Assembly (NCBI GenBank): GCA_041651115.1
Contig: JBAZJY010000002.1
Location: 73,846-137,845 of the forward strand
Reading direction: 5' to 3'
DNA from: Candidatus Omnitrophota bacterium
GTDB lineage: Bacteria; Omnitrophota; Gorgyraeia; Gygaellales; Profunditerraquicolaceae
DNA length: 64,000 nt
How positions within the stretch are numbered: the first letter of the stretch is position 1; each line of letters begins with the position of its first letter. Both the position numbers and the translations under genes were made by a program. The notes beneath the pieces were generated by a model, which ran no database searches, had not been told where the DNA came from, and worked only from the letters and a program-made list of their open reading frames with translations. Shown here piece after piece: positions 1 to 64,000 of this stretch.

Positions 1-3000
1 AATGAATACGCTTCAGAGCTTATCCGGGAACTGATCATCCCAAAGCTTACCCGGGAAATAAATACTTCTAAGAAATACGCATCCCTCAGGCAGGTGTACT
101 ATTCTCTGATCCTGGCGCAATGGTTTAAAGCAAAATTCAATTCGGGCAGCGGCAAATATGAAAACCTCATAAATAGAAAAAACCTTTCCGGCCTGACTTC
201 GCAAATATTCTGGGATAAGCAATTTTACTTCCAGCAATATCAGGATTCATTCAATAAGGGCGAGTACAACCTGAAAGAAAATCGCTCCACTCCCTTTGGC
301 CAGACCATCCGCACCTATATGAGCGGCGGCCTTACCCTGGGCAATGAAATATCGTCAGCTATACAGGCTCAAACCATCGCTTCCAAACGCAGCAGCAGTC
401 CGCTTGCCAATAAAACTTTTAATCAGGCGGCAGAGATAGATGCAAACGGTAATATTAGGATAGCCGAAGGCAGTGTTTCTGCGCAAGAAGAGAATATCGC
501 TATTTTGCACGCGCTTATTAATCAGGGGCCTAAGGCATTTTTGTCCGGAGAAAAAGGCGATGAAAACAGGGATAGGGTAATCGGTATTGCCGAAAAATTT
601 GATTTCTACGTGGAGGAACTTTTAGACGAAGAGGATGAAGAAGATTTTTTTGAGTACGTTTTAGGGCTGGAAAAGCTGCTTAAGTTAAATCCCAGGGTCC
701 ATCAAGAGCCATCGGAGATGTTCGTCCATCTGGATAATCTTTCGCATAATCTGGGGCACATTAACAATCTTTTTAATATCGCGATCATAAGTTTCAATAA
801 AGTAGATGAAGTGGAATTAAGAACAGGGCAGATGAATATGTATCTTGCCGAGTACCAGGCCATAAGAAAACTGCTCTCCTGGGATGGCCTCAACAAAATT
901 AATCCGGAAGCCGTTAGCGACTTATTTACCGATACTATCCGTTATGTGGTGGGTTCGCGCGCGCTTTTTAAAGAAATAGGAGATATCTTAAATTCCAACA
1001 GGGACATGATAAGGGAAAAAGAAGAGGGACTGTATAGCCTGATAGACGGCTATCTGGAAAGAGCCAGGCTGGTTGATTCCGAATGCACCCATAATCTTGG
1101 GATCCTGAAACGGCTCAAGGAAGAAATATATGAGCCCGGAAAAAAAGAGCCGATTAACATTGGAGTTTCTGTCTACGAGGCTATTGAGCCATATTTGCAT
1201 AATGGCCATAGGGTCAAGTTTATTACGGATTTCCGGGATCAGGGAATGATGGTGCAGGCCAATGCTTTGCGCCTCTCCTATACATGGACTAATCTCATCG
1301 GGAATGCCATAGATGCCGTTAATAAATTCAAGCGTACTCCCGAAGGAAGAGGAGTCGATGGGATATTGACTGTTTCTGTCAGGCCGGTGCATACGGAGAA
1401 TACGGACATAATGGAAGTATCGTTTCAGGATAACGGCGGCGGTATTTCCAAGGCGATGAGCGAGAACGACAGGCTGTTTCTGCGCGGCGAATCCGACAAG
1501 CAGGGGGGCACAGGCAGGGGCCTTGCTTTGTGCAAAGAGGCTGCGGAATTTCACGGCGGGACTATAAGTGTTGAACCGAGGAGAGTGAGTGAATTTGACG
1601 ACAGGCCCGAGAAAACAGAAGATCCGAAGCGCGGCGCTAGATTTGTCATCCGCCTGCCCGTTGTTGCCAGCTCGCCGGTGGCTATAAGCGAGATCGCTCA
1701 AAAGGATAGCGATAAGATCACCCGGGAAGATAAGGCCGCCATGCTTAACCACGCGCGGCAAATGGATTTTTACGTCCAGCGCATAGAGGAAGAGAACGAT
1801 AGCCAAAACCTGAAAGCATATGCGACAGCGCTCGCAATTCTGGAAAAAGAAGGAGTTAAGCCGGCAGAAGGAGTTTACGCGGGCAAGCAAATAGATTTTA
1901 ACATCGTCAGCCACGATATCGGCCATATGATCATAGAAATGACCGTACTTCTCGGTATTTTGGAATTAGTGCCTGTAGAGAACGATCCGGCTGGTTATAA
2001 AAAGAGGGCATTGGAGCTGTGGGCTAAAATTCAGGCTTGGCAGGCAATCTTAGACTGGGAAAAAACCCTTGGCATTGCTCCCGGCATCCTCTCACGCATG
2101 ACAGAGGAGATTGGCAGCGATCTTGACAGCGTGGGCAATTTTTATAACGAGGTAAAAGATTATTTTAACCGGCATGTAGATAGTGAGATAGTGGCTGATT
2201 ATTCGGCGGCAGTAGACTTGCGCAGAGGAGAGAGAGAAATAATTGACTTTCTTCTTAGTGAGCTTAAGAACAACATATCAGATCCTTCAAGGGCCGCGGC
2301 CATAGATGAAAAATTTATTATCAATAAATTAGTGTGGTCTTATGAAAAACTAAAATCGGCTAACCTGAACTTTCAACTAAGGTTAAGAGCAGAAAATCTC
2401 CAAACATATGGAAACCCGCTGCGCGTTTATTCTATTTTTAAGAACCTGATCACTAATGCCGTAGATGAAGCAGCGGGGCTTGCCACTGGAAGCAAGTTTG
2501 TTAAAACGCCATCCGGTAAGTTTACAGAGGTTCGGCTTACCGATGAGCAGAAAAGGACTGTTGAAGAAAATAAAACCATCATTATCGCGAATAAGAACAT
2601 TAAAGAAGGCGACAAAGATTACGCGGAGTTCAGCATTGAAAACATAGCCTATATAACTCCGGAGATGAATGCGGAGTTATATGGCGGCAGAAAACTTTTT
2701 GCCAAAGGCCAAACCGGTAAAGAAAGCGGCACAGGCCTTGGCCTGGCCCTCATTGAAGAGATCGTTAAAGAGCACGGCGGAAGCGTTGATTATTACATTA
2801 AAGATATTCCCGGCGATGATACGCTTAAAAAGATACAATTTGTGGTAAAGCTGCCCGCGGTTTCCAGCTCGCCGGTCAGCGGCGATAAGGTTATCTTGAG
2901 CACGGCGGGAACAACAATCTCTTTATCTTCCGGAGACCAGGCCCGGATAGTAAGTGAGTTCCGGAGGCTGGCCAATCAAATTACTACGGAATTTTCGGAA

Positions 3001-6000
3001 GAAGATTTCCGCGAGAGCATGGGTTTAATTGTCGGCACGCATGAAAACGGAGCATATAGAATTACCAGGCTGGTTCCGATCACTGAGTTTGAAAAAGGCA
3101 GCAGCTATGATTTCCTTCTTCCCGGAAAGGCCCAGGTGATCCGGATCATTGAGAATGAACTGCGGAGCGGTGAACAGATCCTGGGTGATTACCATAATCA
3201 TTCTTATGAAAGACTGCGCAGTTTTCAGAAACCGGGCCCCAGTTCAGAGGATGCCATGGGAGGCGGATACTTGAATATTATCGGATACGAGAATAAGATC
3301 GCAAATAACCGCCTGAACATAGTTTTAGAGCCCGAATTGGACTTGGATAAGATAACCATGGATGAGCTGGCGAATTTTGACCCGTCTAATTCGCGGGTTA
3401 TCCTCTATCCTTACATATCGCCGAACAGGGGATTGGAGAGAAGGATTATCGAGCTGGATAAGATCTATTTGGATGCCTTGACAAAAGAAGTTAATTCCGG
3501 AGCGACCAGCTCGCCGATGAAATTGGGGGATCTTAAGAAATTAGCTCTCGGCGCAATGATGGCGTTTTATTTGTCCTGCTTGAGCTTCCATAACGTTAAT
3601 GCCCAAGTCAATGACACGCCGGCAATTGATTATTATTTTACCGTTAGCTCGCAGCTCCAGGATTCCATAAACAACTTAGTAAAGAAAGAGTTTTATGACA
3701 TAGTTTCGTTATCGCCAGACCAGATAAAGCAGCTGTTGACGGCAAAAGACCTTACGGAATTTAAGTCGGTGGCTGAATCTATGTTAGAGAAGAAGGGGTT
3801 AAGCCTGCCTTATTATGCACCGGAGGATATTGCGGATTTAGTATCTTCCTCAAAAACAGGGGACAGCGATATCCAGAGGCTAATCAGGATCAAAGGCGGC
3901 CTGAATTATCTCAGTCAGCATCATCCCTGGGTATTCAGGTTCGTTATGTTTAATGCCCAAAGAATAATTTTTGATTTTACTTATAATAAAAGCGGGGGAT
4001 ATGAAAATGAGCGCAAAATATATTACGGCGTTTTGCTTGACAACTATGCCATTGAAGAAATCGCCGCATTTCTGGCGCATGAGGCCGCGCATAGCTTCTT
4101 GGAGCTGATGGGAATGCCTGTAGGCGGGGCCGCAGGAGAGAGCGTTGCGATATATTTAGGTGATCTGATATTAAAAAACGCAAATATCAGGTTAGGCGCA
4201 GATAAATTTATCCTTAATTTGTCTTCTGAAGCGGCAAACAGAGGTCATTGGGGGCCGTGGCAAGATGCATATTATGAAGAAACCTATAATAAGGCCGGCA
4301 TTGAATTAAGGGATCATCTCAGGCACTTGGAATTTATTACTAAGCTGCCCGCAACATTGTTGGATATCATCATATTTGGCTCAAAAGACCAGTGGGAAAT
4401 TTATCCGGAATACAGGCGGCTGGGGCTCGATGCGCTTGGGGAGATATTAGAATCTGTTGAGTCGCAGCCGGTTGAAACCAAGGAATTCTTCGGAGTTTTA
4501 TTTGCCAACTATTTTGATGAATTGTGGAACGCGGGGGACGGGCTATATCGTGAATTGATACGCGCATATTTATTAAAAAACACAAACTACATCCCTGCGG
4601 CAAAACAACGGTTGATATTAGATGAGGTCGGCAATGCTCAAGTGGATGCCAGCTCGCCGGTGAAGGCTGCAGGGTTCTTGAAGACGACCGCGCTGTTATC
4701 AATGCTGTTTTTCCTGCCGGTGTTTGTCCAGCAGTCATTCAGCCAGAGCGCAAGGGCGCCTACCAATGTAGAGATGACGATATATATGTCGCGCGTAAAG
4801 GACCTTTCCGAGGCCAAAGACTTAGGCAGTTTATTAAAGATCATCAAAGACGATAAGGCCCATGCATTGTTTAAGATGCAGGCGATGGATGCCGTGCAGC
4901 GCATGCCTATGGTAATGAATAAGGCCTCGGACCTGATGAGGGCACTTGGCGCGATTGAAGACATTTATAATGATCCGCAGACCAGCAATCTAATAAACGG
5001 GAATACAGTCAGCTGGCTGGAACAGATCATGAAGAAATATGAAATTATCTGGTGGGGGGGTAAGGATACTCTCTTTGCGCCGATAGATGTTTATAAAGGC
5101 ACAGCAGAACTGATCCAGCAGATCGCTGCCGATCACCCGGATTTTATCAAGCCCGGGTCGTTGGCAGAATTCATCAGCAGGCAGCGCCAACCGCAGCTGC
5201 TTTATAAGCCGTGGCCGCATTATCCGGTTTATCAAAATCCGCAGTTTATCGCCGGGGTGCAAAAATATAACGCCGACACGCGGGAATACTATTCCATTTC
5301 CATGGCTGTTTATGACCTGCTGAATCTGGCCGGGGTAGGCTTAAGCGATACGACTATCAGCCAGGCAACGGATTATATTATGCAGCAGCGGCAGGCCTTT
5401 GGCCAACGGGTATTCTTTGATAAAGAGACCACAGCCATATTCATTGTTACCGAAGGAGAGGAATCTCAAAAGGACGTTGATCTGTTACGGGGCATTGCGC
5501 TGGACGCAGGAGTCTTGGAAGAAAATATCCATATTTTCCGGGGCATGAAAGATAAGCGTAAGCTCGCAACGCTTATTTCCGAGAGCACCGGGCCGCTAAC
5601 CATCGCCACAAATATGGAAGGGAATGAAGCGTCCTGGCGCATGGATCCCGAAGGCAATCAGCTTTCTTATGCAGAGTTTGCCAAATGGCTTGAGGCACGA
5701 AGTATTTTAACCAATGTAAATATTATTCTTGACGGCTGCCTGTCGACCAACCTTACAGAAGGGATGATCAATCTGCTTTACGATCCTTATGATCCTGCTT
5801 CCAAAGCAGCAGCTATCAGAAGGGGCCTGCCGACCGTAGTCTCAACTTCGGACGATAACCACCCTAGTTATGCGGACCAGCAAGGCCAGAGTTTCTTTTA
5901 TTCCGAGTTAAGCCTTATGCCGCGCGTTCCCGGAAAGCCGCTCCTGGGCAGGCAGATATTAGATACCGAGATTGCCGGATATAAACGGATGTTCGTTCTT

Positions 6001-9000
6001 GAAAATCCGCGCGTTTCGGTTTTTCTGCCGCTGGAGGGCAGGGAAGAGTTAGACCATATTTTCGGCGGCAAGACAAAATGGGGAAAAGTCTGGTTTTTCC
6101 CGATCGGCCAGGCTGAACCTAAGACCGATACGCTTAAGCCGGATGGCCTGCTGGCGCTCGGGCCAAAAGAAACCGTTACCAGCTCGCCGCTGAAGGCCGG
6201 CGGGTTCTTTAAAACAGCTGCGTTGGTATCAATGTTGGTGCTCCTGCCGGCATTGGGCCAGCCATTATTCGGCCAGCAAGCTGAACTTTTATCTACCGAT
6301 GCGCAAGGCCGCGCAGAGTTTAAGAACAATGTCTCTCTTACTTTGGCATCTTTAGGGGGAGCCGTTGATATTACGGCAGCTGCCGAGGCTGATCGCCCCC
6401 GTACATACAATTACAACCCTCAAACCGGGATGCTGGAGATTACATATGCTATTCCGGGATATGTCAATGTCAGCAAACCCAACGACGTAGTTACAATAAC
6501 CGCGCGAAAAATTGTTCCGCAGTTTGCCCTTATTACCGATGAATCGGGAAGCCAGGATAAAGAAGCCATGACCGAGCAGGGCCGTCAGTTCGCAAGAGTC
6601 CTGCAGTTTATCCAGAATAGATATCCTGGCATGCGCAATATCCGAATAAGCACGGTTACCGATCCCAACCCTCAAGTTTCCTCTTATTCCGGTGCAGCCG
6701 ATGCGCAAGATTATTTTAATCAGCCGGTATTCCAGAGCGACCCGTTACTGGGAGCCACGCATTTCGTAGAGGCAGTAAGAAATACAATCAAATCTTTTAA
6801 TAATAGCGCTCCGGGGATAATTTTAGCAGCCTCTTCAGATTTTGAACAGGATCCTTTGGCCAGAGGCAGTGATCCTGTAAAACCGGAAGATTTGAGAGCT
6901 CCTTTTTATGAAATGGCCGGTGAATTAGAGGAGCTTAATACCCACCTTTTTATTGCAACGCAAAATGCTGACAGTCAAAAGAACATCCGAATATTGACGG
7001 ATGAGTATCTTAAAAAGTGCGAGGCGGAGGGAAAGGCGCCGTATATTCATTACCAGGTTGTAGGCGCGGAAAATATGAGCGCCGCATTTACCTCTTTTAT
7101 CGCTGAATCTGATTTTCCTGAACAAATTCCTTTACCTACGCAGAATAAGGATATCAAGATAGATTTTCTTTCTTCTGGCCCCGGCGGGCAAGACGCCTCC
7201 GGAGCGGTCAACCCGCAACAGGGGTCCCTTGCCGGTAGTATAAAAATAAACGGAAGCACTTTAGTCCTAAAAGATTTATTTAAGGGATTAGGGGATGTTG
7301 ATTCCGCGCAGGTCGTTTTTTCGTATGAACCCCTGATAGTTCCGCTACCATTAACGCACACCCCGCAGGATATTTACCTGGTGAAAGATTATAGCGGCAG
7401 CGTCAGGGATATAAAGTGGAATGCTTTCCTGAAAGACTTACTTATTAAATTAAAAGAGAGAGGAGACCGGATTATCGGCGGGACATTCTTTGGCCCGGAA
7501 GTCATCTCGGTAGCCGGTTTTGATGGCGTTTTAAGCGCCGTGGAATCGCCCAGGGGTGGGTATACCCATGGCTGGGCGGCCTTAAAAAAGATCTTCCAGC
7601 AAATGGACGATATGCCCGATAATGCGACATTATATTTTATTTCAGACGGCGTATTTAATGACCGGGATTTTACTGACGGGGAGAAAGAACGGGTCAAGGA
7701 AAAATTCCTGCAGAAATTAAAGGATAAAAACATACGCTTTGTCTGGATCGCGCCCGAAAAGGCTTCTCCGGGCGTAACCAAATTTTTGTCAAATGCCGTT
7801 AATAACGGAAAAGCAGCGGACAATCTCCGGGCTTCTTTAAGCCCCTATGCCACGCTGTTGACATTTGCCGTTGCTACCAACCCGGACAGGGGAGTGGTGT
7901 TTTATAAAAACGAAGATACGATTTCCGGCCTGGCCGAAGCCACGGGGCTTTATAGCAGGAAAGTTATCGATGTCCCGGAAAAATTCCCCATAAGGCAGGT
8001 GCAAATATTGTTTCAGGATGAGGGGAAAGAAAAGCGGATAGTAGTAGATATGCAAGACACAGAAGAAAAGCCCGGTTCCAGCTCGCCGATCACCGAGTTA
8101 TCCGGCCAGCTGCCTGAAGAAGAAGCCGCGCAGCTGGAAATACCATTTGTATACCCCCAGAATGCGCCTACCGTCATCTTGCCGCTGAAACTCAACGGCG
8201 CTGATAAAAAAGAATTAATGGAATATAAGGGTACCCTGGAGATTTTAAAAGCGAAATTATCAAATTACCTTGAACATCCCGAATATCTTAAAGACAAAGG
8301 AAAGCTCGAAAGCGTTTTGCCTATCGCCAAAGAGGCAATCAGCGAATTTTTGGGAAAAGTAGCTGCTGCCGATAAGTTAAGGCCGGTTTATGATACCTTT
8401 GCCCGGGCGGATTTTGATGCTCCTATAAACACAGATTTTGGCGACCAGTTTAATGGTTTTGTTGCTTATGTTCAAATGGGGATAAACCAACTTGATTCGC
8501 AAGGATCCATTTCATCGCGTTTAATTTTGAGCCTGATAACTACGCTTACCCAAACCATTGAATTTTTAGAGAACGCAATTTTAATCTTTGAAAAACTCAC
8601 TGGCCCCTCAAAGAGCGAATTTAAAACCAAGCTGTCAAACGGAGGATCGGGAAGCCCTTCCGTCCTCATATTGGATCTCAATGACCTTTTAAGCAGTGTC
8701 GGCTCAGAGATCAGCTCGCCGGTAAAAACAGAAGCTACGAATGATAAGGGCGGTATTGATTTTAGGGCGTTGCCGGTTGTGACGCAGCCGGTTTTAGGGA
8801 CGGTTCTCAGCCAAGGAGAAAAACGTCCCCAAATGGGGACGCTTTTACCTTGGACTGAGAACCGTCCCTCTCTTGACCAGGAATTACAGCAGATTAGGAA
8901 GATGATTGATTCCGGAATTGTTCCCTCAAGCGAGAGAATCAAGGAATATGCGCAGACTTGCGGCAGCCAGGACATAGATAAAATATTATCTTGTATCGCG

Positions 9001-9159
9001 GATATCTTAAGACTGGAAGAAGAGCGGGTTGAGGAAACCGATCCGCAGTTAAGACAGTTGGTCATGGTGCTTGAATCGGATAAGCCGGCAAATGAGATGC
9101 AGCTGGCAGTAGCCGCGATCTCGTTTTCCGCGAAAGATCCGGTTCTGGTGAAACCTTAA
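1..9159 (+). CDS. Giant multidomain protein, 5'-partial (frame open from nt 1; >3,050 aa). It has two GHKL/HATPase_c ATPase modules, an HExxH zincin-like motif, a vWA domain with a DxSGS MIDAS motif, and SSP-punctuated modules with internal signal-peptide-like segments.
   Basis: Frame 1 is open from nt 1 to the TAA at 9157-9159; the ORF track starts it at an in-frame GTG at 94. HATPase_c N/G1/G2 boxes are visible twice (NLIGNAIDAV..DNGGGIS..GGTGRGLALCKE at ~1290-1540; NLITNAVDEA..GTGLGLALIEEIVKEHGG at ~2440-2770). HEAAH lies at 4078-4092, DYSGSV at 7387-7401, and SSP junctions at 1667, 2864, 3506, 4649, 6179, 8078 and 8712. Confidence 0.7.
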   Translation, partial: NEYASELIRELIIPKLTREINTSKKYASLRQVYYSLILAQWFKAKFNSGSGKYENLINRKNLSGLTSQIFWDKQFYFQQYQDSFNKGEYNLKENRSTPFGQTIRTYMSGGLTLGNEISSAIQAQTIASKRSSSPLANKTFNQAAEIDANGNIRIAEGSVSAQEENIAILHALINQGPKAFLSGEKGDENRDRVIGIAEKFDFYVEELLDEEDEEDFFEYVLGLEKLLKLNPRVHQEPSEMFVHLDNLSHNLGHINNLFNIAIISFNKVDEVELRTGQMNMYLAEYQAIRKLLSWDGLNKINPEAVSDLFTDTIRYVVGSRALFKEIGDILNSNRDMIREKEEGLYSLIDGYLERARLVDSECTHNLGILKRLKEEIYEPGKKEPINIGVSVYEAIEPYLHNGHRVKFITDFRDQGMMVQANALRLSYTWTNLIGNAIDAVNKFKRTPEGRGVDGILTVSVRPVHTENTDIMEVSFQDNGGGISKAMSENDRLFLRGESDKQGGTGRGLALCKEAAEFHGGTISVEPRRVSEFDDRPEKTEDPKRGARFVIRLPVVASSPVAISEIAQKDSDKITREDKAAMLNHARQMDFYVQRIEEENDSQNLKAYATALAILEKEGVKPAEGVYAGKQIDFNIVSHDIGHMIIEMTVLLGILELVPVENDPAGYKKRALELWAKIQAWQAILDWEKTLGIAPGILSRMTEEIGSDLDSVGNFYNEVKDYFNRHVDSEIVADYSAAVDLRRGEREIIDFLLSELKNNISDPSRAAAIDEKFIINKLVWSYEKLKSANLNFQLRLRAENLQTYGNPLRVYSIFKNLITNAVDEAAGLATGSKFVKTPSGKFTEVRLTDEQKRTVEENKTIIIANKNIKEGDKDYAEFSIENIAYITPEMNAELYGGRKLFAKGQTGKESGTGLGLALIEEIVKEHGGSVDYYIKDIPGDDTLKKIQFVVKLPAVSSSPVSGDKVILSTAGTTISLSSGDQARIVSEFRRLANQITTEFSEEDFRESMGLIVGTHENGAYRITRLVPITEFEKGSSYDFLLPGKAQVIRIIENELRSGEQILGDYHNHSYERLRSFQKPGPSSEDAMGGGYLNIIGYENKIANNRLNIVLEPELDLDKITMDELANFDPSNSRVILYPYISPNRGLERRIIELDKIYLDALTKEVNSGATSSPMKLGDLKKLALGAMMAFYLSCLSFHNVNAQVNDTPAIDYYFTVSSQLQDSINNLVKKEFYDIVSLSPDQIKQLLTAKDLTEFKSVAESMLEKKGLSLPYYAPEDIADLVSSSKTGDSDIQRLIRIKGGLNYLSQHHPWVFRFVMFNAQRIIFDFTYNKSGGYENERKIYYGVLLDNYAIEEIAAFLAHEAAHSFLELMGMPVGGAAGESVAIYLGDLILKNANIRLGADKFILNLSSEAANRGHWGPWQDAYYEETYNKAGIELRDHLRHLEFITKLPATLLDIIIFGSKDQWEIYPEYRRLGLDALGEILESVESQPVETKEFFGVLFANYFDELWNAGDGLYRELIRAYLLKNTNYIPAAKQRLILDEVGNAQVDASSPVKAAGFLKTTALLSMLFFLPVFVQQSFSQSARAPTNVEMTIYMSRVKDLSEAKDLGSLLKIIKDDKAHALFKMQAMDAVQRMPMVMNKASDLMRALGAIEDIYNDPQTSNLINGNTVSWLEQIMKKYEIIWWGGKDTLFAPIDVYKGTAELIQQIAADHPDFIKPGSLAEFISRQRQPQLLYKPWPHYPVYQNPQFIAGVQKYNADTREYYSISMAVYDLLNLAGVGLSDTTISQATDYIMQQRQAFGQRVFFDKETTAIFIVTEGEESQKDVDLLRGIALDAGVLEENIHIFRGMKDKRKLATLISESTGPLTIATNMEGNEASWRMDPEGNQLSYAEFAKWLEARSILTNVNIILDGCLSTNLTEGMINLLYDPYDPASKAAAIRRGLPTVVSTSDDNHPSYADQQGQSFFYSELSLMPRVPGKPLLGRQILDTEIAGYKRMFVLENPRVSVFLPLEGREELDHIFGGKTKWGKVWFFPIGQAEPKTDTLKPDGLLALGPKETVTSSPLKAGGFFKTAALVSMLVLLPALGQPLFGQQAELLSTDAQGRAEFKNNVSLTLASLGGAVDITAAAEADRPRTYNYNPQTGMLEITYAIPGYVNVSKPNDVVTITARKIVPQFALITDESGSQDKEAMTEQGRQFARVLQFIQNRYPGMRNIRISTVTDPNPQVSSYSGAADAQDYFNQPVFQSDPLLGATHFVEAVRNTIKSFNNSAPGIILAASSDFEQDPLARGSDPVKPEDLRAPFYEMAGELEELNTHLFIATQNADSQKNIRILTDEYLKKCEAEGKAPYIHYQVVGAENMSAAFTSFIAESDFPEQIPLPTQNKDIKIDFLSSGPGGQDASGAVNPQQGSLAGSIKINGSTLVLKDLFKGLGDVDSAQVVFSYEPLIVPLPLTHTPQDIYLVKDYSGSVRDIKWNAFLKDLLIKLKERGDRIIGGTFFGPEVISVAGFDGVLSAVESPRGGYTHGWAALKKIFQQMDDMPDNATLYFISDGVFNDRDFTDGEKERVKEKFLQKLKDKNIRFVWIAPEKASPGVTKFLSNAVNNGKAADNLRASLSPYATLLTFAVATNPDRGVVFYKNEDTISGLAEATGLYSRKVIDVPEKFPIRQVQILFQDEGKEKRIVVDMQDTEEKPGSSSPITELSGQLPEEEAAQLEIPFVYPQNAPTVILPLKLNGADKKELMEYKGTLEILKAKLSNYLEHPEYLKDKGKLESVLPIAKEAISEFLGKVAAADKLRPVYDTFARADFDAPINTDFGDQFNGFVAYVQMGINQLDSQGSISSRLILSLITTLTQTIEFLENAILIFEKLTGPSKSEFKTKLSNGGSGSPSVLILDLNDLLSSVGSEISSPVKTEATNDKGGIDFRALPVVTQPVLGTVLSQGEKRPQMGTLLPWTENRPSLDQELQQIRKMIDSGIVPSSERIKEYAQTCGSQDIDKILSCIADILRLEEERVEETDPQLRQLVMVLESDKPANEMQLAVAAISFSAKDPVLVKP

Positions 9160-9244
9160 AAGCGTATTGTTACGAAGCGGGGCGACCTGCCTGTTTGGTT
9201 TATCAGCCAAAGTAAGCCAAAGAGCGCGCCCCCTTTAATTTACG

Positions 9245-9279
9245 GGGGATAACTTTAGCCTTGACAAAGTTATCCCCCG
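9245..9279. promoter_or_regulatory. Perfect 13-bp inverted repeat (GGGGGATAACTTT-N9-AAAGTTATCCCCC) with the loop carrying a TTGACA -35-like hexamer. It may be an operator or the terminator of the giant gene.
   Basis: Read directly: gggggataacttt agccttgac aaagttatccccc. An upstream ccccc run (9230-9234) could pair with ggggg instead. Confidence 0.4.
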
Positions 9280-9289
9280 GTGGTAAACT
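9261..9289 (+). promoter_or_regulatory. Candidate sigma70-type promoter for the pyr operon (TTGACA-17-TAAACT).
   Basis: TTGACA at 9261-9266 is followed by a 17-nt spacer and TAAACT at 9284-9289. The -10 matches TATAAT at only 4/6 positions. Confidence 0.3.
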
Positions 9290-9342
9290 TATAAAAATTG
9301 AAGATAACCTTTAAGCTGGCTCTTGAGAAGTCGGCAAGGTGA

Positions 9343-9954
<612 letters not shown>

Positions 9955-9957
9955 ATT

Positions 9958-10905
9958 ATGACCTGGACAAAAAAAGATCTATTGGGCCTGGAATACCTAA
10001 GCCGCGAAGAACTGGAATTGATCCTGGCAACCGCGGAATCCTTTAAAGAAGTTTCCAGCCGCGAGATCAAAAAAGTCCCTGCCTTGCGCGGAAAGACCGT
10101 AGTGAATTTATTCTATGAGCCGTCTACGCGCACAAGGGTTTCTTTTGAGGTTGCCGCAAAAAGGCTGTCTGCCGACGTAATTAATATTGCCACGGAAACT
10201 TCCAGCGTAAAGAAAGGAGAAACGCTTATTGATACGGGTAAGAACATACAGGCGCTCAAGGCGGATATTATCGTGATGCGCCATAATTATTCCGGAGCAG
10301 CGGCAATGCTGGCGCGCAGCCTTGATATCAGCGTAGTTAATGCCGGAGACGGCTGGCATGAGCATCCTACGCAGGCGCTGCTGGATATTTTTACCCTGAA
10401 GGAAAAACTGGGAAAGATCGCAGGTTTAAACGTAACCATTGTTGGAGATATCGCCCATTCCCGCGTTGCCCGTTCAAACATCTGGGGTTTGACTAAGCTG
10501 GGCGCAAAAGTAACGGTTTGCGCCCCGGCCATGATTATCCCGCCGGCAATTGAGCAAATGGGGGCTTATGTTACCAGTGATATTGATAAAGCGCTTGCCT
10601 CTGCCGACGCAGTGAATGTCTTGCGCATGCAGTTTGAGCGCGATGAACAAAATGCCTTTCCAAAACAGTTGGAATATTTTAAGAATTTCGGGATCACCGT
10701 TGATCGCTTGAAAAAAGCAAAGAAAGACATCATCGTCATGCATCCCGGCCCGATCAATCGCGGCATTGAAATGTCCAGTGAAGTTGCAGACGGCGCCAAT
10801 TCCGTAATTTTAGAGCAGGTGACCAACGGCATTGCCGTGCGCATGGCAGTGCTTTTCTTGGTTGCCCAGGCAAGAGAGAAGGGTAATGCAAAAAATACTG
10901 ATTAA
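9958..10905 (+). CDS. pyrB: Aspartate carbamoyltransferase catalytic subunit.
   Basis: STRTRVSFE and HPTQALLD motifs; 315 aa. Confidence 0.92.
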   Translation: MTWTKKDLLGLEYLSREELELILATAESFKEVSSREIKKVPALRGKTVVNLFYEPSTRTRVSFEVAAKRLSADVINIATETSSVKKGETLIDTGKNIQALKADIIVMRHNYSGAAAMLARSLDISVVNAGDGWHEHPTQALLDIFTLKEKLGKIAGLNVTIVGDIAHSRVARSNIWGLTKLGAKVTVCAPAMIIPPAIEQMGAYVTSDIDKALASADAVNVLRMQFERDEQNAFPKQLEYFKNFGITVDRLKKAKKDIIVMHPGPINRGIEMSSEVADGANSVILEQVTNGIAVRMAVLFLVAQAREKGNAKNTD

Positions 10906-12169
10906 GAACGGCAAGGTTATTGACCCGGCGCAAAATATCAACGGAGAAACCCTGGATATCCTGGTGCAGTCCGGAAAAATAGCCAAGCTCGCTAAAAATA
11001 TTAAGGCAGATGCCGATAAAGTAATTGATGCCTCGGGAAAGATCGTCATGCCTGGTATCGTAGATATGCACGTGCATTTAAGGGAGCCGGGCAGGGAAGA
11101 TAAAGAAACCGTGGCCAGCGCTACAGCCGCGGCATTAAAGGGCGGGGTAACGTCGGTGCTGGCAATGCCGAATACCCAGCCGGCAATGGACACTAAAGAA
11201 AGCCTGATATTATTAAAGAAGATTGTTAGGGCTTCCGGCCTTTGTAATGTTTTTATCTGCGCTGCGATCACCAAGGAAAGGCAGGGCAAAGAATTAACCG
11301 ATATCCCAGGGCTTAATAAGTCAGGCGCGATCGCCATATCAGACGACGGCGCGTCAGTAGATGACGAAAACTTGTTTTTGGCAGCGATGAAAAAGGCAAA
11401 GGCCGCCGGTATCCCGGTGATCTGCCACTCCGAAGATAAAAAACTTTCCGGTAACGGTGTAGTTAACCGGGGGATCATCTCCACTAAACTTGGCTTGCGC
11501 GGAATTTCCAGAGAGTCGGAATATACAAGGGTTGAGCGCGATATTAAACTGGCAGAAAAGGCAAAGGCAACAATCCACATTGCTCATGTCAGCTGCCGGG
11601 AGTCAGTGGAGCTCATCAAGCAGGCGAAAAAAAGAGGGGTCAGGGTAACCGCGGAAACTGCCCCGCATTATTTTTCTTTGGACCAGGACGCGCTAGCTGG
11701 CTACGATACAAATCTTAAAATGAACCCGCCGCTTAGAGAGGCCGCGGATGTGGAGGCAATAAAGCAGGGGTTGAAGAGCGGGGTGATTGATGCGATCGCC
11801 TCTGACCATGCCCCGCATACAGAGAATGAAAAGGACATTGAATTTGACCGCGCTGAATTCGGGGTGATCGGCCTGGAAACCGAACTTGCCGCCGGCATTA
11901 CCGAGCTGGTGCAAAAAGGAGTCCTGGATTGGCCGGGCCTGGTAAAAAAATTCTGCCTTAATCCGGCAAAAATATTAGGTATAGACAGGGGTACTTTACA
12001 AATCGGCAAACCGGCAGATATCATGGTTGTTTCGCCCAAAGATGAATGGATAGTGCAAAAGCATGGACTCGCCTCCAAATCCAAGAACTCCGCGTTCATC
12101 GGCAAAAAACTAACCGGCGTTGCCGAGTATACTGTCTGCAACGGAAATATCGCATATCAAAGGCTGTAA
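10886..12169 (+). CDS. pyrC: Dihydroorotase.
   Basis: DMHVHLREPG and SDHAPH metal-binding motifs. The ATG at 10886 (MQKILIKNGKVIDP) overlaps the pyrB end; the track ORF begins earlier at an alternative start. Confidence 0.88.
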   Translation: MQKILIKNGKVIDPAQNINGETLDILVQSGKIAKLAKNIKADADKVIDASGKIVMPGIVDMHVHLREPGREDKETVASATAAALKGGVTSVLAMPNTQPAMDTKESLILLKKIVRASGLCNVFICAAITKERQGKELTDIPGLNKSGAIAISDDGASVDDENLFLAAMKKAKAAGIPVICHSEDKKLSGNGVVNRGIISTKLGLRGISRESEYTRVERDIKLAEKAKATIHIAHVSCRESVELIKQAKKRGVRVTAETAPHYFSLDQDALAGYDTNLKMNPPLREAADVEAIKQGLKSGVIDAIASDHAPHTENEKDIEFDRAEFGVIGLETELAAGITELVQKGVLDWPGLVKKFCLNPAKILGIDRGTLQIGKPADIMVVSPKDEWIVQKHGLASKSKNSAFIGKKLTGVAEYTVCNGNIAYQRL

Positions 12170-12174
12170 AAGCA

Positions 12175-12203
12175 TTGAATATCGCCCACAATAAAGCTAT
12201 AAT
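12175..12203 (+). promoter_or_regulatory. Near-consensus promoter (TTGAAT-17-TATAAT) ending 8 nt before the EndoQ ATG, implying a leaderless or near-leaderless transcript.
   Basis: ttgaat at 12175-12180, a 17-nt spacer, tataat at 12198-12203, and ATG at 12212. Confidence 0.45.
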
Positions 12204-12211
12204 ACTATTCT

Positions 12212-13453
12212 ATGGAATTTATCGCTGATTTCCACATTCACTCAAGATACTCGCGCGCCACATCCAAGGATATGGATGTCAAGCATCTGGCGGAATGGGC
12301 AAAATTAAAGGGCATCACCCTGATGGGCACGGGTGATTTTACCCATCATTTGTGGCTTGAAGAGCTAAGAAATAACTTAGAAGACCTTGGCAATGGCCTG
12401 TTCAAATATAATGATATACATTTTATCCTCACCAGCGAGATCAGCAGTATCTATTCCAAAAAGGGGAAGACCTACCGCATCCATAATATGGTCTTCAGCC
12501 CTTCGCTTAAGACTACGGATAAGATCAATTATAAGCTTTCACAGTGCGGCAACCTTGCTTCTGACGGCAGGCCGATACTGGGCTTAGACGCGGCAGAGCT
12601 TGCGCGTATTGTCTTCGATATTGACGAGAACTGCATGGTCGTTCCCGGCCATATCTGGACACCATGGTTTTCCCTCTTCGGGTCAATGTCCGGCTTTGAC
12701 CGCATTGAAGATTGCTTTGAAGACCAGGCGCCGAAGATCTTCGCTTTGGAAACCGGCCTCTCCAGCGACCCGGCAATGAACTGGCGTTTAAGCGCGCTGG
12801 ATAAGTTCACCTTGATCAGCAATTCCGACAGCCACAGCCCGTCAAAGATCGGCAGAGAAGCAAATGTATTTGACTGTGATCTGGATTATAAAACGATCCG
12901 GGAAGTGCTTAAGACCAAGGACCAAAAGAGGTTTTTATACACGATTGAATTTTTCCCGGAAGAGGGCAAATACCATTATGACGGCCACCGTAACTGCGAT
13001 ATCAGATGGTCACCTAAAGAAACAAAACAGCATAACGGGAAATGCCCTAAGTGCAACAAGCCGGTTACTGTGGGGGTGATGAATCGCGTTGACCAGCTGG
13101 CAGACCGGCCGGAAGGATATAAGCCGTCCAATAGCATTCCCTTTAAGAATCTTATCCCCTTTGAGGAGATCATTGCCGAGGCAAAGGGCGTGGCGTCCAC
13201 TTCTGTCAGCGTAGAGCGGGACTATCATAGCCTGCTTGCCAAATTTGGCACAGAATTCAATATTCTGCTGCGCGCATCAGAAGATGAACTGCGCAAGGGC
13301 CTGCCGTCAAAAGTCGCGGAAGGAGTTTTGCGGGTGCGCAAGGGCAAAGTGAATATTAACCCCGGGTTTGACGGAGAATACGGCAAAGTCGCCATTTTTG
13401 GCGAAAAAGATAAGCCGACAGCAGAAGGTGAAAAGCAATTAAGCTTGTTTTAG
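12212..13453 (+). CDS. Endonuclease Q (EndoQ) homolog. It has a PHP-like N-terminal domain and a C-terminal zinc finger.
   Basis: The N-terminus FIADFHIHSRYSRATSKDMDVKHLAEWAKLKGITLMGTGD closely resembles the archaeal EndoQ N-terminus. GKCPKCNKP is a Zn-finger near the C-terminus. Confidence 0.7.
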   Translation: MEFIADFHIHSRYSRATSKDMDVKHLAEWAKLKGITLMGTGDFTHHLWLEELRNNLEDLGNGLFKYNDIHFILTSEISSIYSKKGKTYRIHNMVFSPSLKTTDKINYKLSQCGNLASDGRPILGLDAAELARIVFDIDENCMVVPGHIWTPWFSLFGSMSGFDRIEDCFEDQAPKIFALETGLSSDPAMNWRLSALDKFTLISNSDSHSPSKIGREANVFDCDLDYKTIREVLKTKDQKRFLYTIEFFPEEGKYHYDGHRNCDIRWSPKETKQHNGKCPKCNKPVTVGVMNRVDQLADRPEGYKPSNSIPFKNLIPFEEIIAEAKGVASTSVSVERDYHSLLAKFGTEFNILLRASEDELRKGLPSKVAEGVLRVRKGKVNINPGFDGEYGKVAIFGEKDKPTAEGEKQLSLF

Positions 13454-13458
13454 TATAT

Positions 13459-13530
13459 GCGCCTGTGGCCCAACGGATAGGGCACTAGCCTCCGGAGCTG
13501 GTGGTACAGGTTCGATTCCTGTCAGGCGCA
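13459..13530 (+). tRNA. tRNA-Arg (anticodon CCG).
   Basis: Cloverleaf folded by hand: acceptor GCGCCTG/CAGGCGC, anticodon loop CTCCGGA, T-loop TTCGATT. No encoded CCA. Confidence 0.85.
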
Positions 13531-13541
13531 CTTTTATAACA

Positions 13542-13623
13542 GCGGGTCCTGTCTGCTGATTTACCCCGCTGCGCTCAAGCTTGCGCTTTCGCTCGCGGGG
13601 TCCCCCAATCAGCAGCCACCCGC
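13542..13623. repeat. Copy A of a structured ~85-nt intergenic repeat (long imperfect hairpin; central AAGCTTGCGCTTTCG loop). It is MITE-like or a small structured RNA.
   Basis: About 85% identical to 37638-37731. Internal arms pair as ctgctgatt/aatcagcag, accccg/cggggt and gcgggt/acccgc. It lies immediately 3' of tRNA-Arg. Confidence 0.6.
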
Positions 13624-13652
13624 GCTAACGAATAAGTGTTTATGAGAATGCC

Positions 13653-14105
13653 ATGACTAAGAAAATCATAGGGGTAATTGGCGGAAGACAGTGTAATAAG
13701 GAAGTGGAGCAAACAGCCATAAAATTAGGCAAAAAATTGGCTAAAGTGGCTGATTTACTTGTTTGTGGCGGTTTAAGTGGAGTAATGGAGGCGGTAAGCA
13801 AGGGTTTTAAGGCTGCAGGAGGCACAACCATAGGTATTCTACCGGGTTACCACAAGACCGAAGCTAATTCTTTTGTTGATATAGTCATTCCTACGGGAAT
13901 GGGATTAGCAAGAAATGTGCTGGTGGTCAAGGCAGCCGATGTTGTAGTAGCCTTGCCCGGAGAAGCAGGTACGCTTTCTGAAATCGCCTATTGCCTGCAA
14001 TTCGGCGTTCCCGTAGTAAGTTTTAATTCCTGGGATATCCCCGGCGTGATCAAGGCCAAAACTATTGAGCAAACAATCAAAGAAGTCAGGAAAAAGTTAA
14101 AATGA
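13653..14105 (+). CDS. LOG / TIGR00725-family Rossmann-fold protein (predicted nucleotide 5'-monophosphate nucleosidase-like).
   Basis: GGxxGxME core ([12 protein letters not shown]) and PGExGTLSE motif; 150 aa. Confidence 0.6.
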
Positions 14106-15724
14106 AAAAGAAAGTGATTATCTTAGGTGGCGGCCCGAACCGGATCGGCCAGGGCATTGAATTTGATTACTGCTGCTGCCACGCTTCCTATGCGCTTGAG
14201 GAAGAAGGCATTGAAAGTATTATGGTCAACTGTAATCCCGAGACCGTATCCACGGATTACGATACCTCTGACCGGCTGTATTTTGAACCGATAACAATAG
14301 AAGACGTGATGAACATTGTTGAATTGGAAAAGCCGATCGGCTTGATCGTGCAATTCGGCGGCCAGACCCCGCTTAACCTGGCAGTCGGCCTGCGCAAGTT
14401 GGGCGTGAATATCCTCGGTACCAGCGCAGACAGCATAGACATTGCCGAAGACCGTAAACGTTTTAAAGAAATGCTCCACAAGCTAAGCCTGTTGCAGCCG
14501 GATAACGGCACGGCGTTTAATTTCAAAGAGGCCGAAGCAGCGGCAAAGCGGATCGGTTATCCGGTGCTGGTGCGGCCTTCCTATGTGCTCGGCGGCAGGG
14601 CAATGGAGATAGTTTATGACGAATCTATGCTGGAAAAATTCATTGCCGAGGCGGCGCGGGTATCGGGCGAACATCCGGTATTGATCGATAAGTTCCTTGA
14701 AGATGCCATTGAAGTTGACGTGGACTTGATCGGCGACGGAGAAACTTTTGTCATCGGCGGGATCATGGAGCATATTGAAGAAGCGGGGATCCACTCCGGA
14801 GATTCGGCAATGGCCTTGCCGACATTTACCCTCTCCGGCGGGATTTTAAATAAAGTCAGGCAGGCAACATACGAAATGGCAAAAGAACTTAAGGTCAGAG
14901 GCCTGATGAATGTCCAGTATGCGGTTAAAGACGATAAAGTCTATGTGCTGGAGGTTAACCCGCGGGCATCGCGCACCGTTCCGTTCGTGTCTAAGGCGAT
15001 CGGCGTGCCACTGGCAAAACTGGCGACTAAAGTAATGATGGGGAAAAAACTAAAAGACTTCAAGTTTACCAAAGAAATTATCCCGGATTACTTTTCCGTT
15101 AAAGAATCGGTTTTCCCCTTCAGCCGCTTCTCCGGAGTAGATGTGATCCTGGGACCGGAAATGAAATCCACCGGAGAAGTAATGGGCATAGACAGTGATT
15201 TTGGCAGGGCGTATATCAAGAGCCAGTTGGCAGCCGGCCAGGATCTGCCGGTCAAGGGAAATGTTTTTATCTCGGTAAGAGACCGCGATAAGCGCGCGAT
15301 AGCTTTTATCGCTAAAAAACTACAAGACCTGGGATTCAAGATTCTTGCTACCTCCGGCACAGCTTCGGCGCTGGAGAAAAATGGCATTAAAGTCAAGGTC
15401 CTGCGTAAGATCGCCGAGGGCAGGCCGAATATATTGGATCTAATGAAAGACGGGAAGGTTCAGCTGGCGATCAACACGCCTTCAGGCAGGGTGCCGCGCC
15501 AGGATGAAGTGGCCATCCGTTCGCGCGTTATTCGTTACGGCATACCTTATACCACGACGATTTCCGGCGCCCAGGCAACTACAAATGGCATTGAGGCGCT
15601 GATGAAAAGGGGCCTGGATGTAAAGCCGCTGCAGGAATACCATAAAAAAATCAAAAGTCAAAAATCAAAAGTCAAAACAAGATGGCCTAAGGAAGATAAA
15701 AATGCCGGAACTTCCAGAAGTTGA
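14102..15724 (+). CDS. carB: Carbamoyl-phosphate synthase large subunit, C-terminal half (second ATP-grasp plus MGS-like domain). This is a split carB.
   Basis: Starts [28 protein letters not shown], which is the second repeat of CarB. An MGS-like domain (ILATSGTAS) sits at the C-terminus. The low-complexity tail overlaps fpg. Confidence 0.85.
15646..15673 (+). repeat. Tandem 14-bp duplication (AAAAATCAAAAGTC x2, 28 bp) in the carB 3' tail.
   Basis: Read directly. Removing one copy restores a TAA at 15688-15690 ahead of the fpg RBS. Confidence 0.6.
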
Positions 15725-16502
15725 GACAATAAAGAGGGAATTAGAACAGGTGTTGGCGGGTAAGAAGATCATCGACGTGATCGTCAATAACCCGAAGGTC
15801 ATCCGCGAGCCGAAGAAAGACGGTTTTGTCAAAGGCTTAAAAGGCGCCGGGATCAGGAATGTTTTAAGAAAAGCAAAGCTTTTGATCATTGAGCTTTCTA
15901 CCGGTAAATCCCTGGCCATTCATCTAAAAATGACCGGCCAGCTGATCTATCCGGGTAACGGCAAGTCCAGCAGGGTAAGCTTCAAGCTTTCCGACGGCAG
16001 ATTGCTGGATTTTAATGACCAGCGCCTGTTCGCGGAATTGCGGCTGGTTAATGACTGGCGCGCCTTAAAGTTCGTGCGGGAGTTGGGGCCTGAACCGTTT
16101 GATATTACCCGGGAACGTTTCAAGGCAATGCTTACCGATAAAAAAACAAAGATAAAGCCGCTGATCATGGACCAGCAATTCATTTCCGGTATCGGTAATC
16201 TGTATGCTGCCGAAGCGTTATTCAGGGCAAAGATAGATCCTTCGCGCCCGGCATGCAGCCTGAAAGATGCCGAAAAAGATTTGTTGTTTAAGGAAATAAA
16301 AGATACATTGAAAGAGGCGATAAAATACGGCGGCTCGTCCGTTGACCAATATGTGCGTTCAACGGGTAAGCCCGGCAATTACGCGAAATACCACCGGGTT
16401 TATGACCGCCTGGGCAAGCCTTGCCCAATATGTAAAACGCCGGTAAAGCGAATTGCCTTGGGTGGCAGGGGAACATATTTTTGCCCTAAATGCCAGAAAT
16501 AA
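15702..16502 (+). CDS. mutM: Formamidopyrimidine-DNA glycosylase.
   Basis: N-terminal MPELPEVE catalytic motif and a C-terminal zinc finger CPICKTP..CPKCQK. Confidence 0.9.
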
Positions 16503-16518
16503 CGGGAGCTAGCAGAAG

Positions 16519-17211
16519 ATGAAAAAACGTATTAAGATAAACGGAGTCATCATTTTTATCTGCGTCATCGCAATGATGCTTTTTCCTAATGTATTTTTGC
16601 GCATGAGCTTCAACAAGATAGATATTTTAACGGGCATACTAGGATTAGAGCTTATGTTTTTCGGGCTGCTGCTAAGGGTTTCCAGCCGCGGTTATAAATC
16701 CGAACTTTCCGTAGGGGGCAATAATCTTGTGCGCACCGGCCCATACTCGTTAGTAAGGAACCCGATGTACCTGGGTATTTGTTGCATTGCCCTCGGTATT
16801 ATCATGGTGCTATTCCAGTGGTGGACGCTGGCCGTATTCGGTATATTTTTTGCGTTGCGTTACCTTACCTTGATCCGGGTTGAAGAGAAAGGCCTTCTTG
16901 AAAAATTCGGACACCGTTACAGCGAATATCAGAAAGACGTGCCGCGGATATTGCCCAGGCTGAACACGCGGCTGAATAAGGACCTGCTGAATTGCCTGCC
17001 GTTAAAGCTGAGCTGGATAAAAAAAGAACTGAACAGCATTTTGATCATTGTCCCGGGGGTCTTAGGCATTGATATGTGGAAGAAATTCATATTATGCGAA
17101 AACGACCTCGCGCTGCCGTATTTTTTGATCCTTAGCTGGATAATCTGCGCGCTGATTGTCCTGGCAGCTGTTCTGGTAAAAAATTATGAAGGCTACCCAA
17201 AGCAAAAGTAA
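16519..17211 (+). CDS. Isoprenylcysteine carboxyl methyltransferase (ICMT) / phospholipid methyltransferase-family membrane protein.
   Basis: Multi-TM protein with the RTGPYSLVRNPMYLG family motif. Confidence 0.65.
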   Translation: MKKRIKINGVIIFICVIAMMLFPNVFLRMSFNKIDILTGILGLELMFFGLLLRVSSRGYKSELSVGGNNLVRTGPYSLVRNPMYLGICCIALGIIMVLFQWWTLAVFGIFFALRYLTLIRVEEKGLLEKFGHRYSEYQKDVPRILPRLNTRLNKDLLNCLPLKLSWIKKELNSILIIVPGVLGIDMWKKFILCENDLALPYFLILSWIICALIVLAAVLVKNYEGYPKQK

Positions 17212-17998
17212 GATCTTAAGCAATTTAAAAATATCCGGGAACTATTTTAAGCTCCAGGTTATCTGTCCTTGCGTTGCTGCTGCAGCTCGGCCCGGGCAGT
17301 TTGTGATGGTGCAGGTGAATAACGGCATTGAGCCGCTGCTGCGCCGGCCGCTGGGCGTGCATAGGCTTCCGGGGCAGAAAAAAAATATCGTAGAGCTGCT
17401 TTATGAAGTTGTGGGCAGGGGAACAGGTCTTCTTTCACGCAAAAAGCCAGGCGAAAGCATAGATATTATCGGCCCGCTGGGCAATGGCTTTGATTATGGG
17501 CCAGCCTACGGCCGGTACAGGCCGCAGGTTTTGGTAGCCGGGGGAATGGGGGTAGCGCCGTTAACTTTTCTTGCAGAAAAGTTAACGGAAGGCAAAAGGC
17601 AAAAGGCAAAAGGCAAAATTATAGTTCTGCTTGGGGCAAAGACCAAAGATCAGATTCTTTGTGAAAAAGAATTCAAAAAAATAGGTTGTGAAGTGAGGAT
17701 TGCTACCGATGATGGTTCGCGTGGATTTAAGGGCAGAGTTACCGATTTATTGAACCGCGAATTACGCACCACGGATTACGCACCGTGGACTATTTATGCC
17801 TGCGGGCCAGGGCCGATGTTAAGGGCAATATCCTGTTTGTCAAAAGACCGCAGCCTGCCTGCGCAGCTTTCTTTGGAAGCGCATATGAGCTGCGGCTTTG
17901 GCGCCTGTTTAGGCTGCGTGGTTAGTACTACCGGCGGATATAAAAGAGTATGTAAAGAAGGCCCGGTTTTTTCGGCCGAGGAAATTATCTGGGAATAA
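17186..17998 (+). CDS. pyrK: Dihydroorotate dehydrogenase electron-transfer subunit.
   Basis: FAD/NAD-binding fold with a C-terminal 2Fe-2S cysteine cluster CGFGACLGCVV. Confidence 0.85.
   Translation: MKATQSKSKILSNLKISGNYFKLQVICPCVAAAARPGQFVMVQVNNGIEPLLRRPLGVHRLPGQKKNIVELLYEVVGRGTGLLSRKKPGESIDIIGPLGNGFDYGPAYGRYRPQVLVAGGMGVAPLTFLAEKLTEGKRQKAKGKIIVLLGAKTKDQILCEKEFKKIGCEVRIATDDGSRGFKGRVTDLLNRELRTTDYAPWTIYACGPGPMLRAISCLSKDRSLPAQLSLEAHMSCGFGACLGCVVSTTGGYKRVCKEGPVFSAEEIIWE
17591..17618 (+). repeat. (GGCAAAA)x4 heptanucleotide tandem repeat inside pyrK.
   Basis: Read directly. It encodes KRQKAKGK in a linker that is longer than in typical PyrK. Confidence 0.8.
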
Positions 17999-18011
17999 AC
18001 TGGAGGGGCAC

Positions 18012-18371
18012 ATGACCCAAATAGCTTATATTCTTCTGGGTTTGGCTGCCGGGATCTTCGGCGGAATGTTCGGCATCGGCGGAGGCGCGATCCTCGTTCC
18101 TGCGCTGGTATACGTTTTCGGCCTGACGCAGCATCAGGCGCAAGGGACAACCCTGGCAGTAATGATTCCGCCGATCGGGCTGCTGGCGGCAATGCGTTAT
18201 TATTACGGCGGCAATGTAAAGCTGGGCATGGCAGGGTTTATTTGCGCTGGGTTTTTTATCGGCGGCCTGATCGGCGCCAACTTTGTGCAGGGCATATCTG
18301 CTCCACTGTTGAAAAAGCTATTCGGCACGTTCCTTCTGGTGGTGTCTTTGCATATGGTCATCGGAAAATAA
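18012..18371 (+). CDS. Half-size TSUP (TauE/SafE, DUF81) membrane protein with a single 4-TM repeat.
   Basis: GxGGG motif (FGIGGGAILVPAL); 119 aa, whereas canonical members are about 250 aa. Confidence 0.6.
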   Translation: MTQIAYILLGLAAGIFGGMFGIGGGAILVPALVYVFGLTQHQAQGTTLAVMIPPIGLLAAMRYYYGGNVKLGMAGFICAGFFIGGLIGANFVQGISAPLLKKLFGTFLLVVSLHMVIGK

Positions 18372-18372
18372 T

Positions 18373-19314
18373 ATGAAAACAAAAATTTCCGTTAATATCG
18401 GCAGGCTCAAATTAAAGAACCCGGTAATGGTTTCCTCCGGCACTTTCGGGTATGGGGAAGAATTCTCCGATTTTGTTGAGCTGAAAAAAATCGGGGCGAT
18501 CGTATCCAAGACCATCACTTTGAATCCGCGTAAAGGAAATCCTCCGCCGCGTACCTGCGAAACCCCGGGCGGCATGCTTAATTCCATTGGCCTGGAAAAT
18601 CCCGGGTTAAACGCATTTATCGGCGATAAACTGTCTGTTTTAGTTAAGACCGGAGCGCCGGTAATCGTGAGTATCGCCTCGGAATCCGGCATTGCTGAAT
18701 TTGTAAAATTGGCAGGATGCCTGGATAAGTTGAAAGAGGTTGCGGCAATAGAAGTAAATATATCCTGCCCGAACGTGCGAAGCGCAAAGCGTATGGCCAC
18801 CAGCGCTAAATTGATTTCGCAGGACCCCAAGGCAACCTATGAGACGATCAGGGCAATACGCAAAGTTACGGGAAAAACATTGATCGCTAAACTTTCGCCG
18901 AACGTTACCGATATTTCCGAGATTGCCCTTGCCAGTGAAGCGGCAGGCAGCGATGCAGTAAGCTTGATAAATACCTTGACCGGGATGAGTATTGACGTGG
19001 ATACGCGTAAGCCGAAGATCGCCTGCGTTACCGCAGGCTTGAGCGGCCCGGCGATCCGGCCGATTGCCGTAAGGATGGTCTGGGAGGTTTATCGCGCAAT
19101 AAAGCTACCGGTGATCGGCATGGGCGGCATTAACGATGTGAATAGCGCTTTAGAATTTCTCATTGCCGGAGCAAGCGCCGTGAGCATAGGCACGGCCAAT
19201 TTCATTAATCCCGGGGTAGCCGAAGAAATCATTTCCGGCCTCGGGCGATTTATGGTAAAAAATAAGATAACTGACATTAAGCAGCTTATCGGGAGCGTGA
19301 AGCTTGAAAAGTGA
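18373..19314 (+). CDS. pyrD: Dihydroorotate dehydrogenase catalytic subunit (class 1B).
   Basis: NPVMVSSGTFGYG N-terminus and TIM-barrel FMN motifs (GMGGI). Confidence 0.9.
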   Translation: MKTKISVNIGRLKLKNPVMVSSGTFGYGEEFSDFVELKKIGAIVSKTITLNPRKGNPPPRTCETPGGMLNSIGLENPGLNAFIGDKLSVLVKTGAPVIVSIASESGIAEFVKLAGCLDKLKEVAAIEVNISCPNVRSAKRMATSAKLISQDPKATYETIRAIRKVTGKTLIAKLSPNVTDISEIALASEAAGSDAVSLINTLTGMSIDVDTRKPKIACVTAGLSGPAIRPIAVRMVWEVYRAIKLPVIGMGGINDVNSALEFLIAGASAVSIGTANFINPGVAEEIISGLGRFMVKNKITDIKQLIGSVKLEK

Positions 19315-19978
19315 GATCATCCTGGCTTTAGACGTTGACGCGGCGCAAAAAGCAAAAAAAATTGCGGCAAGGCTTTATCCGAAGATAAAAATATTTAAGA
19401 TAGGCCTGCAGCTTTTTAGCGCTAGCGGCCCGGAGATGATCAAATATATCAACCGTAAAGGCGCAGCTGTTTTCCTGGACCTGAAATTATTTGATATTCC
19501 CAACACGGTTGCCAATGCTATCCGGCAGGCAGTGCGGCTAAGAGTCAAAATGCTCACTTTGCATATTTCCGGCGGAGAGGCAATGTTAAAAGCAGCCGTA
19601 GAAGCAGCCAAAAACGAAGCGCGCTCGCTTGGCGTAAAAAAACCGCTTTTGATCGGAGTAACTGTATTGACCAGCCAAAAAGCCTCTGCGGAAACAGTGC
19701 TAAGGATGGCAAAGGCAGGCCTTGCCTGCGGTTTAGACGGGATAGTCTGCTCTGCCCGCGAAGCAGCATATTTAAGGAAGAAAATAAAAAGCAGGTTTTA
19801 TATTATTACTCCAGGCATAAGGCCGGGTAATGCATGCACCGACGACCAGAAGCGCACTGCCACTGTCCGGGAAGCGGTTAAGGCAGGAAGTAATTTTTTA
19901 GTAATCGGCAGGCCGGTACTCAAAGCAAAAAATCCGCTGCTCGCGGTAAAAGAAGTCTTAGCAGAAATTGGAGAGTAG
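19304..19978 (+). CDS. pyrF: Orotidine-5'-phosphate decarboxylase.
   Basis: IILALDV..KIGLQLF..DLKLFDIPNTV motifs. TTG start overlapping the pyrD stop. Confidence 0.85.
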   Translation: MKSEIILALDVDAAQKAKKIAARLYPKIKIFKIGLQLFSASGPEMIKYINRKGAAVFLDLKLFDIPNTVANAIRQAVRLRVKMLTLHISGGEAMLKAAVEAAKNEARSLGVKKPLLIGVTVLTSQKASAETVLRMAKAGLACGLDGIVCSAREAAYLRKKIKSRFYIITPGIRPGNACTDDQKRTATVREAVKAGSNFLVIGRPVLKAKNPLLAVKEVLAEIGE

Positions 19979-19981
19979 ACA

Positions 19982-20590
19982 ATGGCAGAAGAAATCAAAA
20001 ATCTGATTGAGAAGATCCACAGCGAAGGAATACAGGCAGCTGAAGCCAAGGCCGCAGAGATTGAAAATAAGGCAAGAGAAGAAGCAGATGCCATCGTGAG
20101 CCGGGCAAAAGAAGAGGCGGAGGCAATGCTTTCCGCAGCCAAGGAACGGATCTCGCGCATGGAAGAAAAAAGCAAAACCCTGCTTACCCAGGCAGCAAGA
20201 GACCTCCTGCTTTCTTTGCGAAAAGAGATCAATGCTGTTTTGGGCCGCCTGGTCAACGCAGATGTGCGTTCTGCGTTAAACCCGGATGCGCTGCAAAGAA
20301 TAATCCTGGAGATGGTCAAGAATTATCCCGGAGGCCAAGAACAGGAAATTGTAATTTCCTTAAAGAAAGAAGATGCCGAACAGTTACAAAAACATTTCTT
20401 GGGCCGTCTCAAGGAAGAAACAAAGAGAAATATCGTGATCAAGCCTTCGGAAGATATCCTCGGCGGCTTTACTATCAGCTTTGACGCGGGAAAATCCCAA
20501 TTTGATTTTACCGATAAGGCGCTGGCAGAATACATCAGTTTATATCTTAAGCCGAATTTAAGCGGGATACTTAAAGAAGCGACTTCCTAA
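19982..20590 (+). CDS. atpE: V-type ATP synthase subunit E.
   Basis: About 200 aa, highly charged and helical (AEAKAAEIENKAREEAD..), positioned at the operon head. Confidence 0.7.
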   Translation: MAEEIKNLIEKIHSEGIQAAEAKAAEIENKAREEADAIVSRAKEEAEAMLSAAKERISRMEEKSKTLLTQAARDLLLSLRKEINAVLGRLVNADVRSALNPDALQRIILEMVKNYPGGQEQEIVISLKKEDAEQLQKHFLGRLKEETKRNIVIKPSEDILGGFTISFDAGKSQFDFTDKALAEYISLYLKPNLSGILKEATS

Positions 20591-20591
20591 A

Positions 20592-21125
20592 ATGAATTCT
20601 AATTACGTTTATTTGATTTCTCAATTGCCAATGCTGCATTTTAACGCAAAGCCGGCGCTTTCTTTTGAAAAGTTCATGGAGCTTTGCCAACGATTCATCC
20701 CGGAAAAAGACGCGCAGCGTCTAAGCAGCCTGCCGCAGCCGGATAGCTATGCCGGATCCAAGGAACAAGATCCGGTTATCCGGCAGTGGATTGACTTTGA
20801 CCTGTCTTTAAGGAACGACTTGGCAAAGATCCGCGCCAGCCGCAGGCATGTTGACCCTGCGGCCTACTTACGCGCCGGCGGCTTACGTGACGGCAGCGTA
20901 ATGCATGTTGTTAATGCCGCTCAAAGGAACCCTTCTCCTTTGGAAGCGGAGAGATTGCTTGATGAAGCAAGGTGGCATGAACTGGACGAGTTGGAAGCGG
21001 GCCGGTTTTTTGACTTTGGGGCTTTGGTGATCTACGCGTATAAATTGATCATCCTTATCCGCTGGGAAAAGATAGGCAGCGCGGACAAAGAAAAGATATT
21101 TGAAGAAACTCTTGTTAAAAATTAA
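20592..21125 (+). CDS. Hypothetical protein occupying the position of the conserved DUF2764-like gene in Chlamydia/spirochaete-type V-ATPase operons.
   Basis: Sits between atpE and atpA. No recognisable motif. Confidence 0.35.
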   Translation: MNSNYVYLISQLPMLHFNAKPALSFEKFMELCQRFIPEKDAQRLSSLPQPDSYAGSKEQDPVIRQWIDFDLSLRNDLAKIRASRRHVDPAAYLRAGGLRDGSVMHVVNAAQRNPSPLEAERLLDEARWHELDELEAGRFFDFGALVIYAYKLIILIRWEKIGSADKEKIFEETLVKN

Positions 21126-21138
21126 GGCGGGCTAAAAG

Positions 21139-22875
21139 ATGCGAGAAATAAGAAAAGGAAGGATTACGAAGATCAACGCTAACATGGTAAGCGCGCAGTT
21201 CAGCGACTTTGTCATGCAGAATGAAGTCGCTTATATTATCCACGGCCAAGAGCGCTTAAAAGCGGAAATCATCCGCGTGCGCGGCAACTCCGCGGAGATG
21301 CAGGTTTATGAAGCCACTACCGGCTTGAAACTCGGCGAAGAAGTTGAGTTCAGCGGAGAGCTGCTTTCCGTGGAATTGGGGCCGGGGTTACTGGGTCAGA
21401 TCTTTGACGGCCTGCAGAACCCACTTCCTTTGTTAGCGCAAAAATGCGGATTTTTCTTAAAACGCGGTATTTATATGGATCCCCTGGAAGACAAGCAGGA
21501 ATGGGAATTTACCCCGCTGGTTAAGCCGGGAGATAAGCTGCGCGCCGGAGAAAAGATCGGTTTTGTCCCGGAAAAAATATTTAAACATTATATCATGGTG
21601 CCGTTTGCTTTATCCGGCGTATTTGAAGTGGTGAATATTGCCGCGGCAGGCAAATATAATTTAAAGCAGCCGGTCGCGCAAATAAAGGACCAGAATGCCA
21701 AGGTTTTTGATATTTGCCTTTCCCAGGTCTGGCCGGTAAAGATGCCGATCAGGGCCTATGCGGAAAAACTCAGGCCGCAGGAGACTCTGGTTACCAAAAT
21801 GCGCCTGATCGATTCGCTCTTCCCGGTTGCCAAGGGCGGGACCTATTGCATCCCCGGCCCGTTTGGCGCGGGAAAAACCGTGCTGCAGCAATTGACCAGC
21901 CGCCATGCGGAAGTCGATATCGTGATCATTGCCGCATGCGGCGAACGCGCCGGAGAAGTCGTAGAAACTTTGAAGACCTTTCCGGAGATAACCGACCCGC
22001 GCACCGGCAAGCCATTAAGCGACCGCACGGTAATTATCTGTAATACCAGCTCTATGCCTGTGGCTGCCCGCGAATCAAGCGTTTACACTGCCGTAACCAT
22101 TGCCGAATATTACCGCCAGATGGGGCTGAATGTCCTGCTTCTGGCTGATTCCACGTCGCGCTGGGCGCAGGCAATGCGGGAAATGTCCGGCAGGCTGGAA
22201 GAGATCCCCGGCGAAGAAGCATTCCCCGCGTACCTTGAATCGCGCATTGCTTCTTTTTATGAAAGGGCAGGTCTGGTGCGGCTTTATGACGGCACAACCG
22301 GTTCAGTTACTATCGGAGGCACAGTCAGCCCGGCAGGCGGAAACTTTGAAGAACCGGTAACCCAGGCAACGCTAAAGGTCGTGGGCGCTTTTCACGGCCT
22401 TTCCCGGGAACGCTCCGATGCCAGAAGATACCCGGCAATCGACCCTTTGATCAGCTGGAGCAAGTATAAAAGCTTCATTTCCGATGACCGGGTCGCCTCC
22501 GGGCACGGTATCTTGCGTAAGAGCCATAATGTGGCGCAAATGATGAAGGTTATCGGCGAAGAAGGCACTGCCCTGGCCGATTACACGGATTATCTTAAGG
22601 GAGAATTTTTTGATTTTGTCTACCTGCAGCAAAATGCGTTTGACGCGGTGGATGAAGCCTCAGCCAAAGAACGGCAGGCATATATATTTGATTTTATCTA
22701 CGGGATCCTGAGCGCGGAACTTGTTTTTAAAGACAAAGAAGACGCGCTGCGTTTCTTCCAGAAATTACGTCAGCTTTTTAAAGGCTGGAACTCCGCCGGC
22801 TGGGAAAGCAGGGAATTCCATGAGGCGGAGGCGGAAATAAATAGTTTATTGAAAGAGAAAATAAAGGAAAAATAA
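21139..22875 (+). CDS. atpA: V-type ATP synthase catalytic subunit A.
   Basis: Walker [10 protein letters not shown]; 578 aa. Confidence 0.92.
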
Positions 22876-22876
22876 T

Positions 22877-24169
22877 ATGCAAAAAGTTTATACCAATATC
22901 ATCCAGATCGCCGGAGACGTGGTTACGGTTGAAGCGGAGGGGGTAGGGTATTCGGAGATTGCCCAGATCTTTACCCGCAACAGCGTTTCTTTGGCGCAGG
23001 TTATCCGTCTCGACGGGAAAAAGGTATTTTTACAGATCTTTGCCGGCAGCCGCGGAGTTTCCACCGGGGACAAGGTAAGGTTCTTAGGCCATGCCATGCG
23101 CGTTGCCAGCGGCGCAAATCTTCTAGGCCGCGTTTTTAACGGCAGCGGCCTGCCTTTGGATAACGGGCCGCAGCTGACAGACGAGATGATCGAGATCGGC
23201 GGGCCGCCGGTAAACCCGGTAAAAAGGATCATCCCGCGTAAAATGATCCGCACCGGTATCCCGATGATTGATGTTTTTAATTCGCTTGTCGAGTCGCAGA
23301 AACTGCCGATCTTTTCCATTGCCGGCGAGCCGTATAATGAATTGCTGGCGCGCATTGCCGTGCAGGCGGAAATCGACATCATTATCCTCGGCGGCATGGG
23401 CCTGAAATACGACGACTTCCTTTTCTTCCGCGATACGCTTGAAGAGCACGGCAGCCTTTCGCGCTCGATCATGTTCGTGCATACGGCAGCTGACCCGACA
23501 GTAGAGTGCCTGCTGGTGCCGGACATCAGCCTGGCAGTGGCGGAAAATTTTGCGCTGCAGGGGAAAAGGGTGCTTGTGCTTTTGACCGATATGACTAATT
23601 TCTGCGATTCTTTAAAAGAGATCGCCATTACCATGGAGCAGATCCCCTCTAACCGCGGATATCCGGGCGACCTATACAGCCAGCTTGCCAGCCGTTATGA
23701 AAAGGCAGTGGATTTTGACACTGCCGGATCGATCACCATCCTGGCGGCAACTACTATGCCCGGAGACGACGTCACGCATCCTGTCCCGGATAATACCGGC
23801 TACATTACCGAGGGCCAGTTTTATTTAAAGAACGGCGTGATCGAGCCTTTTGGGTCCTTAAGCCGTTTAAAGCAGCAGGTAAACGCTAAAACCCGCGACG
23901 ACCACCGGGTGATCATGGATATGATGATCCAGCTTTTTGCCAGCTACCGCGAAGCGCTGGAAAAACAATCCATGGGTTTCCAGATGAGTGCCTGGGATAA
24001 AAAGCTTCTGCAATACGGAAAGCTTTTTGAAGAAAAAATGATGTCTTTAAAAGTGAATATCCCTCTGGAAAAGGCGCTTGACCTGGGTTGGCAAATCATG
24101 GCAGATTGTTTCCAGCCTGAAGAAACCGGCATCAAAAAATCCATGATCGAGAAATATTGGCCAAAATGA
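22877..24169 (+). CDS. atpB: V-type ATP synthase subunit B.
   Basis: Degenerate P-loop region, A/B-family fold, 430 aa. Confidence 0.9.
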
Positions 24170-25482
24170 AGCCTTTTATTATCTCCTGTCTTGTGGTTTT
24201 ATCGTTTCTACGCATTCCTGCTTTTGCCGGCGAGGAAGATAAGCTTAACAAGGCCTGGCAGCATATCGCTGTAAATCGTCTATTTAGCCAGCAGCTTAGT
24301 TCCGAAGAAGCCATAGTCTGGCACCTTGATTATAATGGTTTTGCCGCGCTCGTTCCCGGCTGCCTGATGATTTTTGATTACGATAATGAAACCCCCGCTC
24401 CGCAGAATGATAAGAAATCCGAAACCGGCATTGTGGAAAGCCTGCTTACGGGAGTGATCAACCCCGAAGAAATCAAGGACCAGCCCGTAATATTTTTCTT
24501 TTCTCATGAGCATCCGGCGGAAAAGCTGATCAAACTGCTTAAATGGAAGGATGCGATCAAGGATGTGCTTTTTGTTTTGCCGGAGGGAATCTATTTAAAA
24601 TATGAGGAGCAAATCAAGGAGCTCAAGCAGGCAGACAGCGCCGATTTAAATAAAAAAGACGTTTTTAGCGTGATTAAACGCGTACTGCCAAACCACACAT
24701 ATGTTGTTAAGGGCAATACTATTTCAGTGCTTGAGCAGCAGGCGCCGCATCCGGGCGTGGAGTTTATCGTAGAGACTGCCAACGGCCTTACCATATATCA
24801 TTCGGGCTCCCTTCTCTGCCGGCATTGCCCGGATGTAGAGAACGAACGCATAGCCCTGGCAGTTTATTCGGACCTGCGCAGCCCCGCCGGAAACATTTTT
24901 CTGGCTGGTAACTGCGCTATCCCGGAATACGACATCGGGATAATCGGCGTAAGCGGGTTTAAGCCGGGGGGTTTTGAGGCAGAGATAGCCGGGCGGATAA
25001 AAGAGAAAAACTATTTATTGGAGAAAGATAAATTCTTTACCGAAAGAAATCCGTATTTTTGGGCTGATCTGGGAAATTTGCTTTGGGTTGAGCATGAAAC
25101 CAGCGCGATCAACGATTATTTCAAAAAAATAAAAGGCAATCCGGACATATTAAAGGACATAAAAAACGCCGTAGTCAGGAGATACGCCGAGTACATGGAT
25201 GACGTAAGACAATATTGCAGCCTGGAGACAACGCCCGATGAATGCGATGAGAAAATAAGCTACCGGAAATACGGAGGGATTTTTTATACCTTTAGTTCTG
25301 ATGTCCCAAGCTTTGCCCGGGGAGAATGCTTTCTTTTCAGCGCCGGCCATAAACCGGCCGGCGGAGAATACTTTTCCGGCTATTGGTCTTCCGAGGGATG
25401 GCCGTTATTCCCGCCAAACAGCATTTTATGGGATATTTTCCAGGAACATGGAATTAAGGATGTAGGCGATAATGAAAATTAA
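24166..25482 (+). CDS. Secreted hypothetical protein inserted within the V-ATPase operon.
   Basis: N-terminal signal peptide [21 protein letters not shown]. No recognised domain. The ATG overlaps the atpB stop (ATGA). Confidence 0.5.
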
Positions 25483-26086
25483 ATTAACTAAAGGCGAGTT
25501 AAAGCGGCAGCGCGATGCGTTAAGGCAATATCAGCGTTATCTGCCTACCTTACAGTTAAAAAAACAACAATTGCAGCTTGAGATCCTGCAGCAGCACAAT
25601 TTGCTGGAGGAAAGAAAACATGCCCTGGCAGGAAAAAAGAAGGCGGCGGCCAGCTGGGCCGGCTTGATCGTCGAGCAGAAGGAGGGCCTGCGTAATTTTA
25701 TTTTTCCGGAACGCGTGGCTACCGGCCAAAAAAATATTGCCGGAGTGGACATCCCGGTTTTTGAGAAACTTGAATTTAAGGCAGCGGATTATGATCTATT
25801 CCTTGAGCCTCTCTGGTTGGACGCGGCAATAGAGGCACTAAGGCAGATCGTCTCGCTGCAGGAAGAAATGAAGGTAATGGAAAAAGGCGTGGATATCTTA
25901 AAGCGTGAGCTACGCATCACCACGCAGCGGGTCAATTTGTTTGAGAAGGTAAAGATCCCCGAAGCGGAAGAGGCGATCAGGCTGATCAAGATCTATATCG
26001 GAGACCAGATGGCTAATGCCGTGGGCCGCTCTAAGATCGCCAAGGCAAAGATAGAAGCGAATGTTTTAGAGGAGGCACTGGTATGA
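25472..26086 (+). CDS. atpD: V-type ATP synthase subunit D.
   Basis: [36 protein letters not shown]-terminus. Confidence 0.85.
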   Translation: MKIKLTKGELKRQRDALRQYQRYLPTLQLKKQQLQLEILQQHNLLEERKHALAGKKKAAASWAGLIVEQKEGLRNFIFPERVATGQKNIAGVDIPVFEKLEFKAADYDLFLEPLWLDAAIEALRQIVSLQEEMKVMEKGVDILKRELRITTQRVNLFEKVKIPEAEEAIRLIKIYIGDQMANAVGRSKIAKAKIEANVLEEALV

Positions 26087-27852
26087 TCGTACCGATGAAA
26101 AAAACCACGGTCATTACCCAGCATAAAGATGCGCAGGAGGCTGTCGGGCAGCTGCGTAAACTCGGGCTGCTGCATGTTGAACACCAAAAGCCGCCGCAAA
26201 GCCAGGATATAAACATCCTGCAGGAAGATGCCGGATTAGTTAATGCCTGCCTTGAAGTTTTTGGCCAGGCTGGCTGCCAGGCAAATAATGTTATTGCTAA
26301 AACAGGGCTCGTTGATTGGAAAATAAAAGCAAGGCACGTTGTTGATTTATGGAAAAGATACGGCCACCTTGGTGATTTTTCAAATACGCTCAAGCACCAG
26401 ATCAATGAATGGCGGAAATGGGGTGATTTTGACCTGCAGAGATTACAGGAACTCCAGCAAAAAGGCATTTACCTTAAATTTTATCAGGTTCCTATCCGTC
26501 AACTAAAAGAATTCCCCCGGGAGGTTGTTATAGAGCAGGTATTTGTTACCGGAGGGCTTGCGCATTGCGTGGCGATTTCCACAAATAAATTTGAAGTGCC
26601 GTTCAAGGAGGTTAGCCTGCCTAAGCTGAGCCTTTCCGGGATGCTTGCCAAGCTTGAGGAAGATGAAAAAACGATGCAGGCGATAAAAAATGAGATCTGT
26701 CTTGCCGTAAGTTATGTCCCGGAGCTATTGGAGGTAAAAAAGAAGCTGGAAAAAGAGATTGAGTTCCAGCAGGCATTGGCAGGCATGGGAGAAAGCAGGG
26801 CAGTCGTTTATTTAACAGGATATATTCCGCGGGAATGCGAAGGCAAGATATTGGCAGAAGCAAAAATAAAAAAGTGGGGCATCTTGATCAGCGACCCGCA
26901 AGAAGATGATAATGTGCCGGTTTTGATCCGCAATCCCCGGTGGGTTTCTATTATCAGCCCAGTTTTCCGCATGTTGGAGATCGTGCCGGGGTATCGGGAA
27001 ATGGACATTAGCCGGTTATTTTTGGTATTCTTCGGTATCTTCTTCGGTATGTTAATCGGAGATTCCGGTTACGGCTTGATCTATGCAGCCGTCACTTTTT
27101 GGGCGCAGAGGAAGTTCGGTAAAAAAGTATCCAATAAAGCGATGTTTTTCCTCTTTTACGTTTTGAGTTTTTGCGCTATCATATGGGGGCTATTGACAGG
27201 AACATTTTTCGGGCAAGCCTGGTTATTGAAAGCCGGATACAGGCCGTTAATACCCGCCTTAAACGACGTAAAAAATATACAGGCATTTTGTTTTTTTCTC
27301 GGTGCACTACATCTTACATTAGCGCACTCATGGCAGGCGGCAATAAAGTTCCCTTCCTTAAAGGCGCTGGCCGACATCGGCTGGGTCTGTATCCTCTGGA
27401 CCGCTTATTTTCTGGCAAATGCGCTTATTTTAGGAGATGCTTTTCCGGGCTTCGGAAAGTGGCTGGTTAGCTGCGGCATCAGCCTCGTAGTTTTATTTAC
27501 CAGCCCGCAAAAAAATCTTTTAAAAACGATCGGCAGCGGGTTGGGGACTCTGGCGCTCAGCCTGATGAATAATTTCACCGACGTGGTTTCTTATGTGCGC
27601 CTTTTTGCCGTAGGCTTGGCAGGCGTAGCGATCGCCGATACTTTTAATTCTATGGCCGGCGGAGTTGTTTCCGCGAACTTTTTTTCGCTGTTATTGGCGG
27701 GGGTGATCATTCTGGCGGGGCATTTGTTAAATCTTTTACTGGGGCCGATGTCTGTTCTGGTGCATGGGGTGCGGCTTAATGTGCTGGAATTCAGCAGCCA
27801 CGCAGGCGTATCGTGGAGCGGGACAGCGTATAAGCCGCTCAAGCAGGATTAA
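26083..27852 (+). CDS. atpI: V-type ATP synthase subunit I (a-subunit; membrane).
   Basis: Soluble N-terminal half followed by a C-terminal multi-TM domain; 589 aa. Confidence 0.8.
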   Translation: MIVPMKKTTVITQHKDAQEAVGQLRKLGLLHVEHQKPPQSQDINILQEDAGLVNACLEVFGQAGCQANNVIAKTGLVDWKIKARHVVDLWKRYGHLGDFSNTLKHQINEWRKWGDFDLQRLQELQQKGIYLKFYQVPIRQLKEFPREVVIEQVFVTGGLAHCVAISTNKFEVPFKEVSLPKLSLSGMLAKLEEDEKTMQAIKNEICLAVSYVPELLEVKKKLEKEIEFQQALAGMGESRAVVYLTGYIPRECEGKILAEAKIKKWGILISDPQEDDNVPVLIRNPRWVSIISPVFRMLEIVPGYREMDISRLFLVFFGIFFGMLIGDSGYGLIYAAVTFWAQRKFGKKVSNKAMFFLFYVLSFCAIIWGLLTGTFFGQAWLLKAGYRPLIPALNDVKNIQAFCFFLGALHLTLAHSWQAAIKFPSLKALADIGWVCILWTAYFLANALILGDAFPGFGKWLVSCGISLVVLFTSPQKNLLKTIGSGLGTLALSLMNNFTDVVSYVRLFAVGLAGVAIADTFNSMAGGVVSANFFSLLLAGVIILAGHLLNLLLGPMSVLVHGVRLNVLEFSSHAGVSWSGTAYKPLKQD

Positions 27853-27879
27853 GTCAATTTTTAAAGAAGGGAGTCTGAT

Positions 27880-28326
27880 ATGTTGGAGCAATTCAAAGAT
27901 TTAGGCGCGATAACGGCTTTGGCTCTTTCTGCGTTCGGGTCAGCCCTTGGCGCCGGCGTTGCGGGGATGAGCGCAATCGGTGCATGGAAGAAAAATTTTT
28001 CCCAGAATAAACCGGCGTCCTTTATGATGGTGGCTTTTGTCGGCGCGCCGCTTACCCAGACGGTTTATGGCATGATCATTATGAATAGGATGGCCGAGAT
28101 CGCCAACAAAGGAACATACCTCTGGAGCGTCGGGATTTTCGCTGGCATTGCCATGGGGCTTTCTGCATACTGGCAGGGTAAATGCGCGGCAGCTGCCTGC
28201 GACGCCATGGGAGAAACAGGTAAGGGGTTTGGAAACTATATTGTTGTCCTGGGTATTATTGAAACCGTCGCGTTGTTCGTGATGGCGTTTACTTTAGGCG
28301 TCCTGGGAAAATTCGCCGGCGCATAA
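27880..28326 (+). CDS. atpK: V-type ATP synthase subunit K (proteolipid).
   Basis: Four predicted TM helices, with a conserved Glu in the last helix (GIIETVALF). Confidence 0.8.
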   Translation: MLEQFKDLGAITALALSAFGSALGAGVAGMSAIGAWKKNFSQNKPASFMMVAFVGAPLTQTVYGMIIMNRMAEIANKGTYLWSVGIFAGIAMGLSAYWQGKCAAAACDAMGETGKGFGNYIVVLGIIETVALFVMAFTLGVLGKFAGA

Positions 28327-28332
28327 AATATC

Positions 28333-28409
28333 GGGCGGTTAGTTCAGCTGGTTAGAACGTCTCTCTTACACAGAGAAGGTCAGGGGTCCGAGTCCTCTAC
28401 CGCCCACCA
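28333..28409 (+). tRNA. tRNA-Val (anticodon TAC), CCA encoded.
   Basis: Acceptor GGGCGGT/ACCGCCC, anticodon loop CTTACAC, T-loop TCCGAGT, 3' ACCA. Confidence 0.85.
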
Positions 28410-28419
28410 TAAATATTTG

Positions 28420-28448
28420 TTGCAAACAGCAGATTTTTAGTCTACAAT
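28420..28448 (+). promoter_or_regulatory. Promoter for tRNA-Asp (TTGCAA-17-TACAAT).
   Basis: ttgcaa at 28420-28425, a 17-nt spacer, tacaat at 28443-28448. The tRNA starts 16 nt downstream. Confidence 0.5.
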
Positions 28449-28464
28449 TAGCACCCTACGAATT

Positions 28465-28540
28465 GGGGTCGTGGTGTAGCCCGGTCTAACACGTCGCCCT
28501 GTCACGGCGAAGATCGCGAGTTCAAATCTCGTCGACCCCG
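28465..28540 (+). tRNA. tRNA-Asp (anticodon GTC).
   Basis: Acceptor GGGGTCG/CGACCCC, anticodon loop CTGTCAC, T-loop TTCAAAT. Confidence 0.88.
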
Positions 28541-28569
28541 TTGAAATTTTCCGACAAGGAAAATTTCAA
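28541..28569 (+). terminator. Perfect 12-bp hairpin (TTGAAATTTTCC-N5-GGAAAATTTCAA) immediately 3' of tRNA-Asp. It may be a processing site or terminator stem.
   Basis: Read directly. No T-run follows. Confidence 0.35.
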
Positions 28570-28648
28570 CGGCACTTGAGCGAACGATAGTGCGGCGGCA
28601 AGCCGCACAGTGAGCGAAAGTGCATGTTCCATTAACCTTCCCCACCAT

Positions 28649-29779
28649 ATGCAACCGCTGAAAATATTGTATGTGATCACGAAGCTTGAATTAGGCGGCG
28701 CGCAAAAACAACTATTGGCCCTGATCCGCGGCCTTGATAAAGATAAATTCCAACCATGCTTATTTACCGGCGATAGCGGCCTGCTGGATGAAGAGGCGGA
28801 CGCGATACCGGGGCTGGGAATAAAAAGGTCAAGCCGGCTTAAAAGGCAAATCAGCCCGCTTAACGATTGGCTGGCTTTATGTGAGATCCGGCGTTTCATT
28901 AAGGCAAACAACATAGATATCGTTCATACGCACAGCTCCAAGGCGGGGATCATCGGCCGCATTGCCGCAAAGCTTGCCAACGTAAAGATCATTATCCATA
29001 CCGTGCACGGGTGGAGTTTTAATGATTATCAAAATCCCCTGATCAGATGCGCGTATATATGGCTGGAAAAAATCACCGCAGGTTTTTCCCGCGCTTTGAT
29101 CGTTGTATCCGAGCACGACCGGCAAGAAGGATTAAAACAGGGCATTGGCAGGCCGGATAAATATTCTCTTATCCGTTACGGCATAGATCGCAATGAATTC
29201 ATCCCGGGATCGAACACGGGTGAATTAGCGGTATGCACGGTTTCCTGCCTTAAGCCGCAAAAGTCTCCGCAAGATTTTATACGGCTTGCCGCAAGTATAA
29301 CTAAGAAGTATAATAACGTAAGATTTATTATTGTTGGTGACGGTGTCTTGCGCAGGCAGATTGAAAAGATGATCAATAGTTTCGGCCTGCAGCAGAAAGT
29401 CAAACTTTGCGGATGGCAGCGCAACGTAGCCGAAATACTGGCAGCCGCCGATATTTTTGTCCTTACTTCGCTTTGGGAAGGCTTGCCGATTTCCGCGCTT
29501 GAGGCGCTTAGCTGCGGCCTGCCGGTTGTGGCAACCGACACCGGGGGAATATCCGAAATAATAGAAGAAGGCAGGAACGGTTTTCTTTGTCCCCGCCGGG
29601 ATATCGGGCAAATGGCGGAAAAATTGGAGAGGTTACTTAAAGATAGATCCATGAGAATAAAAATGGCAGCTGCGGCAAAAGAAAGCCTGACAGCAGATTT
29701 TGATATCAACGCGCTTGCGTTTAATACGCAAAAACTGTATGCAAGCTTATCCGGTTTGGGGAATTGTTGTCATGCTTAA
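28649..29779 (+). CDS. Glycosyltransferase family 4 (GT-B fold).
   Basis: EGLPISALEALSCGLPVVATDTGG motif. ATG at 28649 (MQPLKILYV); the track ORF starts upstream at 28610. Confidence 0.85.
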   Translation: MQPLKILYVITKLELGGAQKQLLALIRGLDKDKFQPCLFTGDSGLLDEEADAIPGLGIKRSSRLKRQISPLNDWLALCEIRRFIKANNIDIVHTHSSKAGIIGRIAAKLANVKIIIHTVHGWSFNDYQNPLIRCAYIWLEKITAGFSRALIVVSEHDRQEGLKQGIGRPDKYSLIRYGIDRNEFIPGSNTGELAVCTVSCLKPQKSPQDFIRLAASITKKYNNVRFIIVGDGVLRRQIEKMINSFGLQQKVKLCGWQRNVAEILAAADIFVLTSLWEGLPISALEALSCGLPVVATDTGGISEIIEEGRNGFLCPRRDIGQMAEKLERLLKDRSMRIKMAAAAKESLTADFDINALAFNTQKLYASLSGLGNCCHA

Positions 29780-30746
29780 ATATTTTGCCATAGCTCTGAT
29801 TGCTTTTTTCGCCGGTCACGCCGCGGTTATTATTTTAAGAAAGATCGGTGAAAAAAATAAGATCTTAATGCGCCACGGCATTCCGCAGGTCGGAGGCGTG
29901 GCAATGTTCGCAGGCTTCGCAGCCGCGGTCATGGCATGTTCCGCATTTTACTGCGGCCTGCCCCGGCAGGTCTTCGGAGCGTTTTTTGCTTCGCTGGTGA
30001 TGTTTTTGTTCGGGCTGGTAGATGACAAATACGAATTATCGGTGGCGGCGAAATTCCTGGCTCAGGTCATCAGCGCCTGCGTCCTTGTCCTCTTCGGCGT
30101 AAAAACAAAAATCGCGGGTATCCCGGATGCAGCCAACATGTTTATTACTTTCGTCTGGCTGCTGGGGATTGCCAATGCCTTTAACCACCTGGACATTATT
30201 GACGGATTAGCAGGTATATCCGCGCTGGCGGTAAGCGTTGTATTCTTTATCCTTTCTTCATCCGGCAACGATCCGGCAACGGCGTTCTTTTCTCTGGCCC
30301 TGGCAGGAAGCATTTTAAGCTTCCTGTTTTATAATTTTCCGCCGGCAAAAATATATATGGGCAATTCGGGAAGCCATTTTTTGGGGTTTGCCCTTGCTGC
30401 TGCGGCCCTGATGGTCAGCTATGCTTCCGCCGATAAAAAGATCGCCCTGCTCAGCCCGTTGTTTATCCTCGGCCTGCCGATCCTTGATACGAGTTTTTTG
30501 ATCTGGGTAAGGATAAAAAAACGCCGGCTGCCGTTTAATAAAAGCAATGACCACATTGCCATGAGGCTGGTTGCCGCAGGCTTCTCCGTTAAAAAAACGC
30601 TGTTGATCCTGTCTGCCGTAGGAATACTTTTTCCCATTTGCGGGCTGATCCTGGTAGTCCTGCCGGCCCCGTTTTCCGTATTCGTTGTTTTGGCAGCATT
30701 ATTAACGGCAGCAGTTTTTTCCGTAAAGATGTTCCGCAAGCGATAA
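29772..30746 (+). CDS. Polyprenyl-phosphate sugar-1-phosphate transferase (WecA/MraY family).
   Basis: DDxxD-like (GLVDDKYELS) and NAFNHLDIIDGLAG motifs; multi-TM. Confidence 0.85.
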   Translation: MLKYFAIALIAFFAGHAAVIILRKIGEKNKILMRHGIPQVGGVAMFAGFAAAVMACSAFYCGLPRQVFGAFFASLVMFLFGLVDDKYELSVAAKFLAQVISACVLVLFGVKTKIAGIPDAANMFITFVWLLGIANAFNHLDIIDGLAGISALAVSVVFFILSSSGNDPATAFFSLALAGSILSFLFYNFPPAKIYMGNSGSHFLGFALAAAALMVSYASADKKIALLSPLFILGLPILDTSFLIWVRIKKRRLPFNKSNDHIAMRLVAAGFSVKKTLLILSAVGILFPICGLILVVLPAPFSVFVVLAALLTAAVFSVKMFRKR

Positions 30747-32048
30747 ATGGCTAAAAAAAGGATCATTATTTTAGGCGCAGGCCTTGCCGGCTTAAGCGCT
30801 GCCTGGCACTTAGAGAGGCGCGGGATTGAACCCGTAATCTTTGAGCGGGAAAAAGAAGTGGGCGGCCTCTGCCATTCAAAATCAATAAGCGGATTCGTAT
30901 TTGATTACAGCGGCCACCTGCTGCATTTTAAAACCCGTTATGTTTTTGACCTGATTAAGCGGCTGCTGGGGCATAATCTGGTTGAGCACCGGCGCAGCGC
31001 GTGGGTTTATTTCCGCGGCCGGTATATCCGCTATCCGTTCCAGGCCAACCTCTATGGCTTGCCTCCACGCATTATCAGGGAATGTGTTGTCGGGTTTATG
31101 CGCAGCGCAGCGCCTGCCAGCCGCAGCTATGCCAATTTCCTTGACTGGATCAAGGGGAATCTCGGAGAAGGCATTGCCAAGCATTTCATGATCCCCTATA
31201 ACACAAAATTCTGGACTGTGCATCCGCGGAAATTGACCTGTGATTGGCTGGATGCTTTTATACCGGTCCCGGATTTCGCGCAGCTTATCCGGGGGGCAGT
31301 GGGAGCCAAAGATGAAGCCTTGGGCTATAACGAACGGTTCTGGTATCCTCGCGAAGGCGGTATACGCCAGCTACCTCTGGCATTTGCTTCCGGGATCAGG
31401 AACATCCATACTGCTTGCCCGGTTGCGGAGATCAACTTGCAAAAAAGGCAGCTGAAGCTGGAGTCCGGCGCCAAAGAAAAATTTGATTGGCTGGTATCAA
31501 CGGTAGCCCTGCCAGAACTGCCTTTCATGGTTAAAGATATGCCGGGCAGGATGCAGGGGATGTTTGCTAAACTAAAGTGGAATTCCGTAGTAAATTTAAA
31601 CCTCGGACTTGATAAAAAAGATAATTCCGGCAGGCATTGGGCGTATTTCCCCCAAAAAAATATTTGCTTTTTCAGGCTGGGTTTCCCGCATAATTTTTCC
31701 GACAGGGTCGCGCCTGCCGGGAAAAGTTCGCTGTACGCGGAAGTGGCTTATTCCCCCGATGCGCCGGTAAAAAAAGAATTGCTTAGCAAACGGATAAAAA
31801 ATGATCTGGTAAAGGCGGGGATCATCAATAGCCCGAAAGAAGCTTGCTGTGATGATATTAATGACATAAAATATGCCTATCCCATCCATGACCGTAATTA
31901 CCGGCCGGTAAGGGAGGGAATCCTGGATTTCTTAAAGCGTAACAAAGTAATCTCGTGCGGCCGTTACGGCTCGTGGCGTTATTTTTCCATGGAGGACGCT
32001 ATACTTGACGCCAGGGATGCGGTTGCTCTTCTATCAAAAAAAGCTTAA
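30747..32048 (+). CDS. FAD/NAD(P)-binding oxidoreductase (amine-oxidase / UDP-galactopyranose-mutase-like fold).
   Basis: N-terminal Rossmann motif IIILGAGLAGLSAAWHL..E..GG; 433 aa. Confidence 0.6.
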   Translation: MAKKRIIILGAGLAGLSAAWHLERRGIEPVIFEREKEVGGLCHSKSISGFVFDYSGHLLHFKTRYVFDLIKRLLGHNLVEHRRSAWVYFRGRYIRYPFQANLYGLPPRIIRECVVGFMRSAAPASRSYANFLDWIKGNLGEGIAKHFMIPYNTKFWTVHPRKLTCDWLDAFIPVPDFAQLIRGAVGAKDEALGYNERFWYPREGGIRQLPLAFASGIRNIHTACPVAEINLQKRQLKLESGAKEKFDWLVSTVALPELPFMVKDMPGRMQGMFAKLKWNSVVNLNLGLDKKDNSGRHWAYFPQKNICFFRLGFPHNFSDRVAPAGKSSLYAEVAYSPDAPVKKELLSKRIKNDLVKAGIINSPKEACCDDINDIKYAYPIHDRNYRPVREGILDFLKRNKVISCGRYGSWRYFSMEDAILDARDAVALLSKKA

Positions 32049-32052
32049 AGTA

Positions 32053-33651
32053 ATGAAGCATAAATACGCCTTCCTGTTGATCCTTTTGATCGCCTTCCAC
32101 GCGGTGAATAACTACGTTTGGCTCAAGCAAGATAATGAAAGTTTGGCGAAAGACACCGCCAGCCACGTCAACCGCATAATCTCTATCCGCGAAGAATTAC
32201 AGAATATCGACCTTTTTAGAGAGAAGATCCCGGAAGAACCCGGCCCGTTAGCCACCGTCTTTGCTCCGGGAAGCGCGTGCTGGCCGCAATTCTTCCATTT
32301 TATTGCCGCTTTAATATCCTTTGGCTGCAAGGACATCCTGTTTTGTATCAGGTTTTACAACATGTTGTATTTTGCCCTCCTTGTCGTCGCGGTTTACTTC
32401 CTCGGGAAAAAACTGTTCAATCCCCAGGCCGGCATGCTTGCCGCGTGCATTATCTCTTTTTATCCGGGCGTATTCGGCCTTTCCCGCAAATGCGGCCTTG
32501 ATTTTCCGCTGATAGCTTTTATTTGCGTAGTTGCCTATTTCCTGCTTAACTGCGATAATTTTCAGAAGCGCCTGCCGAGCATATTATTCGGGGTAAGCTT
32601 AGGGGTAGCAACTTTTTTCAAAGTGCAAATCCTGATTTTTATCGCCGGCCCTTTAGCATACGTAGCGCTCAAGGGGCTTATCTATGGCAGAGATAAGAAG
32701 GGTTGTTTTTCCAACCTTTTCTTTTCGCTGGCGCTGGCAGCTGCCATATCCCTGATTTGGTGGAACCGGATCTTTTTTATCGAAGCCCCGGAAGCCAATG
32801 CCTACGCGAAATTAGTTTTTAAATATTTCTCGATTAACGTGCCGCTGCAGATGCGCAAATATTTTGAAGCGCTCTATATCCATATGTCTCCGCTTTTTTC
32901 TGCGGCATTTTTGCTGGGTTTGTTCTTGTGTTTCCGCAAGGCAAGCAGGGATGCGATGTTCTTCCTTGGCTGCTGGATCATACCGCCGTATCTTTTCTTT
33001 TCCGGGATGCTGCCGTACAATAACCAGAGATATATCTTTCCCGTATTTGGCGCGCTTACCCTGATCTCGGCCATGGGATTAATGCAGATCCCCGCCAAAA
33101 AAACAAAGCGCTTTTTAATCGCCTCCCTGTTGATCCTCGGTATCGTGCAGTTTTTCCTGGTAAGCTACCGGGGCGCTCTTGAGCCGTTCGTTTTTACTTC
33201 TGAATTCGGGCAGCCGCCCGAAAAGAATAATCACCGAGCGGTTATGGAAAAGTTCAATTGGATAATCGAAACAGACTGCCCCGGCCAGAAAAGGATCGCC
33301 ATTATCGAGGAGCAATACTTTAAGACGGATTTCTGCATACGCCTCGGATATTTATTAAAGGTGCTGAATAAAGAGAATAAAGTTTTTTTAAGCGCCGGGG
33401 GATTTATCGTTCCGCGTTTCCAGGTTTCAAAAGAATTCCTGGATAATGTAAATGATTTCCAGTTTTTGATCGCCTTTTCCGAAAATGAAGAAGGCCCCGA
33501 CTTTTCCGGGCTGCTGGCGTCTTCTATCAGCGCTGAGCGGGAGGCGGTATTGAAAGTGATGGAGCAATTCAAGTCTTACATGGTCATGGAAAGGGCCATG
33601 CTCCTGCCTGATGAAATCTATGTTTTTCTCTTGAGGCGGCAAGAAGATTAA
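32053..33651 (+). CDS. Multi-pass membrane glycosyltransferase, GT-C superfamily (ArnT/PMT-like).
   Basis: About 12 predicted TM segments, a large C-terminal soluble domain, and its location in a glycan cluster. Confidence 0.55.
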   Translation: MKHKYAFLLILLIAFHAVNNYVWLKQDNESLAKDTASHVNRIISIREELQNIDLFREKIPEEPGPLATVFAPGSACWPQFFHFIAALISFGCKDILFCIRFYNMLYFALLVVAVYFLGKKLFNPQAGMLAACIISFYPGVFGLSRKCGLDFPLIAFICVVAYFLLNCDNFQKRLPSILFGVSLGVATFFKVQILIFIAGPLAYVALKGLIYGRDKKGCFSNLFFSLALAAAISLIWWNRIFFIEAPEANAYAKLVFKYFSINVPLQMRKYFEALYIHMSPLFSAAFLLGLFLCFRKASRDAMFFLGCWIIPPYLFFSGMLPYNNQRYIFPVFGALTLISAMGLMQIPAKKTKRFLIASLLILGIVQFFLVSYRGALEPFVFTSEFGQPPEKNNHRAVMEKFNWIIETDCPGQKRIAIIEEQYFKTDFCIRLGYLLKVLNKENKVFLSAGGFIVPRFQVSKEFLDNVNDFQFLIAFSENEEGPDFSGLLASSISAEREAVLKVMEQFKSYMVMERAMLLPDEIYVFLLRRQED

Positions 33652-33661
33652 GGCGCGGCAT

Positions 33662-34552
33662 ATGGCTAGCCCATATTTCAGCATCATTATCCCTTTTTAT
33701 AATAAAGAAAAGTCTCTTGATACCTGCTTGAGGTCTTTAGCGCTGCAGGATTTCCCTAAAGATAACTATGAGGTCATCTGCGTAGATAACAATTCTACGG
33801 ACGGTTCGGCTGCCATAGTCAAAAAATATGGCAACATAAAAATAATCGAAGAGAAGATACAAAATGTCTATGCCGCCAGGAATACCGGGATAGGGAATTC
33901 ATCCGGCTCAACCGTGGTCTTTACCGACGCGGATGTGGAGGTACCGGTTGATTGGCTCTCCAATATTTATTCCGCAATGCAAAAGAATAAATATGATATA
34001 CTCATCGGCTGGTATTGGCCGGCCCGGCCCATCAGGCTGCTGCAAATACACAGCCTGCTGCTTTGCGAGAGGATAAAGAAGGCGGTAAAAGACAAAGATA
34101 CCTCTATGGTTACTGCCGGAGCGATCTGCCTTATCATCAAAAAGGAAATATTCCTGAAAGAAGGGTTGTTCTTTGATAATTCCAACAGCGAGGATATGTA
34201 TTTTACGATAAGATGTATGTCGGCCGGCTACAACGTGGGATTTGAAGAAAAGATCGCGGTAAAACGCAATGATATTGATTCTATAGGAATCTTTGTGTTG
34301 AAGAATTTTATATACGGCTGCTCCAATGCCCTGGACATAAAAGACAGGCTTCTCTTTTCGGGAAAGCTCAAATATATGTTCATTACCGTAAAATTCATGT
34401 TTAAATATTTTCCGGTAGGCATGGGCCTGTTGCTGTTTACCTTTTCCTTTTTCTCCGGCTATGTTTTAAGCAAAACCCGGATATTGTCTCCGCAAGACTT
34501 GTCCCGCCTGGTGCAGCGCTACACGCGGTTCATCAGCAAAAACGCCGTATAA
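33662..34552 (+). CDS. Glycosyltransferase family 2.
   Basis: SIIIPFYN..VICVDNNSTDGS..FTDADV (DxD) motifs. Confidence 0.8.
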   Translation: MASPYFSIIIPFYNKEKSLDTCLRSLALQDFPKDNYEVICVDNNSTDGSAAIVKKYGNIKIIEEKIQNVYAARNTGIGNSSGSTVVFTDADVEVPVDWLSNIYSAMQKNKYDILIGWYWPARPIRLLQIHSLLLCERIKKAVKDKDTSMVTAGAICLIIKKEIFLKEGLFFDNSNSEDMYFTIRCMSAGYNVGFEEKIAVKRNDIDSIGIFVLKNFIYGCSNALDIKDRLLFSGKLKYMFITVKFMFKYFPVGMGLLLFTFSFFSGYVLSKTRILSPQDLSRLVQRYTRFISKNAV

Positions 34553-34556
34553 CGTA

Positions 34557-35702
34557 TTATTTCATCCAATCCGTGTGCAGGCCCGGGTTAAATTCCAATT
34601 CCATCGGCTGGTGCACGGACGTCCGGGTCATATTGCAATACCAGCGGTTGCGCGTCATTCCGCAGTGATAATAAGATTTCCTTGCCCTTAGCGCCTGGTA
34701 TTTTTCATTGTTCCATATCGTCCGGAAATCTCCGCCTGCGTATTTGCCCATCTTAATGTTACCCTGGCAGCAGCTCATTACCGTGCCGTCGGTCCTGAAA
34801 ATCGTCCCCATCCACGGGTATGGGCATTTCCCGCGGTAAGGATTATATTTTTCAAGATAGGGCATGGCATATTGATCAATATCAATGCTAAAGTCATCCC
34901 AGTTATTATTTTTTTCCAATTCTATTCCTCCGATCCGTTTCTGGCAGGAAAACCTTATTTTGTTGGCGTCGGCAAAGGCCTCGGCCTCCGTAAATACTTT
35001 ATACGCCTTATCCGCTATCGCGGAGAGCTGGAATTCTCTTTGGAATACGCCCATGTCGCAATTGTTGAGAAAAATGTCATTTATCCCGCGCGCTTTGAGG
35101 AACTCCATTATTTTCGGCACTTCATCAATATTAAAAGGAGAACAAGTGGTAGCAATGCGGATATGGAAACGCGGGTTCTTTATTTTTTCCCGGAAGGAGA
35201 TATATTTTTCTATATTAGCGATGACCTTTGTGAATTCAGCTCCCCGCCGTATCTTTTCGTAAAGCGCGGGCGTAGCCGCGTCCAGCGAGATGTTTACAAA
35301 GAAGCCTAGTTCTACGAGCATCCGGATGACCCCTTCTTTGGTATTTACGGCATTGGTGAATATTTTCGGCAGGAAATCATATTTGGCGCAGGTCTCGGCC
35401 ATTTTAGGGAAATTAACCGCCATGGTCGGCTCTCCGACGAGAAAAAGGTTAACTTCCGAGGCGTAAGGGAAAAGCTCCTTTTCTATTTTCTGGAACAGTT
35501 CCAGCGGCATCTCTTTTTTGTCCTGGCGCCTCTTCGGCCAGCACATGATGCAGTCCAGGTCGCACCTCTGCGTAGGCTCGACAAAAAGCCTGAAAGGATA
35601 GGATTGGAGTACCTGCTTTTTCTGCCGCGCCTCTTCGATGTTCAGGACGGCGTTTTTGTATGCGGCAGTAGCTTTAAATTGTTCCGTGGTTAATATGGCC
35701 AT
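34557..35702 (-). CDS. Radical SAM protein with a SPASM-like C-terminal cysteine cluster.
   Basis: CDLDCIMCW (CxxxCxxC) near the N-terminus plus C-terminal CxxC..C clusters. It is the only convincing minus-strand gene. Confidence 0.8.
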   Translation of the reverse strand: MAILTTEQFKATAAYKNAVLNIEEARQKKQVLQSYPFRLFVEPTQRCDLDCIMCWPKRRQDKKEMPLELFQKIEKELFPYASEVNLFLVGEPTMAVNFPKMAETCAKYDFLPKIFTNAVNTKEGVIRMLVELGFFVNISLDAATPALYEKIRRGAEFTKVIANIEKYISFREKIKNPRFHIRIATTCSPFNIDEVPKIMEFLKARGINDIFLNNCDMGVFQREFQLSAIADKAYKVFTEAEAFADANKIRFSCQKRIGGIELEKNNNWDDFSIDIDQYAMPYLEKYNPYRGKCPYPWMGTIFRTDGTVMSCCQGNIKMGKYAGGDFRTIWNNEKYQALRARKSYYHCGMTRNRWYCNMTRTSVHQPMELEFNPGLHTDWMK

Positions 35703-35763
35703 GAGCCCGATTATACATCGTTTCGGCAGGTTGCGGAATTATTTTTATGCGCTGCCTAAACTC

Positions 35764-35792
35764 TTGATATTTAAGCCCGGTGTTGTATAATA
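35764..35792 (+). promoter_or_regulatory. Consensus-like promoter for tRNA-Leu (TTGATA-16-TATAAT).
   Basis: ttgata at 35764-35769 and tataat about 16 nt downstream. The tRNA begins roughly 30 nt later. Confidence 0.5.
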
Positions 35793-35820
35793 ACCCTGCC
35801 CAATCTTTAAGGAAAGCTAC

Positions 35821-35901
35821 GCGCGGGTGGTGGAATGGCAGACACGCTACTTTGAGGGGGTAGTGGGGCGACCTGTGAGGGTTCAACTCCCTCCCCGCGC
35901 A
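35821..35901 (+). tRNA. tRNA-Leu (anticodon GAG), long variable arm.
   Basis: Acceptor GCGCGGG/CCCGCGC, anticodon loop TTGAGGG, long variable arm, T-loop TTCAACT. Confidence 0.8.
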
Positions 35902-35916
35902 TAAATTTATAGTCTT

Positions 35917-36249
35917 ATGGGGGAACCGATGGTTACGATAGAAGACTTCCGGAAATTAGAACTAAAAGTCGCTGAAATCAAGGAAGTTAATGATCATCCC
36001 AACGCAGACCGCCTGTATGTGATCACCGTTGACTTGGGCGATAAAACCAAGCAGATCGTTGCCGGGATCCGGGCGTCGTATCAGAAAGAAGACCTGATCG
36101 GCAAACAGGTCGTGGTTATTGATAATCTTGAGCCGGCAATGCTGCGCGGCGTGGAAAGCCAGGGCATGCTCCTGGCTGCTTCTGATGAAGAAGGCATTGC
36201 CGTTGTCAGCCCGCTTAGGAAAGTAAAGTTAGGCAGCATCGTCAAATAA
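35917..36249 (+). CDS. tRNA-binding protein (CsaA / Trbp111 / EMAP-II-like OB-fold).
   Basis: LDLRVAEI-type motif (ELKVAEIKEVNDHPNADRLYV) and the typical 110-aa size. Confidence 0.8.
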   Translation: MGEPMVTIEDFRKLELKVAEIKEVNDHPNADRLYVITVDLGDKTKQIVAGIRASYQKEDLIGKQVVVIDNLEPAMLRGVESQGMLLAASDEEGIAVVSPLRKVKLGSIVK

Positions 36250-36734
36250 TGAGGCAGCTCCTGCCGAAAGAAGCTTGTTTAAAATGCCAGGGCTGCTGCC
36301 GGTTTGCTGAGGCGGCAACTATCTGGGCGCCCGCCCTTTTGGATAAAGAAATAAAAACCCTCCTAAAGAAAAACGCAGCCGCGTTCATTTCCCCCGGGAA
36401 GAAGCTTAAGCCCGTTGCCTCTAAAGATAAAAATATTTTTCTCTGTCCGTTTTTAAACTGCAGCGATAATCAATGTAAGATTTACTCTCTAAGGCCGCTT
36501 GAATGCCGGCTTTATCCGTTCCTGATTAACCGTAGCAGCGGCAAGATCTATCTTGCGGTTGACCGTAATTGCCCTTTTGTCAGTGAAAAAATGGAAAGTA
36601 AACCGTTTAAGGATTACGCCGCTTATTTGGCGCGCCTCTTAAACGGCAGGGCCTTCCGGAAATTATTAAAAGACAATCCGCAGATCATCCAGGCGTATCC
36701 GCAAGTAACGAACATTGCCCGGATAAAGGTATAG
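36249..36734 (+). CDS. YkgJ-family (UPF0153) cysteine-cluster protein.
   Basis: CLKCQGCCRF and CPFL..C..CKIY..RPLECRLYPF motifs. Confidence 0.7.
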   Translation: MRQLLPKEACLKCQGCCRFAEAATIWAPALLDKEIKTLLKKNAAAFISPGKKLKPVASKDKNIFLCPFLNCSDNQCKIYSLRPLECRLYPFLINRSSGKIYLAVDRNCPFVSEKMESKPFKDYAAYLARLLNGRAFRKLLKDNPQIIQAYPQVTNIARIKV

Positions 36735-36736
36735 CA

Positions 36737-37639
36737 ATGAAATTAAAGAAACTCCGGCTGCAGGATAAATCTTTATTTGTCAGGTTCCTTAATTTACGCG
36801 GGCAGGGAAAAGAGTTGTCGGTTTTCGCGTTCGCCAACATCTATATCTGGAAAAAGCTTTATGATATCCGCTGGATAGTTATTGGTGAATGCCTGTGCGT
36901 ATTTTTTATAGACAGGATCGGCGCGTTTTTATACCTGCCTCCGCTGGGCAGGCAGATAAGCCGTAAGAGCGTAGATCCGGCGTTCAGGATCATGGATAGC
37001 TTTAATTCCAATAAGGAAATTTCCCGCATTGAAAACATAGAAGAGGCGGATATCGCCTTATTTAAAGAACTTGGCTATGCGTGCGAATATAAATCCAGCG
37101 ATTATGTCTGTAGCCGGATTAGCCTTGCCGGATTATCCGGAGATAAATTCAAGCCCAAGCGCGCGGCATATAATTATTTTGTGAAGCATTATAAATACGA
37201 ATACCTGCCATTTTCTCCGCGTTATAAGGCCGGATGCCTGGAATTATTCAGGCTTTGGCAGGAACAACGCGCCGGCGCAAGCAGTGACAAGATCTATCGC
37301 GGCATGATCGAAGACAGCCTCGGATGCCTGAAGATACTTTTTGCCGCCTGTCGCAAGCTTGATATCACCGGCAGGATAGTCAGGGTTGAAGGAAAGATCA
37401 AGGCATTCAGCTTTGGTTATCGGCTGAACCGGGAAACTTTTTGTATTCTTTATGAGATAACCGACCTTTCCATTAAAGGAATAGCGCAATTCATTTTCCG
37501 CGAATTCTGCTCCGAGTTGAAAAAATTCCGTTACATTAATATCATGGATGATTCCGGGCTTGAGAACCTAAAAAAAGTAAAGCTTTCGTATCGCCCTGTA
37601 AAATTAGTACCTGCATATATTGCAAGGAGGCATAAGTAA
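36737..37639 (+). CDS. Hypothetical protein, possibly DUF2156 (MprF C-terminal-like aminoacyl-tRNA-dependent transferase fold).
   Basis: SVFAFANIYIWKKLY resembles the family's F.NLY.W N-terminal signature. About 300 aa. Assignment made from motif memory only. Confidence 0.4.
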   Translation: MKLKKLRLQDKSLFVRFLNLRGQGKELSVFAFANIYIWKKLYDIRWIVIGECLCVFFIDRIGAFLYLPPLGRQISRKSVDPAFRIMDSFNSNKEISRIENIEEADIALFKELGYACEYKSSDYVCSRISLAGLSGDKFKPKRAAYNYFVKHYKYEYLPFSPRYKAGCLELFRLWQEQRAGASSDKIYRGMIEDSLGCLKILFAACRKLDITGRIVRVEGKIKAFSFGYRLNRETFCILYEITDLSIKGIAQFIFREFCSELKKFRYINIMDDSGLENLKKVKLSYRPVKLVPAYIARRHK

Positions 37640-37731
37640 TTGCGGGTCCTGCCTGCCGATTTACCCCGTCCTCACTGAAAGCTTGCGCTTTCGTTCGGTC
37701 GGGGTCCCCAAATCAGCAGTCACCCGCAATT
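37638..37731. repeat. Copy B of the structured intergenic repeat, with perfect 10-bp terminal inverted repeats AATTGCGGGT/ACCCGCAATT.
   Basis: Aligns with 13542-13623 and overlaps the stop codon of the upstream gene. Confidence 0.6.
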
Positions 37732-37743
37732 ACTATCGTACCT

Positions 37744-38565
37744 ATGAATAAGAATATCGACGCAGTAGAATTCACGATTTTTGATACCGAAACTACCGGC
37801 CTTGACCCGTCATTAGGCGATCGGATAGTTGAGATCGCCGCCGTGCGCAGGAAAGGCAAAGAAAAGTTAGCTGAATTTCAAACTTTGATTAACCCCGGAA
37901 GACAGATATCAGCCGCCGCCTTTAAGGTAAATCATATTACTCCGGAAATGCTTAAAGACGCGCCGCAAGCGGCAGAGGTGATGCCGAAATTTTTGGATTT
38001 TATCCGCGGCACCTGCCTTTGTTCTTATAATGCCGGCTTTGATATTGAATTCCTGAATAATGAATTGGCGCTTTGCCGGGCAGGCAGCCTGGATGAGGTC
38101 GTTGCCGCGGATATTCTAAAAATGGCAAGGCGGCTTTTGCCCGGCCTGGAGCGCTACGCATTGTGGTTTGTGGCGGATAAGCTGGGGGTAAAAATGCAGC
38201 AGGAGCACCGCGCAATGTCCGACGTGGCAATGACCATACAGGTCTTTGATAAGCTTAACGCGATACTGGAGGCAAAAGGTGTCCTGGATTTCCATAATTT
38301 TTCCGGATTGTTCGGGTTGAAGTCGCAGCTCCTGGATGACCTGACCAATCAGAAACTTGCCCAGATACAGCAGGCGCTGGACCTGAAATTAAAGATCAAG
38401 ATAAAATATCTTTCCGGCTCAAGCGCCGCAGTAACCGAGCGCGAAGTGATCCCTAAAGAAGTCCGCAAGGAATACAACCATTATTACCTGATCGGGTACT
38501 GCTGTTTAAAAAAAGAAGAACGTTCTTTCCGCGTTGATGGCATACTACATCTTGAAGTCGTATAA
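37744..38565 (+). CDS. DEDD-family 3'-5' exonuclease (DnaQ / Pol III epsilon-like) with a C-terminal extension containing a WYL-like motif.
   Basis: Exo I motif FDTETTGLD, Exo II/III motifs (YNAGFDIEFL; HRAMSDV). The C-terminus carries RSFRVDGILHLEV. Confidence 0.75.
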   Translation: MNKNIDAVEFTIFDTETTGLDPSLGDRIVEIAAVRRKGKEKLAEFQTLINPGRQISAAAFKVNHITPEMLKDAPQAAEVMPKFLDFIRGTCLCSYNAGFDIEFLNNELALCRAGSLDEVVAADILKMARRLLPGLERYALWFVADKLGVKMQQEHRAMSDVAMTIQVFDKLNAILEAKGVLDFHNFSGLFGLKSQLLDDLTNQKLAQIQQALDLKLKIKIKYLSGSSAAVTEREVIPKEVRKEYNHYYLIGYCCLKKEERSFRVDGILHLEVV

Positions 38566-39913
38566 ATTAAGCCTTCCGGTTTTGAATATTTTCGCAGCCT
38601 TGAGCCGGCAAAGGCATTGTTTTTTCCTGGACTCCAGCCTTAATTCCGGCGGCTTAGGCAGGTTTTCCTTTTTGGGCGCTGACCCTTATTTTGTTTTAAG
38701 GACGGATAATAAAAATCCTTTTGCAATAATGCGGCAGTTGCTTGAATGCGGCAGCGCGGCATCTTATCGTAAAAATATCCCGTTCTGGGCGGGGGCAGTG
38801 GGTTATTTGTCTTATGACCTGGGGTTCACGCTGGAGGGCAGCGTTAAAAAAAGAAAAAAGCCTGCCTCCGGAGTTCCGGAATGCGTTTTTGGCTTCTATA
38901 ATACCGCGGTGATCGTTGATCATTATAAGCGGCTGCTTTATGTTTTGTCGCTCGGGCTGCCTGAGAAAAAATCTTCTTTGGTTAAGAAACTGGCAGAACT
39001 TAATTTTAAAAAGCTCCGCAGCTTGCTGGCGCAGGCAGAAACCCGCAGGCATGCCGGTGGGCCGGATGAACTTTTAGGGCACCAGCCGGCGCGGATAAAT
39101 TCGGATTTCAGCCGTAACGATTATATCAAAGCCGTAAAACTGGCAAAAGAATATATCCGCCGCGGCGACATTTATCAAGTCAACCTTAGCCAGCAGTTCA
39201 ACGCGCGATCCGGCCTTTCCGGCCAGGAGATTTACCGCAGGCTGCGGCTTGCCAGCCCGGCTTGTTTTAGCGCGTATTTTGACGCCGGAGATTTTCAGAT
39301 CATCAGTTCTTCTCCGGAAAGGTTCCTCAAACTGGAAAGAGGCGCGGTTTCCACGCGGCCGATGAAAGGCACGCGGCCGCGCGCGGACCAGCCGCTGCTG
39401 GATAAAAAACACAGGCAGGAGCTTTTAGCCAGCGCCAAGGACAAAGCAGAATTGCTGATGATCGTAGATCTAGAGAGGAATGACCTGGGCAGGGTGTGCG
39501 ATTATGGCTCGGTAACTGCCCCGCGTTTAAGGCAGCTGGAAAAATACCGCACGGTATTCCAGACAACTGCTACGGTAACCGGTTCCCTGCATAAAACCAA
39601 AGACCGGCTTGACCTTTTAGAGGCCTGCTTTCCCGGAGGCTCGATCACCGGCTGCCCAAAGATCCGCGCGATGGAAATAATCGAGGAATTGGAGCCTGCG
39701 CGCCGCGGTATCTATACCGGCAGCCTCGGCTATTTAAGTTTTTCCGGGGGTATGGATTTTAATATCATGATCCGCACCATCCTTAAAAAAGGCGACAGGT
39801 TAAGTTTCGGAGCAGGCGGCGGGATTGTTGCCGATTCAGACCCGGCTGCAGAGTACGAAGAAACGCTGATTAAGGCAAAAGGCATGTTTGAAGCGATCGG
39901 CAGGCAGGTATAA
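38537..39913 (+). CDS. pabB: Aminodeoxychorismate synthase component I (chorismate-binding, TrpE/PabB family).
   Basis: C-terminal chorismate-binding motifs (RGIYTGSLGYL; GAGGGIVADSDP). Paired with a downstream class-IV aminotransferase-fold gene. Start uncertain. Confidence 0.7.
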   Translation: MAYYILKSYKLSLPVLNIFAALSRQRHCFFLDSSLNSGGLGRFSFLGADPYFVLRTDNKNPFAIMRQLLECGSAASYRKNIPFWAGAVGYLSYDLGFTLEGSVKKRKKPASGVPECVFGFYNTAVIVDHYKRLLYVLSLGLPEKKSSLVKKLAELNFKKLRSLLAQAETRRHAGGPDELLGHQPARINSDFSRNDYIKAVKLAKEYIRRGDIYQVNLSQQFNARSGLSGQEIYRRLRLASPACFSAYFDAGDFQIISSSPERFLKLERGAVSTRPMKGTRPRADQPLLDKKHRQELLASAKDKAELLMIVDLERNDLGRVCDYGSVTAPRLRQLEKYRTVFQTTATVTGSLHKTKDRLDLLEACFPGGSITGCPKIRAMEIIEELEPARRGIYTGSLGYLSFSGGMDFNIMIRTILKKGDRLSFGAGGGIVADSDPAAEYEETLIKAKGMFEAIGRQV

Positions 39914-39914
39914 T

Positions 39915-40661
39915 ATGGAAGAAATAGATTTTGGCATTTTTGAAACAATGCGTTCCCGTAACAAGAAAATCATTTATTTTAACCGGCATCTGGAGCGGAT
40001 GAGAAAATCCGCAAAGGCCCTCGGCTTAAGCATTCCGTACTCATCGGCAGAGATAAAACGCCTTATTGCAGAAGCAGTTAAGCAATGCAGGGCCAAAGAC
40101 GTCCGCCTGCGATTAGTTCTTTGTGCCGGCAAGGGAAAGAGCAGGTTGACGGTCTCGGCAAAAAAATATCAGCCGCCTGCTCCGGAAAAATATAAGCGAG
40201 GTTACTCCGTCTGTATTTCCGATTTAAGACAGGCAGAAAATTCTTTTCTTGCGCGCCTGAAGCTGGTAAGCCGGATACCCTACGAGCTTTCCTATCGGCA
40301 GGCAAAGGACAAGAATTTCGACGAAGCGATCATCCTGAATAACCGCGGCTATATTTGCGAGGCAAGCCGCAGCAATATATTTTTTATAAAAGGCAGCACC
40401 CTATTTACTCCCTCGCTTGAATGTTCCTGTTTGCCGGGCATCAGCCGCCGGGTAGTTTTTGATATCGCCGCAAAAAACAAGATCCCGGTATATGAAGGAA
40501 AATTCACCATCGCTGACCTAGCCAATGCCGACGCGGCGTTCCTTACCAATTCCCTGATCGGGGTCATGCCGCTGACAAAAATAGAGAACAAGCCGATAAA
40601 TAAGCGCCGTCCCCATCCGTTAATCCGCCTCTTTATGCATCGCTACGCCAGCCTTGTTTAG
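39915..40661 (+). CDS. pabC: Aminodeoxychorismate lyase / class IV aminotransferase-fold protein.
   Basis: Fold IV size and motifs (NIFF..G); adjacent to pabB. Confidence 0.65.
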   Translation: MEEIDFGIFETMRSRNKKIIYFNRHLERMRKSAKALGLSIPYSSAEIKRLIAEAVKQCRAKDVRLRLVLCAGKGKSRLTVSAKKYQPPAPEKYKRGYSVCISDLRQAENSFLARLKLVSRIPYELSYRQAKDKNFDEAIILNNRGYICEASRSNIFFIKGSTLFTPSLECSCLPGISRRVVFDIAAKNKIPVYEGKFTIADLANADAAFLTNSLIGVMPLTKIENKPINKRRPHPLIRLFMHRYASLV

Positions 40662-40681
40662 AGCCATGGTTTCTGTTATAA
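40647..40681 (+). promoter_or_regulatory. Candidate promoter with an extended -10 (TTGTTT-17-TGTTATAAT) upstream of the lipoprotein gene.
   Basis: Read directly. RBS GGAGG lies before the ATG at 40706. Confidence 0.3.
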
Positions 40682-40705
40682 TTTAGGCTAAATTACGGAG
40701 GTATC

Positions 40706-43075
40706 ATGCCCTTAAGATTACTTTTAGCCGCGTTTATTTTTGTCAATCTGGCCGGATGCAACGCAAAAACCGACCTAGACGAAGCGCGGCAGGCAGTGCA
40801 GCAGTCCAATGTTTCATACATCCGCGCCGCAAAAGCTTATCAAGCCGCGATTTCCCGCGCTAAAGGCAGCGAACAATTAAACCAACTGCATTTTGAACTT
40901 GGCCGGCTCTATCACAGCCGCGGCGATCTAAAAGCCGCTGTTGAAGAGCTCAAAAAAACAAGCCGGCCTGAGGCAGCCAAGCTTATTGCGCTTTCTTATT
41001 TTCGGTTGGGAGACTTTACCGACGCGCTGGAGGCGTTCAATAATCTTAAAGAGCCCGACGACGAAACGCGCTATTACCACGGCCTGACCTGCGAGCGGCT
41101 TAATCTTTATGACCAGGCATTGGATATTTACCGCCAAATAAAGGCAGGACAATTTTCGCGGCTTGCCTCCGGACGCGCCGGCATGATCGAAAGGAAGGCC
41201 GGTCCGGCGTTGATCAAGGATATTGACCCGCGAGCCGCCAAAATAATCGCCGGGGCGCCGGCAGACGAAGAGTACCCTCAGGCAGGGGGACTGATTTTAT
41301 CCTGCGACGAGCGCATTGAAGTTACCGATAAAGATACCCAGATCGCCAGCCTGCATTATATAATTAAAATACTTAACGAGCGCGGCAAAGAAGATTTTTC
41401 CGAAGCCCAGATAGAGTATGATACCACCTATGAGAAGATCGAGTTGGAATATGCCCGCACGATCAAGCCCGACGGCACGGTTGTGGACGTGGGCAGCCGC
41501 CATATCCGCGATGTTTCCAGATACCTGAATTTCCCGCTTTACAGCAATGTCCACGTTTATATTATTTCTTTTCCCGAGATCGCCGAAGGCGCGGCAGTAG
41601 AGTATAAGCTTAAGATCTACCGTAATAAATTGATCAACAAAAACGACTTTGTACTGGATTACCCCCTGCAGACATCTGCCCCGGTGATTTCCGCGGATTT
41701 CTTGCTGGCTGTTCCGGCATCAAGCGATATAAATATAAAAACGCTGAATGAAAAATACAATAATTTTAACGCCGACCTAAAGCCGGCGATTGAACAAACT
41801 TCCGGGCGTAAGGTTTATCGCTGGCAGTTTAAGAACATTCCCCAGATCATCCCCGAAACAGACATGCCGGCAGCAGTCCAGATTAATCCGACGATCCTTA
41901 TTTCTACCTTTAAAACCTGGGAAGATATCCATAAGTGGTGGTGGGCATTGGCTAAGGACAAAATAAAGGCCGACGAAGCAACAAAAAACAAGGCCCGCGA
42001 ATTAACGCAGAAAGTTTCCTCGGAAGAAGAAAAGATCCGGGCAATATACAATTTTTGTGCGCAAAAAATACGTTATGTTGCGGTTGAATACGGCCAGGCA
42101 GGCTATGAGCCGCATAAGGCAGAGGATATCTTCCGGAACAAATACGGCGACTGCAAGGACCAGGCAATACTCCTGGTAACAATGCTTAAGGAGATAGGCG
42201 TAGAAGCATATCCCGTATTGATCCCCACGCGCGAGGCTTATAACCTGGATCCGGATTTTCCTTCTATGATGTTCAACCACTGCATTGCCGCCGTAGTGCT
42301 TGAGGATAAAGTCGTATTTCTTGACCCTACGGCTGAAACCTGTTCTTTCGGCGACCTGCCTGCGGATGACCAAAACCGGCAGGTGCTCATATTTAAAGAC
42401 GGAAAATACGAGATCGCGGCCACGCCGCTTTATCCGGCCGGGCACAATTCAGCCAAGCAGGTCATAGAGATAAAGATCCACAGCGAAGAGAATATTGCCG
42501 CTGAAAAAACAGTTTTCACGCACGGCATGTACGACCAGGCCCAGCGCTATTGGCTGTTATATACCCCTCCGCAGCTGGTTGAAGAAGTGCTGAAACAAAA
42601 GATACAGGAAATTTCCATCGGCAGCCAGCTTGAAAATTACAATATTGATAATTTAAACGACCTGAATAAACCGGTAGTCCTGAAATATGCTTTTAAAGGC
42701 AAAGAATACCTTACTGTCGCGGGGAAGTTAATGATCCTGCCGCAGTTGACAGGGATTGATTCCGGCATTGTTGCAAAGGACAGCCGCCGTTTCCCTATTG
42801 ATTTTAACGTCCTGGAAAGCAAGGAAACGGATTTTAGTATTGCATTACCGGACGGTTTTAAGGTCAAGTATATGCCTGAGAGCGTCAGCGAAGACAGCCC
42901 GTGGCTGAAGTTCAGCGCCGCTTACAGGCAGGACGGCAAGAATATATATTTTCTGCAAAGAATGGAAATGAAAAATACGCTTGTAACTGAAACGGAATAC
43001 CCCGCATTCAAAAATTTTATTGAGCGGCTGGCAAAAAAGATCAAGCAAAGGATCGTGTTGGAAAGGAACAAGTAG
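40706..43075 (+). CDS. Lipoprotein with N-terminal TPR-like repeats, a DUF3857-like region and a transglutaminase-like cysteine-protease core.
   Basis: Lipobox LAGC at the signal-peptide end; YGDCKDQAILLVTMLKEIGVEAYPVLI matches the transglutaminase-core Cys motif. Confidence 0.65.
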   Translation: MPLRLLLAAFIFVNLAGCNAKTDLDEARQAVQQSNVSYIRAAKAYQAAISRAKGSEQLNQLHFELGRLYHSRGDLKAAVEELKKTSRPEAAKLIALSYFRLGDFTDALEAFNNLKEPDDETRYYHGLTCERLNLYDQALDIYRQIKAGQFSRLASGRAGMIERKAGPALIKDIDPRAAKIIAGAPADEEYPQAGGLILSCDERIEVTDKDTQIASLHYIIKILNERGKEDFSEAQIEYDTTYEKIELEYARTIKPDGTVVDVGSRHIRDVSRYLNFPLYSNVHVYIISFPEIAEGAAVEYKLKIYRNKLINKNDFVLDYPLQTSAPVISADFLLAVPASSDINIKTLNEKYNNFNADLKPAIEQTSGRKVYRWQFKNIPQIIPETDMPAAVQINPTILISTFKTWEDIHKWWWALAKDKIKADEATKNKARELTQKVSSEEEKIRAIYNFCAQKIRYVAVEYGQAGYEPHKAEDIFRNKYGDCKDQAILLVTMLKEIGVEAYPVLIPTREAYNLDPDFPSMMFNHCIAAVVLEDKVVFLDPTAETCSFGDLPADDQNRQVLIFKDGKYEIAATPLYPAGHNSAKQVIEIKIHSEENIAAEKTVFTHGMYDQAQRYWLLYTPPQLVEEVLKQKIQEISIGSQLENYNIDNLNDLNKPVVLKYAFKGKEYLTVAGKLMILPQLTGIDSGIVAKDSRRFPIDFNVLESKETDFSIALPDGFKVKYMPESVSEDSPWLKFSAAYRQDGKNIYFLQRMEMKNTLVTETEYPAFKNFIERLAKKIKQRIVLERNK

Positions 43076-43079
43076 TTTT

Positions 43080-45011
43080 ATGGAAAGCAGCGCCTTATCG
43101 CAGCAGTCCCGCAAATATATCCGTTTGGACTCGGTATTCCCGGTTGAATTTCAGGTAATCGGGTTAGACGACGCAACCCGGATGTCCGAATGGCTGCAGG
43201 GTTTTACCCGTAACGTCAGCAAAGGCGGCATTTGCCTTGAAGTAAACCGCCTGCCTGCTGATGTGGCGGCGCTCTTGCGCAGCCGGCAAGCGAAATTGTC
43301 GTTAAAAATAGAAATGCCTGTTTTACGCAGCCCCGTTCCCGCCGTTGCCAACATCGTCTGGATAAAAGAGCCGGAGGGCCATGATCAGAAGTATGTGATC
43401 GGCTTAAGCTATGAAGAGATTGACAGGTGCCAGAATTCAAAGATCATGTTCCAGGCGCGGCTGAAAAAAATAATCCTTCCCGTAGCCGCAGCGATCATCC
43501 TGATCTTGGCATCTGCCTTTTTACTGGGCACTTACTTTAATATGAAATTGGTCCGCGGCAACAAAGCTGCCGTGGAGCAGCTTGTTAAGACCATCCAGGA
43601 ATCAAGCTTTGCCAAGCAAAAAATAAGAGAGATCACCGGAGACCGGGAGGAGTTGCTGTCAAAGATCCAGGCTCTGCAGTTGCGCATAGAAACGGTTGAA
43701 AACGAGAAAGCAAGAGCCGAACAGGAAAAGATCGTGCAGGCCGGGTTCAGCCCGGATATCCACGTGGGAAAGCTGATGCAAGAAAAGTCAGCGCTGGAGG
43801 ATAGCCTTATCCGGCTGCAGCAGAAAGAGAGCGCGATCGCCGAAGAATTGCTGCAGCTTGACCAACGCAAGGCCAGGCTTGAGAAAACGAATCTGGATAA
43901 AATGTACCACTGGCTGGCGATCCATCAAAACCACCGCACCGGCCTGGTAATGAGCTTTGAAGGAGACGGCGAGCTGACCAATTGGGCGTTTGTTTATGAC
44001 CAGTCCCTGGCAGCCCAGGCGTATTTAATTTTATCCGATTTTGAACGGGCAAAAAAAGTGCTGGCCTTTTTTGCCAAGAAAGCGCAAAGGAGCGACGGAT
44101 TATTTTATAACGCTTATTATTCCAACGATTCCACTCCCGCAGAATTTACCGTGCATTGCGGCCCAAACCTCTGGCTGGGCATCGCGATCATCCAGTATTC
44201 CGAGAAGACAAAAGACAACACGTTCATGAAGCTGGCAGAAGAGATCGCGCAGGCGATCATCAGGCTGCAAATGGAAGATCAGGACGGCGGGTTAAGGGGC
44301 GGGCCAAATGTCGAATGGTATTCTACGGAGCATAACCTTGACGCTTACGCGTTTTTTAACATGCTTTATAAGCGCACGGGTAAAAGTCAATATCGCGACA
44401 GCCGGGATAAAATACTGCATTGGCTGAATATACATACTTACGATAAGGAGGATGTCCCGGTCATCCGCGGCAAGGGCGATGCTACGATTGCCACAGATAC
44501 TTATGCCTGGTCCATTGCCGCCATCGGGCCGCAAAAACTGGAAGAGATCGGCATGAATCCCGATATGATCATGGATTTTGCCGAGAAGAACTGCGCGGTG
44601 GAGGTAGATTATATCCGGCCGGAAGGCAAGGCCGTCAAGATCAAGGGTTTTGATTTTGCCCCGCAGAGGCACCTTGGCCGGGGCGGAGTTGTTTCTGCGG
44701 AATGGACCTCGCAGATGGTCATATCCTTTAAGATCATGGCTGATTTTTACTATAAGAAAAAAATGCCGGCTAAGGCGCGCGGTTATGAATTAAAGGCTGA
44801 CAATTACCTGACCGGCCTCGGCAATATGATCATTTCCAGCCCTTCTCCGTCGGGGCAAGGCGACAGCTGCCTGCCTTACGCAACTCAGGAAAACGTAGAT
44901 ACCGGCCACGGCTGGATGACGCCTAAGGGTAAGACTACCGGATCGGTAGCCGGCACAGCATATACACTTTTTGCGTATTATAATTATAATCCGCTGAAGC
45001 TGAAAGAATGA
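43080..45011 (+). CDS. PilZ-domain protein with a TM segment, a coiled coil and a C-terminal (alpha/alpha)6-barrel-like domain.
   Basis: RxxxR (RKYIR) and N/DxSxxG (RNVSKGG) c-di-GMP-binding motifs. One TM (ILPVAAAIILILASAFLL) and a long heptad region. Confidence 0.6.
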   Translation: MESSALSQQSRKYIRLDSVFPVEFQVIGLDDATRMSEWLQGFTRNVSKGGICLEVNRLPADVAALLRSRQAKLSLKIEMPVLRSPVPAVANIVWIKEPEGHDQKYVIGLSYEEIDRCQNSKIMFQARLKKIILPVAAAIILILASAFLLGTYFNMKLVRGNKAAVEQLVKTIQESSFAKQKIREITGDREELLSKIQALQLRIETVENEKARAEQEKIVQAGFSPDIHVGKLMQEKSALEDSLIRLQQKESAIAEELLQLDQRKARLEKTNLDKMYHWLAIHQNHRTGLVMSFEGDGELTNWAFVYDQSLAAQAYLILSDFERAKKVLAFFAKKAQRSDGLFYNAYYSNDSTPAEFTVHCGPNLWLGIAIIQYSEKTKDNTFMKLAEEIAQAIIRLQMEDQDGGLRGGPNVEWYSTEHNLDAYAFFNMLYKRTGKSQYRDSRDKILHWLNIHTYDKEDVPVIRGKGDATIATDTYAWSIAAIGPQKLEEIGMNPDMIMDFAEKNCAVEVDYIRPEGKAVKIKGFDFAPQRHLGRGGVVSAEWTSQMVISFKIMADFYYKKKMPAKARGYELKADNYLTGLGNMIISSPSPSGQGDSCLPYATQENVDTGHGWMTPKGKTTGSVAGTAYTLFAYYNYNPLKLKE

Positions 45012-45640
45012 ACAAGGAGCTGAACTCTATTTATAATAAGTTATACAAGGCCTTTGGCCCGCAGAAATGGTGGCCGGCAGAAACAGCTTTTGAGGTGATG
45101 GTGGGAGCGATCCTCACCCAGAATACCAGCTGGACTAACGTGGAAAAAGCGATTGCCAGCCTAAAAAAACATAAAGCGCTGGATTCGCGCAAGCTGCGCC
45201 GCCTAAGCCACAAGCAGTTAAGCCGGCTGATTAAGCCGGCAGGTTACTATAACATTAAGGCAAAACGGCTGAAGAATTTTCTTGATTTCTTATTCGGCGC
45301 GTATAAGGCCGACATCAGAAAAATGTCAGCTGTTGACACCGATATTTTGCGCGGGCAATTGCTGTCGGTAAACGGCATTGGCCCGGAAACAGCGGATTCA
45401 ATCCTGCTTTATGCCTTGAACAAGCCGGTGTTCGTAGTCGATGCTTACACTAAGAGGATCATCGGCAGGCACAAGCTGATAAAAGAGTCTAGCGGATACG
45501 ACGAGGTGCAGAAGCTGTTTATGTCCGGCCTTAAGAAGGAAGAAAAAATATTTAACGAATATCACGCGCTTCTGGTAAAATTAGCTAAGGACTTCTGTTT
45601 AAAGTCAAAGCCAAAATGCGAAAAATGCCCGATAAAATAA
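45008..45640 (+). CDS. HhH-GPD superfamily base-excision DNA glycosylase (endonuclease III-related).
   Basis: HhH motif LLSVNGIGPETADSIL, a catalytic Asp (VVDAY) and a C-terminal Cys cluster. Confidence 0.7.
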   Translation: MNKELNSIYNKLYKAFGPQKWWPAETAFEVMVGAILTQNTSWTNVEKAIASLKKHKALDSRKLRRLSHKQLSRLIKPAGYYNIKAKRLKNFLDFLFGAYKADIRKMSAVDTDILRGQLLSVNGIGPETADSILLYALNKPVFVVDAYTKRIIGRHKLIKESSGYDEVQKLFMSGLKKEEKIFNEYHALLVKLAKDFCLKSKPKCEKCPIK

Positions 45641-46965
45641 AAAAAGAAAAAAGCCGGCTATGGAAAAGATTATACCGGGATTTTTCTTTAGGCCCTGCCA
45701 GGATAGAAAGGTTCATCAGCCAGATGCACGCGGAAATGGATGCCGGGCTGGCCGGCAGGAAAAGTTCGCTGGAGATGCTGCCGGCATTCGTGGATATCCC
45801 GTCGGGAAAAGAAAAGGGAAGGTTTATCGCCCTTGACCTGGGAGGCACAAACTTTCGCTTGCTTGAACTCCGGCTTAAAGGAAACGGCAGGATAAAAAAG
45901 CTTAAAGAAAAAAAATTCATCTTAAAAGATAGTTACATTAAGGGCAACGGAGAAGAGCTTTTTGATTTTTTTGCCGGCTGCATCAAAGATTTTTCCGGCA
46001 GCGCGAGCTGCGACATCGGATTCACTTTTTCTTTTCCGGTCAGACAGAAGGCCGTTGCTTCAGGCATACTTTTATATTGGACAAAGGGGTTTTCCGCCAC
46101 AGGCGTTGTCGGTAAAGACGTGGTAGCCATGCTTAATGAAGCACTGGCACAAAAGGGGCTAACAGGCATAAAAGTTTCCGCGCTGGTCAATGATACCGTA
46201 GGCACGCTGGTTAGCCGGGCTTATCAAGACCATAGCTGTGATACCTCGGTGATCCTGGGCACAGGGACAAATGCCTGTTACCGCGAAAAATTTTCCCGTA
46301 TTGCCAAATGGAAGGGCGCAGGAACAAAAAGCGGCTATATGCTGGTGAATACGGAGTGGGGGAATTTCAATAAGGTTGATGTTACGGTTTATGACCGCAT
46401 GCTTGATAACGCCTCGGAAAATCCCGGCTATCATCTTTTAGAAAAAATGATTTCCGGTATGTACCTGGGAGAACTTGTCCGGCTGGTCATGTTGGATACG
46501 GCAAAGCAGGGTATTTTATTTTGCGGCAAAATGCCCGCGGTATTAAGATCAAGGCGTAGTTTTAAAACCGAAAACATGTCTTGCATTGCCGCTGATCAGA
46601 CCGCCAGCCTGGTAAAAACCGAAGCATTATTACGCAAGCTGGGGGTTATTGGTTCATCTTACGCAGATCGCAGGCAGATCAAAGAAATATGCAACTTAAT
46701 AGCCAGCCGCAGCGCCCTCTTAAGCGCAGCTGCTCTGGCGGCAATAATTTTAAAAGTTGATCCGCGCGTCTTGCGCAAACACACGGTTGCTGTTGACGGG
46801 ACAGTATACGAAAAATACCCGGGCTTTGCCAAAAAGATCAGGGTCGGGCTAGGGCAGATACTCGGCAACAAGGCCAAAAAAATAAAAATAGCTTTAACCA
46901 AAGACGGTTCAGGCACAGGCGCTGCAATTATTGCCGCAATATCAAAGGAGGAAGGTTATGCGTAA
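45616..46965 (+). CDS. Hexokinase-family sugar kinase (eukaryote-type).
   Basis: Signature LEMLPAFV..GKEKGRFIALDLGGTNFRLL plus other hexokinase motifs (e.g. GTGTNACY). Confidence 0.8.
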   Translation: MRKMPDKIKKEKSRLWKRLYRDFSLGPARIERFISQMHAEMDAGLAGRKSSLEMLPAFVDIPSGKEKGRFIALDLGGTNFRLLELRLKGNGRIKKLKEKKFILKDSYIKGNGEELFDFFAGCIKDFSGSASCDIGFTFSFPVRQKAVASGILLYWTKGFSATGVVGKDVVAMLNEALAQKGLTGIKVSALVNDTVGTLVSRAYQDHSCDTSVILGTGTNACYREKFSRIAKWKGAGTKSGYMLVNTEWGNFNKVDVTVYDRMLDNASENPGYHLLEKMISGMYLGELVRLVMLDTAKQGILFCGKMPAVLRSRRSFKTENMSCIAADQTASLVKTEALLRKLGVIGSSYADRRQIKEICNLIASRSALLSAAALAAIILKVDPRVLRKHTVAVDGTVYEKYPGFAKKIRVGLGQILGNKAKKIKIALTKDGSGTGAAIIAAISKEEGYA

Positions 46966-47638
46966 GTTGATCATTACCCTGGCGATCATTTTAAGTTTAA
47001 CGGCGGTATCTTATGCGGCGCCTTGTTACGGCACAAAACTGCCCGAAAAACACAAATTCTTTGCCAGTTTTGAATCGTATTCTCTTTTTAAGCGGTATCT
47101 GGAAGACAGCCAGGGCAAAGTACGTTCGCAGCAGCAATTTTACGGCATGTCTTTCGGCGTATTTGACTGGCTTTCCATTGACCTGAAGGCAGGGGGCGGC
47201 AATGTTAAGCAGCATCCCCTTGGCAGCGACGAAGTAGATTATTCATCCAGCTTTGCCGGAGGATACGGCTTGCGCGTAAAATTCTTTGACAAAAATAATA
47301 TGAAGGCGGTCCTGGGGTTCCAGCATATCTGCGTCCACCCCAAAAGCACGCATTTGGGCGACATAAGGAATAAAACGATCCTGGATGATTGGCAATGGTC
47401 ATTGCTCGGGTCCTATGGGTTCAAACACTTGACGCCATATCTGGGCGTAAGGTGGTCAAGGGTTGATTATATCCACTGGGTAGGCGATAATAAAAAACGC
47501 GTGATGTCGGATTTTACCAAAAGCGTGGGTCTGGTCTATGGTTTTGACATCCTTTTAACAGAAAAATTCTGGCTCAACATCGAAGGTTCCAGCTTTGACA
47601 GCGACGCATTAGCAGTCAGCATAAATTACGCGTTTTAA
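46958..47638 (+). CDS. Putative outer-membrane beta-barrel protein.
   Basis: Signal peptide, alternating amphipathic strands, and a C-terminal aromatic residue (..INYAF). Confidence 0.45.
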   Translation: MRKLIITLAIILSLTAVSYAAPCYGTKLPEKHKFFASFESYSLFKRYLEDSQGKVRSQQQFYGMSFGVFDWLSIDLKAGGGNVKQHPLGSDEVDYSSSFAGGYGLRVKFFDKNNMKAVLGFQHICVHPKSTHLGDIRNKTILDDWQWSLLGSYGFKHLTPYLGVRWSRVDYIHWVGDNKKRVMSDFTKSVGLVYGFDILLTEKFWLNIEGSSFDSDALAVSINYAF

Positions 47639-47642
47639 GATT

Positions 47643-47718
47643 AGGGACGGTTCTGGGCCAAAGCGAAAAGTGTCCCCAAAAGCAAGACACTTTTCCCTTT
47701 GTCCGCAGAACCGTCCCT
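47643..47718 (+). terminator. Nested perfect hairpins (outer 13-bp AGGGACGGTTCTG/CAGAACCGTCCCT; inner 8-bp AAAGTGTC/GACACTTT). A terminator or structured regulatory RNA between the OMP gene and the M20 peptidase gene.
   Basis: Read directly. Confidence 0.4.
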
Positions 47719-47729
47719 ACCACGACTTT

Positions 47730-48851
47730 ATGATAAATAAACAGAGGTTAGTAAGATTATTGCAGCAGTTGATCCGCATAGATTCGCAGAATCCCGGGTC
47801 AACGGAAAAAGAGATCGCGTTTTTTGTTGCCGGGTACCTGCGCAAGCTCGGCCTGGTTACCAGGATATACGCGTTTAAAAAAGACCGCTCAAATTTGCTC
47901 GCCTACCTGAAAGGCCGCGGCAGCAAATCGCTTTTGATCACGCCCCATCTTGACACTGTACCCGCGGGAAGGAACTGGAACTTTTTGCCCTTTGGCGCAA
48001 CGATCAAAAATAACCGGATATACGGCCTGGGCGCTACCGATTGCAAATGCAATCTTGCCGCAGGCATGGAAGCGATTAATAGTTTAGTTGAAGATAAGGA
48101 AGTTTTAGATTATAATCTGGTCTTTGCCGCTACGGCAGATGAAGAGACCGGCTCGGATCGCGGCCTGATACCGCTGATAAATAAAGGCATATTAAAGCCG
48201 GACGCGGCGGTAGTATTGGACGCAGATGACTTTGAGATCGTGGTCGCGCAAAAAGGCCTGATCCATTTAAAGGTAAAAATTTCCGGTAAAAAAGCGCATG
48301 GCGCTTATCCGTGGCGCGGAATCAATGCCATTGCGATTGCCGTGGATATTTTGAAAGACCTCAAGGCGTATAAGTTTAAATATACGAAGAATAAATACCT
48401 GAAGCCGCCGACGGTAAATATCGGCACGATCCGTGGCGGGGACAAGGTTAACATCGTTGCCGATTGGTGCGAATTTGAATTGGATTTCCGTTTTTTGCCG
48501 GGGATGCGCGCGGAAAAGATCATCAGTGATCTAAAAAAGATCATCGGCAGGCGTGCCAGGAAATATAAAATTGAAATCTCCGGCATACAAAAAGATTATC
48601 GCATAGACAGCAGGCATCCTTTAGTAAGCAGCCTTAGCGCCGCGTTCAAGCGCTGCGGTATCAGGCCGGATGTTTCCGGCTCAGAAGGCGCGACCACGAT
48701 AACGTTCTTTCAGGATAAAAATATCCCGGCGATTGCCACGGGCTTCGGGGCAGCGGGATGCGCGCATACGGTTGACGAATACGTAAAGATTGAAGACCTT
48801 TATAAGGGCAGCCGCGCACTGGAAGAATTTTTAAAAAGGTATAAATTCTGA
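47730..48851 (+). CDS. M20-family metallopeptidase (ArgE/DapE-like).
   Basis: Metal-binding motifs HLDTVP and ADEETG, and a dimerisation domain. Confidence 0.8.
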   Translation: MINKQRLVRLLQQLIRIDSQNPGSTEKEIAFFVAGYLRKLGLVTRIYAFKKDRSNLLAYLKGRGSKSLLITPHLDTVPAGRNWNFLPFGATIKNNRIYGLGATDCKCNLAAGMEAINSLVEDKEVLDYNLVFAATADEETGSDRGLIPLINKGILKPDAAVVLDADDFEIVVAQKGLIHLKVKISGKKAHGAYPWRGINAIAIAVDILKDLKAYKFKYTKNKYLKPPTVNIGTIRGGDKVNIVADWCEFELDFRFLPGMRAEKIISDLKKIIGRRARKYKIEISGIQKDYRIDSRHPLVSSLSAAFKRCGIRPDVSGSEGATTITFFQDKNIPAIATGFGAAGCAHTVDEYVKIEDLYKGSRALEEFLKRYKF

Positions 48852-48871
48852 ATTTACGCAAGGAGAAACTC

Positions 48872-49837
48872 ATGGAAGGTATTAAAATCATCAAGCGGCC
48901 GAAATTAAAAGACCCTTATCTTATTGTTGCCTGGCCGGGAATGGGCGAAGTGGCGTTTAAATCAGCGCACTACCTCGTAGAAACGCTCAAGGCGGAAGAA
49001 TGCGCAGAGCTATTGGCGGATGAATTCTTTTATCCTACCTCAAGCAACGTTAAGAGCGGGGTATTAAGCCTGCCTGACCTGCCGAGCGGCAAGTTCTATT
49101 ACTGGAAAAATAAATCCGGCAAGAACGACATTGTCATCTTTATGAGTAATGCCCAGCCTGACCTTTCCGGCTCAGAGTTATATTGCGAGCGGATACTTGC
49201 TTATGCCAAGCATATTAAAGTAAAGGCTTTGATCGGCATCGCGGCAATGCCGCAGCCGGTGGAGCATACGCAGCAGCCCAATGTCTGGGTAACCGCGACT
49301 TCCGCGGACCAGATCAACAGCTTAAAAAAATACGAGCTGGATATCCTTGCCGACGGCCAGATCAGCGGCATGAACGGCCTGTTCCTCGGCATTGCCAAAC
49401 GCGAAGGATTCCAGGGATTCTGCCTGTTGGGTGAGATACCGCTTTATACCATCCAGATTGAAAATCCTAAAGCCAGCTGCGCGGTATTGGAGGCTTTGGC
49501 AAAAATACTGGGTATCCAGATCGATCTTAGCAGCCTGCTGACACAGGCACACATCATGGAAGAAGAGATCAATAAGCTCATGGATTATCTGAAGCTCGGC
49601 ACTCCGCTGGGGCCCATCGGAGAAGAGGAGATCGAAAAAATAAAAAAATCCCTTAGCCAGCTTACCAAGCTTCCGGCTTCGGTCAAGGAAAAGATCGACG
49701 GGCTCTTTAACCAGGCAAAGACGGATATCAGCAAAGCCGGAGAACTTAAGCGGGAGCTGGATAAATGGAACGTGTACAAGGAATACGAGGACCGTTTCCT
49801 TGACCTGTTCAAGAAAAAAAAGGACAACAGCAACTAA
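48872..49837 (+). CDS. PAC2-family protein (proteasome-assembly-chaperone-like fold).
   Basis: N-terminus PYLIVAWPGMGEVAFKSAHYLV matches the PAC2 signature. It has a C-terminal charged extension. Confidence 0.55.
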   Translation: MEGIKIIKRPKLKDPYLIVAWPGMGEVAFKSAHYLVETLKAEECAELLADEFFYPTSSNVKSGVLSLPDLPSGKFYYWKNKSGKNDIVIFMSNAQPDLSGSELYCERILAYAKHIKVKALIGIAAMPQPVEHTQQPNVWVTATSADQINSLKKYELDILADGQISGMNGLFLGIAKREGFQGFCLLGEIPLYTIQIENPKASCAVLEALAKILGIQIDLSSLLTQAHIMEEEINKLMDYLKLGTPLGPIGEEEIEKIKKSLSQLTKLPASVKEKIDGLFNQAKTDISKAGELKRELDKWNVYKEYEDRFLDLFKKKKDNSN

Positions 49838-49849
49838 CCCGGCGGAAAA

Positions 49850-50464
49850 ATGATCAAGGCAGCGATCTTTGATTTAGGCAACGTGTTGATCAACTTTGAC
49901 CACCGCATTGCGGTCATAAAAATCGCTCCCCTCTGCGCCATGCAGGAAGAGGAGATCTACAATTTTTTCTTTGACTCGCCGCTTACCGGCCTGTTTGAAG
50001 AAGGCAAGATCGACGCCCTGGAGTTTTTCTCGGAAGTAAAAAAATCCCTGCAACTCAAGATTGGTTATGATGAGTTCCTGCCGGTATGGAACGAGATCTT
50101 TTTTCTTACCGAATCCAACCGCAGCGTATATGGCCTGGCGGAAAAATTGAGGAAGAAATATAAGACCGCGCTCCTTTCCAATATTAACTCCCTGCATTTT
50201 GATTATCTGAGAGAGAATTTTCCCATCTTTGGCCCTTTTCATAATTTGCTCCTTTCTTTTGAGATGAAGCTTAAAAAACCCGACGCCGGTATTTATAAAA
50301 AAACGCTGGAAACCCTCGGCGTATTGCCCCACGAGGCCTTTTACACCGACGACCGACCGGAGCTTATTGAGAGCGCGGCCGGGCTGGGCATACAGGCTTT
50401 TGTATTTAAAGGAGTTGAGCAGTTAAAGGATGACCTGCTCGCTGCGGGCGTAGAGATCGGCTGA
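49850..50464 (+). CDS. HAD-superfamily hydrolase (subfamily IA).
   Basis: Motif I FDLGNVL and motif II/III/IV placement. Confidence 0.75.
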   Translation: MIKAAIFDLGNVLINFDHRIAVIKIAPLCAMQEEEIYNFFFDSPLTGLFEEGKIDALEFFSEVKKSLQLKIGYDEFLPVWNEIFFLTESNRSVYGLAEKLRKKYKTALLSNINSLHFDYLRENFPIFGPFHNLLLSFEMKLKKPDAGIYKKTLETLGVLPHEAFYTDDRPELIESAAGLGIQAFVFKGVEQLKDDLLAAGVEIG

Positions 50465-51204
50465 TGAAAACGGCTAAGTTCCAACCCAGGTTTTACCGGC
50501 AATGGCTAACCGCAAAAGGATTATTTAAAACAGGCGTCAGGGTAAAAGAGACCGACCTGATGATCTTATCCGATAAGCCGATAGACCGCGATTTTTGCGC
50601 AGAGAGAATAAGTTTTTACCGCAGCCAGATAGAAAACTATATTGCCAAAGACCCGAGGTTTTCATCCAGCCTAAAGCCGCTGGCAGTAGAATTGAAAGCA
50701 GCGCCGATAATAAAAAAAATGGCCGTTGCGGCAAGACTGGCCGGTGTCGGGCCCATGGCGGCAGTTGCCGGAGCGCTTGCCGAATGTTTAGGCAGGGATC
50801 TTTTAAGGCGCGGAGCAAAAGATATTATCATTGAGAACGGTGGGGATATTTTTCTGAAGATTTCCCGGCCCTGCAAGGCAGCAATTTACAGCGGCCGGTC
50901 AAAGCTATGGAGCGGCCTCGGCATTGAAATCATGCCGCAAAAAAAAGCAATGGGGGTCTGCGCATCAAGCGCTACGATCGGCCATTCGCTTAGTTTTGGG
51001 CAGGCAGAGAGCGTGGTGATCCTGGCAAAGGATGCCTTTCTTGCCGACGCAGCAGCCACGGCAACCTGCAACCGCACGCAGGGTAAAAACAGTTTAGGGC
51101 AGGCATTGGGGTTTGCCCGTTCAATAAAAGGGGTTTTTGGGGCAGTGGTTATCTTTAAAAATAACCTGGCATGTTTTGGGAAAGGGTTTAGATTAGCCAA
51201 ATGA
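50464..51204 (+). CDS. Hypothetical protein (UPF0280-like).
   Basis: About 246 aa. Weak recollection of the family; no decisive motif. Confidence 0.35.
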   Translation: MKTAKFQPRFYRQWLTAKGLFKTGVRVKETDLMILSDKPIDRDFCAERISFYRSQIENYIAKDPRFSSSLKPLAVELKAAPIIKKMAVAARLAGVGPMAAVAGALAECLGRDLLRRGAKDIIIENGGDIFLKISRPCKAAIYSGRSKLWSGLGIEIMPQKKAMGVCASSATIGHSLSFGQAESVVILAKDAFLADAAATATCNRTQGKNSLGQALGFARSIKGVFGAVVIFKNNLACFGKGFRLAK

Positions 51205-51854
51205 ACCGTCCGCCGGATATCTCCATCAACAGGCTTGCAGTTTACCTAAGGTTCCTTGAAGGTTTTGTGGAAGAAAAGGGCGCGGATTCCACGATCAACT
51301 CAGAGGAGCTGGCAAGGTTTCTTGACATAAACCCCCATCAGATACGCAAAGACCTTTCCTATTTCGGAAAATTCGGCGAAAGGGGAAAGGGGTACCGCGC
51401 CGAAGAGCTGCGGGATAAATTACGCAAGATACTCGGCCTGGAAAAAAAATGGAACCTTTGCCTTTGCGGCATGGGCAATTTAGGAAGCGCCTTGTTCGCT
51501 TACGGGGGTTTCAGGCAGCTGCATTTGGATATTGTCGCGGTATTTGATAATGACCCGCATAAGATCGGCGAATCGGTCAAGGGGGTAAAAATATTCGCCC
51601 CCGATAAGATCAGCCGCGTGGCAAAACAGCTGCACATTGACATCGCGATCATTGCCGTGCCGCCGCAGGCAGCGCAGGCAGTAACCGATAAATTGATCAC
51701 CGCCGGGGTAAGGGCGATACTGAATTTCGCTCCGGTCAAGCTCAACGTCCCCGCATCGGTGAAGCTGCGCAACGTTGATCTCTCGACGCAGCTGATCAAC
51801 CTTACTTATTTCCTCTCTTGCGTCAAAACACTTGACAAAAACAAGATATTGTGA
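51201..51854 (+). CDS. rex: Redox-sensing transcriptional repressor Rex.
   Basis: Winged-helix N-terminus (INSEELARFLDINPHQIRKDLSYFGKFG..GYRAEEL) followed by a Rossmann domain (CLCGMGNLG). Confidence 0.85.
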   Translation: MNRPPDISINRLAVYLRFLEGFVEEKGADSTINSEELARFLDINPHQIRKDLSYFGKFGERGKGYRAEELRDKLRKILGLEKKWNLCLCGMGNLGSALFAYGGFRQLHLDIVAVFDNDPHKIGESVKGVKIFAPDKISRVAKQLHIDIAIIAVPPQAAQAVTDKLITAGVRAILNFAPVKLNVPASVKLRNVDLSTQLINLTYFLSCVKTLDKNKIL

Positions 51855-51947
51855 TAAAAAAATAATATCAGCGCAATATTTTGCGCGGCTTAAATAATAT
51901 TTTGGAGGGTAAATTAATAAAATTGGAAAAATCAGGTAAAGGATTAA

Positions 51948-51980
51948 GGGCTCAAGATTCGTGGAGCCCTTATTTTATTT
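51948..51980 (+). terminator. Intrinsic-terminator-like hairpin (GGGCTC-N10-GAGCCC plus T-rich tract) ending about 3 nt before the ATG of the next gene. This is a possible attenuator.
   Basis: Read directly. A 6-4-6 palindrome GCGCAATATTTTGCGC lies just upstream (~51880). Confidence 0.4.
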
Positions 51981-51983
51981 AAG

Positions 51984-52973
51984 ATGCTTACCGTCGGCTT
52001 GACTTACGACTTAAAAAGCGATTACGAGTTTAAAAAAGGTGATCCACCGGACGCAAACGCGGAGTTTGACCATCCTTCGACAATAGACGTGATCGCAAAC
52101 GCGATCAGGTCCCAGGGCGTTAAAGTAAAAAAGATCGGTAATGCCGCAAACCTCCTTGAGCAGATCAATGACCTTAACGTGGCGATCGTTTTTAATATCT
52201 CTGAAGGCATCTCCGGCAGGAACCGGGAATCGCAGGTGCCGATACTCCTGGAAATGGCGGGTATTCCTTTTGTCGGCGCGGACGCCCTGACGCTTTCACT
52301 CACCCTTGATAAGATCATGGCGAAAAAGATCTTCATCGCCGAAAACATCCCCACCCCGAAATTCCGCGAGATAAAAAATACAGACTCGCTTTCCGACTCC
52401 GACCATCTGAAATTTCCCCTGATCGTAAAGCCGCGCTTTGAAGGTTCGTCAAAAGGCCTAAGCGAGAGTTCGCGCGTGGAAACTCCCGAAGAACTGGAAA
52501 AGCAGGCGGGATATATAATTAATACCTATAAACAGCCGGCATTGATCGAAGAATTCATTTCCGGCCAGGAATTCACCGTGGCAGTCGTGGGCAATGACCC
52601 GCCGGAAGTCCTGCCTGTGGTGCAGATAAAAATCGACGGGAAATTGCAATTGAACGATAAATTCTATACCTTCGCGCGTATCACTTCCAATCGCCTTGAA
52701 TATACCTGCCCGGCGCACATAGACGCAGGCCTGAACAAAAAAATTTCCGACCTGGCTTTAAAAACCTATAATGCGGTTGAGTGCCAAGATTTCGGCAGGG
52801 TTGATTTCCGGGTAGATAAGGACGGCAGGCCATACGTGCTGGAAATAAACCCATTGCCGTCTTTGTCCACCGAAGACGTATTTCCGCTCGTAGCCAAACA
52901 GATCGGCCTGACTTACGAGCAGATCATCGGCAGGATCTTAAGCAGCGCTTTAAAAAGGCATAACCTAAAATAA
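51984..52973 (+). CDS. ATP-grasp ligase, D-Ala-D-Ala-ligase-like family (not canonical Ddl).
   Basis: ATP-grasp motifs (LIVKP..GSSKG; EEFI.G.E.TV; VLEINPLP). Confidence 0.75.
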   Translation: MLTVGLTYDLKSDYEFKKGDPPDANAEFDHPSTIDVIANAIRSQGVKVKKIGNAANLLEQINDLNVAIVFNISEGISGRNRESQVPILLEMAGIPFVGADALTLSLTLDKIMAKKIFIAENIPTPKFREIKNTDSLSDSDHLKFPLIVKPRFEGSSKGLSESSRVETPEELEKQAGYIINTYKQPALIEEFISGQEFTVAVVGNDPPEVLPVVQIKIDGKLQLNDKFYTFARITSNRLEYTCPAHIDAGLNKKISDLALKTYNAVECQDFGRVDFRVDKDGRPYVLEINPLPSLSTEDVFPLVAKQIGLTYEQIIGRILSSALKRHNLK

Positions 52974-53996
52974 ATGAAAATCGCGCTGACCTATAATTTA
53001 AAAGAAAAGGACGAGACAAAACCTCCGGATTATTTTTCCGAATTTGATTCGGAGGAAACGATAAACGCGATCATCTCGGCGATTCGCAACCGCGGCCATG
53101 AAGTGTGCGGCGTAAACGCCGGACAGGAAAACCTTTTTTCGTATTTTAAAAGGAACCGCGTGGATATGGTATTTAATATCGCCGAGGGCAGGGCGGGAAA
53201 ATTCCGCGAATCAGAGATCCCGGCAATACTGGATTACCTTGATATCCCCTACACCGGCTCAAATACATTTTCCCTTGCCCTTGCTTTGAATAAAGCGGTG
53301 ACTAAAAAAATCCTCAAGGCAGAGAATATTCCTACCCCGCAATTCCAGGTATTTTCAAAAGGAAACGAAGACCTTGACCAGGCGTTAAAATTCCCCCTTA
53401 TCGTCAAGCCGAATTGCGAAGGCTCTGCCAAGGGCATTAACGCTTCAAACGTTGTCAATTCCAAAGACGGCTTGTACAAAAAAGCCGAGGAAATCATCGG
53501 CCTCTATAAACAGGAGGTGCTGGTTGAAGAATTTATCCACGGCAAGGAATTGACTGTGGGCGTGCTTGAGAACGGCAAGGCCACGGCGCTGCCGATCTTA
53601 GAGATCGATTTTACCGCCTGCGTTAAGAGCGGTGAATATTTTTACAGCTGGCGGATGAAAGAATTTCAGGGCAATGCCGAGCTTGGCCTGATGCCTAATT
53701 TTTACTGCCCGGCGCGGCTGGACAAAGAGACTGAAGCAAAAGTAAAAGAGATTGCTATCAGGACGCATCAGGCAGTAGGATGCTTTGACATCTCCCGCAC
53801 GGATATCAGGCTGGATGAAAATAATGTGCCCTATGTGCTGGAAATAAACCCTTTGCCCGGGCTTGACCCCAAAGAATCTAATTTCCCGATCATGGCATAT
53901 GCAGCCGGGATGAAATACGACGAGCTTATAGATGCGATACTCACCAGCGCTGCCGAGCGCTATTTCGGTAAAAAAGCAATCAGCCGGAATAATTAA
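52974..53996 (+). CDS. Second ATP-grasp ligase, paralogous to the preceding gene.
   Basis: Same motif set (LIVKPN.EGSAKG; EEFI.G.ELTV; VLEINPLPG). Confidence 0.75.
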   Translation: MKIALTYNLKEKDETKPPDYFSEFDSEETINAIISAIRNRGHEVCGVNAGQENLFSYFKRNRVDMVFNIAEGRAGKFRESEIPAILDYLDIPYTGSNTFSLALALNKAVTKKILKAENIPTPQFQVFSKGNEDLDQALKFPLIVKPNCEGSAKGINASNVVNSKDGLYKKAEEIIGLYKQEVLVEEFIHGKELTVGVLENGKATALPILEIDFTACVKSGEYFYSWRMKEFQGNAELGLMPNFYCPARLDKETEAKVKEIAIRTHQAVGCFDISRTDIRLDENNVPYVLEINPLPGLDPKESNFPIMAYAAGMKYDELIDAILTSAAERYFGKKAISRNN

Positions 53997-54013
53997 GAGG
54001 AGGGAAAGATTAA

Positions 54014-55198
54014 TTGAGTAACCTATTGACGGTTGAAACAAAAGCGCAGCAGGAAGCTGTAACGCCGCCACGCCAATCAAGAAAGTCCCTGGATTATCAA
54101 CAGATCAGCCTTTATAAAGACGTTAATCCCCTGGACTGGGAAGATTGGCATTGGCAGATCAAGCACCGCATCCGCGCAAAAGAAGAACTGTCGCAGGTAA
54201 TTAAATTAACTCCCGAAGAAGAAGAAGGCTTAAAAAAGGCAAGCGGAAGGCTGTCATTGGCAATCACCCCTTATTGGGCGACTTTGATTGACCCGGATGA
54301 CCCGGATTGCCCGCTACGCCGGCAATCCGTGCCGGTAAAAACGGAATTCGTGGTCTCTCCGCATGAAATGGTTGATCCTTGCGCAGAAGACCGTGATTCC
54401 CCTGCTCCGCATCTTGTGCACAGGTATCCGGACAGGGTCCTGCTCCTGGCTACTGACCACTGCGCAATGTATTGCCGCCATTGCACCAGAAGAAGGCTGG
54501 TAGGCGAACGCAGCATTGAAGAAACTGATTTTTCCACCCGTTTTGACGCGGCGATAGATTATATTAAAGCCAACCGCAAGATCCGCGACGTGCTGATCTC
54601 CGGCGGAGATCCCTTAACGCTGGAAGACGATCAATTGGAGAACCTGCTGCAGAAAATACGCTCTATTTCCCACGTGGAATTCCTGCGCATCGGTACCCGG
54701 GTCCCGGTAACCCTGCCGCAGCGCATCACGGAAAAACTAGCAACAATGCTGAAAAAATATTCGCCCGTGTGGATGAGCATACATTTTAACCATCCAAAAG
54801 AAATAACCAAGCGCTGCAAACTCGCCTGCGATATGCTTTCTGATTCAGGCATACCCTTGGGCAGCCAGAGCGTGCTTTTAAAAGGCATTAATGACCGGCC
54901 GTATATCATGAAAAAGCTGGTGCAGGAGCTCTTGCAGATCAGGGTAAGGCCGTATTATATTTACCAGTGCGATCCGGTAAAAGGCACGCAGCATTTCCGC
55001 ACTCCCGTGGCAGTAGGCATCAACATTATGGAAAAACTGCGCGGCCATACTTCCGGTTATGCAGTGCCTACCTATGTGATTGACGGGCCGGGCGGCGGCG
55101 GTAAGATCCCCGTAGGCCCGAATTACATCCTTTCGCAGGCAAAAGGCAAGTACGTGCTGCGTAATTACAAAGGAAAGATCTACACCTACCTGGAATAA
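54014..55198 (+). CDS. Lysine 2,3-aminomutase family (KamA-like) radical SAM / PLP enzyme.
   Basis: CAMYCRHCTRRR (CxxxCxxC) and the KamA-type C-terminus (YVIDGPGGGGKIPV). TTG start with a strong RBS. Confidence 0.85.
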   Translation: MSNLLTVETKAQQEAVTPPRQSRKSLDYQQISLYKDVNPLDWEDWHWQIKHRIRAKEELSQVIKLTPEEEEGLKKASGRLSLAITPYWATLIDPDDPDCPLRRQSVPVKTEFVVSPHEMVDPCAEDRDSPAPHLVHRYPDRVLLLATDHCAMYCRHCTRRRLVGERSIEETDFSTRFDAAIDYIKANRKIRDVLISGGDPLTLEDDQLENLLQKIRSISHVEFLRIGTRVPVTLPQRITEKLATMLKKYSPVWMSIHFNHPKEITKRCKLACDMLSDSGIPLGSQSVLLKGINDRPYIMKKLVQELLQIRVRPYYIYQCDPVKGTQHFRTPVAVGINIMEKLRGHTSGYAVPTYVIDGPGGGGKIPVGPNYILSQAKGKYVLRNYKGKIYTYLE

Positions 55199-55202
55199 CC
55201 GC

Positions 55203-55231
55203 TTGACCCCCCACATCCCCAGAGATATAAT
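55203..55231 (+). promoter_or_regulatory. Strong promoter (TTGACC-17-TATAAT) with a ~100-nt 5'UTR containing a CCATAGC-N4-GCTATGG hairpin.
   Basis: Read directly upstream of the EF-G-like gene. Confidence 0.5.
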
Positions 55232-55334
55232 AAGTCCATAGCATACGCTATGGGATGGGAATGACATAAGCTGCTGGTATTGATACTCTTTTCTCCCTCT
55301 ATTAATAACTTCCTATTAAAAAAGGAGTGCTAAT

Positions 55335-57266
55335 ATGGACGCTAAGAACAAGAGAAGTATCATCCTTTTGGGCCACTCACATTCCGGAAAAACAAGCTTG
55401 GCAGAAAGCCTGCTTTTCCGGTGTAAAGCCACCAGCCGAAAGGGCAGCGTTTTAGAAGGCAATACGGTCAGCGATTACGGCTGGGATGAGATTGAGCGTA
55501 AGATCTCCATCAACGACAGCTTTATGTTCTGCGATTTCCAGAATACCCGCATCCAGGTCATAGATTCCCCCGGTTATATTGATTTCTTTGGCGAAGTAAT
55601 TGCCGGCATCCGCGCCGCAGATAACGCGGTGGTAGTAATTGACGCGATAGAGGGCGTGCAGATAGGCACGGAAAAGGCATGGGCGCTTGCAGAAGAACTC
55701 TCTATGCCGCGGCTCATTTTTGTCAATAAATCCGATCTTGACGGCATAGATAATAACAAAGTGATCGCGGATATTAAGGCTTCGCTTTCCAAAAAGGCAA
55801 TCCCCTTAGATGACGGGGTGGAACTGATCGAACTGGTTGCTGAAAGCGATGACGCTCTCCTGGAAAAATACCTTGCGCAGGGAAGTCTTTCGCCTGAAGA
55901 AGTAAACATCGGTTTGCGCAAGGCAGTTGCCAATGCCAAGGTCTTTCCCATAATTTTCGGCTCGGCGCTGAAAGATTCAGGCATTGAAGGCCTGCTTCAG
56001 GCAATAAAAGATTACTGCGCTGCGCCTGATGAGCGGCCTAGCCCGGAGCTGGTTGAGGGCCAGCTTACTTTAAAGCCGGATGCGCCATTTTCCGGGTTCG
56101 TATTTAAAAGTATCATTGATCCTTATGTCGGGCAGCTAAGCCTGGTAAAGATCTTTTCCGGTAAACTCGCGGCAAATTCCAGTTTTTACAATAATACCCA
56201 GAAAACATCAGAACGTTTCGGCCAGATTTACCTGCCCCAAGGCAAGGAACAGCGTTCAATAGATTTTGCGGATTGCGGCGATATTATCGCCATCCCCAAA
56301 TTAAAGCAAACGCACACTTCCGATTCTTTGTGCGAGCAGGCACATCCGGTAACTTTTAAGCCGATGGCCTTCCCTGAGCCAATGATGTCTGCTTCGGTAA
56401 AGCCGCGTTCGCGCCAGGACGAAGAAAAAATTTCCCAGTCTACGGCAAAATTAACTGCCGAAGACCCGACGATAAAAGTATACCGCGACCCGGAGACTAA
56501 AGAAGAGATCATCTCCGGTTTAGGCGACCTGCATTTGAACGTTGCCGTGGGCAGGCTCAAAAAACGGTTTAACGTGGAAGTTGACCTTGGCACGCCCAAA
56601 GTCCCGTATAAAGAAACAGTTACCAAGACAGTGCGCATGCAGGGCAAATACAAGCGCCAGTCCGGAGGAAGAGGCCAGTACGGCGATGTCTGGATTGAAG
56701 TGAGGCCGCTTGAGCCGGGCAAGGGATTTGAATTCGTGGATAAGATCTACGGGGGCGCGATCCCGCGTAACTTTATTCCGTCGGTAGAAAAAGGCGTGCG
56801 CCAGGCAATGGCTGAAGGCGTGGTTGCCGGATATCCGGTGGTAGATATGCAGGTGGTGCTGCAGGACGGCTCGTATCATGAAGTTGATTCATCGGACATG
56901 GCATTTCAGATTGCCGGGTCAATGGCGTTGAGAAAGGCGACAATGGAAGCGCATCCTGCGCTACTTGAGCCGATCATGGAAGTGGAAGTTTATATCCCGG
57001 AAGATTTCGTGGGGCAGGTTTCCGGTGACCTTAATTCCCGGCGCGGCAGGCCGCTGGGCATGGAAGTAAAAGGCAAGACCAATATTGTCAAGGCGCAGGT
57101 GCCCTTGGCAGAAATGTTCACTTACGGTAATGACTTGCGTTCAATGACTCAAGGTAAAGGCACGTTCACGATGAAATTCCTGCATTATGAACAAGTGCCT
57201 GCGAAGATCGCAAATAACATTATCAGCAGGTATCAGGCGCAAGCCAAAAAAGACGAGCAGGAATAA
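55335..57266 (+). CDS. Elongation factor G-like translational GTPase paralog with a divergent G1 box.
   Basis: Five-domain EF-G-like architecture (643 aa). G1 is GHSHSGKTS rather than AHIDAGKTT. DxxG (DSPGY) and NKxD (NKSD) are present. Confidence 0.85.
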   Translation: MDAKNKRSIILLGHSHSGKTSLAESLLFRCKATSRKGSVLEGNTVSDYGWDEIERKISINDSFMFCDFQNTRIQVIDSPGYIDFFGEVIAGIRAADNAVVVIDAIEGVQIGTEKAWALAEELSMPRLIFVNKSDLDGIDNNKVIADIKASLSKKAIPLDDGVELIELVAESDDALLEKYLAQGSLSPEEVNIGLRKAVANAKVFPIIFGSALKDSGIEGLLQAIKDYCAAPDERPSPELVEGQLTLKPDAPFSGFVFKSIIDPYVGQLSLVKIFSGKLAANSSFYNNTQKTSERFGQIYLPQGKEQRSIDFADCGDIIAIPKLKQTHTSDSLCEQAHPVTFKPMAFPEPMMSASVKPRSRQDEEKISQSTAKLTAEDPTIKVYRDPETKEEIISGLGDLHLNVAVGRLKKRFNVEVDLGTPKVPYKETVTKTVRMQGKYKRQSGGRGQYGDVWIEVRPLEPGKGFEFVDKIYGGAIPRNFIPSVEKGVRQAMAEGVVAGYPVVDMQVVLQDGSYHEVDSSDMAFQIAGSMALRKATMEAHPALLEPIMEVEVYIPEDFVGQVSGDLNSRRGRPLGMEVKGKTNIVKAQVPLAEMFTYGNDLRSMTQGKGTFTMKFLHYEQVPAKIANNIISRYQAQAKKDEQE

Positions 57267-57313
57267 TTCCCGCCGCTTTTAACTAATCTGCGTAAGAAGA
57301 AAGGAACGATTAC

Positions 57314-58018
57314 GTGAAAATAGGAATTTTTGGCATTGAAGGATTTTATCAAGGCAAGGCTAACATCATTGACAGCCGCGTAAAAGCCCTGAAAGTAATG
57401 TTTAATTCTCCCAAAGAGGTTTATATTCAGGCTGACGTGGTGATTGATGCGGATAAATTAGTTGAAGCTGACGGGATTATTGCTCCGGAAAGCGCGAAAC
57501 TGGATTTGATCGTTAATGATATGGAGTTTGTAGAGACGAGGCTCGGACGGGCAACTGATGATCTGGAAAAAGGCTTGTTTACCCGCTTCAAGGAATTGCT
57601 GGATAAAGAAAAGTTCCTTTCTGAGGCGCAGCTTGGTGAAGACGAAAAGAAGCTGATTGCCGGTTACTCTCTGTTAACGATCAAGCCGGTTTATCTTGCT
57701 AAACCTGAAGAGATAGAGAATAAAGAGAAGCTGCTTTTTAATGCGTATTATTGCTTTGGCTATATTTCCTTTTTTACTGCCGGTGATAAAGACGCGCATT
57801 CATGGCCGATCAAGAAAGGCGCGAATGCCTGGGAGGCATCCGGGGCAATTCATTCAGATATTCAGAAGGGCTTTATCCGCGCGGAAGTTGTGAGCTACAA
57901 TGACCTCACTGCCGACGGCAGCCTTTCCAAGGCGCGTTCCAGTAATCACATTCGCCTTGAAATGAAGGAATATATCGTCCAAGACGGCGATTATATCGTC
58001 TTTAGGTGTAATAAATAA
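57314..58018 (+). CDS. YchF/Obg-like protein with a degenerate P-loop and a C-terminal TGS domain.
   Basis: N-terminus MKIGIFGIEGFYQGKA lacks GxxxxGK[ST]. The C-terminus QDGDYIVFRCN is TGS-like. GTG start; 234 aa versus about 363 for YchF. Confidence 0.5.
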   Translation: MKIGIFGIEGFYQGKANIIDSRVKALKVMFNSPKEVYIQADVVIDADKLVEADGIIAPESAKLDLIVNDMEFVETRLGRATDDLEKGLFTRFKELLDKEKFLSEAQLGEDEKKLIAGYSLLTIKPVYLAKPEEIENKEKLLFNAYYCFGYISFFTAGDKDAHSWPIKKGANAWEASGAIHSDIQKGFIRAEVVSYNDLTADGSLSKARSSNHIRLEMKEYIVQDGDYIVFRCNK

Positions 58019-58071
58019 CTGTTAGTTTTAGCTTCTCCTTTCGTCTATTAACATAGAAAGGAGAGGCAATC

Positions 58072-58617
58072 ATGAAAGAACTGGTTCCGGAAGAGATCAT
58101 TGAGCGTAAGATTTTTTTGATTCGTGGGCAAAAGGTGATGCTAAGCACGCATCTGGCAGAATTATATGGCGTAGAAGCCAAAGTGCTTATTCAGGCGGTC
58201 AAGCGTAATATTAAAAGATTCCCGGAAGATTTTATGTTTCAACTTACTTGGCGGGAGGCTTTATGTTTGAAGTCACAAATTGTGACTTCAAGTTCAAGGT
58301 CACAATTTGTGACCTTGGGAAAAGGTAAGAATATTAAATATTTACCCTACGCTTTTACCGAACAGGGAGTTGCAATGCTTTCCAGTGTATTGAGAAGCGA
58401 TAGGGCGGTTCAGGTGAATATTGCTATTATGCGGGCTTTCGTAAAATTACGGCAGTTTTTATCTGCGCATAAGGAGCTTACGCATAAATTGGATGAGTTG
58501 GAACGCCGGGTTGCAATGCATGACGGCAAGATTAAGGATATATTTGAGGCAATAAGGCAGCTTATGGCGGCGCCGGTTGAAGAAAAGAGAAAGATCGCCG
58601 GCTTTAGCCGTATATAG
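58072..58617 (+). CDS. ORF6N-domain protein (phage antirepressor / KilA-N-related family).
   Basis: IERKIFLIRGQKVMLSTHLAELYGVEAKVLIQAVKRNIKRFPEDFMFQLT is a near-canonical ORF6N N-terminus. Confidence 0.8.
   Translation: MKELVPEEIIERKIFLIRGQKVMLSTHLAELYGVEAKVLIQAVKRNIKRFPEDFMFQLTWREALCLKSQIVTSSSRSQFVTLGKGKNIKYLPYAFTEQGVAMLSSVLRSDRAVQVNIAIMRAFVKLRQFLSAHKELTHKLDELERRVAMHDGKIKDIFEAIRQLMAAPVEEKRKIAGFSRI
58270..58316. repeat. Two tandem perfect palindromes (AAGTCACAAATTGTGACTT; AAGGTCACAATTTGTGACCTT) inside the ORF6N coding sequence.
   Basis: Read directly. They encode a duplicated SQIVTS/SQFVTL peptide. Confidence 0.6.
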
Positions 58618-58853
58618 CAACGTTCTTTCGCAATTTTGCGTCTGGCTTGTCTTGGCTTTTCGCAGGGACGCTCGCCCCGCCCAGCGTGCGCCTAACAAGA
58701 CGTTTTATATAACTCAATAATTCCCAAGGTATTATAAAACAAATCCGGGTTAATTCCGGAGATACGATATCTAATTGCAGCGTTTAAGCGGATGGATTGG
58801 GTTGGTTTGGAGCAGGGCGTAGGAGGCTTGGAGCCAGCCGGAGAAAGGAAGGT

Positions 58854-59327
58854 ATGCGTAAATTATTGACGAGTGTAATTTTATTATTATCTGTCGCAAG
58901 CCTTACAGCTCAAGCACGGGATAGTGATATAAAACTTTTGGGTTTTGAGAGTAGAAGTACAGGTTCTGTCACGGGGCGGGCCGATCCTGATAAGCCAGGA
59001 TTTTATTACGCTGAGGCTCCAAGGATAAGAGAAAAGAAGGTGGAATCCGGAGTATTAGTTATTACCGTAGCTAACATTTTCGCAAATTGTGCTCAGAAAT
59101 TTGAAGGTAGTATTGAAGTCAAAAGTGGTATTTTAAACCTTAAGTATATAGAAAAAGAAATGAACTGGAAAGAAATGATGCTTTGTAAAGGACAGCACAA
59201 TTTAATTTATAAAATAGAAGGAATCAAGGATATTGATCGTTATAAATTTCAATTAAACGGGGAAGACATAGATTCATCAATAAAATATACTGATGGAATT
59301 CGGACAGCCACCGCTCCTCATCAATAA
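58854..59327 (+). CDS. Small secreted hypothetical protein.
   Basis: Signal peptide MRKLLTSVILLLSVASLTAQA; RBS GGAGAAAGGAAGG. Confidence 0.45.
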   Translation: MRKLLTSVILLLSVASLTAQARDSDIKLLGFESRSTGSVTGRADPDKPGFYYAEAPRIREKKVESGVLVITVANIFANCAQKFEGSIEVKSGILNLKYIEKEMNWKEMMLCKGQHNLIYKIEGIKDIDRYKFQLNGEDIDSSIKYTDGIRTATAPHQ

Positions 59328-59355
59328 AATAATTCCGGGGACAGGGTACTTAATT

Positions 59356-60153
59356 ATGGGTATATTTAGAGGGCGGGTGATCGGGGTAACTGTGGTTCTG
59401 GCGGCGTTGTTGTTCGCGCCTTCTGCCGCCTTCACCGAGGAGCCGGCAGGAGAAGAATTTTTTGACGGCCTCCTGGGCCAGCTGGATAGTATGGATGTTT
59501 CAGTCAGAAAAAAAGCAGTCATTGAGCTGGCAAGCCAGATGCGGCGCAGCACGATAAACCCCAATCTTCCGAAAGCCAAGATAAGCGCAAGGCTTCAGGA
59601 ATTTATCGGGGAAGAGAAGGTAAAATCCATAAAAACACAAGCCATCCAGGCATTGGTCTATTATGACCAGCAAGAAGGAAAGCTTGATTATCTATCGGTT
59701 TTCCGGGATTTTCTTTCCTGCGTTGATGATACAAATATTTCTTTCCGCGACTCCGGGCTTATGGATGATATCCTTCAGGAAATTTTCAGCTTTGCCTGCA
59801 TAAAGGATGGCAAAAAACTAAGAGACGATATTTACGCTTTGCTTTGCAGCCAGATCAAAAACGGAACCTCCGAGCGCCGGCTGCGGAACCTGATCCGGAT
59901 CGTGGCTAAGGCATTCTATTATGATGAATTCAGGGACGATCGGCCGGCTGATCTCTTTGCCGTGATCGCCAAGGCCATATCCACAAACTCACAGTATTAT
60001 TTGTCGGATTATGCTGCCGGGATCCTTTTGCTTAATTATATCGGCGATTCTAAAATGCGCGACGGAAAAATCATCGTTGATATGGCTTTGCGAAGCTCGG
60101 ATAATGCAACGCGCTATGTGGCAACCCGGATCGCAGAGGAGTTGGAACAATAA
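59356..60153 (+). CDS. Secreted hypothetical alpha-helical (HEAT/ARM-like) repeat protein.
   Basis: Signal peptide followed by a repetitive helical sequence. Confidence 0.4.
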   Translation: MGIFRGRVIGVTVVLAALLFAPSAAFTEEPAGEEFFDGLLGQLDSMDVSVRKKAVIELASQMRRSTINPNLPKAKISARLQEFIGEEKVKSIKTQAIQALVYYDQQEGKLDYLSVFRDFLSCVDDTNISFRDSGLMDDILQEIFSFACIKDGKKLRDDIYALLCSQIKNGTSERRLRNLIRIVAKAFYYDEFRDDRPADLFAVIAKAISTNSQYYLSDYAAGILLLNYIGDSKMRDGKIIVDMALRSSDNATRYVATRIAEELEQ

Positions 60154-60195
60154 AAGTAAAACGTTAGGGACAGTCCCTATAAGACAGGAGAGGAA

Positions 60196-61752
60196 ATGGT
60201 TAAAATCAAGCGGGCGTTGATCAGCGTGTCGGATAAAACGGGAGTATTGGAACTGGCAAAAACCTTGAATAAATTCGGCGTGGAAATTCTTTCTACCGGC
60301 GGCACGGCAAAAATGATACGCGACCACGGTATTGCGGTAAAAGAAGTATCCGAGTACACCGGATTCCCCGAAATGTTAGACGGCAGGGTAAAGACCCTGC
60401 ATCCGCGGATCCATGGCGGCTTACTTGCCTTAAGAGACAAAGAGGAACATATGCGCGCATTAAAAAACCATGATATCGGCCTGATTGATATGGTGGTGGT
60501 TAACTTATATCCCTTCGAGCAAACGATCAATAAACCCGGGGTAACCATTGAAGAAGCCATTGAGAACATTGATATCGGCGGTCCGAGCATGCTGCGCTCT
60601 GCGGCAAAGAATGCCAGGTCAGTGGCAGTAGTCTGCAATCCTTCGCGCTACGGCCAGATCATTGATGAGCTGAATAGAAATGACGGCTATCTTCCTACGA
60701 AACTGATGCGCGAGTTAGGTCTGGAGGTATTTAAGACAACCAGCCATTATGACGGGATAATCTATAATTATTTTAAAAATCAATATGATCCGGGAGTAAA
60801 AAGCGCATTCCCTGCTCAAATGTCCATTAGTTTTGATAAACTGCAAGACCTGCGTTACGGCGAGAACCCGCATCAAAAAGCAGCCTTTTATAAGTTGGCA
60901 AACGAGGCAGCAGGATTGACTGCAATGAAGCAGCTTTGGGGTAAAGAGTTGTCGTTTAATAACATCCTTGACCTGAATGCCGCGGTAAATATCGTCAAGG
61001 AATTCGCGCTTCCGGCAGTAGTATTCATTAAACACAATAATCCCTGCGGCGTTGCCGAAAATAAAGATATGCTTAAGGCATACCGCGATGCCTGGAGCTG
61101 TGATAAGCTTTCCGCATTTGGCGGGGTATTAAGCATTAATAGAAAGGTTGATCTTGCTTTGGCAAAGTTAATTGCCAAGAGCGGGTTCCTGGAATGTATT
61201 GTTTGCCCGGGCTTTGTCCCGAATGCGCTTGAACTATTAAAAGCCAAGAAAAATTTAAGGCTTTTGGAACTTCCGGGCATGCTGGACAAGACCGCAGGCC
61301 TTGATTTTAAAAAAGTAAACGGCGGCTTATTACTGCAGGATGAAGATAGCCTGACGCTGGACGAGAACAACCTGAAGGTGGTAACTAAAATAAAGCCGAC
61401 AAAAGCGCAGATGGAATCACTCCTCTTTGCCTGGAAAGTGGCAAAACACGTTAAGTCAAACGCGATTATCCTTACCCGCGGCACAAAGACTGTGGGTATT
61501 GGCGCAGGCCAGATGTCGCGTGTTGATTCGGTATTTATCTCCACGAAGAAAGCCGGCAAATTAGCCCTTGGCTCTGTGCTTGCTTCAGACGCCTTCTTTC
61601 CCAAAGAAGACGCGATCCAACTGGCTGCCAAATACAAGATCAAGGCGATCATTCAGCCGGGCGGCTCCATTGCGGATGAACAGATCATCAAAATGGCTGA
61701 TAAACACAAGATCCCGATGGTTACAACCGGCATCAGGCATTTCCGCCACTAA
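60196..61752 (+). CDS. purH: Bifunctional AICAR transformylase / IMP cyclohydrolase.
   Basis: MGS-like N-terminus (ALISVSDKTG..LSTGGTAK) and the AICARFT domain; 518 aa. Confidence 0.92.
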   Translation: MVKIKRALISVSDKTGVLELAKTLNKFGVEILSTGGTAKMIRDHGIAVKEVSEYTGFPEMLDGRVKTLHPRIHGGLLALRDKEEHMRALKNHDIGLIDMVVVNLYPFEQTINKPGVTIEEAIENIDIGGPSMLRSAAKNARSVAVVCNPSRYGQIIDELNRNDGYLPTKLMRELGLEVFKTTSHYDGIIYNYFKNQYDPGVKSAFPAQMSISFDKLQDLRYGENPHQKAAFYKLANEAAGLTAMKQLWGKELSFNNILDLNAAVNIVKEFALPAVVFIKHNNPCGVAENKDMLKAYRDAWSCDKLSAFGGVLSINRKVDLALAKLIAKSGFLECIVCPGFVPNALELLKAKKNLRLLELPGMLDKTAGLDFKKVNGGLLLQDEDSLTLDENNLKVVTKIKPTKAQMESLLFAWKVAKHVKSNAIILTRGTKTVGIGAGQMSRVDSVFISTKKAGKLALGSVLASDAFFPKEDAIQLAAKYKIKAIIQPGGSIADEQIIKMADKHKIPMVTTGIRHFRH

Positions 61753-63119
61753 TGACTTATCCGCAGGCGATCAGCTACCTTGGATCGTTAATCAATTACG
61801 AAAGATTCAGCGGCTGGGCCTATAGGGAATCTTTTAGGCTGGAGCGCTTCCGGGATTTTTTGCATAGCATCGGCGATCCGCAAGCCGGGTTAAAATGCGT
61901 GCATGTTGCCGGCAGCAAAGGAAAGGGCTCTACCTGCGCGTTCATCAGCTATGTTTTGCGCAGGTTAGGATATAATGTCGGGCTTTATACCTCTCCGCAC
62001 TTATCAGATTTCCGGGAAAGAATACGCATATTAGGTGTCAGGTGTCAGGTGTCAGGTGTCAGGCAAGGTGGGGATTTTGAAGGGATGATCCCCAGGAAAG
62101 ACCTGGCGCGGTTAGTAACCGGGCTTAAGCCGGCAATAGATAAATTTCATCGGGCTAAAAAGCATGAGCCGCTGTCTTTTTTTGAAGTTTATACGGCGCT
62201 GGCGTTTATTTATTTTAAAGAAAAGAAAGTTGATTTCGCGGTTTTAGAAACAGGCCTTGGCGGAAGACTGGATGCCACTAATACGGTTGACCCGCTGGTA
62301 TGCGTGATCACGCCGATCAGTTATGAGCATACACAGCAATTAGGCAATACGCTTAAAGCGATTGCCGGGGAAAAAGCAGGGATCATTAAATCCAAAAGAT
62401 CCATCGTGATCAGCGCGGAGCAAAAAGAAGAAGTCGCCAGAGTGATCAGGGAAAGATGCAAGCACACAGGCGCAAGATTATATCGGGTTGGGAAAGATAC
62501 AAAGTATAAAGAAAACAGAAATGGAAGTTTCACGGTCCGGGGGATTAAAGCCGGCTACTCCGGATTAAGGATCAGGCTTTTAGGCCCGCATCAAATGGCT
62601 AATGCCAGCGCTGCCATTGCAGCAGTAGAAGCGTTGGGTTTTTACGGCAGTAAAGCTGCCGGTTCTATCAGGCAAGGGCTTTATGAGACGGTTTGGCCGG
62701 GAAGATGCGAGGTTATTTTGCGCAGGCCGACAATTGTTTTAGACGGCGCGCAAAACAGCGCTTCAGCCGGAGTTTTAAAGAAGGCGATCAGGGAGAACTT
62801 CTCCGCCGCAGGCGGATCCGCCTCCGGCGGAAAGTATAAGAAACTGATCCTTGTGCTGGGCATTTCCAGCGATAAGGATATCAAAGGCATTTGCCGGCAG
62901 TTCCGCGGCTTTGTTGACAGGGTTATCCTTACTAAAGCTGATAACCCGCGAGCAATAGATCCGGAAAAGCTGGCAGGAAATTTTTGCGGTAAAGAAATTT
63001 TTATCACAAAAAACGTTAAGGAAGCAGGGAGATTAGCCTTAATGCTTGCCGGCCAGGAGGATTTAATTGTCGTGACCGGTTCTTTATTTGTGGTCGGAGA
63101 ATTCAGGGATGAAAGATAA
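61752..63119 (+). CDS. folC: Folylpolyglutamate synthase / dihydrofolate synthase.
   Basis: P-loop HVAGSKGKGST and Mur-ligase-family motifs. Confidence 0.88.
   Translation: MTYPQAISYLGSLINYERFSGWAYRESFRLERFRDFLHSIGDPQAGLKCVHVAGSKGKGSTCAFISYVLRRLGYNVGLYTSPHLSDFRERIRILGVRCQVSGVRQGGDFEGMIPRKDLARLVTGLKPAIDKFHRAKKHEPLSFFEVYTALAFIYFKEKKVDFAVLETGLGGRLDATNTVDPLVCVITPISYEHTQQLGNTLKAIAGEKAGIIKSKRSIVISAEQKEEVARVIRERCKHTGARLYRVGKDTKYKENRNGSFTVRGIKAGYSGLRIRLLGPHQMANASAAIAAVEALGFYGSKAAGSIRQGLYETVWPGRCEVILRRPTIVLDGAQNSASAGVLKKAIRENFSAAGGSASGGKYKKLILVLGISSDKDIKGICRQFRGFVDRVILTKADNPRAIDPEKLAGNFCGKEIFITKNVKEAGRLALMLAGQEDLIVVTGSLFVVGEFRDER
62044..62073 (+). repeat. (GGTGTCA)x4 heptanucleotide tandem repeat inside folC.
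   Basis: Read directly. It encodes GVRCQVSGVR, an insertion-like segment. Confidence 0.8.
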
Positions 63120-64000
63120 GAGATTAGTTTTGGTTGCGGCAAGTTTTTTGGCTTTATTCCTTGAGCTTAGCCTTATCCGCTGGCTTCCCGCCCATGTTTT
63201 TTCCCTGGCTTTCTTTTCCAATATTGTCCTGATTGCTGCTTTCCTTGGCCTTGGCCTGGGCTTTATGGCGGCAAATTTAAGGCAGGAATTATTTGATTAT
63301 TTTATTTTTATTTTAGCCTGTTTCGTGTGTCTTGCCCTGGCCTTACGCGACCTGCGCATTGAAATTCCCTTTAACAACCAGACATGGCTATGGAGCTATG
63401 TTACGGGCAACAAGGGCCAGGCTTCTTTATTAAAAGTTTCCATTAGCCAGGCGATTGCCATAATTTTTGCCGCTGCCGCGCTGGTATTTATTCCGGTTGG
63501 CCAAAAGATCTGCCGGCTGATGAAAGAATTCAAGCCCTTGCCGGCCTATTCGTGGAATATCTTCGGAAGTTTGCTGGGGATCGTTATTTTCGCTGCCTTA
63601 TCGGTATTTTCCGCGCCGGCTTATCTGTGGTTTGCCATAATCGGGGCAATTGCTGTTTTGGTGATGAATAAGAAGCGGTTTTTGATTTCCAGTGTGTTGG
63701 TTATAGCCGCAGTAGCAATAGTTTTAAAATTTGTTGAAAAAGATACTTTATGGTCTCCGTATTACGCAATTAGAACCATAGTCAGCCCGTATAATGACGT
63801 TGCTGTTTATGTAAATCGTATGCCGCATCAAGTAGCGGTAAATTTTGAAAAAAATAAAGAGTTATACGAAAAATATTTACTTGCTTATCAATGGTTCAAA
63901 CCAAAGAAGATATTAATCATGGGCTCGGGCACAGGCAATGATGTTTTTGCCGCTTGGCAGGCAGGAGCAGAACATATTGATGCCGTAGAGATTGACCCGG
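63109..64000 (+). CDS. Membrane-anchored spermidine/spermine-synthase-family protein (3'-partial, runs off the window).
   Basis: ATG at 63109 with no stop to the window end. N-terminal multi-TM region, then ILIMGSGTGNDV..AVEIDP (SpeE-like SAM-fold motif). Confidence 0.6.
   Translation, partial: MKDKRLVLVAASFLALFLELSLIRWLPAHVFSLAFFSNIVLIAAFLGLGLGFMAANLRQELFDYFIFILACFVCLALALRDLRIEIPFNNQTWLWSYVTGNKGQASLLKVSISQAIAIIFAAAALVFIPVGQKICRLMKEFKPLPAYSWNIFGSLLGIVIFAALSVFSAPAYLWFAIIGAIAVLVMNKKRFLISSVLVIAAVAIVLKFVEKDTLWSPYYAIRTIVSPYNDVAVYVNRMPHQVAVNFEKNKELYEKYLLAYQWFKPKKILIMGSGTGNDVFAAWQAGAEHIDAVEIDP

Follow-up and report, generated by a model that had tools for sequence, protein, structure and literature searches.

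Combinations of vWA domains and proteases are known in bacterial conflict systems, and in thermolysin, a gluzincin, the metal ligands are His142, His146, and Glu166. Enzymes of the aKG-HExxH family have a zincin-like fold, and one of them, PflC, cleaves both oxidatively and hydrolytically (PMC12636437). For the giant proteins of Omnitrophota, cleavage was proposed by West-Roberts et al. (10.1101/2023.11.21.568195), who stated the cleavage points to be unknown. Here, we analyzed a 64,000-nucleotide stretch of Omnitrophota DNA (the window), in which a giant ORF, open from nt 1 to a stop codon at nt 9157–9159, encodes all but the first 243 residues of a 3,295-residue modular protein. On balance, we favor an envelope or secreted Omnitrophota protein with a probable Zn-dependent peptidase of the HExxH type and a MIDAS-bearing vWA domain, whose chain is probably cut near SSP junctions, and the recurring Ser-Ser-Pro junction may mark the cut sites of such giant proteins.

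A called gene for the full 3,295 residues was found on a 487-kb ENA contig (ERZ27247363 k141_3084633), and protein P0001 is identical across all 3,052 window residues of the giant ORF. With pyrR-pyrB-pyrC adjoining it and V-ATPase genes also among its neighbors, the gene is in a housekeeping region, and the V-ATPase subunit A encoded in the window shares 75–80% identity with Omnitrophota MAGs. As the sequence-only reading had it, the two motifs singled out there are in the distal half of the protein, with translation and motif search placing HEAAH at window residues 1360–1364 (full-length residue 1603) and DYSGS at 2463–2467 (full-length residue 2706). The positions given, nt 4078–4092 and 7387–7401, are those of these pentapeptides, the longer strings quoted with them being at nt 4066–4098 (AFLAHEAAHSF) and nt 7381–7410 (VKDYSGSVRD). 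GGTFFG (nt 7477–7494), GGYTHGW (nt 7555–7575), and YFISDG (nt 7633–7650) belong to this same single ORF.

Judged by its sequence, the giant protein is a member of a large Omnitrophota-specific family defined by an N-cap and a C-cap. The N-cap (~350 aa; full-length residues 1–374) begins with a signal peptide, and its profile matches at least 1,249 proteins, among which the named organisms are all Omnitrophica/Omnitrophota and a few others are labelled just 'bacterium', with no match in Pfam, NCBIfam, or the PDB. For the C-cap (~140 aa), which starts with the pattern KGGID[FL]R.LP in the family and has no match in Pfam or the PDB, phmmer found P0020, P0017, P0021, and P0002, as well as eight among the 120 N-cap proteins listed. 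Minimal family members (8 of the 120 listed) consist of the N-cap, a short linker, and the C-cap. In the giant protein, 7–8 cargo modules with SSP[VLMI] junctions at their borders are found between the caps, these being, in order, two histidine-kinase-like ATPase modules, a JAB-like segment (Prok-JAB E 0.002, with 18.4 bits falling short of the cut-off of 25; PADLOC JAB E 0.04), the HExxH module, the clan-CD-like and vWA-bearing modules (E and F), and module G, for which phmmer, Pfam, and NCBIfam detected no relatives. Protein P0002 has the layout N-cap, SSPV, leader and HExxH module, SSPL, and C-cap, and in other genomes the N-cap is fused to PGK, enolase, or HEAT repeats.

SSP[VLMI] is seen eight times in the giant protein against 0.17 expected, and seven of the eight junctions share the identical coding CAGCTCGCCG. 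Elsewhere in the window, a six-frame search turned up the tetrapeptide just once, inside an antisense ORF, and never in another real ORF. Among the 120 listed N-cap proteins there are 41 occurrences against 4.06 expected, an enrichment of about ten-fold, and every one is C-terminal to the N-cap. Since the SSP[VLMI] codons of P0002 differ, the conservation is of the peptide itself, though the junction was not found in several long N-cap/C-cap relatives (P0017, P0021, and P0020). Neither the framing by caps nor the junction is mentioned by West-Roberts et al. (2023) or Nielsen & Lui (2026), and a full-text literature search for the cap and junction motifs returned nothing relevant. Directly after junctions, putative Sec-type leaders open the three distal modules (HExxH, E, and F). 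Across the four hydrophobic segments, the net charge ranges from +2 to +4 ahead of the core and from 0 to −2 behind it, with small AxA-type residues downstream; for the HExxH-module leader, which also precedes this module in P0002, the values are +2 and −2. The module E leader is within a 98-nt direct repeat, the partner copy of which (nt 6179–6276) has 77% identity. From the presence of a leader after the junction in all three distal modules, we infer probable cutting of the chain at the SSP junctions or close to them, by which these modules would be exported as separate proteins.

An exhaustive HMMER search with the HExxH module identified four relatives besides its own protein, and the resulting five-sequence alignment (A1) has as invariants E-x-x-H, GG-x-x-GE-x-x-A, and WG-x-x-QD. 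Within HEAAH, Glu1361 and His1364 are invariant, and His1360 is kept in four of the five members, with Glu replacing this first His in P0012. The candidate third metal ligand is Glu1380, which is invariant (5/5), 20 residues past the first His and 16 past the second, and located on the next helix. An AF2 model built on the alignment of only five sequences (pLDDT 76.5, pTM 0.72) gave three strands, helix 149–167 with HExxH, and helix 174–190 with the Glu, and these, together with HWGxWQD after them, make up a zincin-like core (~nt 3961–4281) that is followed by a helical bundle. This bears out the zincin-like helical context proposed from the sequence. Profiles were less obliging, as the module and its relatives gave no significant peptidase-family HMM, the best being a weak match to DUF2268 ('predicted Zn-dependent protease'; E 0.12) that covers the HExxH motif. 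The closest solved structure is not a protease but the Fe/aKG hydroxylase ChlH (PDB ID: 8S5F). Foldseek returned no match below E 0.38, its non-significant list including thermolysin, LTA4H, PPEP-3, PprI, abylysin, and ZmpA, and peptidyl-Lys endopeptidase, Wss1, and BoNT/A were further weak structural matches. Searching PDB sequences with the A1 profile found none up to E 10, 8s5f included. The module would be a zincin-fold mononuclear-metal domain, with a metal, putatively zinc, held by two His and the invariant Glu and with the Glu of the motif as general base; most probably, it is a Zn-dependent peptidase working outside the cytoplasm.

In module E, the clan-CD-like domain carries Glu where the catalytic His would be (NMEGNE, nt 5611–5628) and retains the Cys (LDGCLS, nt 5728–5745), with the His-Gly...Cys dyad present in 30 of 30 homologues. 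Weak Pfam matches in this family are to C13 (5 of 12 members) and to C14, C25, and C80 (one member each), and these peptidase matches are all of clan CD, with a few unrelated single-member matches besides. In module F, the vWA domain, as modeled, carries a complete MIDAS (Asp2463-x-Ser-x-Ser, Thr2522, and Asp2549), and its predicted β-α-β order exactly matches that of vWA. DxSxS does open a vWA fold, as had been suggested, with the Thr and Asp residues in register in a predicted structure made from a single sequence (mean pLDDT 52.5; last 110 residues unreliable). The VWA profile stayed under threshold, VWA_CoxE matching across the Thr/Asp half with E 0.0014 and 18.6 bits, where the cut-off is 26.4. 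A word-index search found no relatives of the vWA module, a weak result since it also missed the query's own protein. The domain would bind an acidic side chain of a ligand via Mg2+ or Mn2+, for adhesion or partner capture.

Table 1. Features of the giant ORF (window coordinates)
Feature	Position (nt)	Strand	Basis or remark
Giant ORF, last 3,052 codons and stop	1–9159	+	frame 1 translation
N-cap, C-terminal third	1–393	+	phmmer vs P0021, P0002, P0017, P0003, P0032
Junction 1, SSPL (AGC AGT CCG CTT)	394–405	+	motif search
HATPase_c, histidine-kinase-like module 1	1264–1662	+	Pfam PF02518, E 1.2e-26
Junction 2, SSPV (AGC TCG CCG GTG)	1669–1680	+	motif search
HATPase_c, histidine-kinase-like module 2	2545–2802	+	sequence search
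Junction 3, SSPV (AGC TCG CCG GTC)	2866–2877	+	motif search
JAB/JAMM-like segment (HNH...SSED), weak	2968–3252	+	Prok-JAB, PADLOC JAB
Junction 4, SSPM (AGC TCG CCG ATG)	3508–3519	+	motif search
Signal-peptide-like leader, HExxH module (MKLGDLKK-LALGAMMAFYLSCLSF-HNVNAQ)	3517–3606	+	charge pattern
HExxH module	3607–4650	+	family alignment, AF2 model
HEAAH	4078–4092	+	alignment A1
Glu1380 in GGxxGExVA, candidate third metal ligand	4138–4140	+	alignment A1, AF2 model
HWGPWQD	4246–4266	+	W, G, Q, D invariant in family
Junction 5, SSPV (AGC TCG CCG GTG)	4651–4662	+	motif search
Signal-peptide-like leader, module E	4660–4752	+	charge pattern
Clan-CD (caspase/legumain-like) peptidase-like domain	5071–6108	+	30 homologues, weak Pfam
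Junction 6, SSPL (AGC TCG CCG CTG)	6181–6192	+	motif search
Signal-peptide-like leader, module F	6190–6282	+	charge pattern and repeat
Module F, N-terminal part	6283–7362	+	without detectable relatives
vWA domain (b1-a1-b2-b3-a2-a3-b4-a4-b5-a5-b6-a6)	7363–7875	+	predicted structure
MIDAS DxSxS (D2463, S2465, S2467), straight after b1	7387–7401	+	motif search, model
MIDAS Thr2522 (GGYTHGW), ahead of helix a3	7564–7566	+	model
MIDAS Asp2549 (YFISDG), straight after b4	7645–7647	+	model
Junction 7, SSPI (AGC TCG CCG ATC)	8080–8091	+	motif search
Module G	8092–8712	+	without detectable relatives
Junction 8, SSPV (AGC TCG CCG GTA)	8713–8724	+	motif search
C-cap, opens with KGGIDFRALPVVTQP	8725–9156	+	phmmer

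It is disfavored, and in our view very improbable, that HExxH and DxSxS are chance matches in fast-evolving filler without metal binding. From composition, about one DxSxS is expected in the giant protein (0.94, with three seen), and so this motif by itself is uninformative, while the single HExxH (0.036 expected) is mildly unusual, and no curated HMM is above threshold. However, HExxH stands above chance because the motif residues and downstream Glu are conserved among relatives of just 25–40% identity, as does DxSxS because the prediction returns a vWA fold that has the full MIDAS triad on the correct loops. Somewhat less remote, yet unlikely, is that the HExxH module is a non-protease, namely an Fe(II)/alpha-ketoglutarate-dependent oxygenase of the HExxH type (ChlH, BpmH, PflC-like), in which case peptide substrates, perhaps other parts of the giant protein, would be hydroxylated or oxidatively cleaved. 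TIGR04267 is the sole NCBIfam family to match the module's family (two of five members, best E 0.004), the best structural match is of the aKG-HExxH family as well, and the His-His-Glu set also fits a 2-His-1-carboxylate iron site. Set against this, the TIGR04267 match has 12.6 bits versus a cut-off of 40 and spans just 40 residues at the motif, the neighboring genes do not resemble a RiPP cluster (radical-SAM, MNIO, and precursor genes are all absent), and the module follows a signal-peptide-like leader, with aKG presumably unexpected outside the cytoplasm. Moreover, complete Omnitrophota genomes are reported to be without an aerobic terminal oxidase (10.64898/2026.06.07.730766), which would make an O2-dependent enzyme less likely.

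For processing, we give a substantial minority weight to a single uncut chain threaded through the membrane, an arrangement already put forward for giant proteins of Omnitrophota, in which the internal hydrophobic segments would alternate as signal-anchor and stop-transfer and SSP would be a mere flexible interdomain hinge. TM helices make up ~2% of residues in Omnitrophota long proteins (at the extreme, 331 helices in 122,534 aa, or about one per 370 residues), most of which are predicted SP+TM or TM-only single chains; Ser/Pro-rich linkers are commonplace, a protease with SSP specificity has not been identified, and the protein's own clan-CD module is without the catalytic His. Yet the charges of all four hydrophobic segments are distributed as in signal peptides, favoring N-in insertion, and without cutting the segments cannot all insert N-in, while in an uncut chain with a used N-terminal signal peptide, the two ATP-dependent HATPase modules would be extracytoplasmic until residue ~1420. 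The junction is, moreover, a specific conserved tetrapeptide, whereas its permuted controls in the same 120 N-cap proteins are not enriched (SPS[VLMI] 2; PSS[VLMI] 1). The wider suggestion of the sequence-only reading, a protease joined to vWA in a conflict system (anti-phage, stress, or self-processing), we regard as highly unlikely, even though such combinations occur in known systems and three protease-like modules are upstream of vWA. PADLOC gave no match for the HExxH, clan-CD, and vWA modules and only that to JAB, there is no adjacent partner ATPase of the MoxR or STAND type, the gene adjoins pyrimidine-biosynthesis genes, and the same N-cap carries a metabolic or repeat cargo elsewhere. 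Nor do the two domains pair up, as ~1,100 residues, two junctions, two leaders, and the clan-CD-like module separate them; HEAAH and DYSGS mark two genuine, independent modules.

When compared with the gluzincins (thermolysin M4 and abylysin), the HExxH module similarly has an HExxH helix after a small β-sheet and an invariant Glu on the next antiparallel helix, and its helix-turn-helix spacing of ligands is comparable to that in thermolysin. It differs in the shorter His-to-Glu spacer of 15 residues (H-x3-H-x15-E), in having no sequence-profile membership in peptidase families, in the added invariant WGxxQD and C-terminal helical bundle, and in being embedded in a 3,295-residue protein behind an internal signal-peptide-like leader. 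With the aKG-HExxH hydroxylases (TIGR04267/IPR026337; ChlH 8S5F; PflC/PosC) it has in common HExxH on a zincin-like fold, a likeness of motif and fold, but it is set apart by its predicted extracytoplasmic location and lack of a RiPP gene cluster. Relatives of the clan-CD-like domain display the His-Gly...Cys dyad of legumain (C13), caspase (C14), and gingipain (C25), whereas the window copy has Glu for the catalytic His, and all HMM scores are sub-threshold. The vWA domain places its MIDAS residues (DxSxS, Thr, and Asp) on the loops of b1, a3, and b4, as in Rpn10, LapA vWFA, integrin I-domains, NorD, and VWA_CoxE, but is too divergent for the Pfam threshold, is without detected homologues, and forms the C-terminal part of a 630-residue module, the N-terminal half of which has no detectable relatives. 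At 3.3 kaa, the whole protein is under the 10–30 kaa cut-offs used for the long multi-enzyme proteins of Omnitrophota (West-Roberts et al., 2023; Nielsen & Lui, 2026), yet it resembles these in phylum, in the tiling of many unrelated domains per ORF, with HATPase_c among the commonest, in the recurring hydrophobic segments, and in the embedded protease domains with suspected cleavage.

The giant ORF is open in frame 1 of the forward strand from nt 1 to a stop codon at 9157-9159, and its translation is identical over all 3,052 residues to the full-length protein (P0001) recovered by an exhaustive search of representative sequences, the gene having been called as 3,295 aa on ENA assembly ERZ27247363 (contig k141_3084633, 487 kb). 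An assembly chimera at a repeated 10-mer was rejected, given assembly at k=141 and an uninterrupted ORF. Outside the giant ORF the window is ordinary chromosome, with pyrR, pyrB, pyrC, tRNA-Arg, carB, fpg, pyrK, pyrD and pyrF, and further a V-type ATPase operon, EF-G, purH and folC, all on the same strand; the best matches of V-ATPase subunit A are in Candidatus Omnitrophota MAGs (75-80% identity). In NCBIfam, three other long ORFs (see the table) matched nothing at E up to 1e-10.

From the homologies of its two ends, we conclude that the giant protein is an expanded member of a family in which conserved N- and C-terminal domains (N-cap and C-cap) frame cargo, with the HExxH and the vWA domain among its cargo modules. 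The N-cap, a domain of ~350 aa that together with the signal peptide ahead of it makes up residues 1-374 of the full protein, is homologous to the N-termini of five relatives (P0021, P0002, P0017, P0003, and P0032; phmmer E 4e-147 to 7e-43), while the C-cap, which comprises the last ~140 residues and starts with KGGIDFRALPVVTQP (pattern KGGID[FL]R.LP), has homologues at the C-termini of P0020, P0017, P0021, and P0002 (phmmer E 2e-33 to 5e-16). Neither cap had a match in Pfam, NCBIfam, or the PDB. The N-cap profile found at least 1,249 proteins, and those relatives named by organism are Omnitrophica or Omnitrophota, save a few labelled just 'bacterium'. Among the 120 N-cap matches listed, which come from a word-index search and are all of 642 aa or less (long proteins were evidently missed), there are eight minimal members with only an N-cap, a short linker, and a C-cap, and others in which the N-cap is followed by HEAT repeats or by a phosphoglycerate kinase (PGK) or enolase (enolase_N) domain. 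Moreover, the 926-aa relative P0002 is built from an N-cap, SSPV, a leader with an HExxH module, SSPL, and a C-cap. Single-protein scans for related loci in GTDB genomes and JGI metagenomes returned no relatives.

In the giant protein the cargo is delimited by the tetrapeptide SSP[VLMI], which occurs eight times against 0.17 expected, and the order of parts between these junctions is the end of the N-terminal domain, two histidine-kinase-like modules (HATPase_c), a JAB-like module, the HExxH module (D), modules E, F, and G, and the C-terminal domain. None of the other real ORFs of the window contains the tetrapeptide, and the one further match in six frames lies in an antisense ORF. Among the 120 listed N-cap proteins it was found 41 times against 4.06 expected, always past the N-cap, and permuted SSP controls were not enriched. 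As the two junctions of P0002 use different codons, the junction is conserved between species as a peptide. It is not universal in the cap family, being missing from P0017, P0021, P0020, P0003, and P0032, several of which are long. In P0009, a relative of the HExxH module (locus L082, 5445-12071), the module boundaries carry another recurring motif, [RQPK]DGG, at six sites (GAT GGN GGR), two of which are then followed by hydrophobic leaders, and this suggests that junction motifs are lineage-specific.

Positions of the caps, junctions, modules and motifs of the giant ORF, and of other features of the window
Feature	Position (nt)	Strand	Remarks
N-cap, part in window	1-393	+	N-cap is P0001 aa 1-374
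SSP[VLMI] junctions (n=8)	394-405, 1669-1680, 2866-2877, 3508-3519, 4651-4662, 6181-6192, 8080-8091, 8713-8724	+	
Histidine-kinase-like modules	406-2865		HATPase_c and SH[ND][LI]GH
JAB/JAMM-like segment	2968-3252		HNH-x13-SSED
Signal-peptide-like leaders of modules D, E, F	3517-3606, 4660-4752, 6190-6282	+	directly past junctions, N-in charge bias
HEAAH	4078-4092	+	aa 1360-1364
Direct repeat (leaders of E and F)	4649-4746, 6179-6276		98 nt, 77% identity
Clan-CD (legumain/caspase-like) peptidase-like domain	5071-6108	+	between HExxH and vWA; C-terminal half of module E
NMEGNE	5611-5628		Glu in place of catalytic His
LDGCLS	5728-5745		Cys kept
DYSGS	7387-7401	+	MIDAS motif of vWA domain
C-cap	8725-9156	+	
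Long ORFs	32005-33651, 40706-43075, 43020-45011		548, 789, 663 aa
Lone CAGCTCGCCG outside giant ORF	43967	-	opposite strand inside unannotated 663-aa ORF

As for the two motifs picked out by the sequence-only reading, a motif search of the frame-1 translation confirmed both HEAAH and DYSGS, with GGTFFG, GGYTHGW, and YFISDG downstream of the latter as had been described. The HExxH motif is mildly unusual, with 0.036 expected from the protein composition; DxSxS by itself is uninformative, since 0.94 are expected and three are present. In Pfam, two HATPase_c domains are the sole significant matches of the whole giant protein, and in NCBIfam it matched only histidine-kinase families and TIGR04267. 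No curated peptidase profile matched the HExxH module significantly, the best being DUF2268 ('predicted Zn-dependent protease') at an E of about 0.12-0.13, with 12.4 bits where the cut-off demands 23.6. Nor did it match any PDB sequence, either directly or with the profile from A1, our alignment of five family members. A word-index protein search also gave nothing, though it is weak evidence, as neither the query's own protein nor P0002 was among its results. An exhaustive HMMER search of 1.84 billion representatives identified four relatives besides the protein itself, namely P0002 (40% identity), P0009, P0010, and P0012, and an A1-profile scan of loci recovered only L082, which encodes P0009. 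In a Pfam scan of these five members no family was recurrent, DUF2268 matching one of them.

Within A1, every member has the Glu of the HExxH motif and its second His, while the first His is kept in four of five members and replaced by Glu in P0012. Also invariant are four residues (W, G, Q, and D) in an HWGxWQD block and a GG-x-x-G-E-x-x-A block, whose Glu (residue 1380) lies 20 residues past the first and 16 past the second His of HEAAH. When a third metal ligand was looked for, this Glu1380 emerged as the candidate. In an AlphaFold model of the module (pLDDT 76.5, pTM 0.72), built from the five sequences of A1, three short strands lead to helix 149-167, within which HEAAH is found, and then, after a six-residue turn, to helix 174-190, where Glu1380 is the fifth residue, four positions after the helix start. 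In thermolysin the ligands are His142, His146, and Glu166, and the predicted layout recalls how gluzincins arrange their active-site and glutamate helices. In a structure comparison of the model, the classical zincins, namely peptidyl-Lys metalloendopeptidase (6.9), Wss1 (6.7), and botulinum light chain (6.7), score lower than the closest solved structure, ChlH; many helical-repeat proteins also match, because the module has a C-terminal helical bundle. Foldseek returned nothing significant, its weak list including thermolysin, LTA4 hydrolase, PPEP-3, PprI, abylysin, and ZmpA. We regard the HExxH module as a conserved, uncurated family of predicted zincin fold with a candidate His-His-Glu metal site. 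The earlier zincin reading is upheld for the predicted metal site with its conserved third-ligand candidate, but not as membership of a peptidase family by HMM.

Kinship with the aKG-HExxH oxygenases is equally conceivable for this module. In NCBIfam, its only match was TIGR04267, the aKG-HExxH-type hydroxylase family (E about 0.1), which is also the sole NCBIfam family found across all five members, matching two of them (best E 0.004), though for the module itself the score is below the NCBIfam cut-off (12.6 vs 40 bits). The model is also structurally similar to the HExxH domain of the hydroxylase ChlH (PDB 8S5F), the closest solved structure. Such enzymes have been described with a zincin-like fold, and PflC among them also hydrolyses peptides (PMC12636437). 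We found no RiPP context (a precursor peptide or an rSAM/MNIO partner) around the giant ORF, where the flanks are pyrR, pyrB, pyrC, carB, and the V-ATPase operon, and Pfam and NCBIfam detected no rSAM/MNIO-type domain within it. Omnitrophota genomes are moreover reported to be without an aerobic terminal oxidase (10.64898/2026.06.07.730766), which we take as pointing to an anaerobic lifestyle. Since the module is also preceded by a signal-peptide-like leader, hydrolysis is favoured over oxidation.

The vWA domain occupies the C-terminal part of module F. Here, the vWA-clan Pfam profile VWA_CoxE (aa 2509-2594, E 0.0014) stays below its gathering score (18.6 vs 26.4 bits), and a word-index search with module F gave no relatives, again missing the query's own protein and hence weak. 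TDP2, the only match in the PDB sequence search and a weak one (E 0.016), was set aside as probably spurious, since all structural matches are vWA. The single-sequence model is predicted to have the vWA order of elements, b1-a1-b2-b3-a2-a3-b4-a4-b5-a5-b6-a6, in which D2463/S2465/S2467 (model residues 24-28) directly follow strand 18-24 (b1), T2522 (residue 83) precedes helix 85-96 (a3), and D2549 (residue 110) follows strand 104-109 (b4). We accept the vWA/MIDAS assignment in its structural part, as a predicted fold and metal site with the triad in place, but vWA-family membership by HMM did not bear out. Neither did the proposed coupling of protease and vWA as a pair, as HExxH and DxSxS are ~1,100 residues apart and in different modules, nor the suggested defence or anti-phage role, as the HExxH, clan-CD, and vWA modules had no PADLOC match at E up to 1.

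Between the HExxH and vWA domains lies a clan-CD peptidase-like domain, for which 30 relatives were found among representative matches, all with 'HG' and 'D[SA]C[FY]S'. Peptidase_C13 (Pfam) recurs as a weak match in 5 of 12 module E relatives (best E 0.003), and matches in single members include C14, C25, and C80, all clan CD peptidases; a search of PDB sequences with the clan-CD profile found nothing relevant. The His-Cys dyad, whose HG is present in all 30 relatives, is incomplete in the window copy. Because Glu replaces the catalytic His while the Cys stays, this module is probably a pseudo-protease, inactive or altered. A third protease-like module would be the JAB/JAMM-like segment, with sub-threshold matches to Prok-JAB (E 0.002) and PADLOC JAB (E 0.04). 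The histidine-kinase-like modules have an H-box-like motif next to HATPase_c, are without a TM sensor or receiver domain, and lie past the N-terminal signal peptide but ahead of the first internal leader, a topologically odd place for ATPases.

The leaders of modules D, E, and F each consist of a basic stretch, a hydrophobic core of 13-16 residues, and small AxA-type residues, those of E and F being copies of a direct repeat. In these three and in the N-terminal signal peptide, the net charge is +2 to +4 ahead of the core and 0 to -2 behind it. One uncut chain could not make use of four N-in segments, and if only the first were used, two ATP-dependent kinase-like modules would lie outside the cell. 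For both reasons we infer that cleavage of the giant chain, in or close to the junctions, is probable. It would allow the three distal modules, each then headed by a Sec signal peptide of its own, to be exported separately, and the kinase-like modules would remain in the cytoplasm; the cutter could possibly be the protein's own JAB, zincin, or clan-CD-like module. West-Roberts et al. (10.1101/2023.11.21.568195) proposed cleavage of giant proteins from their protease domains, with no cleavage points known, and Nielsen and Lui described regularly spaced hydrophobic helices in Omnitrophota proteins, mentioning neither caps nor junctions; a full-text literature search for the cap and junction motifs found nothing relevant. 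It is conceivable, if on balance rather doubtful, that modular and giant Omnitrophota proteins have in SSP[VLMI] their long-sought processing signal, which would make the 3,295-aa product a bacterial polyprotein cut at its junctions.

The nucleotide sequence of the junctions bears on other roles. Seven of the eight in the window share an identical 10-mer, CAGCTCGCCG (C-AGC-TCG-CCG; P ~1e-11 given the codon usage of the gene), which has a single copy in the other 55 kb. AGY-TCG-CCN, with one Ser codon from each Ser codon family, is used at 10 of 14 junction sites from four organisms, and this points to junctions of common ancestry or to some DNA role. The identical 10-mer, together with a codon pattern common to several genomes, suggests that the junctions may also be in-frame recombination points through which N-cap/C-cap genes exchange cargo modules. 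Codon identity within a gene is no general rule, as the three other genes examined (L083, L084, and L085) use mixed codons; GCC AGC TCG CCG GTA also occurs at a junction of L085, an unrelated Omnitrophota gene. That junctions are internal translation starts was rejected, given that the fourth codon is ATG or GTG in only three of eight, and that the sequence ahead of real gene starts in the window is A-rich or SD-like, unlike CCAGCTCGCCG.

Compared with known systems, the HExxH module adds an uncurated HExxH-plus-Glu zincin-fold family that by its predicted structure is intermediate between proteases and aKG-HExxH oxygenases, a recent discovery, and the giant protein adds a very divergent MIDAS vWA domain. 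The more interesting result, which lies outside the framing of the sequence-only reading, is the cap-and-cargo architecture with its junction peptide and internal leaders. The longest known proteins are those of Omnitrophota, which may work as single chains or be cut; according to West-Roberts et al. (10.1101/2023.11.21.568195), analysis is blocked by the absence of known cleavage points. The product of the giant ORF is a mid-sized relative, small enough for a complete reading, in which a conserved cap frame, tetrapeptide-delimited cargo, and internal leaders at odds with the topology of an uncut chain are all visible. Its junctions are concrete, testable candidates for module boundaries and processing sites, and offer a rule for splitting giant proteins before structure prediction, so that the architecture gives a testable handle on the organisation, and perhaps the processing, of the long proteins of Omnitrophota.

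Follow-up and report, generated by a model that had tools for sequence, protein, structure and literature searches.

A probable low-copy mobile hairpin element in the Omnitrophota, with likenesses to REPINs, ERIC sequences, and MITEs

REPINs are REP doublets that form hairpins and are mobilised by RAYT tyrosine transposases (Bertels and Rainey 2011, PMC3116915), and two superfamilies of REP sequences are defined by their GTAG and CGTC tags (PMC3733652). ERIC sequences, also termed IRU, are imperfect palindromes of approximately 127 bp found in Enterobacteriaceae (reviewed by Delihas 2011, PMC3184786). Here we describe a new sequence family of this known kind of bacterial element from DNA of the Omnitrophota, and assign a probability of roughly 0.65 to the reading that it is a low-copy, non-autonomous, non-coding mobile hairpin (REPIN/MITE/ERIC-like) of approximately 90-100 nt. 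The cells of the Omnitrophota are very small, and the phylum is uncultured and little studied; a full-text literature search found no description of interspersed repeat elements in this phylum.

The window analyzed here is a 64,000-nt stretch of DNA that forms part of a 487-kb ENA metagenome contig (ERZ27247363 k141_3084633) and whose proteins carry the NCBI label Candidatus Omnitrophota. Relatives of the repeat were sought with one exact-pattern scan each of genome and metagenome collections, using patterns that fixed 21-22 arm positions, and more divergent members will consequently have been missed. Orthologous junctions were compared in nine close relatives at graded protein identity (78-90%), using as queries an Endonuclease Q family gene for the first copy (12212-13453, + strand, upstream of a tRNA-Arg) and the gene directly downstream of the second.

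Two copies of the repeat, both on the + strand, were found in the window at the places given in an earlier note on this DNA. The core of copy A spans 13542-13623 and is composed of a 5' arm (13542-13568), a spacer (13569-13595), and a 3' arm (13596-13623), and the core of copy B spans 37642-37727 with the same arrangement (5' arm, 37642-37668; spacer, 37669-37699; 3' arm, 37700-37727). Covariance model R1 extends copy A to 13539-13627 (83.9 bits, E = 6e-20) and copy B, with its extended outer stem GTAATT.../...AATTAC, to 37636-37733 (90.9 bits, E = 8e-22). The two cores agree at 71 of 86 positions (83%), close to the ~85% previously claimed, and the conserved central motif that had been pointed out, AAGCTTGCGCTTTCG, is present without change in both. 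The window holds exactly two occurrences of each arm pattern, against zero expected from shuffles, and a covariance-model scan of the 64 kb with filters off detected no third copy. Copies A and B measure 86-98 nt and contain no ORF.

Both copies fold into long imperfect hairpins, as the earlier note had proposed. RNA folding of the + strand gave -44.4 kcal/mol for copy A (z = -5.3) and -49.3 kcal/mol for copy B (z = -8.3) relative to dinucleotide-shuffled controls; the minus strands fold about as well (z = -4.7 and -9.7, respectively), and DNA folding parameters return the same hairpin shape as RNA parameters for either copy. The perfect 10-bp terminal inverted repeat reported for copy B is correct and is actually 12 bp long, its stem running outward to 37636-37733 via GTAATTGCGGGT/ACCCGCAATTAC. 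Of the 15 differences between the two copies, 11 are in the apical spacer, whose pairing is not the same in A as in B, and four are in the arms, where one is unpaired, one changes G-C to G-U, and two create mismatches. The suggestion that differences fall largely in unpaired positions holds only in part.

The earlier note had called for a search for further copies, and the pattern scans returned four, bringing the family to six members. All four are in other Omnitrophota DNA: at 2116-2204 of L003 and 2679-2767 of L004 (both Omnitrophota MAGs), at 6832-6923 of L005 (a 647-kb JGI metagenome contig, the same DNA as L020), and at 526-613 of L007 (a 1-kb JGI metagenome contig). Copy number appears low, with two copies in 64 kb, at least one on the 647-kb L005 contig, and at least one in each of the two MAGs, although these counts are lower bounds because the scans required exact arm matches. 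The copy in L005/L020 is probably a third copy in the window's own genome, given that L020 and the window (i) come from the same ENA assembly, (ii) have the same GC content (0.484), (iii) share a tetranucleotide signature (r = 0.95-0.97, the within-window value), (iv) have their closest relatives in the same three samples, and (v) both carry a second palindromic repeat family described below. The genome of L003 is very different from that of the window (GC 0.41 vs. 0.48; tetranucleotide r = 0.55-0.60), and despite this dissimilarity the arms of its copy differ from those of copy B at only 3 of 55 positions. Blastn against phages, plasmids, and 5,426 E. coli genomes gave no match, and neither did a scan of viral contigs with three patterns.

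Several other candidates were rejected. Matches in L001 (Lysobacterales), L002 (Phytohabitans), and L006 agree with the family only at the pattern bases, that in L006 also being inside a coding region. A weak covariance-model match at L015 1125-1185 is an unrelated terminator-like hairpin, and those at window 8795-8869, window 47642-47719, and L020 1243-1317 belong to the different palindromic family. Separately, two equal-scoring 29-nt weak model matches lie 60 nt apart in L005 (1718-1746 and 1778-1806) and are reminiscent of a short tandem or CRISPR-like repeat.

All six members follow a common plan, namely a 5' arm GCGGGTCCTGYCWGYYGATTTACCCCG, a spacer of 27-31 nt, and a 3' arm CGGGGTCCCCMAATCAGCWGYCACCCGC, in which the arms are inverted and 27-28 nt long (in short, GCGGGTCCTG... 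/ ...CACCCGC). The arms build the outer, middle, and inner stems of a hairpin of approximately 40 bp, in which the stems are set apart by two conserved bulges (5' side, CCU; 3' side, CCCC) and the spacer extends the hairpin with sequences that differ among members. The terminal GCGGGT/ACCCGC is found in five of six members and is replaced by a compensated ACGGGT/ACCCGT in L005. Beyond it, the outer stem is lengthened by bases that are complementary and yet not conserved, being AATT/AATT in copy B and L005, GG/CC in L004, and A/T in L003. Pairwise identity is 85-100% in the arms (all pairs) versus 26-94% in the spacers; invariance at 21-22 arm positions is by construction, since members were found by exact arm patterns, but the free arm positions outside the search pattern are still far better conserved than the spacer. 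Copy A and L007, for example, have identical 5' arms and spacers that are only 48% identical.

A covariation analysis, likewise suggested by the earlier note, supports the proposed structure. In the six-sequence alignment 95.5% of cells hold standard base pairs, as opposed to 29-46% in controls with the partner shifted by 1-3 columns. Both sides have changed in eight pairs, and none of 500 shuffles reaches the observed covariation score. Nine differences separate copy B from L005, six of which form three coordinated double changes: two are compensatory base pairs, one in the outer stem (G-C to A-T) and one in the middle stem (C-G to T-A), and the third is a swap at a Y/Y position. At the level of aligned sequences, these patterns demonstrate that pairing is maintained by compensatory changes. 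The use of G-U versus C-A pairs as a clue to the folding strand favours the + strand in L004 and the - strand in copy B, with one case each.

A short unpaired tail may also belong to the element at its 3' end. Immediately past the hairpin, the sequence reads CCAAAGC in both L004 (2768-2774) and L005/L020 (L020 9988-9998), similar bases (CACAAGAC) follow the hairpin in L007, and comparison of L020 with the empty site shows that approximately 11 nt past the hairpin are also extra. The 1-kb L007 contig is itself repeat-rich with no recognisable ORF. Its element is nested between AATTTACGGTTTT (498-510) and AAAACCGTAAATT (627-639), and a 21-nt inverted pair (496-516 and 947-967) bounds a unit of approximately 470 bp. 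A possible solitary inverted copy of the 5' end of the element (13/15 matches, the CCU bulge being represented by its complement) is located at 869-883 and may be a sign of a longer element that shares these ends.

Gene context is readable for five copies, and their five junctions are non-orthologous housekeeping sites. Copy A lies between tRNA-Arg(CCG) (13459-13531, + strand), whose 3' end is 8-11 nt upstream, and a SLOG/LOG-like gene (PF18306; 13653-14105, + strand) that directly follows within a pyrimidine-biosynthesis cluster. Copy B lies between an LPG_synthase_C-domain gene (36737-37639, + strand), whose TAA stop codon (37637-37639) falls within the outer stem, and a gene for a DnaQ-like exonuclease with a WYL domain (37744-38565, + strand) directly downstream. 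The adjacency to the tRNA and the overlap with a stop codon had both been recognised previously. The remaining junctions are queA to tgt (L003), hisD to the next gene (L004), and a gene for an MBL hydrolase to xerD (L005), and tblastn found no orthologues of the flanking genes of L003, L004, or L005 in the window. All five copies have the orientation of both neighbours and start 0-10 nt past the 3' end of the upstream gene or tRNA; the downstream gene begins 11-35 nt after the element in four of them, and 233 nt after it in L003. It is important to note that the window has almost all of its genes on the + strand and a positive GC skew along its full length, such that it appears to lie entirely on the leading strand and transcription-linked and replication-linked causes of element orientation are confounded. 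A V/A-type ATPase operon (subunits E, A, B, D, I, K) adjoins the pyrimidine-biosynthesis cluster (window 22877-28326 and 16330-24105, via L012).

Strong GC-rich hairpins placed right after stop codons and a tRNA would be compatible with a non-canonical terminator or attenuator family lacking a U-tract, but we consider this very improbable. No T-run or U-tract follows any of the six copies, a scan found no consensus promoter or terminator coinciding with the window copies, and the ordinary terminator-like hairpins of the window are short and unrelated to the element. Furthermore, the genes downstream follow at the short distances given above with no consensus promoter, and in relatives they overlap or are translationally coupled to the upstream gene. 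In such co-directional, packed arrays an efficient terminator would silence dnaQ-WYL, pabB-like, xerD, tgt, and other genes. The stable, conserved structure and intergenic location are also what a trans-acting small RNA gene in several paralogous copies might present, a reading that we regard as very improbable given that (i) the element starts 0-10 nt past the upstream gene, which leaves no room for a promoter, and no consensus promoter was found, (ii) no terminator follows the element, (iii) the apical region, where a conserved seed would be expected, is the most variable, (iv) the insertion sites are arbitrary housekeeping junctions, and (v) no Rfam family matches. With respect to the last, the Rfam search that had been proposed, run on the whole window at gathering thresholds (Rfam 15), gave no match to the element, and at E<=10 it yielded nothing relevant for both copies and L007, the only overlap being mir-548 at 13.8 bits against a 90-bit threshold.

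Comparison with relatives reveals that all three testable copies (A, B, and L005) are missing from the same junction in related genomes. The copy B junction measures 104 nt with the element, and in relatives is a 4-nt overlap (85% identity), 7 nt (79%), and 7 nt (78%). The copy A junction, from tRNA to SLOG gene, is 121 nt long with the element and 40 nt (90%), 15 nt (88%), 12 nt (85%), and 44 nt (81%) in relatives, and the L005 junction is 107 nt with the element and 3 nt (86%) and 1 nt (87%) in relatives. DNA that is extra relative to the empty sites amounts to the hairpin plus about 10 nt only, with no gene travelling along, and a covariance-model search of approximately 150 kb of the relatives' DNA found no copy elsewhere. 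Because the same junctions are empty in relatives, these copies are lineage-specific insertions rather than ancestral spacers or a segmental duplication. As judged from the junction sequences, copies have been gained at new places, namely in very short spacers that directly follow a gene or tRNA at its 3' end, and in sense to the flanking genes, and compact operons accept hairpins of approximately 100 nt between genes that overlap or are translationally coupled in relatives.

The same comparisons dispose of two further explanations. The earlier note had reasoned that two copies only, with no covariation, would indicate a simple segmental duplication; instead, more copies, compensatory changes, and empty sites were found. 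Such a duplication, or chance similarity within one genome, would be in keeping with the presence of only two copies in the 64-kb window. It is nonetheless refuted, and its residual probability is negligible: other genomes hold copies at other sites and only the element is extra compared to the empty sites, to which can be added that the flanks of copies A and B are unrelated and that the chance expectation for the arm patterns is zero. Integron attC-like recombination sites marking gene cassettes would share with the element an imperfect hairpin with conserved extrahelical bases, a position directly 3' of ORFs, and a single orientation. However, no GTTRRRY/RYYYAAC core site is found inside copy A or B and no integrase is nearby, and the empty-site comparisons contradict the attC reading, which we consider exceedingly improbable, in that the hairpin alone was inserted, rather than gene and site together, next to neighbours that are syntenic housekeeping genes in all relatives.

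Taken together, the element has been gained at new sites and dispersed, its arms are conserved, and its pairing is maintained. Of the alternatives offered by the earlier note (a MITE-like or REP-like element, or a small RNA or terminator family), the mobile-repeat branch is supported by the non-orthologous copies, the compensatory changes, and the 3/3 empty sites, whereas the small RNA and terminator branch is not supported, given the lack of a U-tract, consensus promoter, or Rfam match. The window, L003, and L020 contain no transposase, RAYT (Y1), or integrase gene, and no full-length parent insertion sequence with the same ends was found in the window, approximately 300 kb of Omnitrophota loci, or viral contigs. 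No consistent target-site duplication was found across the six copies (TA, AATT, and TAAC were tried); copy B is the only one flanked by TA...TA, and copy A has TAAC...TAAC at unequal offsets. We envisage that the arms or bulges would be recognised, probably on a folded single strand, by an enzyme that is encoded elsewhere and copies the element; such a mechanism would fit both the uniform orientation and the absence of a target-site duplication. After insertion, the element would be transcribed within a polycistronic mRNA, where the hairpin is presumably tolerated and neutral to mildly useful; it may serve as a 3' barrier or processing site, and would not be expected to act as an efficient terminator.

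Alternatively, the element could be a host-beneficial cis-acting RNA module (a 3'-exonuclease block, an RNase III/RNase E processing site, or a protein-binding module) that was recruited to several operons and is kept by selection, mobility being only the route by which it arrived. This is consistent with the presence of every readable copy in a co-directional array, in sense and 0-10 nt past a gene 3' end, with arms and two bulges that are kept in very different genomes, alongside compensatory stem changes, and with a copy number that is low, unlike that of typical selfish repeats. We nevertheless consider it unlikely, as the orthologous operons work without the element in nine of nine close relatives, often with overlapping genes, the flanking genes have no common function, and neither strand is singled out as the folding one (G-U/C-A, one case each). 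The two readings, cis-acting RNA module and mobile hairpin, are not mutually exclusive.

Arms and unpaired bulges that are near-identical across very different genomes are more than decaying selfish DNA normally shows, and could equally reflect a host function. A more speculative proposal, which we rate as quite unlikely, is that the arms and bulges are the recognition site of a conserved protein, which could be a single-stranded DNA transposase engaged in a long-term partnership of the REPIN-RAYT kind or a factor that binds or processes RNA, making the family a mobile hairpin system exchanged horizontally and restricted to the Omnitrophota or a domesticated intercistronic RNA module rather than decaying selfish DNA. 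If a dedicated enzyme binds the arms, the REPIN/RAYT type of element-host partnership would be extended to a new phylum; otherwise, the family is one more entry, of an ordinary kind, in the list of known bacterial palindromic repeats. The element offers a marker for strain typing and for spotting assembly breakpoints, and its covariance model could be used for a phylum-wide census.

Several observations were made on other repeats in the same DNA. A second, unrelated palindromic family of approximately 78 nt, TAGGGACGGTTCT...AGAACCGTCCCTA (DNA fold z about -11), has copies at window 8794-8871, window 47641-47720, and L020 1242-1319. It behaves like the element described above, and its presence alongside counts in favour of the mobile-hairpin reading. 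All three copies probably belong to a single genome, and the relatives' loci contain none. These copies differ by a compensatory C-G to T-A change and are flanked by TA...TA in two cases and TA...TC in the third, which would fit an IS630/mariner-like TA target. In the L020 copy, the terminal TAG is the stop codon of an upstream ribBA-like gene. The copy at 8794-8871 is read in frame (26 codons, no stop) within ORF 94-9159, which encodes a giant HATPase_c-containing protein of 3,295 aa, and it encodes nearly all of the 28 residues that link two conserved blocks within the C-terminal domain. Homologues of this giant ORF have unrelated linkers of 13-29 residues at that place, making the copy a candidate net insertion or replacement, although a net in-frame insertion is unproven because the linker is naturally variable. 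The 9-mer GTCCCCAAA occurs three times in the window (8825-8833, 37704-37712, and 47672-47680; 0.63 expected, with 1 of 100 shuffles reaching 3), each time within a palindromic element (once in copy B and twice in the second family), and may be a shared motif or a coincidence. Finally, a palindrome of operator-like look, GTCACAAATTGTGAC / GTCACAATTTGTGAC, is present in two copies 12 nt apart at 58272-58313, inside an ORF6N/KilA-N-type DNA-binding gene (58072-58617) that is followed by two ORFs without a family match (58797-60153); the region 58072-60153 could be a small mobile or phage-derived island.

When compared with described systems, the Omnitrophota element shares features with several classes. 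Strict membership in the MITEs, REP/REPINs, or ERIC sequences is not established, on account of target-site duplication, of tag and abundance, and of homology, respectively; the earlier designation as MITE-like or REP-like thus stands for the general kind of element but not for strict membership, for which a consistent target-site duplication, a tag, and a transposase are missing and copy number is low. Classical MITEs (Correia/NEMIS, RUP, Nezha; PMC3184786, PMC10969869) are likewise non-coding elements of <200 bp with terminal inverted repeats that form long hairpins, are dispersed with presence or absence differing between relatives, and are often found at gene 3' ends and co-transcribed. 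In agreement with the usual description of a MITE, the Omnitrophota element is below approximately 400 bp with no transposase or ORF, possesses terminal inverted repeats, and displays both dispersal (five junctions) and insertion polymorphism (3/3). It differs from classical MITEs in lacking a consistent target-site duplication, in having no detected parent insertion sequence with matching ends, and in that its inverted repeat covers the entire element rather than the termini alone. Rickettsia palindromic elements (RPE) and other in-ORF repeats resemble the second palindromic family, whose copy at 8794-8871 is read in frame in the 3,295-aa ORF, but the family of copies A and B was not seen within an ORF and only reaches into a stop codon.

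REPINs provide a closer match in architecture. Like them (PMC3116915), the element combines conserved inverted arms with a less conserved spacer that is constrained mainly by hairpin formation and undergoes compensatory changes, and is an extragenic, non-coding sequence of approximately 100 nt without target-site duplication. Its arms could also fold singly, the GGGT/ACCC motif occurring four times (GCGGGT...ACCCCG...CGGGGT...ACCCGC), and in L007 it is nested with other repeats. Unlike REPINs, it has no GTAG or CGTC tag at its arm ends, the arms beginning with GCGGGT and ending with ACCCGC (L003 and L007 have a GTAG upstream of their copies, beyond the limits of the conserved element), and a single arm gives only a 4-7-bp stem with a loop of approximately 15 nt, which is not a typical REP palindrome. 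Moreover, its copy number is low (lower bounds), compared with tens to hundreds of REPINs per genome, no RAYT gene is found in the window, L003, or L020, and REPIN hosts are Proteobacteria or Cyanobacteria rather than Omnitrophota.

ERIC sequences differ from the element in phylum, in having no sequence similarity to it (no blastn match in 5,426 E. coli genomes), and in that ERIC-type copies are flanked by TA duplications, whereas in the Omnitrophota only copy B has TA...TA. Both are nevertheless whole-length imperfect palindromes of approximately 100 nt that can be low-copy, have no known mobilising enzyme, and are expected to act on mRNA as hairpins. ERIC sequences lie in transcribed intergenic DNA, often just 3' of genes (PMC3184786), as the Omnitrophota element would if it is transcribed as proposed, and they too display strong sequence conservation between species while occupying different sites in each (PMC3184786). 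On balance, our analysis places the architecture of the element closest to that of REPINs, and its habits appear closest to those of ERIC-type whole-length palindromes.

Follow-up and report, generated by a model that had tools for sequence, protein, structure and literature searches.

An A-rich heptanucleotide array at the 3' end of a split carB gene in Omnitrophota, probably a microsatellite with a drifting reading frame

The window analyzed here is a 64,000-nucleotide stretch of an Omnitrophota metagenome-assembled genome, and the parts of the carB-fpg locus described below lie on its + strand. The open reading frame for carB (14102..15724) overlaps an upstream SLOG/TIGR00725 gene by 4 nt (ATGA) at its 5' end. 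It encodes a protein of 540 amino acids with a complete set of pre-ATP-grasp, ATP-grasp, and MGS-like allosteric domains (Pfam PF25596, 2.5e-49; PF02786, 1.1e-36; PF02142, 5e-23). Residues 2-517 align with residues 559-1072 of the 1073 in Escherichia coli CarB (phmmer against 1bxr_A, E = 1.9e-252), which terminates about one residue past query position 517, and the domains are collinear with E. coli CarB 559-1073. No N-terminal carB half was detected within the window, where a tblastn search with the C-terminal half matches only itself. Alignment and domain content indicate that the gene is the C-terminal half of a split carB.

The conserved CarB core ends in LQEYH. These residues are encoded at 15629..15643 and form an anchor conserved in 120 orthologues. 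All sequence 3' of these codons is variable tail, which in this genome is a lysine-rich stretch of 26 amino acids (15644..15721) that translation and orthologue comparison place outside the conserved fold. Because the alignment runs through to the end of E. coli CarB, the repeat that we describe in the tail touches only sequence beyond the fold. The possibility of a frameshifted pseudogene was rejected, as the conserved domains are intact to LQEYH and the altered residues lie past the end of E. coli CarB. In the NCBI record, carB seemingly has no protein accession, whereas the genes around it all have accessions of the MFA51565xx series (MFA5156505 for the upstream gene and MFA5156506 for fpg). 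Thus, the annotation pipeline may have called carB a pseudogene.

The gene that follows is fpg/mutM (15702..16502; 266 amino acids), identified by Pfam (PF01149, PF06831, and PF06827) and by the NCBI name of an identical protein, MFA5156506.1. It starts with MPELPEVE, ends in CPKCQK, and has the H2TH, the zinc finger, and the MPELPEV N-terminus (with the catalytic Pro exposed once Met is removed) expected of Fpg/MutM, which fixes its start at 15702. The carB stop codon, TGA at 15722-15724, lies within the GTTGA of fpg codons Val7-Glu8, so that the two genes overlap by 23 nt (15702..15724). A Shine-Dalgarno-like AAGGAAG for fpg (15689..15695) is found 6 nt before the ATG, inside the carB frame in the present allele, and no promoter-like or + strand terminator-like site was found between the two genes. 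A second long overlap in the window, of 26 nt, occurs between PEMT and pyrK, and long overlaps thus appear normal in this stretch of DNA.

Within the tail-encoding sequence, AAAAATCAAAAGTC, which consists of the heptamers AAAAATC and AAAAGTC, occurs at 15646..15659 and again, letter for letter, at 15660..15673, both by direct reading and with TRF. A partial third copy (AAAA, 15674..15677) follows, and the periodicity ends at C 15678. TRF recovers 2.3 copies at period 14 (100% matches, score 64) and 4.6 copies at period 7 over the same array (88%); the 14-nt period arises because AAAAATC and AAAAGTC alternate. Perfect tandem arrays with at least 16 matched positions are found only three times in the window and were absent from all 60 first-order Markov simulations of it, and the carB array is far beyond chance. 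With a short unit repeated head to tail above chance expectation, it has the makings of a microsatellite. Such complete identity (100%) between the two 14-mers is compatible with either a recent event or a recent homogenisation.

The initial annotation had described this feature as a 14-bp tandem duplication of the slippage type that frameshifted the end of carB, and the repeat itself and its consequences for the frame were borne out. By computation, removal of one copy ends carB at TAA 15688..15690, with a second TAA in that frame at 15697..15699; with two copies the frame ends 23 nt inside fpg, and the alignment to E. coli CarB confines the change to a part of the C-terminus beyond the conserved enzyme. 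TAA 15688..15690 also ends carB when one heptamer is added. With no copy of the 14-mer, with three, or with one heptamer less, carB would continue in frame into fpg, a consequence that the initial annotation did not mention, nor did it mention that carB is a half-gene. Copy number sets the frame of the last residues.

An assembly error, which had also been proposed, is not supported as the source of the second copy. Two copies are present in all three assemblies, which were made with different software and k: the JGI/NCBI contig that holds the window, an ENA MEGAHIT k141 contig that differs from it by one SNP and no indel over 7623 nt, and a Logan k31 contig (SRR8542065) that is 100% identical over 15648-17617. 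This agreement makes an assembly error very unlikely. Moreover, the 32-nt array is far shorter than both k=141 and Illumina reads, so an error of repeat collapse or expansion is impossible, and a 14-nt insertion is not a known error mode of sequencing platforms. The sole hint of an artefact is that the Logan contig begins 2 nt inside the array, where the assembly graph is not simple, and we regard an artefactual second copy, missing from the DNA of the organism, as extremely improbable. The ends of this contig were also considered as a sign of length heterogeneity: the start at 15648 fits a co-existing k-mer with at least three copies, and the end at 17617, at the pyrK array, is one base off the corresponding prediction. 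We make no such claim.

Comparison with relatives places the tail and the overlap in a different light. The initial annotation had taken the lysine-rich tail for a product of the frameshift, and K/R-rich tails turn out to be usual in this group: they span 0-43 amino acids in 120 Omnitrophota orthologues, the median being 14, and Lys and Arg together account for a mean fraction of 0.46. In most of the loci listed outside Omnitrophota the tails span 0-11 amino acids, and a few more distant loci (e.g., L025 and L049) bear tails of 39-50. Nor is the overlap peculiar to the duplication. The same 23-nt carB/fpg overlap, with the same TGA and without the duplication, occurs in at least three loci (L168/L169, L170, and L171/L172, with the proteins borne by six, one, and four contigs, respectively), and the tail signature indicates it in P0050, P0067, and P0114 as well. 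In L083, the second-closest relative among the matches listed (88%), carB overlaps fpg by 31 nt in the other frame, and overlaps of 13-29 nt with yjbQ are found in L082, L084, and L086. Judging by tail signature, carB stops inside fpg in about 16 of the 120 orthologues and inside yjbQ in about 29-42. The best identity to related loci among the matches listed is 83-84% (metagenome and genome contigs), and no strain-level relative is among them; the best amino-acid identity, from the protein search, is 89%.

Several relatives also carry arrays at the homologous site, and the duplication is not a novelty of this genome. Arrays with a 14-nt period and other units are found in L084 (AAAAGCCAAAAGTA, 3.2 copies, 96%) and L176 (AAAATTCAAAAATC, 2.4 copies, 100%), GAAAGCC occurs 4.3 times in L170, a 10-mer three times in L005, and heptamer doublets in L003, L004, and L082. 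P0003/L167 and the window have ATCAAGAGTCAAAAATC (KxIKSQKS) in common, which spans copy 1 and reaches into the beginning of copy 2. Copy number differs at this site, from 2.3 in the window and 2.4 in L176 to 3.2 in L084, with three heptamer-like units in L167; no array was found there in L083, L168, or L171. Since the units differ in sequence between relatives, a common origin of the arrays, in place of repeated independent emergence, is a presumption. L082 and L176 come from "contig_N" assemblies, and carB is split into four ORFs in L176; their A-rich tails may therefore contain homopolymer errors. Orthologues sharing the long tail had been named in the initial annotation as an observation that would refute its reading. 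The relatives do share a long tail rich in K, an identical overlap, and an array of this type, but not the exact sequence.

These comparisons bear on the idea that the second copy is a recent gain. On that account, a one-copy ancestor of the same lineage ended carB at TAA 15688-15690, and slippage then added 14 bp and about 16 residues, newly creating an overlap with fpg that is tolerated at the C-terminal end. The perfect identity of the two copies agrees with this, as do the cycling of the frame with unit number, the position of the tail beyond the conserved core, and the two TAA stops of the one-copy frame just before the Shine-Dalgarno sequence and ATG of fpg. The second TAA lies in AAGATAAAAATG, which by eye resembles AAAAGATAAAAATATG of L089, where the TAA is the carB stop codon; the one-copy frame may thus look "ancestral" at one anchor too. 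The identical 14-mers and the tidy pair of stops equally count against a long-standing array. On the other hand, relatives at 60-81% identity either already have at least two copies with a 14-nt period (L084 and L176) or share the junction of copies 1 and 2 (L167), and three verified loci have the overlap geometry without the duplication. Exact look-up found neither the one-copy protein (524 amino acids) nor the +7-nt protein (531 amino acids) among about 15 billion proteins, a weak negative, given that a protein differing anywhere else would escape such a look-up, and the 90% cluster of the 540-residue protein has one member.

Further against a recent gain, the one-copy frame would have joined carB in frame to the yjbQ ATG in an ancestor that contained yjbQ, and the lost stop could equally be explained by a difference of about 5 nt between TGG and GATAA relative to L084 and by the absence of yjbQ. 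A possible remnant of the yjbQ start is ATGG at 15682..15685, a match too short for statistics, whose TGG encodes Trp in the two-copy frame; the tails of yjbQ-containing P0002 and P0084 end in KWKK* and KWKR*. We attempted to name a single event that removed the ancestral stop (array expansion, the indel of about 5 nt, or loss of yjbQ) and set this aside, as the matches span only 4-13 nt. Overall, we consider a recent gain from a one-copy ancestor rather unlikely.

We instead favor, as the probable explanation, that in a clade of Omnitrophota the 3' end of carB (the C-terminal half-gene) is formed by a small A-rich heptanucleotide microsatellite, of which the array is the current state; on this view the repeat reflects the normal turnover of microsatellites, and the change of frame does no damage. 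The units are of the type NNCAAAA/AAAARNC. As the array sits past LQEYH, it should be under little constraint at the protein level, and whichever of the three frames is used, its A-rich units are read mainly as Lys, Ser, Gln, and Val/Ile. Slipped-strand gain and loss of units would therefore keep altering the length and frame of the tail between lineages, along with small indels of other kinds and the retention or loss of yjbQ. In each lineage carB would run to the first stop of its frame, and this stop commonly lies within the 5' part of the gene that follows. The present frame, ending at the TGA within fpg codons 7-8, would be one such outcome, and several relatives end likewise without this repeat. 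The two genes are predicted to be co-transcribed, with fpg using a Shine-Dalgarno sequence and ATG of its own and its translation probably coupled to that of carB. From these patterns we infer the slippage mechanism, the near-neutrality of the tail, translational coupling, and the loss of yjbQ in this lineage.

The non-triplet unit and the position of the array immediately upstream of a repair gene also raise the question of regulation. Reversible unit changes could move the carB stop before fpg, inside it, or into an in-frame fusion, three frames giving three different junctions, and so tune the level of Fpg as a heritable switch of mutation rate. The k=31 Logan contig starts exactly where a k-mer of at least three copies would branch the graph and ends at the pyrK array, and heptanucleotide coding repeats drive phase variation of neuO (PMC13001214). 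However, the array has only 2.3 14-mers, or 4.6 imperfect heptamers, and is far shorter than proven phase-variable tracts (3-53 units in neuO; PMC13001214), the protein look-up found no alternative allele, and fpg retains a Shine-Dalgarno sequence and ATG of its own whichever allele is present. The junction RNA is less structured than shuffled sequences (z = +1.9; minimum free energy -8.8 kcal/mol), has equal minimum free energy in both alleles, and forms only a weak 5-bp pairing (GGAAG/CUUCC). Two housekeeping genes, pyrK and folC, have similar arrays in their loops; frame switching there would presumably be deleterious, and the arrays therefore look like a mutational by-product. A regulatory contingency locus is thus very doubtful: the heptamers are few and imperfect, no variants were found in the look-up, and only the non-conserved tail is affected. 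The unstructured RNA with the same energy in both alleles likewise led us to reject a structural role for the junction. Programmed ribosomal frameshifting was also dismissed, given that the RNA folds worse than shuffles and the alternative product is not conserved among orthologues.

Heptamer arrays are pervasive in the loops of PyrK and FolC from Omnitrophota. They have about 4.3 copies and fall into length classes that differ by three units, and their unit sequences are specific to lineages and yet perfect. The same AGGCAAA array is present in PyrK proteins at only 60% identity, and the same units recur at unrelated loci (IPNPKSQ and HKVTRSQG).

We tentatively suggest that the carB array may be one member of a lineage-wide pattern in Omnitrophota, in which heptanucleotide (sometimes octanucleotide) arrays of about 4.3 copies occupy housekeeping genes. 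Loops would keep only three-unit steps (the +7-aa and +8-aa classes), while gene ends would keep any number, so that C-terminal frames and overlaps drift; in the boldest form of this proposal, unit changes would tune fpg. Perfect arrays maintained over deep divergence, together with shared units, would point to concerted evolution or active generation of repeats, and not to passive decay. A literature search on tandem repeats in Omnitrophota yielded nothing relevant, and the pattern is apparently undescribed as far as we searched. If true, it would matter more than the carB locus and would offer a clear case in nature of non-triplet microsatellites that evolve in concert, filtered by the reading frame, within an uncultured phylum. 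The finding at carB is itself minor and illustrates that, with a microsatellite at the end of a gene, the place of the stop codon and the extent of gene overlap are free to drift. Annotation should describe an intact split carB whose variable tail overlaps fpg, and neither a frameshifted pseudogene nor an assembly error to fix.

In bacterial operons, the stop of an upstream gene can fall at or after the start of the downstream gene, often in overlaps of 1 or 4 nt, with translational coupling between the two. The carB/fpg pair resembles such coupled overlaps in having no promoter or terminator between the genes and a Shine-Dalgarno sequence belonging to fpg, which suggests coupling here too, although its 23 nt exceed the common lengths. 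Upstream of hmw1A and hmw2A in Haemophilus influenzae are 7-bp tandem repeats that are long, non-coding, and variable, and that modulate expression. The carB array is similar in that heptamers lie just upstream of a start codon, where copy number could affect the downstream gene, but it is short and coding.

Separate genes for halves of carbamoyl-phosphate synthetase are known from Aquifex aeolicus, where CPS.A and CPS.B encode a split enzyme (PMC6022934, citing Ahuja et al. 2001). The arrangement is comparable to that in Omnitrophota, with the large subunit as two half-size genes, of which ours is the second (E. coli 559-1072). The Omnitrophota half-gene differs in belonging to another phylum and in its variable K/R-rich tail, and the window does not contain a partner half.

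A heptanucleotide repeat within an ORF is also found in neuO of the E. coli K1 phage CUS-3 (AAGACTC), which has 3-53 units at the 5' end, a demonstrated ON/OFF switch, and measured length variants (PMC13001214). Both repeats are translatable in three frames, and in both copy number modulo 3 sets the downstream frame. In contrast, the carB array, with its 4.6 imperfect units, sits at the very 3' end of the gene, affects only a non-conserved tail, and has no observed length variants.

A 2007 survey of prokaryotic long simple sequence repeats (SSRs), as summarised in PMC4679880, gives heptanucleotides as the most abundant class among units of 5-11 nt in most genomes and ascribes such repeats to polymerase slippage. 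These repeats and the carB array are alike in their head-to-tail heptamers, few copies, probable origin by slipped-strand mispairing, and occurrence in free-living, non-pathogenic bacteria. The survey also reported that the units most often located inside genes are those with a length that is a multiple of three (PMC4679880). Unlike this trend, the heptamer arrays of Omnitrophota lie inside coding DNA, at the 3' end of carB and in the loops of PyrK and FolC.

The 3' end of carB carries a 14-bp unit twice in tandem on the forward strand, with copy 1 (AAAAATCAAAAGTC) at 15646-15659 and an identical copy 2 (AAAAATCAAAAGTC) at 15660-15673, followed by AAAA. TRF reports an array at 15646 with a period of 14 (2.3 copies, 100% matches); at a period of 7 the same array has 4.6 copies and only 88% matches, because the heptamers AAAAATC and AAAAGTC alternate. 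It is one of three perfect tandem arrays of such strength in the 64-kb window, whereas 60 Markov simulations of the window produced none. The repeat is therefore real and not a product of chance, which upholds the duplication described in the initial annotation, and it is a genuine slippage-type array. The carB open reading frame (14102-15724, forward) ends at TGA 15722-15724 and overlaps fpg, which starts at ATG 15702 (MPELPEVE), by 23 nt. Computed frames bear out the claim that copy number determines the frame of the last CarB residues: with a single 14-mer the stop moves to TAA 15688, as it does with one extra heptamer, and carB and fpg become fused in frame when the 14-mer is absent or present three times, or when one heptamer is missing.

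The 540-aa carB product has pre-ATP-grasp, ATP-grasp and MGS-like domains according to a domain search, and its residues 2-517 align with residues 559-1072 of the 1073-residue E. coli CarB; it follows that carB is split here and that this gene encodes the C-terminal half. No N-terminal half was found within the 64-kb window. At its start (14102-14105), carB shares ATGA with the stop of the upstream TIGR00725/SLOG gene. Some orthologues within the Omnitrophota are unsplit and include the oligomerisation domain PF02787 (proteins P0003, P0004 and P0007; 894-937 aa, partial), and split CPSase genes also occur in Aquifex aeolicus (PMC6022934). LQEYH marks the end of the conserved core; the repeat therefore alters only residues past the fold, and it does not damage carB. 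Identical neighbour proteins carry consecutive NCBI accessions (MFA5156504, endoQ-like; MFA5156505, TIGR00725; MFA5156506, Fpg; MFA5156507, ICMT; MFA5156508, PyrK), and no NCBI source is listed for the 540-aa CarB half among the identical-protein matches. It apparently lacks a protein record in the public annotation, possibly as a result of the gene having been called a pseudogene.

Assembly error, which had been offered as one source of the second copy, is contradicted by three assemblies that all hold two copies. The window is identical to the 579-kb JGI/NCBI contig, as judged by protein identities; the ENA MEGAHIT k141 contig (487 kb) differs from window positions 11102-18724 by one SNP and no indels; and a Logan contig from SRR8542065 (L175) matches 15648-17617 at 100%, with both copies present minus 2 nt at the contig end. 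At 32 nt, the array is far below k=141. Neither the one-copy nor the +7-nt protein, both hypothetical, was present among about 15 billion sequences, and the 540-aa protein is alone in its 90% cluster. The Logan contig (k=31) begins 2 nt into the carB array and stops 1 nt short of the end of an array in pyrK. These ends at tandem arrays suggest that the assembly graph branches there, whether because of length heterogeneity, stutter or differences between strains; the start is consistent with a co-existing k-mer with at least three copies, and the end misses the simple prediction by one base.

The lysine-rich tail and the 23-nt overlap had also been ascribed to the duplication. Among the 120 Omnitrophota CarB orthologues listed (78-89% identical), the tail after LQEYH spans 0-43 aa (median 14; at least 26 aa in 12) and averages 46% Lys+Arg. 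A Lys-rich tail is therefore the norm in this family and not a product of this frameshift. Most loci outside the Omnitrophota have tails of 0-11 aa that are not K-rich, and a few more distant ones, for example L025 and L049, have tails of 39-50 aa. Gene calls and DNA show the identical 23-nt fpg overlap, with carB stopping at the TGA within GTTGA, in related loci that lack the 14-bp duplication: L168/L169 (tail ARTARS, with the fpg ATG inside a carB His codon), L170 (tail ...HAGITRS) and L171/L172 (tail CATAAAAAAAATGCC). By tail signature, P0050, P0067 and P0114 belong to the same group. At L083 (88%, second-closest among the matches listed) the overlap with fpg is 31 nt in the other frame, a signature that recurs in seven further tails of the 120. 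Where a yjbQ gene separates carB from fpg, carB overlaps yjbQ by 13-29 nt (L082 at 89%, L084, L086, L167, L003-L005). What survives of the initial annotation is thus a slippage-type array whose copy number sets the frame; an assembly error, and a tail and overlap specific to the duplication, do not.

Such arrays are also present in other genomes. The homologous position is occupied by AAAAGCCAAAAGTA (3.2 copies, 96%) in L084, by AAAATTCAAAAATC (2.4 copies, 100%) in L176, by 4.3 copies of GAAAGCC in L170 and by three copies of a 10-mer in L005, and heptamer doublets occur in L003, L004 and L082. L167, which encodes P0003, contains ATCAAGAGTCAAAAATC, matching the window across the boundary between copy 1 and copy 2, and both encode the peptide KxIKSQKS. 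In L176 (ERZ25039515 'contig_117200', 1-1514), carB lies in four short open reading frames broken by frameshifts, a pattern that points to a long-read assembly prone to errors. L082 (ERZ25039473 'contig_151021', protein P0002, closest among the matches listed) follows the same naming style, so the A-runs in both tails may hold errors and are read with caution. On the simplest reading, an old and unstable heptamer microsatellite would sit at the carB 3' end, its unit sequence and unit number shifting from lineage to lineage, and its A-rich units would yield Lys-rich peptides whatever the frame.

A yjbQ gene (PF01894, 130-138 aa) lies between carB and fpg in the closest relatives listed (L082, L084, L086, L167, L176, L003-L005) and is absent from that position in the window, L083, L089, L168, L170 and L171. 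Just 5' of fpg, at 15674-15701, ATGG...AAGATAA resembles the yjbQ 5' end ATGGAAAAGATAA, so the junction may be a deletion scar. The two-copy frame may be the older one: in it TGG (15683-85) encodes Trp, as it does in P0002 and P0084 (tails ..KWKK*/..KWKR*), where that TGG is part of the yjbQ start (A/G)TGG. Equally, the one-copy frame may have come first, as it holds TAA 15688 and TAA 15697, the latter within AAGATAAAAATG, which is similar to the carB stop region of L089. Between the TGG and AAGATAAAAATG anchors, the window, lacking yjbQ, differs from L084 by ~5 nt. A change of array units, a ~5-nt indel or yjbQ loss could each alone have shifted the stop into fpg. The anchor matches are short, so both orders are offered as inference.

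No promoter-like or forward-strand terminator-like sites were found between carB and fpg, and the fpg Shine-Dalgarno AAGGAAG is retained 6 nt before ATG. The junction RNA is predicted to be less structured than shuffled controls, with equal energy in both alleles. We infer that carB and fpg are co-transcribed with coupled translation and that the CarB tail is near neutral. The sole recurrent predicted pairing, a weak 5-bp one between GGAAG of the Shine-Dalgarno (15691-95) and CUUCC in fpg codons 4-5 (15711-15), occurs in one-copy and two-copy versions alike.

Names of the matching proteins place the window in an Omnitrophota MAG, and its operon reads pyrR-pyrB-pyrC-endoQ-like-SLOG-carB(C)-fpg-PEMT/ICMT-pyrK-...-pyrD. 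A second long overlap (26 nt, 17186-17211) lies 1.5 kb downstream of carB/fpg, between pyrK (17186-17998) and the gene (16519-17211) for a membrane methyltransferase of the PEMT/ICMT family. The endonuclease Q-family gene (12212-13453, MJ0043_C domain) sits inside this pyrimidine operon, flanked by pyrC and the SLOG gene; its 826-aa orthologue in L171 (1-737) shows faint intein/LAGLIDADG matches and may carry an intein. Elsewhere in the window, the translation of a 3021-aa open reading frame with a GTG start (94-9159), inspected by eye, shows histidine-kinase-like ATPase motifs in two segments, together with hydrophobic stretches and several recurring 'SSPV/SSPL' linkers.

Both of the window's remaining perfect arrays are intragenic heptamers: AAGGCAA x4.3 in pyrK (17589-17618; loop EGKRQKAKGK) and AGGTGTC x4.4 in folC (61752-63119; array 62033-62063; GVRCQVSGVRQ). 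Across 120 Omnitrophota orthologues the PyrK loop comes in length classes of 17, 24, 25 and 31 residues, the increments being 7 aa, from three heptamers, or 8 aa, from three octamers; its peptides repeat every 7 aa, with units specific to the lineage (GKRQKAK, VKSQKSK, IPNPKSQ, VQSSKFK). At the corresponding loop, FolC orthologues carry other 7-aa-periodic peptides (NPKSQIPNHKS, GARRKAQGARR, TPNSKLQTPNS...) and, in some, an 8-aa-periodic one (SHKVTRSQGHK). At offset 7, identity runs of at least three residues were counted in 70 of 120 PyrK and 47 of 120 FolC proteins, as against 3-10/120 at offsets 5, 6, 9 and 10. At the PyrK loop L176 also has a perfect array, AGGCAAA x4.1, in proteins only 60% identical, together with two further arrays in pyrK; the T. 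maritima homologue 4ylf is 5 residues shorter at this loop. Different genomes share units such as IPNPKSQ and HKVTRSQG among their carB tails, PyrK and FolC. A literature search found no tandem-repeat reports for Omnitrophota, and these lineage-wide heptamer arrays in coding loops are a more interesting lead than the carB array, which is of low interest in itself.

The carB array is a microsatellite at a gene end, a known kind. According to PMC4679880, heptanucleotides are the commonest longer-unit SSR class in most prokaryotic genomes, and the heptanucleotide coding repeat of neuO is in frame only at copy numbers divisible by three (PMC13001214).

Follow-up and report, generated by a model that had tools for sequence, protein, structure and literature searches.

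Why should two enzymes of core metabolism each carry, in mid-gene, a perfect tandem array of a 7-nt unit, so that gain or loss of one unit would shift the reading frame, and why should both arrays stop at about four copies? The question is raised by pyrK and folC in a stretch of 64,000 nucleotides (the window) from the genome of a Candidatus Omnitrophota bacterium, in which a third array lies in the tail of carB. The answer that we favor, with a probability of roughly three in four, is that the tracts arose by replication slippage seeded by microhomology, were filtered by the reading frame to net gains of three units, and were tolerated in permissive loops.

Heptamer tracts in the window and their host genes

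The genes and tracts concerned are the following:

14102 to 15724, forward strand: carB, C-terminal half only, 540 aa, matching profile positions 551-1058
15646 to 15677, forward strand: carB-tail tract, the 14-mer (AAAAATCAAAAGTC)x2.3, 32 nt
17186 to 17998, forward strand: pyrK, dihydroorotate dehydrogenase B electron-transfer subunit, 270 aa
17589 to 17618, forward strand: pyrK tract, perfect period-7 run (GGCAAAA)x4.3, 30 nt, 4.29 copies
61752 to 63119, forward strand: folC, folylpolyglutamate/dihydrofolate synthase, 455 aa, immediately 3' of purH
62033 to 62063, forward strand: folC tract, perfect period-7 run (AGGTGTC)x4.4, 31 nt, 4.43 copies

The four-copy heptamer tracts announced for pyrK and folC in the original prediction are real: both are perfect head-to-tail runs of a long SSR unit, and chance alone would produce only about 1e-9 to 2e-9 runs as long as these in 64 kb. 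The positions given there were exact for the four whole GGCAAAA units of pyrK (17591-17618) and about 10 nt off for folC, which had been placed at 62044-62073, whereas its four whole GGTGTCA units occupy 62034-62061. Similarly, a shared size of 28 bp holds for the four whole units of pyrK and folC, but the true periodic runs of the three tracts measure 30, 31 and 32 nt. The 14-mer repeat of the carB tail, described as two copies, exists with 2.3 copies; it can also be read as period 7 with 4.6 copies at 88% identity, with alternating A/G, and it does not obviously follow the logic of one ancestral plus three added units. The units differ among all three tracts, which have the three highest TRF scores of the window, and no perfect repeats with a unit of at least 5 nt and at least three copies were found in the window besides these.

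The pyrK gene shares a pyr cluster with pyrR, pyrB, pyrC, the C-terminal half of carB, pyrD and pyrF. PyrK models are the best NCBIfam matches of its product (E 3e-61), but under their curated cut-offs, so that the gene was named from these matches together with the Pfam matches PF10418 and PF00175 and its location beside a type-1B pyrD (18373-19314). Its sequence, which also matches PDB entries 4ylf, 1ep3 and 5ksw, predicts a FAD/NAD-binding domain and a C-terminal 2Fe-2S cluster domain, as expected of PyrK. The folC product scores 358 bits against TIGR01499 (cut-off 163), matches PDB entry 1o5z (E 2e-63), and is predicted to have the Mur-ligase fold and P-loop of the family. In carB, the last 23 nt of which overlap the start of mutM (15702), the profile match stops at residue 514 and the tract begins at residue 515, in a Lys-rich C-terminal tail.

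Loop expansions in PyrK and FolC orthologs

The pyrK tract encodes G136-K144 (GKRQKAKGK). In the AF2 model residues 135-144 are predicted to form a coil, of lowered confidence, between helix 120-134 and strand 145-151. The original prediction had read both tracts as in-frame insertions relative to homologs, and the alignments agree with it: the PyrK insert adds 7 aa to the loop of short-loop Omnitrophota orthologs (5 aa in the HMMER alignment to 4ylf), and 15 aa of FolC have no counterpart in Thermotoga maritima FolC (1o5z) or in any non-Omnitrophota FolC compared. The idea of one ancestral and three added copies, i.e., 21 nt in frame, is supported as well. When three units are taken out of pyrK, KLTEGKII remains, an 8-aa basal loop of the kind found in many orthologs (e.g., KLKLSKPL and KIKNRKAL), and the same operation on folC leaves RIL-GVRQGG-DFEG, which is near the shortest ortholog loops. 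The folC tract, which encodes G95-R104 (GVRCQVSGVR), is located in a variable loop, specific to Omnitrophota, that separates RIL from DFEG, where the AF2 model gives a coil at residues 95-111, with pLDDT below 50 at 101-106.

Loop lengths in the orthologs move in steps of seven residues. At the window's site the loop of PyrK orthologs is either basal, with 8 aa, or expanded to 15 aa by local heptamers that are unrelated to one another; among 120 homologs the P125-G150 span is 17 residues long in 19 sequences, 24 in 71 and 31 in 3. The FolC 213-219 span behaves in a comparable manner (5, 12 and 19-21 residues in 49, 28 and 9 sequences). The tandem units found in expanded PyrK loops are GGCAAAA, AGTCAGG, GTTCAAA, GGTTACA, GCTCCAC, AAATCCC, TTCACAA, AGCTTTC, GGTGTAA and AGCGTAT, and, judged from these unrelated units, the expansions at the window's PyrK site appear to have arisen independently. 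A single recent common origin was considered for the identical (GGCAAAA)x4 tracts and rejected, the carriers being about 55-61% identical to one another in the core; their nearest relatives have other units or no insert. Unit-level variants were also seen within one related 90% cluster (GKSQKSKGK, GKRQKSKGK and GKRQKAKGK). The split PyrK products of cluster 2 (172 and 137 aa), taken up as a candidate frameshift in the tract, were discarded, since a scaffold gap of N accounts for the split. Insert carriers have heptamer repeats in their DNA, usually of different units, and not the same peptide encoded without a repeat, as the original prediction requires.

Alternatively, the repeats could owe their presence to selection for some function, either as a flexible charged loop of set length or at the nucleic-acid level, for instance through a heptamer-binding protein of the cold-shock type or a translational pause. 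The expanded state is indeed the majority at PyrK site 2 (71 of 120 homologs), and Lys abounds in many PyrK inserts, which show an xK.QK.Kx pattern. However, different lineages have unrelated units, and hence unrelated peptides, at the same site; the insert is missing from 19 of the 120 PyrK homologs and from all non-Omnitrophota FolC; the models show a low-confidence coil; and selection on a peptide would not yield perfect periodicity of the DNA. The tracts are biased toward A and C (0.34 and 0.29, versus 0.29 and 0.20 in the background), and CspB has been reported as a weakly specific binder of heptamer repeats (PMC4679880), but the A/C bias would also be expected if loop residues were filtered for hydrophilicity and for the absence of stops. 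We therefore regard selection for function as unlikely, and the insertions are probably functionally neutral for both pyrK and folC.

Heptamer arrays in related Omnitrophota

The exact PyrK and FolC proteins of the window were found on one 579-kb contig only, and each is the sole member of its 90% cluster. As a surrogate for a scan of the window's own genome, 1.28 Mb of related Omnitrophota DNA was surveyed and set against 0.66 Mb of control DNA taken from other phyla. In 453 kb of Omnitrophota DNA 10 of the 12 perfect repeats with a unit of at least 5 nt and at least three copies were heptamers, and a further 774 kb gave 39 heptamers, 6 octamers and 6 repeats of the remaining unit lengths of at least 5 nt, whereas the controls (659 kb) contained a single heptamer tract with at least three copies. 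TRF returned 99 period-7 arrays in the Omnitrophota DNA versus 11 in the controls. Heptamers are thus over-represented with respect to other long units in this lineage, and the load of heptamer (and some octamer) expansions in the relatives of the MAG is well above that of the other phyla sampled. Heptamer expansion is therefore a lineage-wide mutational signature and no special device of pyrK and folC. Array density is higher in these two genes than in their flanks (588 versus 30 per Mb, about 20 times), a comparison that carries an ascertainment bias because pyrK and folC were picked for having tracts in the window; tolerance together with A-rich seeds is offered as a candidate reason.

The copy number is not distributed as a simple decay. 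Heptamer tracts with 2.x, 3.x, 4.x and 5.x copies numbered 58, 13, 32 and 3 in Omnitrophota, a non-monotonic series, and 10, 1, 0 and 0 in the controls. The 4.x class (28-34 nt) accounts for 32 of the 48 perfect Omnitrophota tracts with at least three copies and for 61 of the 99 TRF arrays, so the recurring length noted in the original prediction goes beyond coincidence, and the assorted lengths that a TRF scan might have revealed in the 1.28 Mb of related DNA gave way to a preference for 4.x. The 4.x mode is absent for units of 6, 9 and 12 nt, but octamers do peak there, with arrays of 4.1-4.5 copies and 16-aa loops, i.e., they obey the same +3 rule as heptamers. The overhang past four whole units, from 0 to 6 nt, was seen 1, 2, 6, 11, 3, 7 and 2 times, with a mode of 3 nt, whereas chance extension would leave a 0-nt overhang in 55% of cases; a few nucleotides of microhomology accordingly flank the typical array.

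Nearly all of these tracts lie in genes. All but about one were in frame within long ORFs, and a tblastn frame check of pyrK and folC at related loci detected no frameshift among the 108 readable of 109 loci, the sole exception being locus L020, which has a run of N right at the FolC loop. This run, and the proneness of short tandem repeats to mis-assembly, could be taken as signs of a sequencing or assembly artefact. At 30-32 nt, the window tracts are exceeded in length by the reads and by the largest k-mers used in assembly, and they leave the reading frame undisturbed. Dozens of independent assemblies, made by different projects with different assemblers, have equivalent in-frame tracts in these loops, so that an artefact is hardly conceivable.

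The constancy of the step could also reflect a dedicated, lineage-specific mechanism that inserts quanta of 21 nt, e.g., an unusual repair or primase-polymerase activity, in which case the four-copy state would be intrinsic and not frame-selected. Copy numbers of 4.x persist in some tail and N-terminal tracts, where the frame is less critical; the intergenic GGGAATC repeats of Xanthomonas likewise favor four units (PMC4692102); and a second type of in-frame 21-nt insertion, the palindrome CCTGCCTGCCGGTGAGGCAGG, occurs in the same loops. The step, however, scales with the unit, since octamers add 24 nt and 14-mers 42 nt, and the quantum is thus "three units" and not 21 nt. Putative intergenic or 5' tracts have assorted copy numbers (3.0, 3.0, 3.3, 4.3 and 4.4), between 3.7 and 6.6 copies were counted in the carB-tail arrays of relatives, and the FolC 350-367 loop changes in 5-aa steps, all of which makes the 21-nt mechanism quite unlikely. 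The carB tails of relatives vary from 2 to 56 aa and frequently contain 7-, 8- or 10-mer arrays.

Frame-filtered slippage as the probable origin of the tracts

In the model that we prefer, slippage (stuttering) would act on a 7-nt stretch of local sequence, bordered by 2-6 nt of microhomology, and would produce a young expansion of the microsatellite type. In a needed gene the frame would be preserved only when the net change amounts to three added units (+21 nt, +7 aa), and 1.x plus 3, i.e., 4.x copies or 28-34 nt, would be the state that is visible because the frame is kept only at +3. Such insertions would persist where the protein tolerates them, in surface loops, domain linkers and tails, so that the permissive loops of PyrK, FolC, PyrD and PurH and the tail of CarB may have been struck repeatedly and independently by whichever heptamer was local. 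Later, the expansions would decay by point mutation or contract, and the 7-aa-periodic peptides that they encode would have no specific role. A single stutter of several units, from one copy to four, is assumed because stepwise gains of one unit would cross lethal frameshifts.

Two points sit less easily with the frame-filtered slippage model. Slippage and a frame filter do not account for the strong preference for 7 nt, or the weaker one for 8, over 5, 10 or 11, and the 4.x copies of tail and N-terminal tracts leave room for an intrinsic length preference. A bolder version would invoke an Omnitrophota replication or repair activity that stutters in 7-8 nt steps with at least three units per event, and possibly also makes the 21-nt palindromic insertions, so that loops evolve in 7-aa quanta and some tracts might act as on/off switches of core biosynthesis; we consider this speculation unlikely.

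If the slippage model is right, the tracts amount to a natural experiment in microsatellite birth, in which different local seeds have given rise, many times and independently, to expansions of one and the same loop in orthologous enzymes. Here the reading frame is a visible filter, with its 4-copy mode and 7-aa quanta, and could make the bacterial preference for 7-nt slippage directly measurable. A lineage-specific mutational bias would thereby shape protein length in a little-known, uncultured phylum and account for the odd low-complexity inserts with a 7-aa period that are found in annotated Omnitrophota proteins. In practical terms, the tracts are candidate hypervariable markers for Omnitrophota strain typing, and also spots where MAG assemblies may break or frameshift.

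Comparison with other bacterial repeats

Among the long SSRs of bacteria, heptanucleotides form the commonest class in most genomes according to Mrazek et al. (2007), as cited in PMC4679880 and PMC4692102, where an explanation based on polymerase contacts is said to have been proposed for the 7-nt length; the same study is cited for the view that units in multiples of three are likeliest in coding DNA (PMC4679880). The Omnitrophota tracts resemble these long SSRs (units of 5-11 nt) in their perfect head-to-tail 7-nt units, in the heptamer-dominated spectrum of the lineage and in the presumed slippage. They differ in being intragenic, within housekeeping enzymes, in having a different unit at each locus and in each lineage, in a copy number pinned at 1.x plus 3, and in the phylum-wide recurrence at the same loops. 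A full-text literature search returned nothing on heptamer repeats in Omnitrophota, for which these SSRs, known in other bacteria, appear to be unreported.

Dispersed repeat families, such as the heptanucleotide repeats of Calothrix and Nostoc, TAACTGA of Beggiatoaceae and GGGAATC of Xanthomonas, resemble the tracts in the length of the unit, 7 nt, and in their short arrays (two to six copies). Those families, however, repeat one unit at many, mostly intergenic, loci, and proposals for their role include regulation and G-quadruplexes. In the related loci of the present survey dozens of units were found, nearly all in ORFs; no unit is common to several loci within the window's genome, and the preference for four units is explained by the reading frame. 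Another precedent is the frameshift-selection principle, by which a non-triplet unit is allowed in an ORF only if the gain or loss sums to a multiple of 3 nt; Metzgar, Bytof and Wills reportedly described in 2000 how selection against frameshifts limits non-triplet microsatellites in coding DNA. Our data go beyond that principle in that they hold a positive signal, the 4-copy mode and the 7-aa loop quanta, and not merely a depletion.

In the contingency loci of host-adapted pathogens, which belong to surface or restriction-modification genes, the tracts are longer, consist of units of 1-5 nt and lie close to the 5' end, and populations commonly contain both frames. These loci share with the window tracts a non-triplet unit inside an ORF, in which one unit more or less shifts the frame. 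By analogy, slippage of one unit could toggle pyrK and folC, and with them de novo pyrimidine and folate synthesis, in Omnitrophota, for which a host-dependent lifestyle has been proposed (PMC10066038). A related lineage provides the variation that phase switching would predict: near-identical strains, with 0-7 mismatches over 1.6-2.7 kb (99-100% identity outside the gap), differ by one 14-nt unit in the FolC-loop array (2.7 versus 3.7 copies), and the shorter allele, present in 6 contigs from several assemblies, has a frameshift and a stop. This lone allele could, however, be a pseudogene or an assembly error. The window tracts have about four copies, lie in mid-gene and affect cytosolic housekeeping enzymes of core metabolism, with no surface or restriction-modification gene among them; the frame is kept in 108 of the 109 related loci; and the 4.x mode is what is left when out-of-frame states are purged rather than maintained. 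The tracts thus lack the marks of contingency loci, and phase variation is a very unlikely explanation for them.

Allelic and palindromic variants

The frameshifted folC allele, seen in one lineage, might be a hint of on/off switching in these putatively host-dependent nanobacteria.

Between proteins at least 90% identical, the GC-rich palindrome CCTGCCTGCCGGTGAGGCAGG breaks a (GTACCGA) array by an in-frame insertion of 21 nt. In the window, the single match to the palindrome CCTGCC...GGCAGG (about 0.13 expected by chance) is unrelated to the tracts and was set aside. Palindromes like CCTGCCTGCCGGTGAGGCAGG were also observed in a PyrK loop and in a carB tail of other lineages.

Perfect heptamer tracts in pyrK and folC

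Two perfect period-7 runs, one in pyrK and one in folC, and a looser repeat at the end of carB were the top three TRF hits of the window. They are listed below with the first two host genes, where n.x copies means n whole units plus a partial unit.

15646-15677, + strand: carB tail tract, (AAAAATCAAAAGTC)x2.3, 32 nt; read with period 7, 4.6 copies at 88% identity
17186-17998, + strand: pyrK; best NCBIfam matches are PyrK models; Pfam PF10418 and PF00175; PDB relatives 4ylf, 1ep3 and 5ksw
17589-17618, + strand: pyrK tract, perfect period-7 run, 30 nt, 4.29 copies; GGCAAAA x4 from 17591
61752-63119, + strand: folC, directly downstream of purH; scores 358 bits with TIGR01499 (cut-off 163); PDB 1o5z
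62033-62063, + strand: folC tract, perfect period-7 run, 31 nt, 4.43 copies; GGTGTCA x4 at 62034-62061

Besides these two heptamers, no perfect repeat with a unit of at least 5 nt and at least three copies was detected in the 64 kb, and a run of at least 23 period-7 matches has a chance expectation of ~2e-9. The four-copy heptamers of the original prediction were recovered as perfect runs, but its folC coordinates (62044-62073) were ~10 nt off. The exact PyrK and FolC proteins were found once, on a 579-kb Candidatus Omnitrophota MAG contig, with next relatives of no more than 63% (PyrK) and 71% (FolC) identity.

The pyrK and folC tracts are in-frame loop insertions

The pyrK tract encodes G136-K144 (GKRQKAKGK), and in the AF2 model of PyrK (mean pLDDT 80.5) residues 135-144 form a coil between a helix (120-134) and a strand (145-151); the solved homolog 4ylf has 5 residues fewer at this site. 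The folC tract encodes G95-R104, which in the AF2 model (mean pLDDT 84.4) falls in a coil (95-111) with pLDDT below 50 at residues 101-106. Fifteen residues are missing at this point from T. maritima FolC (1o5z), and all the non-Omnitrophota FolC proteins fetched read R(I/V)NGxPISxEE, without the insert. Both tracts are insertions in frame within loops.

A second Omnitrophota-specific FolC insert, SAAGGSASGG (62802-62831, residues ~350-360), is encoded by a duplicated 15-nt unit (TCCGCCGCAGGCGGA) showing internal inverted symmetry. 1o5z lacks about 10 aa here, pLDDT is below 50 at 352-359, and the loop measures 6, 11 or 16 residues in homologs, i.e., it changes in steps of 5 aa, not 7.

The carB ORF matched profile positions 551-1058 alone, and its tract starts at residue 515, one residue beyond the end of the match. 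In relatives the CarB tail is 2-56 aa long, Lys-rich, often with a conserved KHGKDKxKNK end, and frequently carries 7-, 8- or 10-mer arrays; the 14-mer x2.3 of the window belongs to this variable tail. Counted originally as a third 28-bp case, it fits that length loosely and does not clearly follow the rule of one ancestral unit plus three added units (+21 nt, +7 aa, frame kept). The carB region (12212-15724) holds the C-terminal half only; in place of the N-terminal half, TIGR00375- and TIGR00725-family genes come before it, and the carB stop and the mutM start overlap by 23 nt (15702-15724).

Heptamers, many of four copies, predominate in Omnitrophota loci

Perfect tandem repeats (unit at least 5 nt, at least three copies) were counted in 80 folC-centred loci from GTDB genomes (~30 Omnitrophota-like, and ~50 from Chloroflexota, Planctomycetota and others as controls) and in 80 pyrK-centred metagenome contigs, all Omnitrophota-like. 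Heptamers accounted for 10 of the 12 repeats in the Omnitrophota folC loci (453 kb), and the pyrK loci (774 kb) held 39 heptamers, together with 6 octamers, 3 hexamers (one locus) and one pentamer, decamer and dodecamer each; a single heptamer was found in the controls (659 kb). The period-7 classes of 2.x, 3.x, 4.x and 5.x copies numbered 58, 13, 32 and 3 in 1.28 Mb of Omnitrophota DNA, with none longer, versus 10, 1, 0 and 0 in the controls. The arrays of the 3.x class are for the most part 4.x arrays that have decayed (e.g., GGTTACA x3.4 followed by GGTCACC in L086, a related locus), and no 4.x mode was seen in the same 1.28 Mb with units of 6, 9 or 12 nt. When TRF was used, which allows imperfect copies, 61 of the 99 period-7 arrays were 4.x, with a length mode of 31-33 nt, so that the recurring length first noticed in the window as 28 bp holds across these Omnitrophota loci, at ~28-34 nt. 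TRF also reported 33 period-14 and 28 period-8 arrays here, and 11 period-7, 6 period-14 and 5 period-8 arrays in the controls.

The tracts of the Omnitrophota loci lie nearly all in frame within long ORFs, and no frameshift was found in pyrK or folC in the 109 related loci checked, bar one locus with an N run at the site. That locus is L020, from a GTDB representative genome, where the N run (~10290-10390) coincides exactly with the repeat-bearing FolC loop, as a gap or a masked stretch.

The same loops were expanded recurrently with unrelated units

Alignments of 120 homologs each for PyrK and FolC showed that the tract loops are variable throughout Omnitrophota, and that the inserted peptides are often 7-residue periodic, as translated heptamer repeats would be (NPKSQIP-NHKS, TPNSKLQ-TPNS, GARRKAQ-GARR and VPSTEYR-VPST in FolC; IKNQRAKIK in PyrK). 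Lengths are quantised: PyrK P125-G150 has 17 residues in 19 sequences, 24 in 71 and 31 in 3, and FolC 213-219 has 5 residues in 49 sequences, 12 in 28 and 19-21 in 9. At the PyrK site of the window, the DNA of relatives encodes a loop of 8 aa (e.g., KLKLSKPL) or 15 aa, the latter built from tandem heptamers whose units are unrelated (GGCAAAA, AGTCAGG, GTTCAAA, GGTTACA, GCTCCAC, AAATCCC, TTCACAA, AGCTTTC, GGTGTAA and AGCGTAT), and octamer arrays give 16-aa loops. Removal of three units from the window pyrK leaves KLTEGKII, i.e., the short 8-aa loop of orthologs without the expansion. Clean AAATCAA, AACCGAC and AGCTCCC arrays occupy the FolC site in other lineages.

Carriers of GGCAAAA-type tracts share a core identity of only ~55-61%, and their nearest relatives have other units or no insert; for instance, the PyrK homologs P0042 (GGCAAAA) and P0005 (CTCAAAA-type, as deduced from the peptide RKTQSSKLK and not from DNA) are 81% identical. 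This indicates that the expansions are recurrent and local. In a related lineage (loci L081 1202-1231 and L163 1141-1175) the PyrK N-terminus is encoded by (AATATCA)x4.3, giving MNIKYQISNIK, and an identical (GGCAAAA)x4 is present at the loop site of the window, though this PyrK is only ~56% identical to that of the window.

Arrays numbered 588 per Mb within pyrK and folC and 30 per Mb in the flanks, a comparison biased by the choice of these genes for the finding. Despite this bias the recurrence is real, as seen in other lineages and with different units. Arrays were observed at the following sites, the last of them once.

PyrK: residues ~100-110, ~131-145, ~67 aa from the C-terminus, and the N-terminus
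FolC: residues ~95, 214 and 387
ORF of ~320-340 aa downstream of pyrK (probably PyrD): residues ~140-154
ORF upstream of folC (probably PurH): residues ~200-220
CarB: tail
ORF of 1116 aa (probably full-length CarB): residue ~570

The recurrent positions fall in segments that vary, some at protein ends and others mid-protein, and we infer that they are loops, linkers and tails, two of which (the PyrK and FolC tracts) were modelled. The evidence that the repeats play a functional role is weaker than that for slippage.

Unit-level differences among relatives and palindromic insertions

In a related lineage, FolC loop arrays differ by exactly one 14-nt unit, i.e., 2.7 vs 3.7 copies, between contigs that have 0-7 mismatches over 1.6-2.7 kb (L161 1413-1460 and L162 vs L164-L168, from near-identical strains). 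The 2.7-copy allele, in which a frameshift leads to a stop, was present in 6 contigs of one series of ENA assemblies and may represent a real slippage allele (a pseudogene or an off-state) or an assembly error; the evidence for phase variation is weaker than that for simple slippage. In another 90% cluster, which has a (GTACCGA)x5 array, some members carry a 21-nt palindrome that interrupts it. Furthermore, the cluster of P0080, a PyrK homolog, contains unit-level variants: DNA revealed GGCAAAA x4 and a version with one GTCAAAA unit, and the peptide GKSQKSKGK points to one with two.

A GC-rich palindrome of ~21 nt (CCTGCCTG...CAGGCAGG) was observed as an in-frame insertion at L170 594-614, L097 3475-3495 and L105 7293-7372. 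It encodes LPAGEAG or PCLSGRQ-type peptides, lies inside or beside heptamer arrays in the FolC loop, PyrK loop and carB tail of relatives, and explains why FolC proteins of at least 90% identity differ by 7 aa. Longer REP-like or MITE-like palindromic elements, also in frame, sit in the same permissive loops (FolC loop of L013 ~2040-2110 and L010 ~1450-1500; PyrK loop of L100), with translations like CVIARSEATKQSQ...IASP and SLPRAQAGLAMTKG.

Replication slippage as the simplest account

Slipped-strand mispairing is expected to act on short direct repeats spaced 7 nt apart. In the 4.x class, the overhang past four whole units had a mode of 3 nt (counts for 0-6 nt: 1, 2, 6, 11, 3, 7 and 2), whereas by chance extension a 0-nt overhang is expected in 55% of cases, which argues that the ancestral sequence already carried a direct repeat of 2-6 nt at 7-nt spacing. 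The seeds in the window are AA-GGCAA-AA and AGG-TGTC-AGG.

The simplest account is that replication slippage on heptamers flanked by microhomology would make the arrays, that selection for the reading frame would let through only net +3-unit events, and that protein tolerance would limit survival to loops, linkers and tails. The gain from one to four units without lethal intermediates would presumably occur through slippage repeated within a single replication event, and in this Omnitrophota group slippage may be more active, or better tolerated, than usual. Together these steps would explain why the length recurs at ~28-34 nt, why loops change in 7-aa quanta, why the DNA periodicity is perfect and why the units are diverse. 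The evidence for a dedicated mechanism is weaker than that for slippage. In the summaries of Mrazek et al. 2007 given by PMC4679880 and PMC4692102, bacterial slippage is described as favouring 7-nt units. Long heptanucleotide SSRs are a known class in bacteria, and a full-text literature search returned no report of the expansion pattern in Omnitrophota.

Gene neighbourhood

Around pyrK, the pyr cluster comprises pyrR (9415), pyrB (9958), pyrC (10832), the carB C-terminal half (14102), pyrD (18373) and pyrF (19304). An ORF for a 119-aa membrane protein (18012-18371), between pyrK and pyrD, matches the C-terminal part of MamO only weakly (E 3e-5, far under the cut-off). Directly after the pyr cluster, on the same strand, lies a V-type ATPase cluster (19982-27852), in which four ORFs match subunits E (19982), A (21139), B (22877) and I (26083). 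The window opens with one ORF of 3021 aa (94-9159), which takes up its first 9 kb; giant genes are reported in Omnitrophota in bioRxiv 10.1101/2023.11.21.568195.
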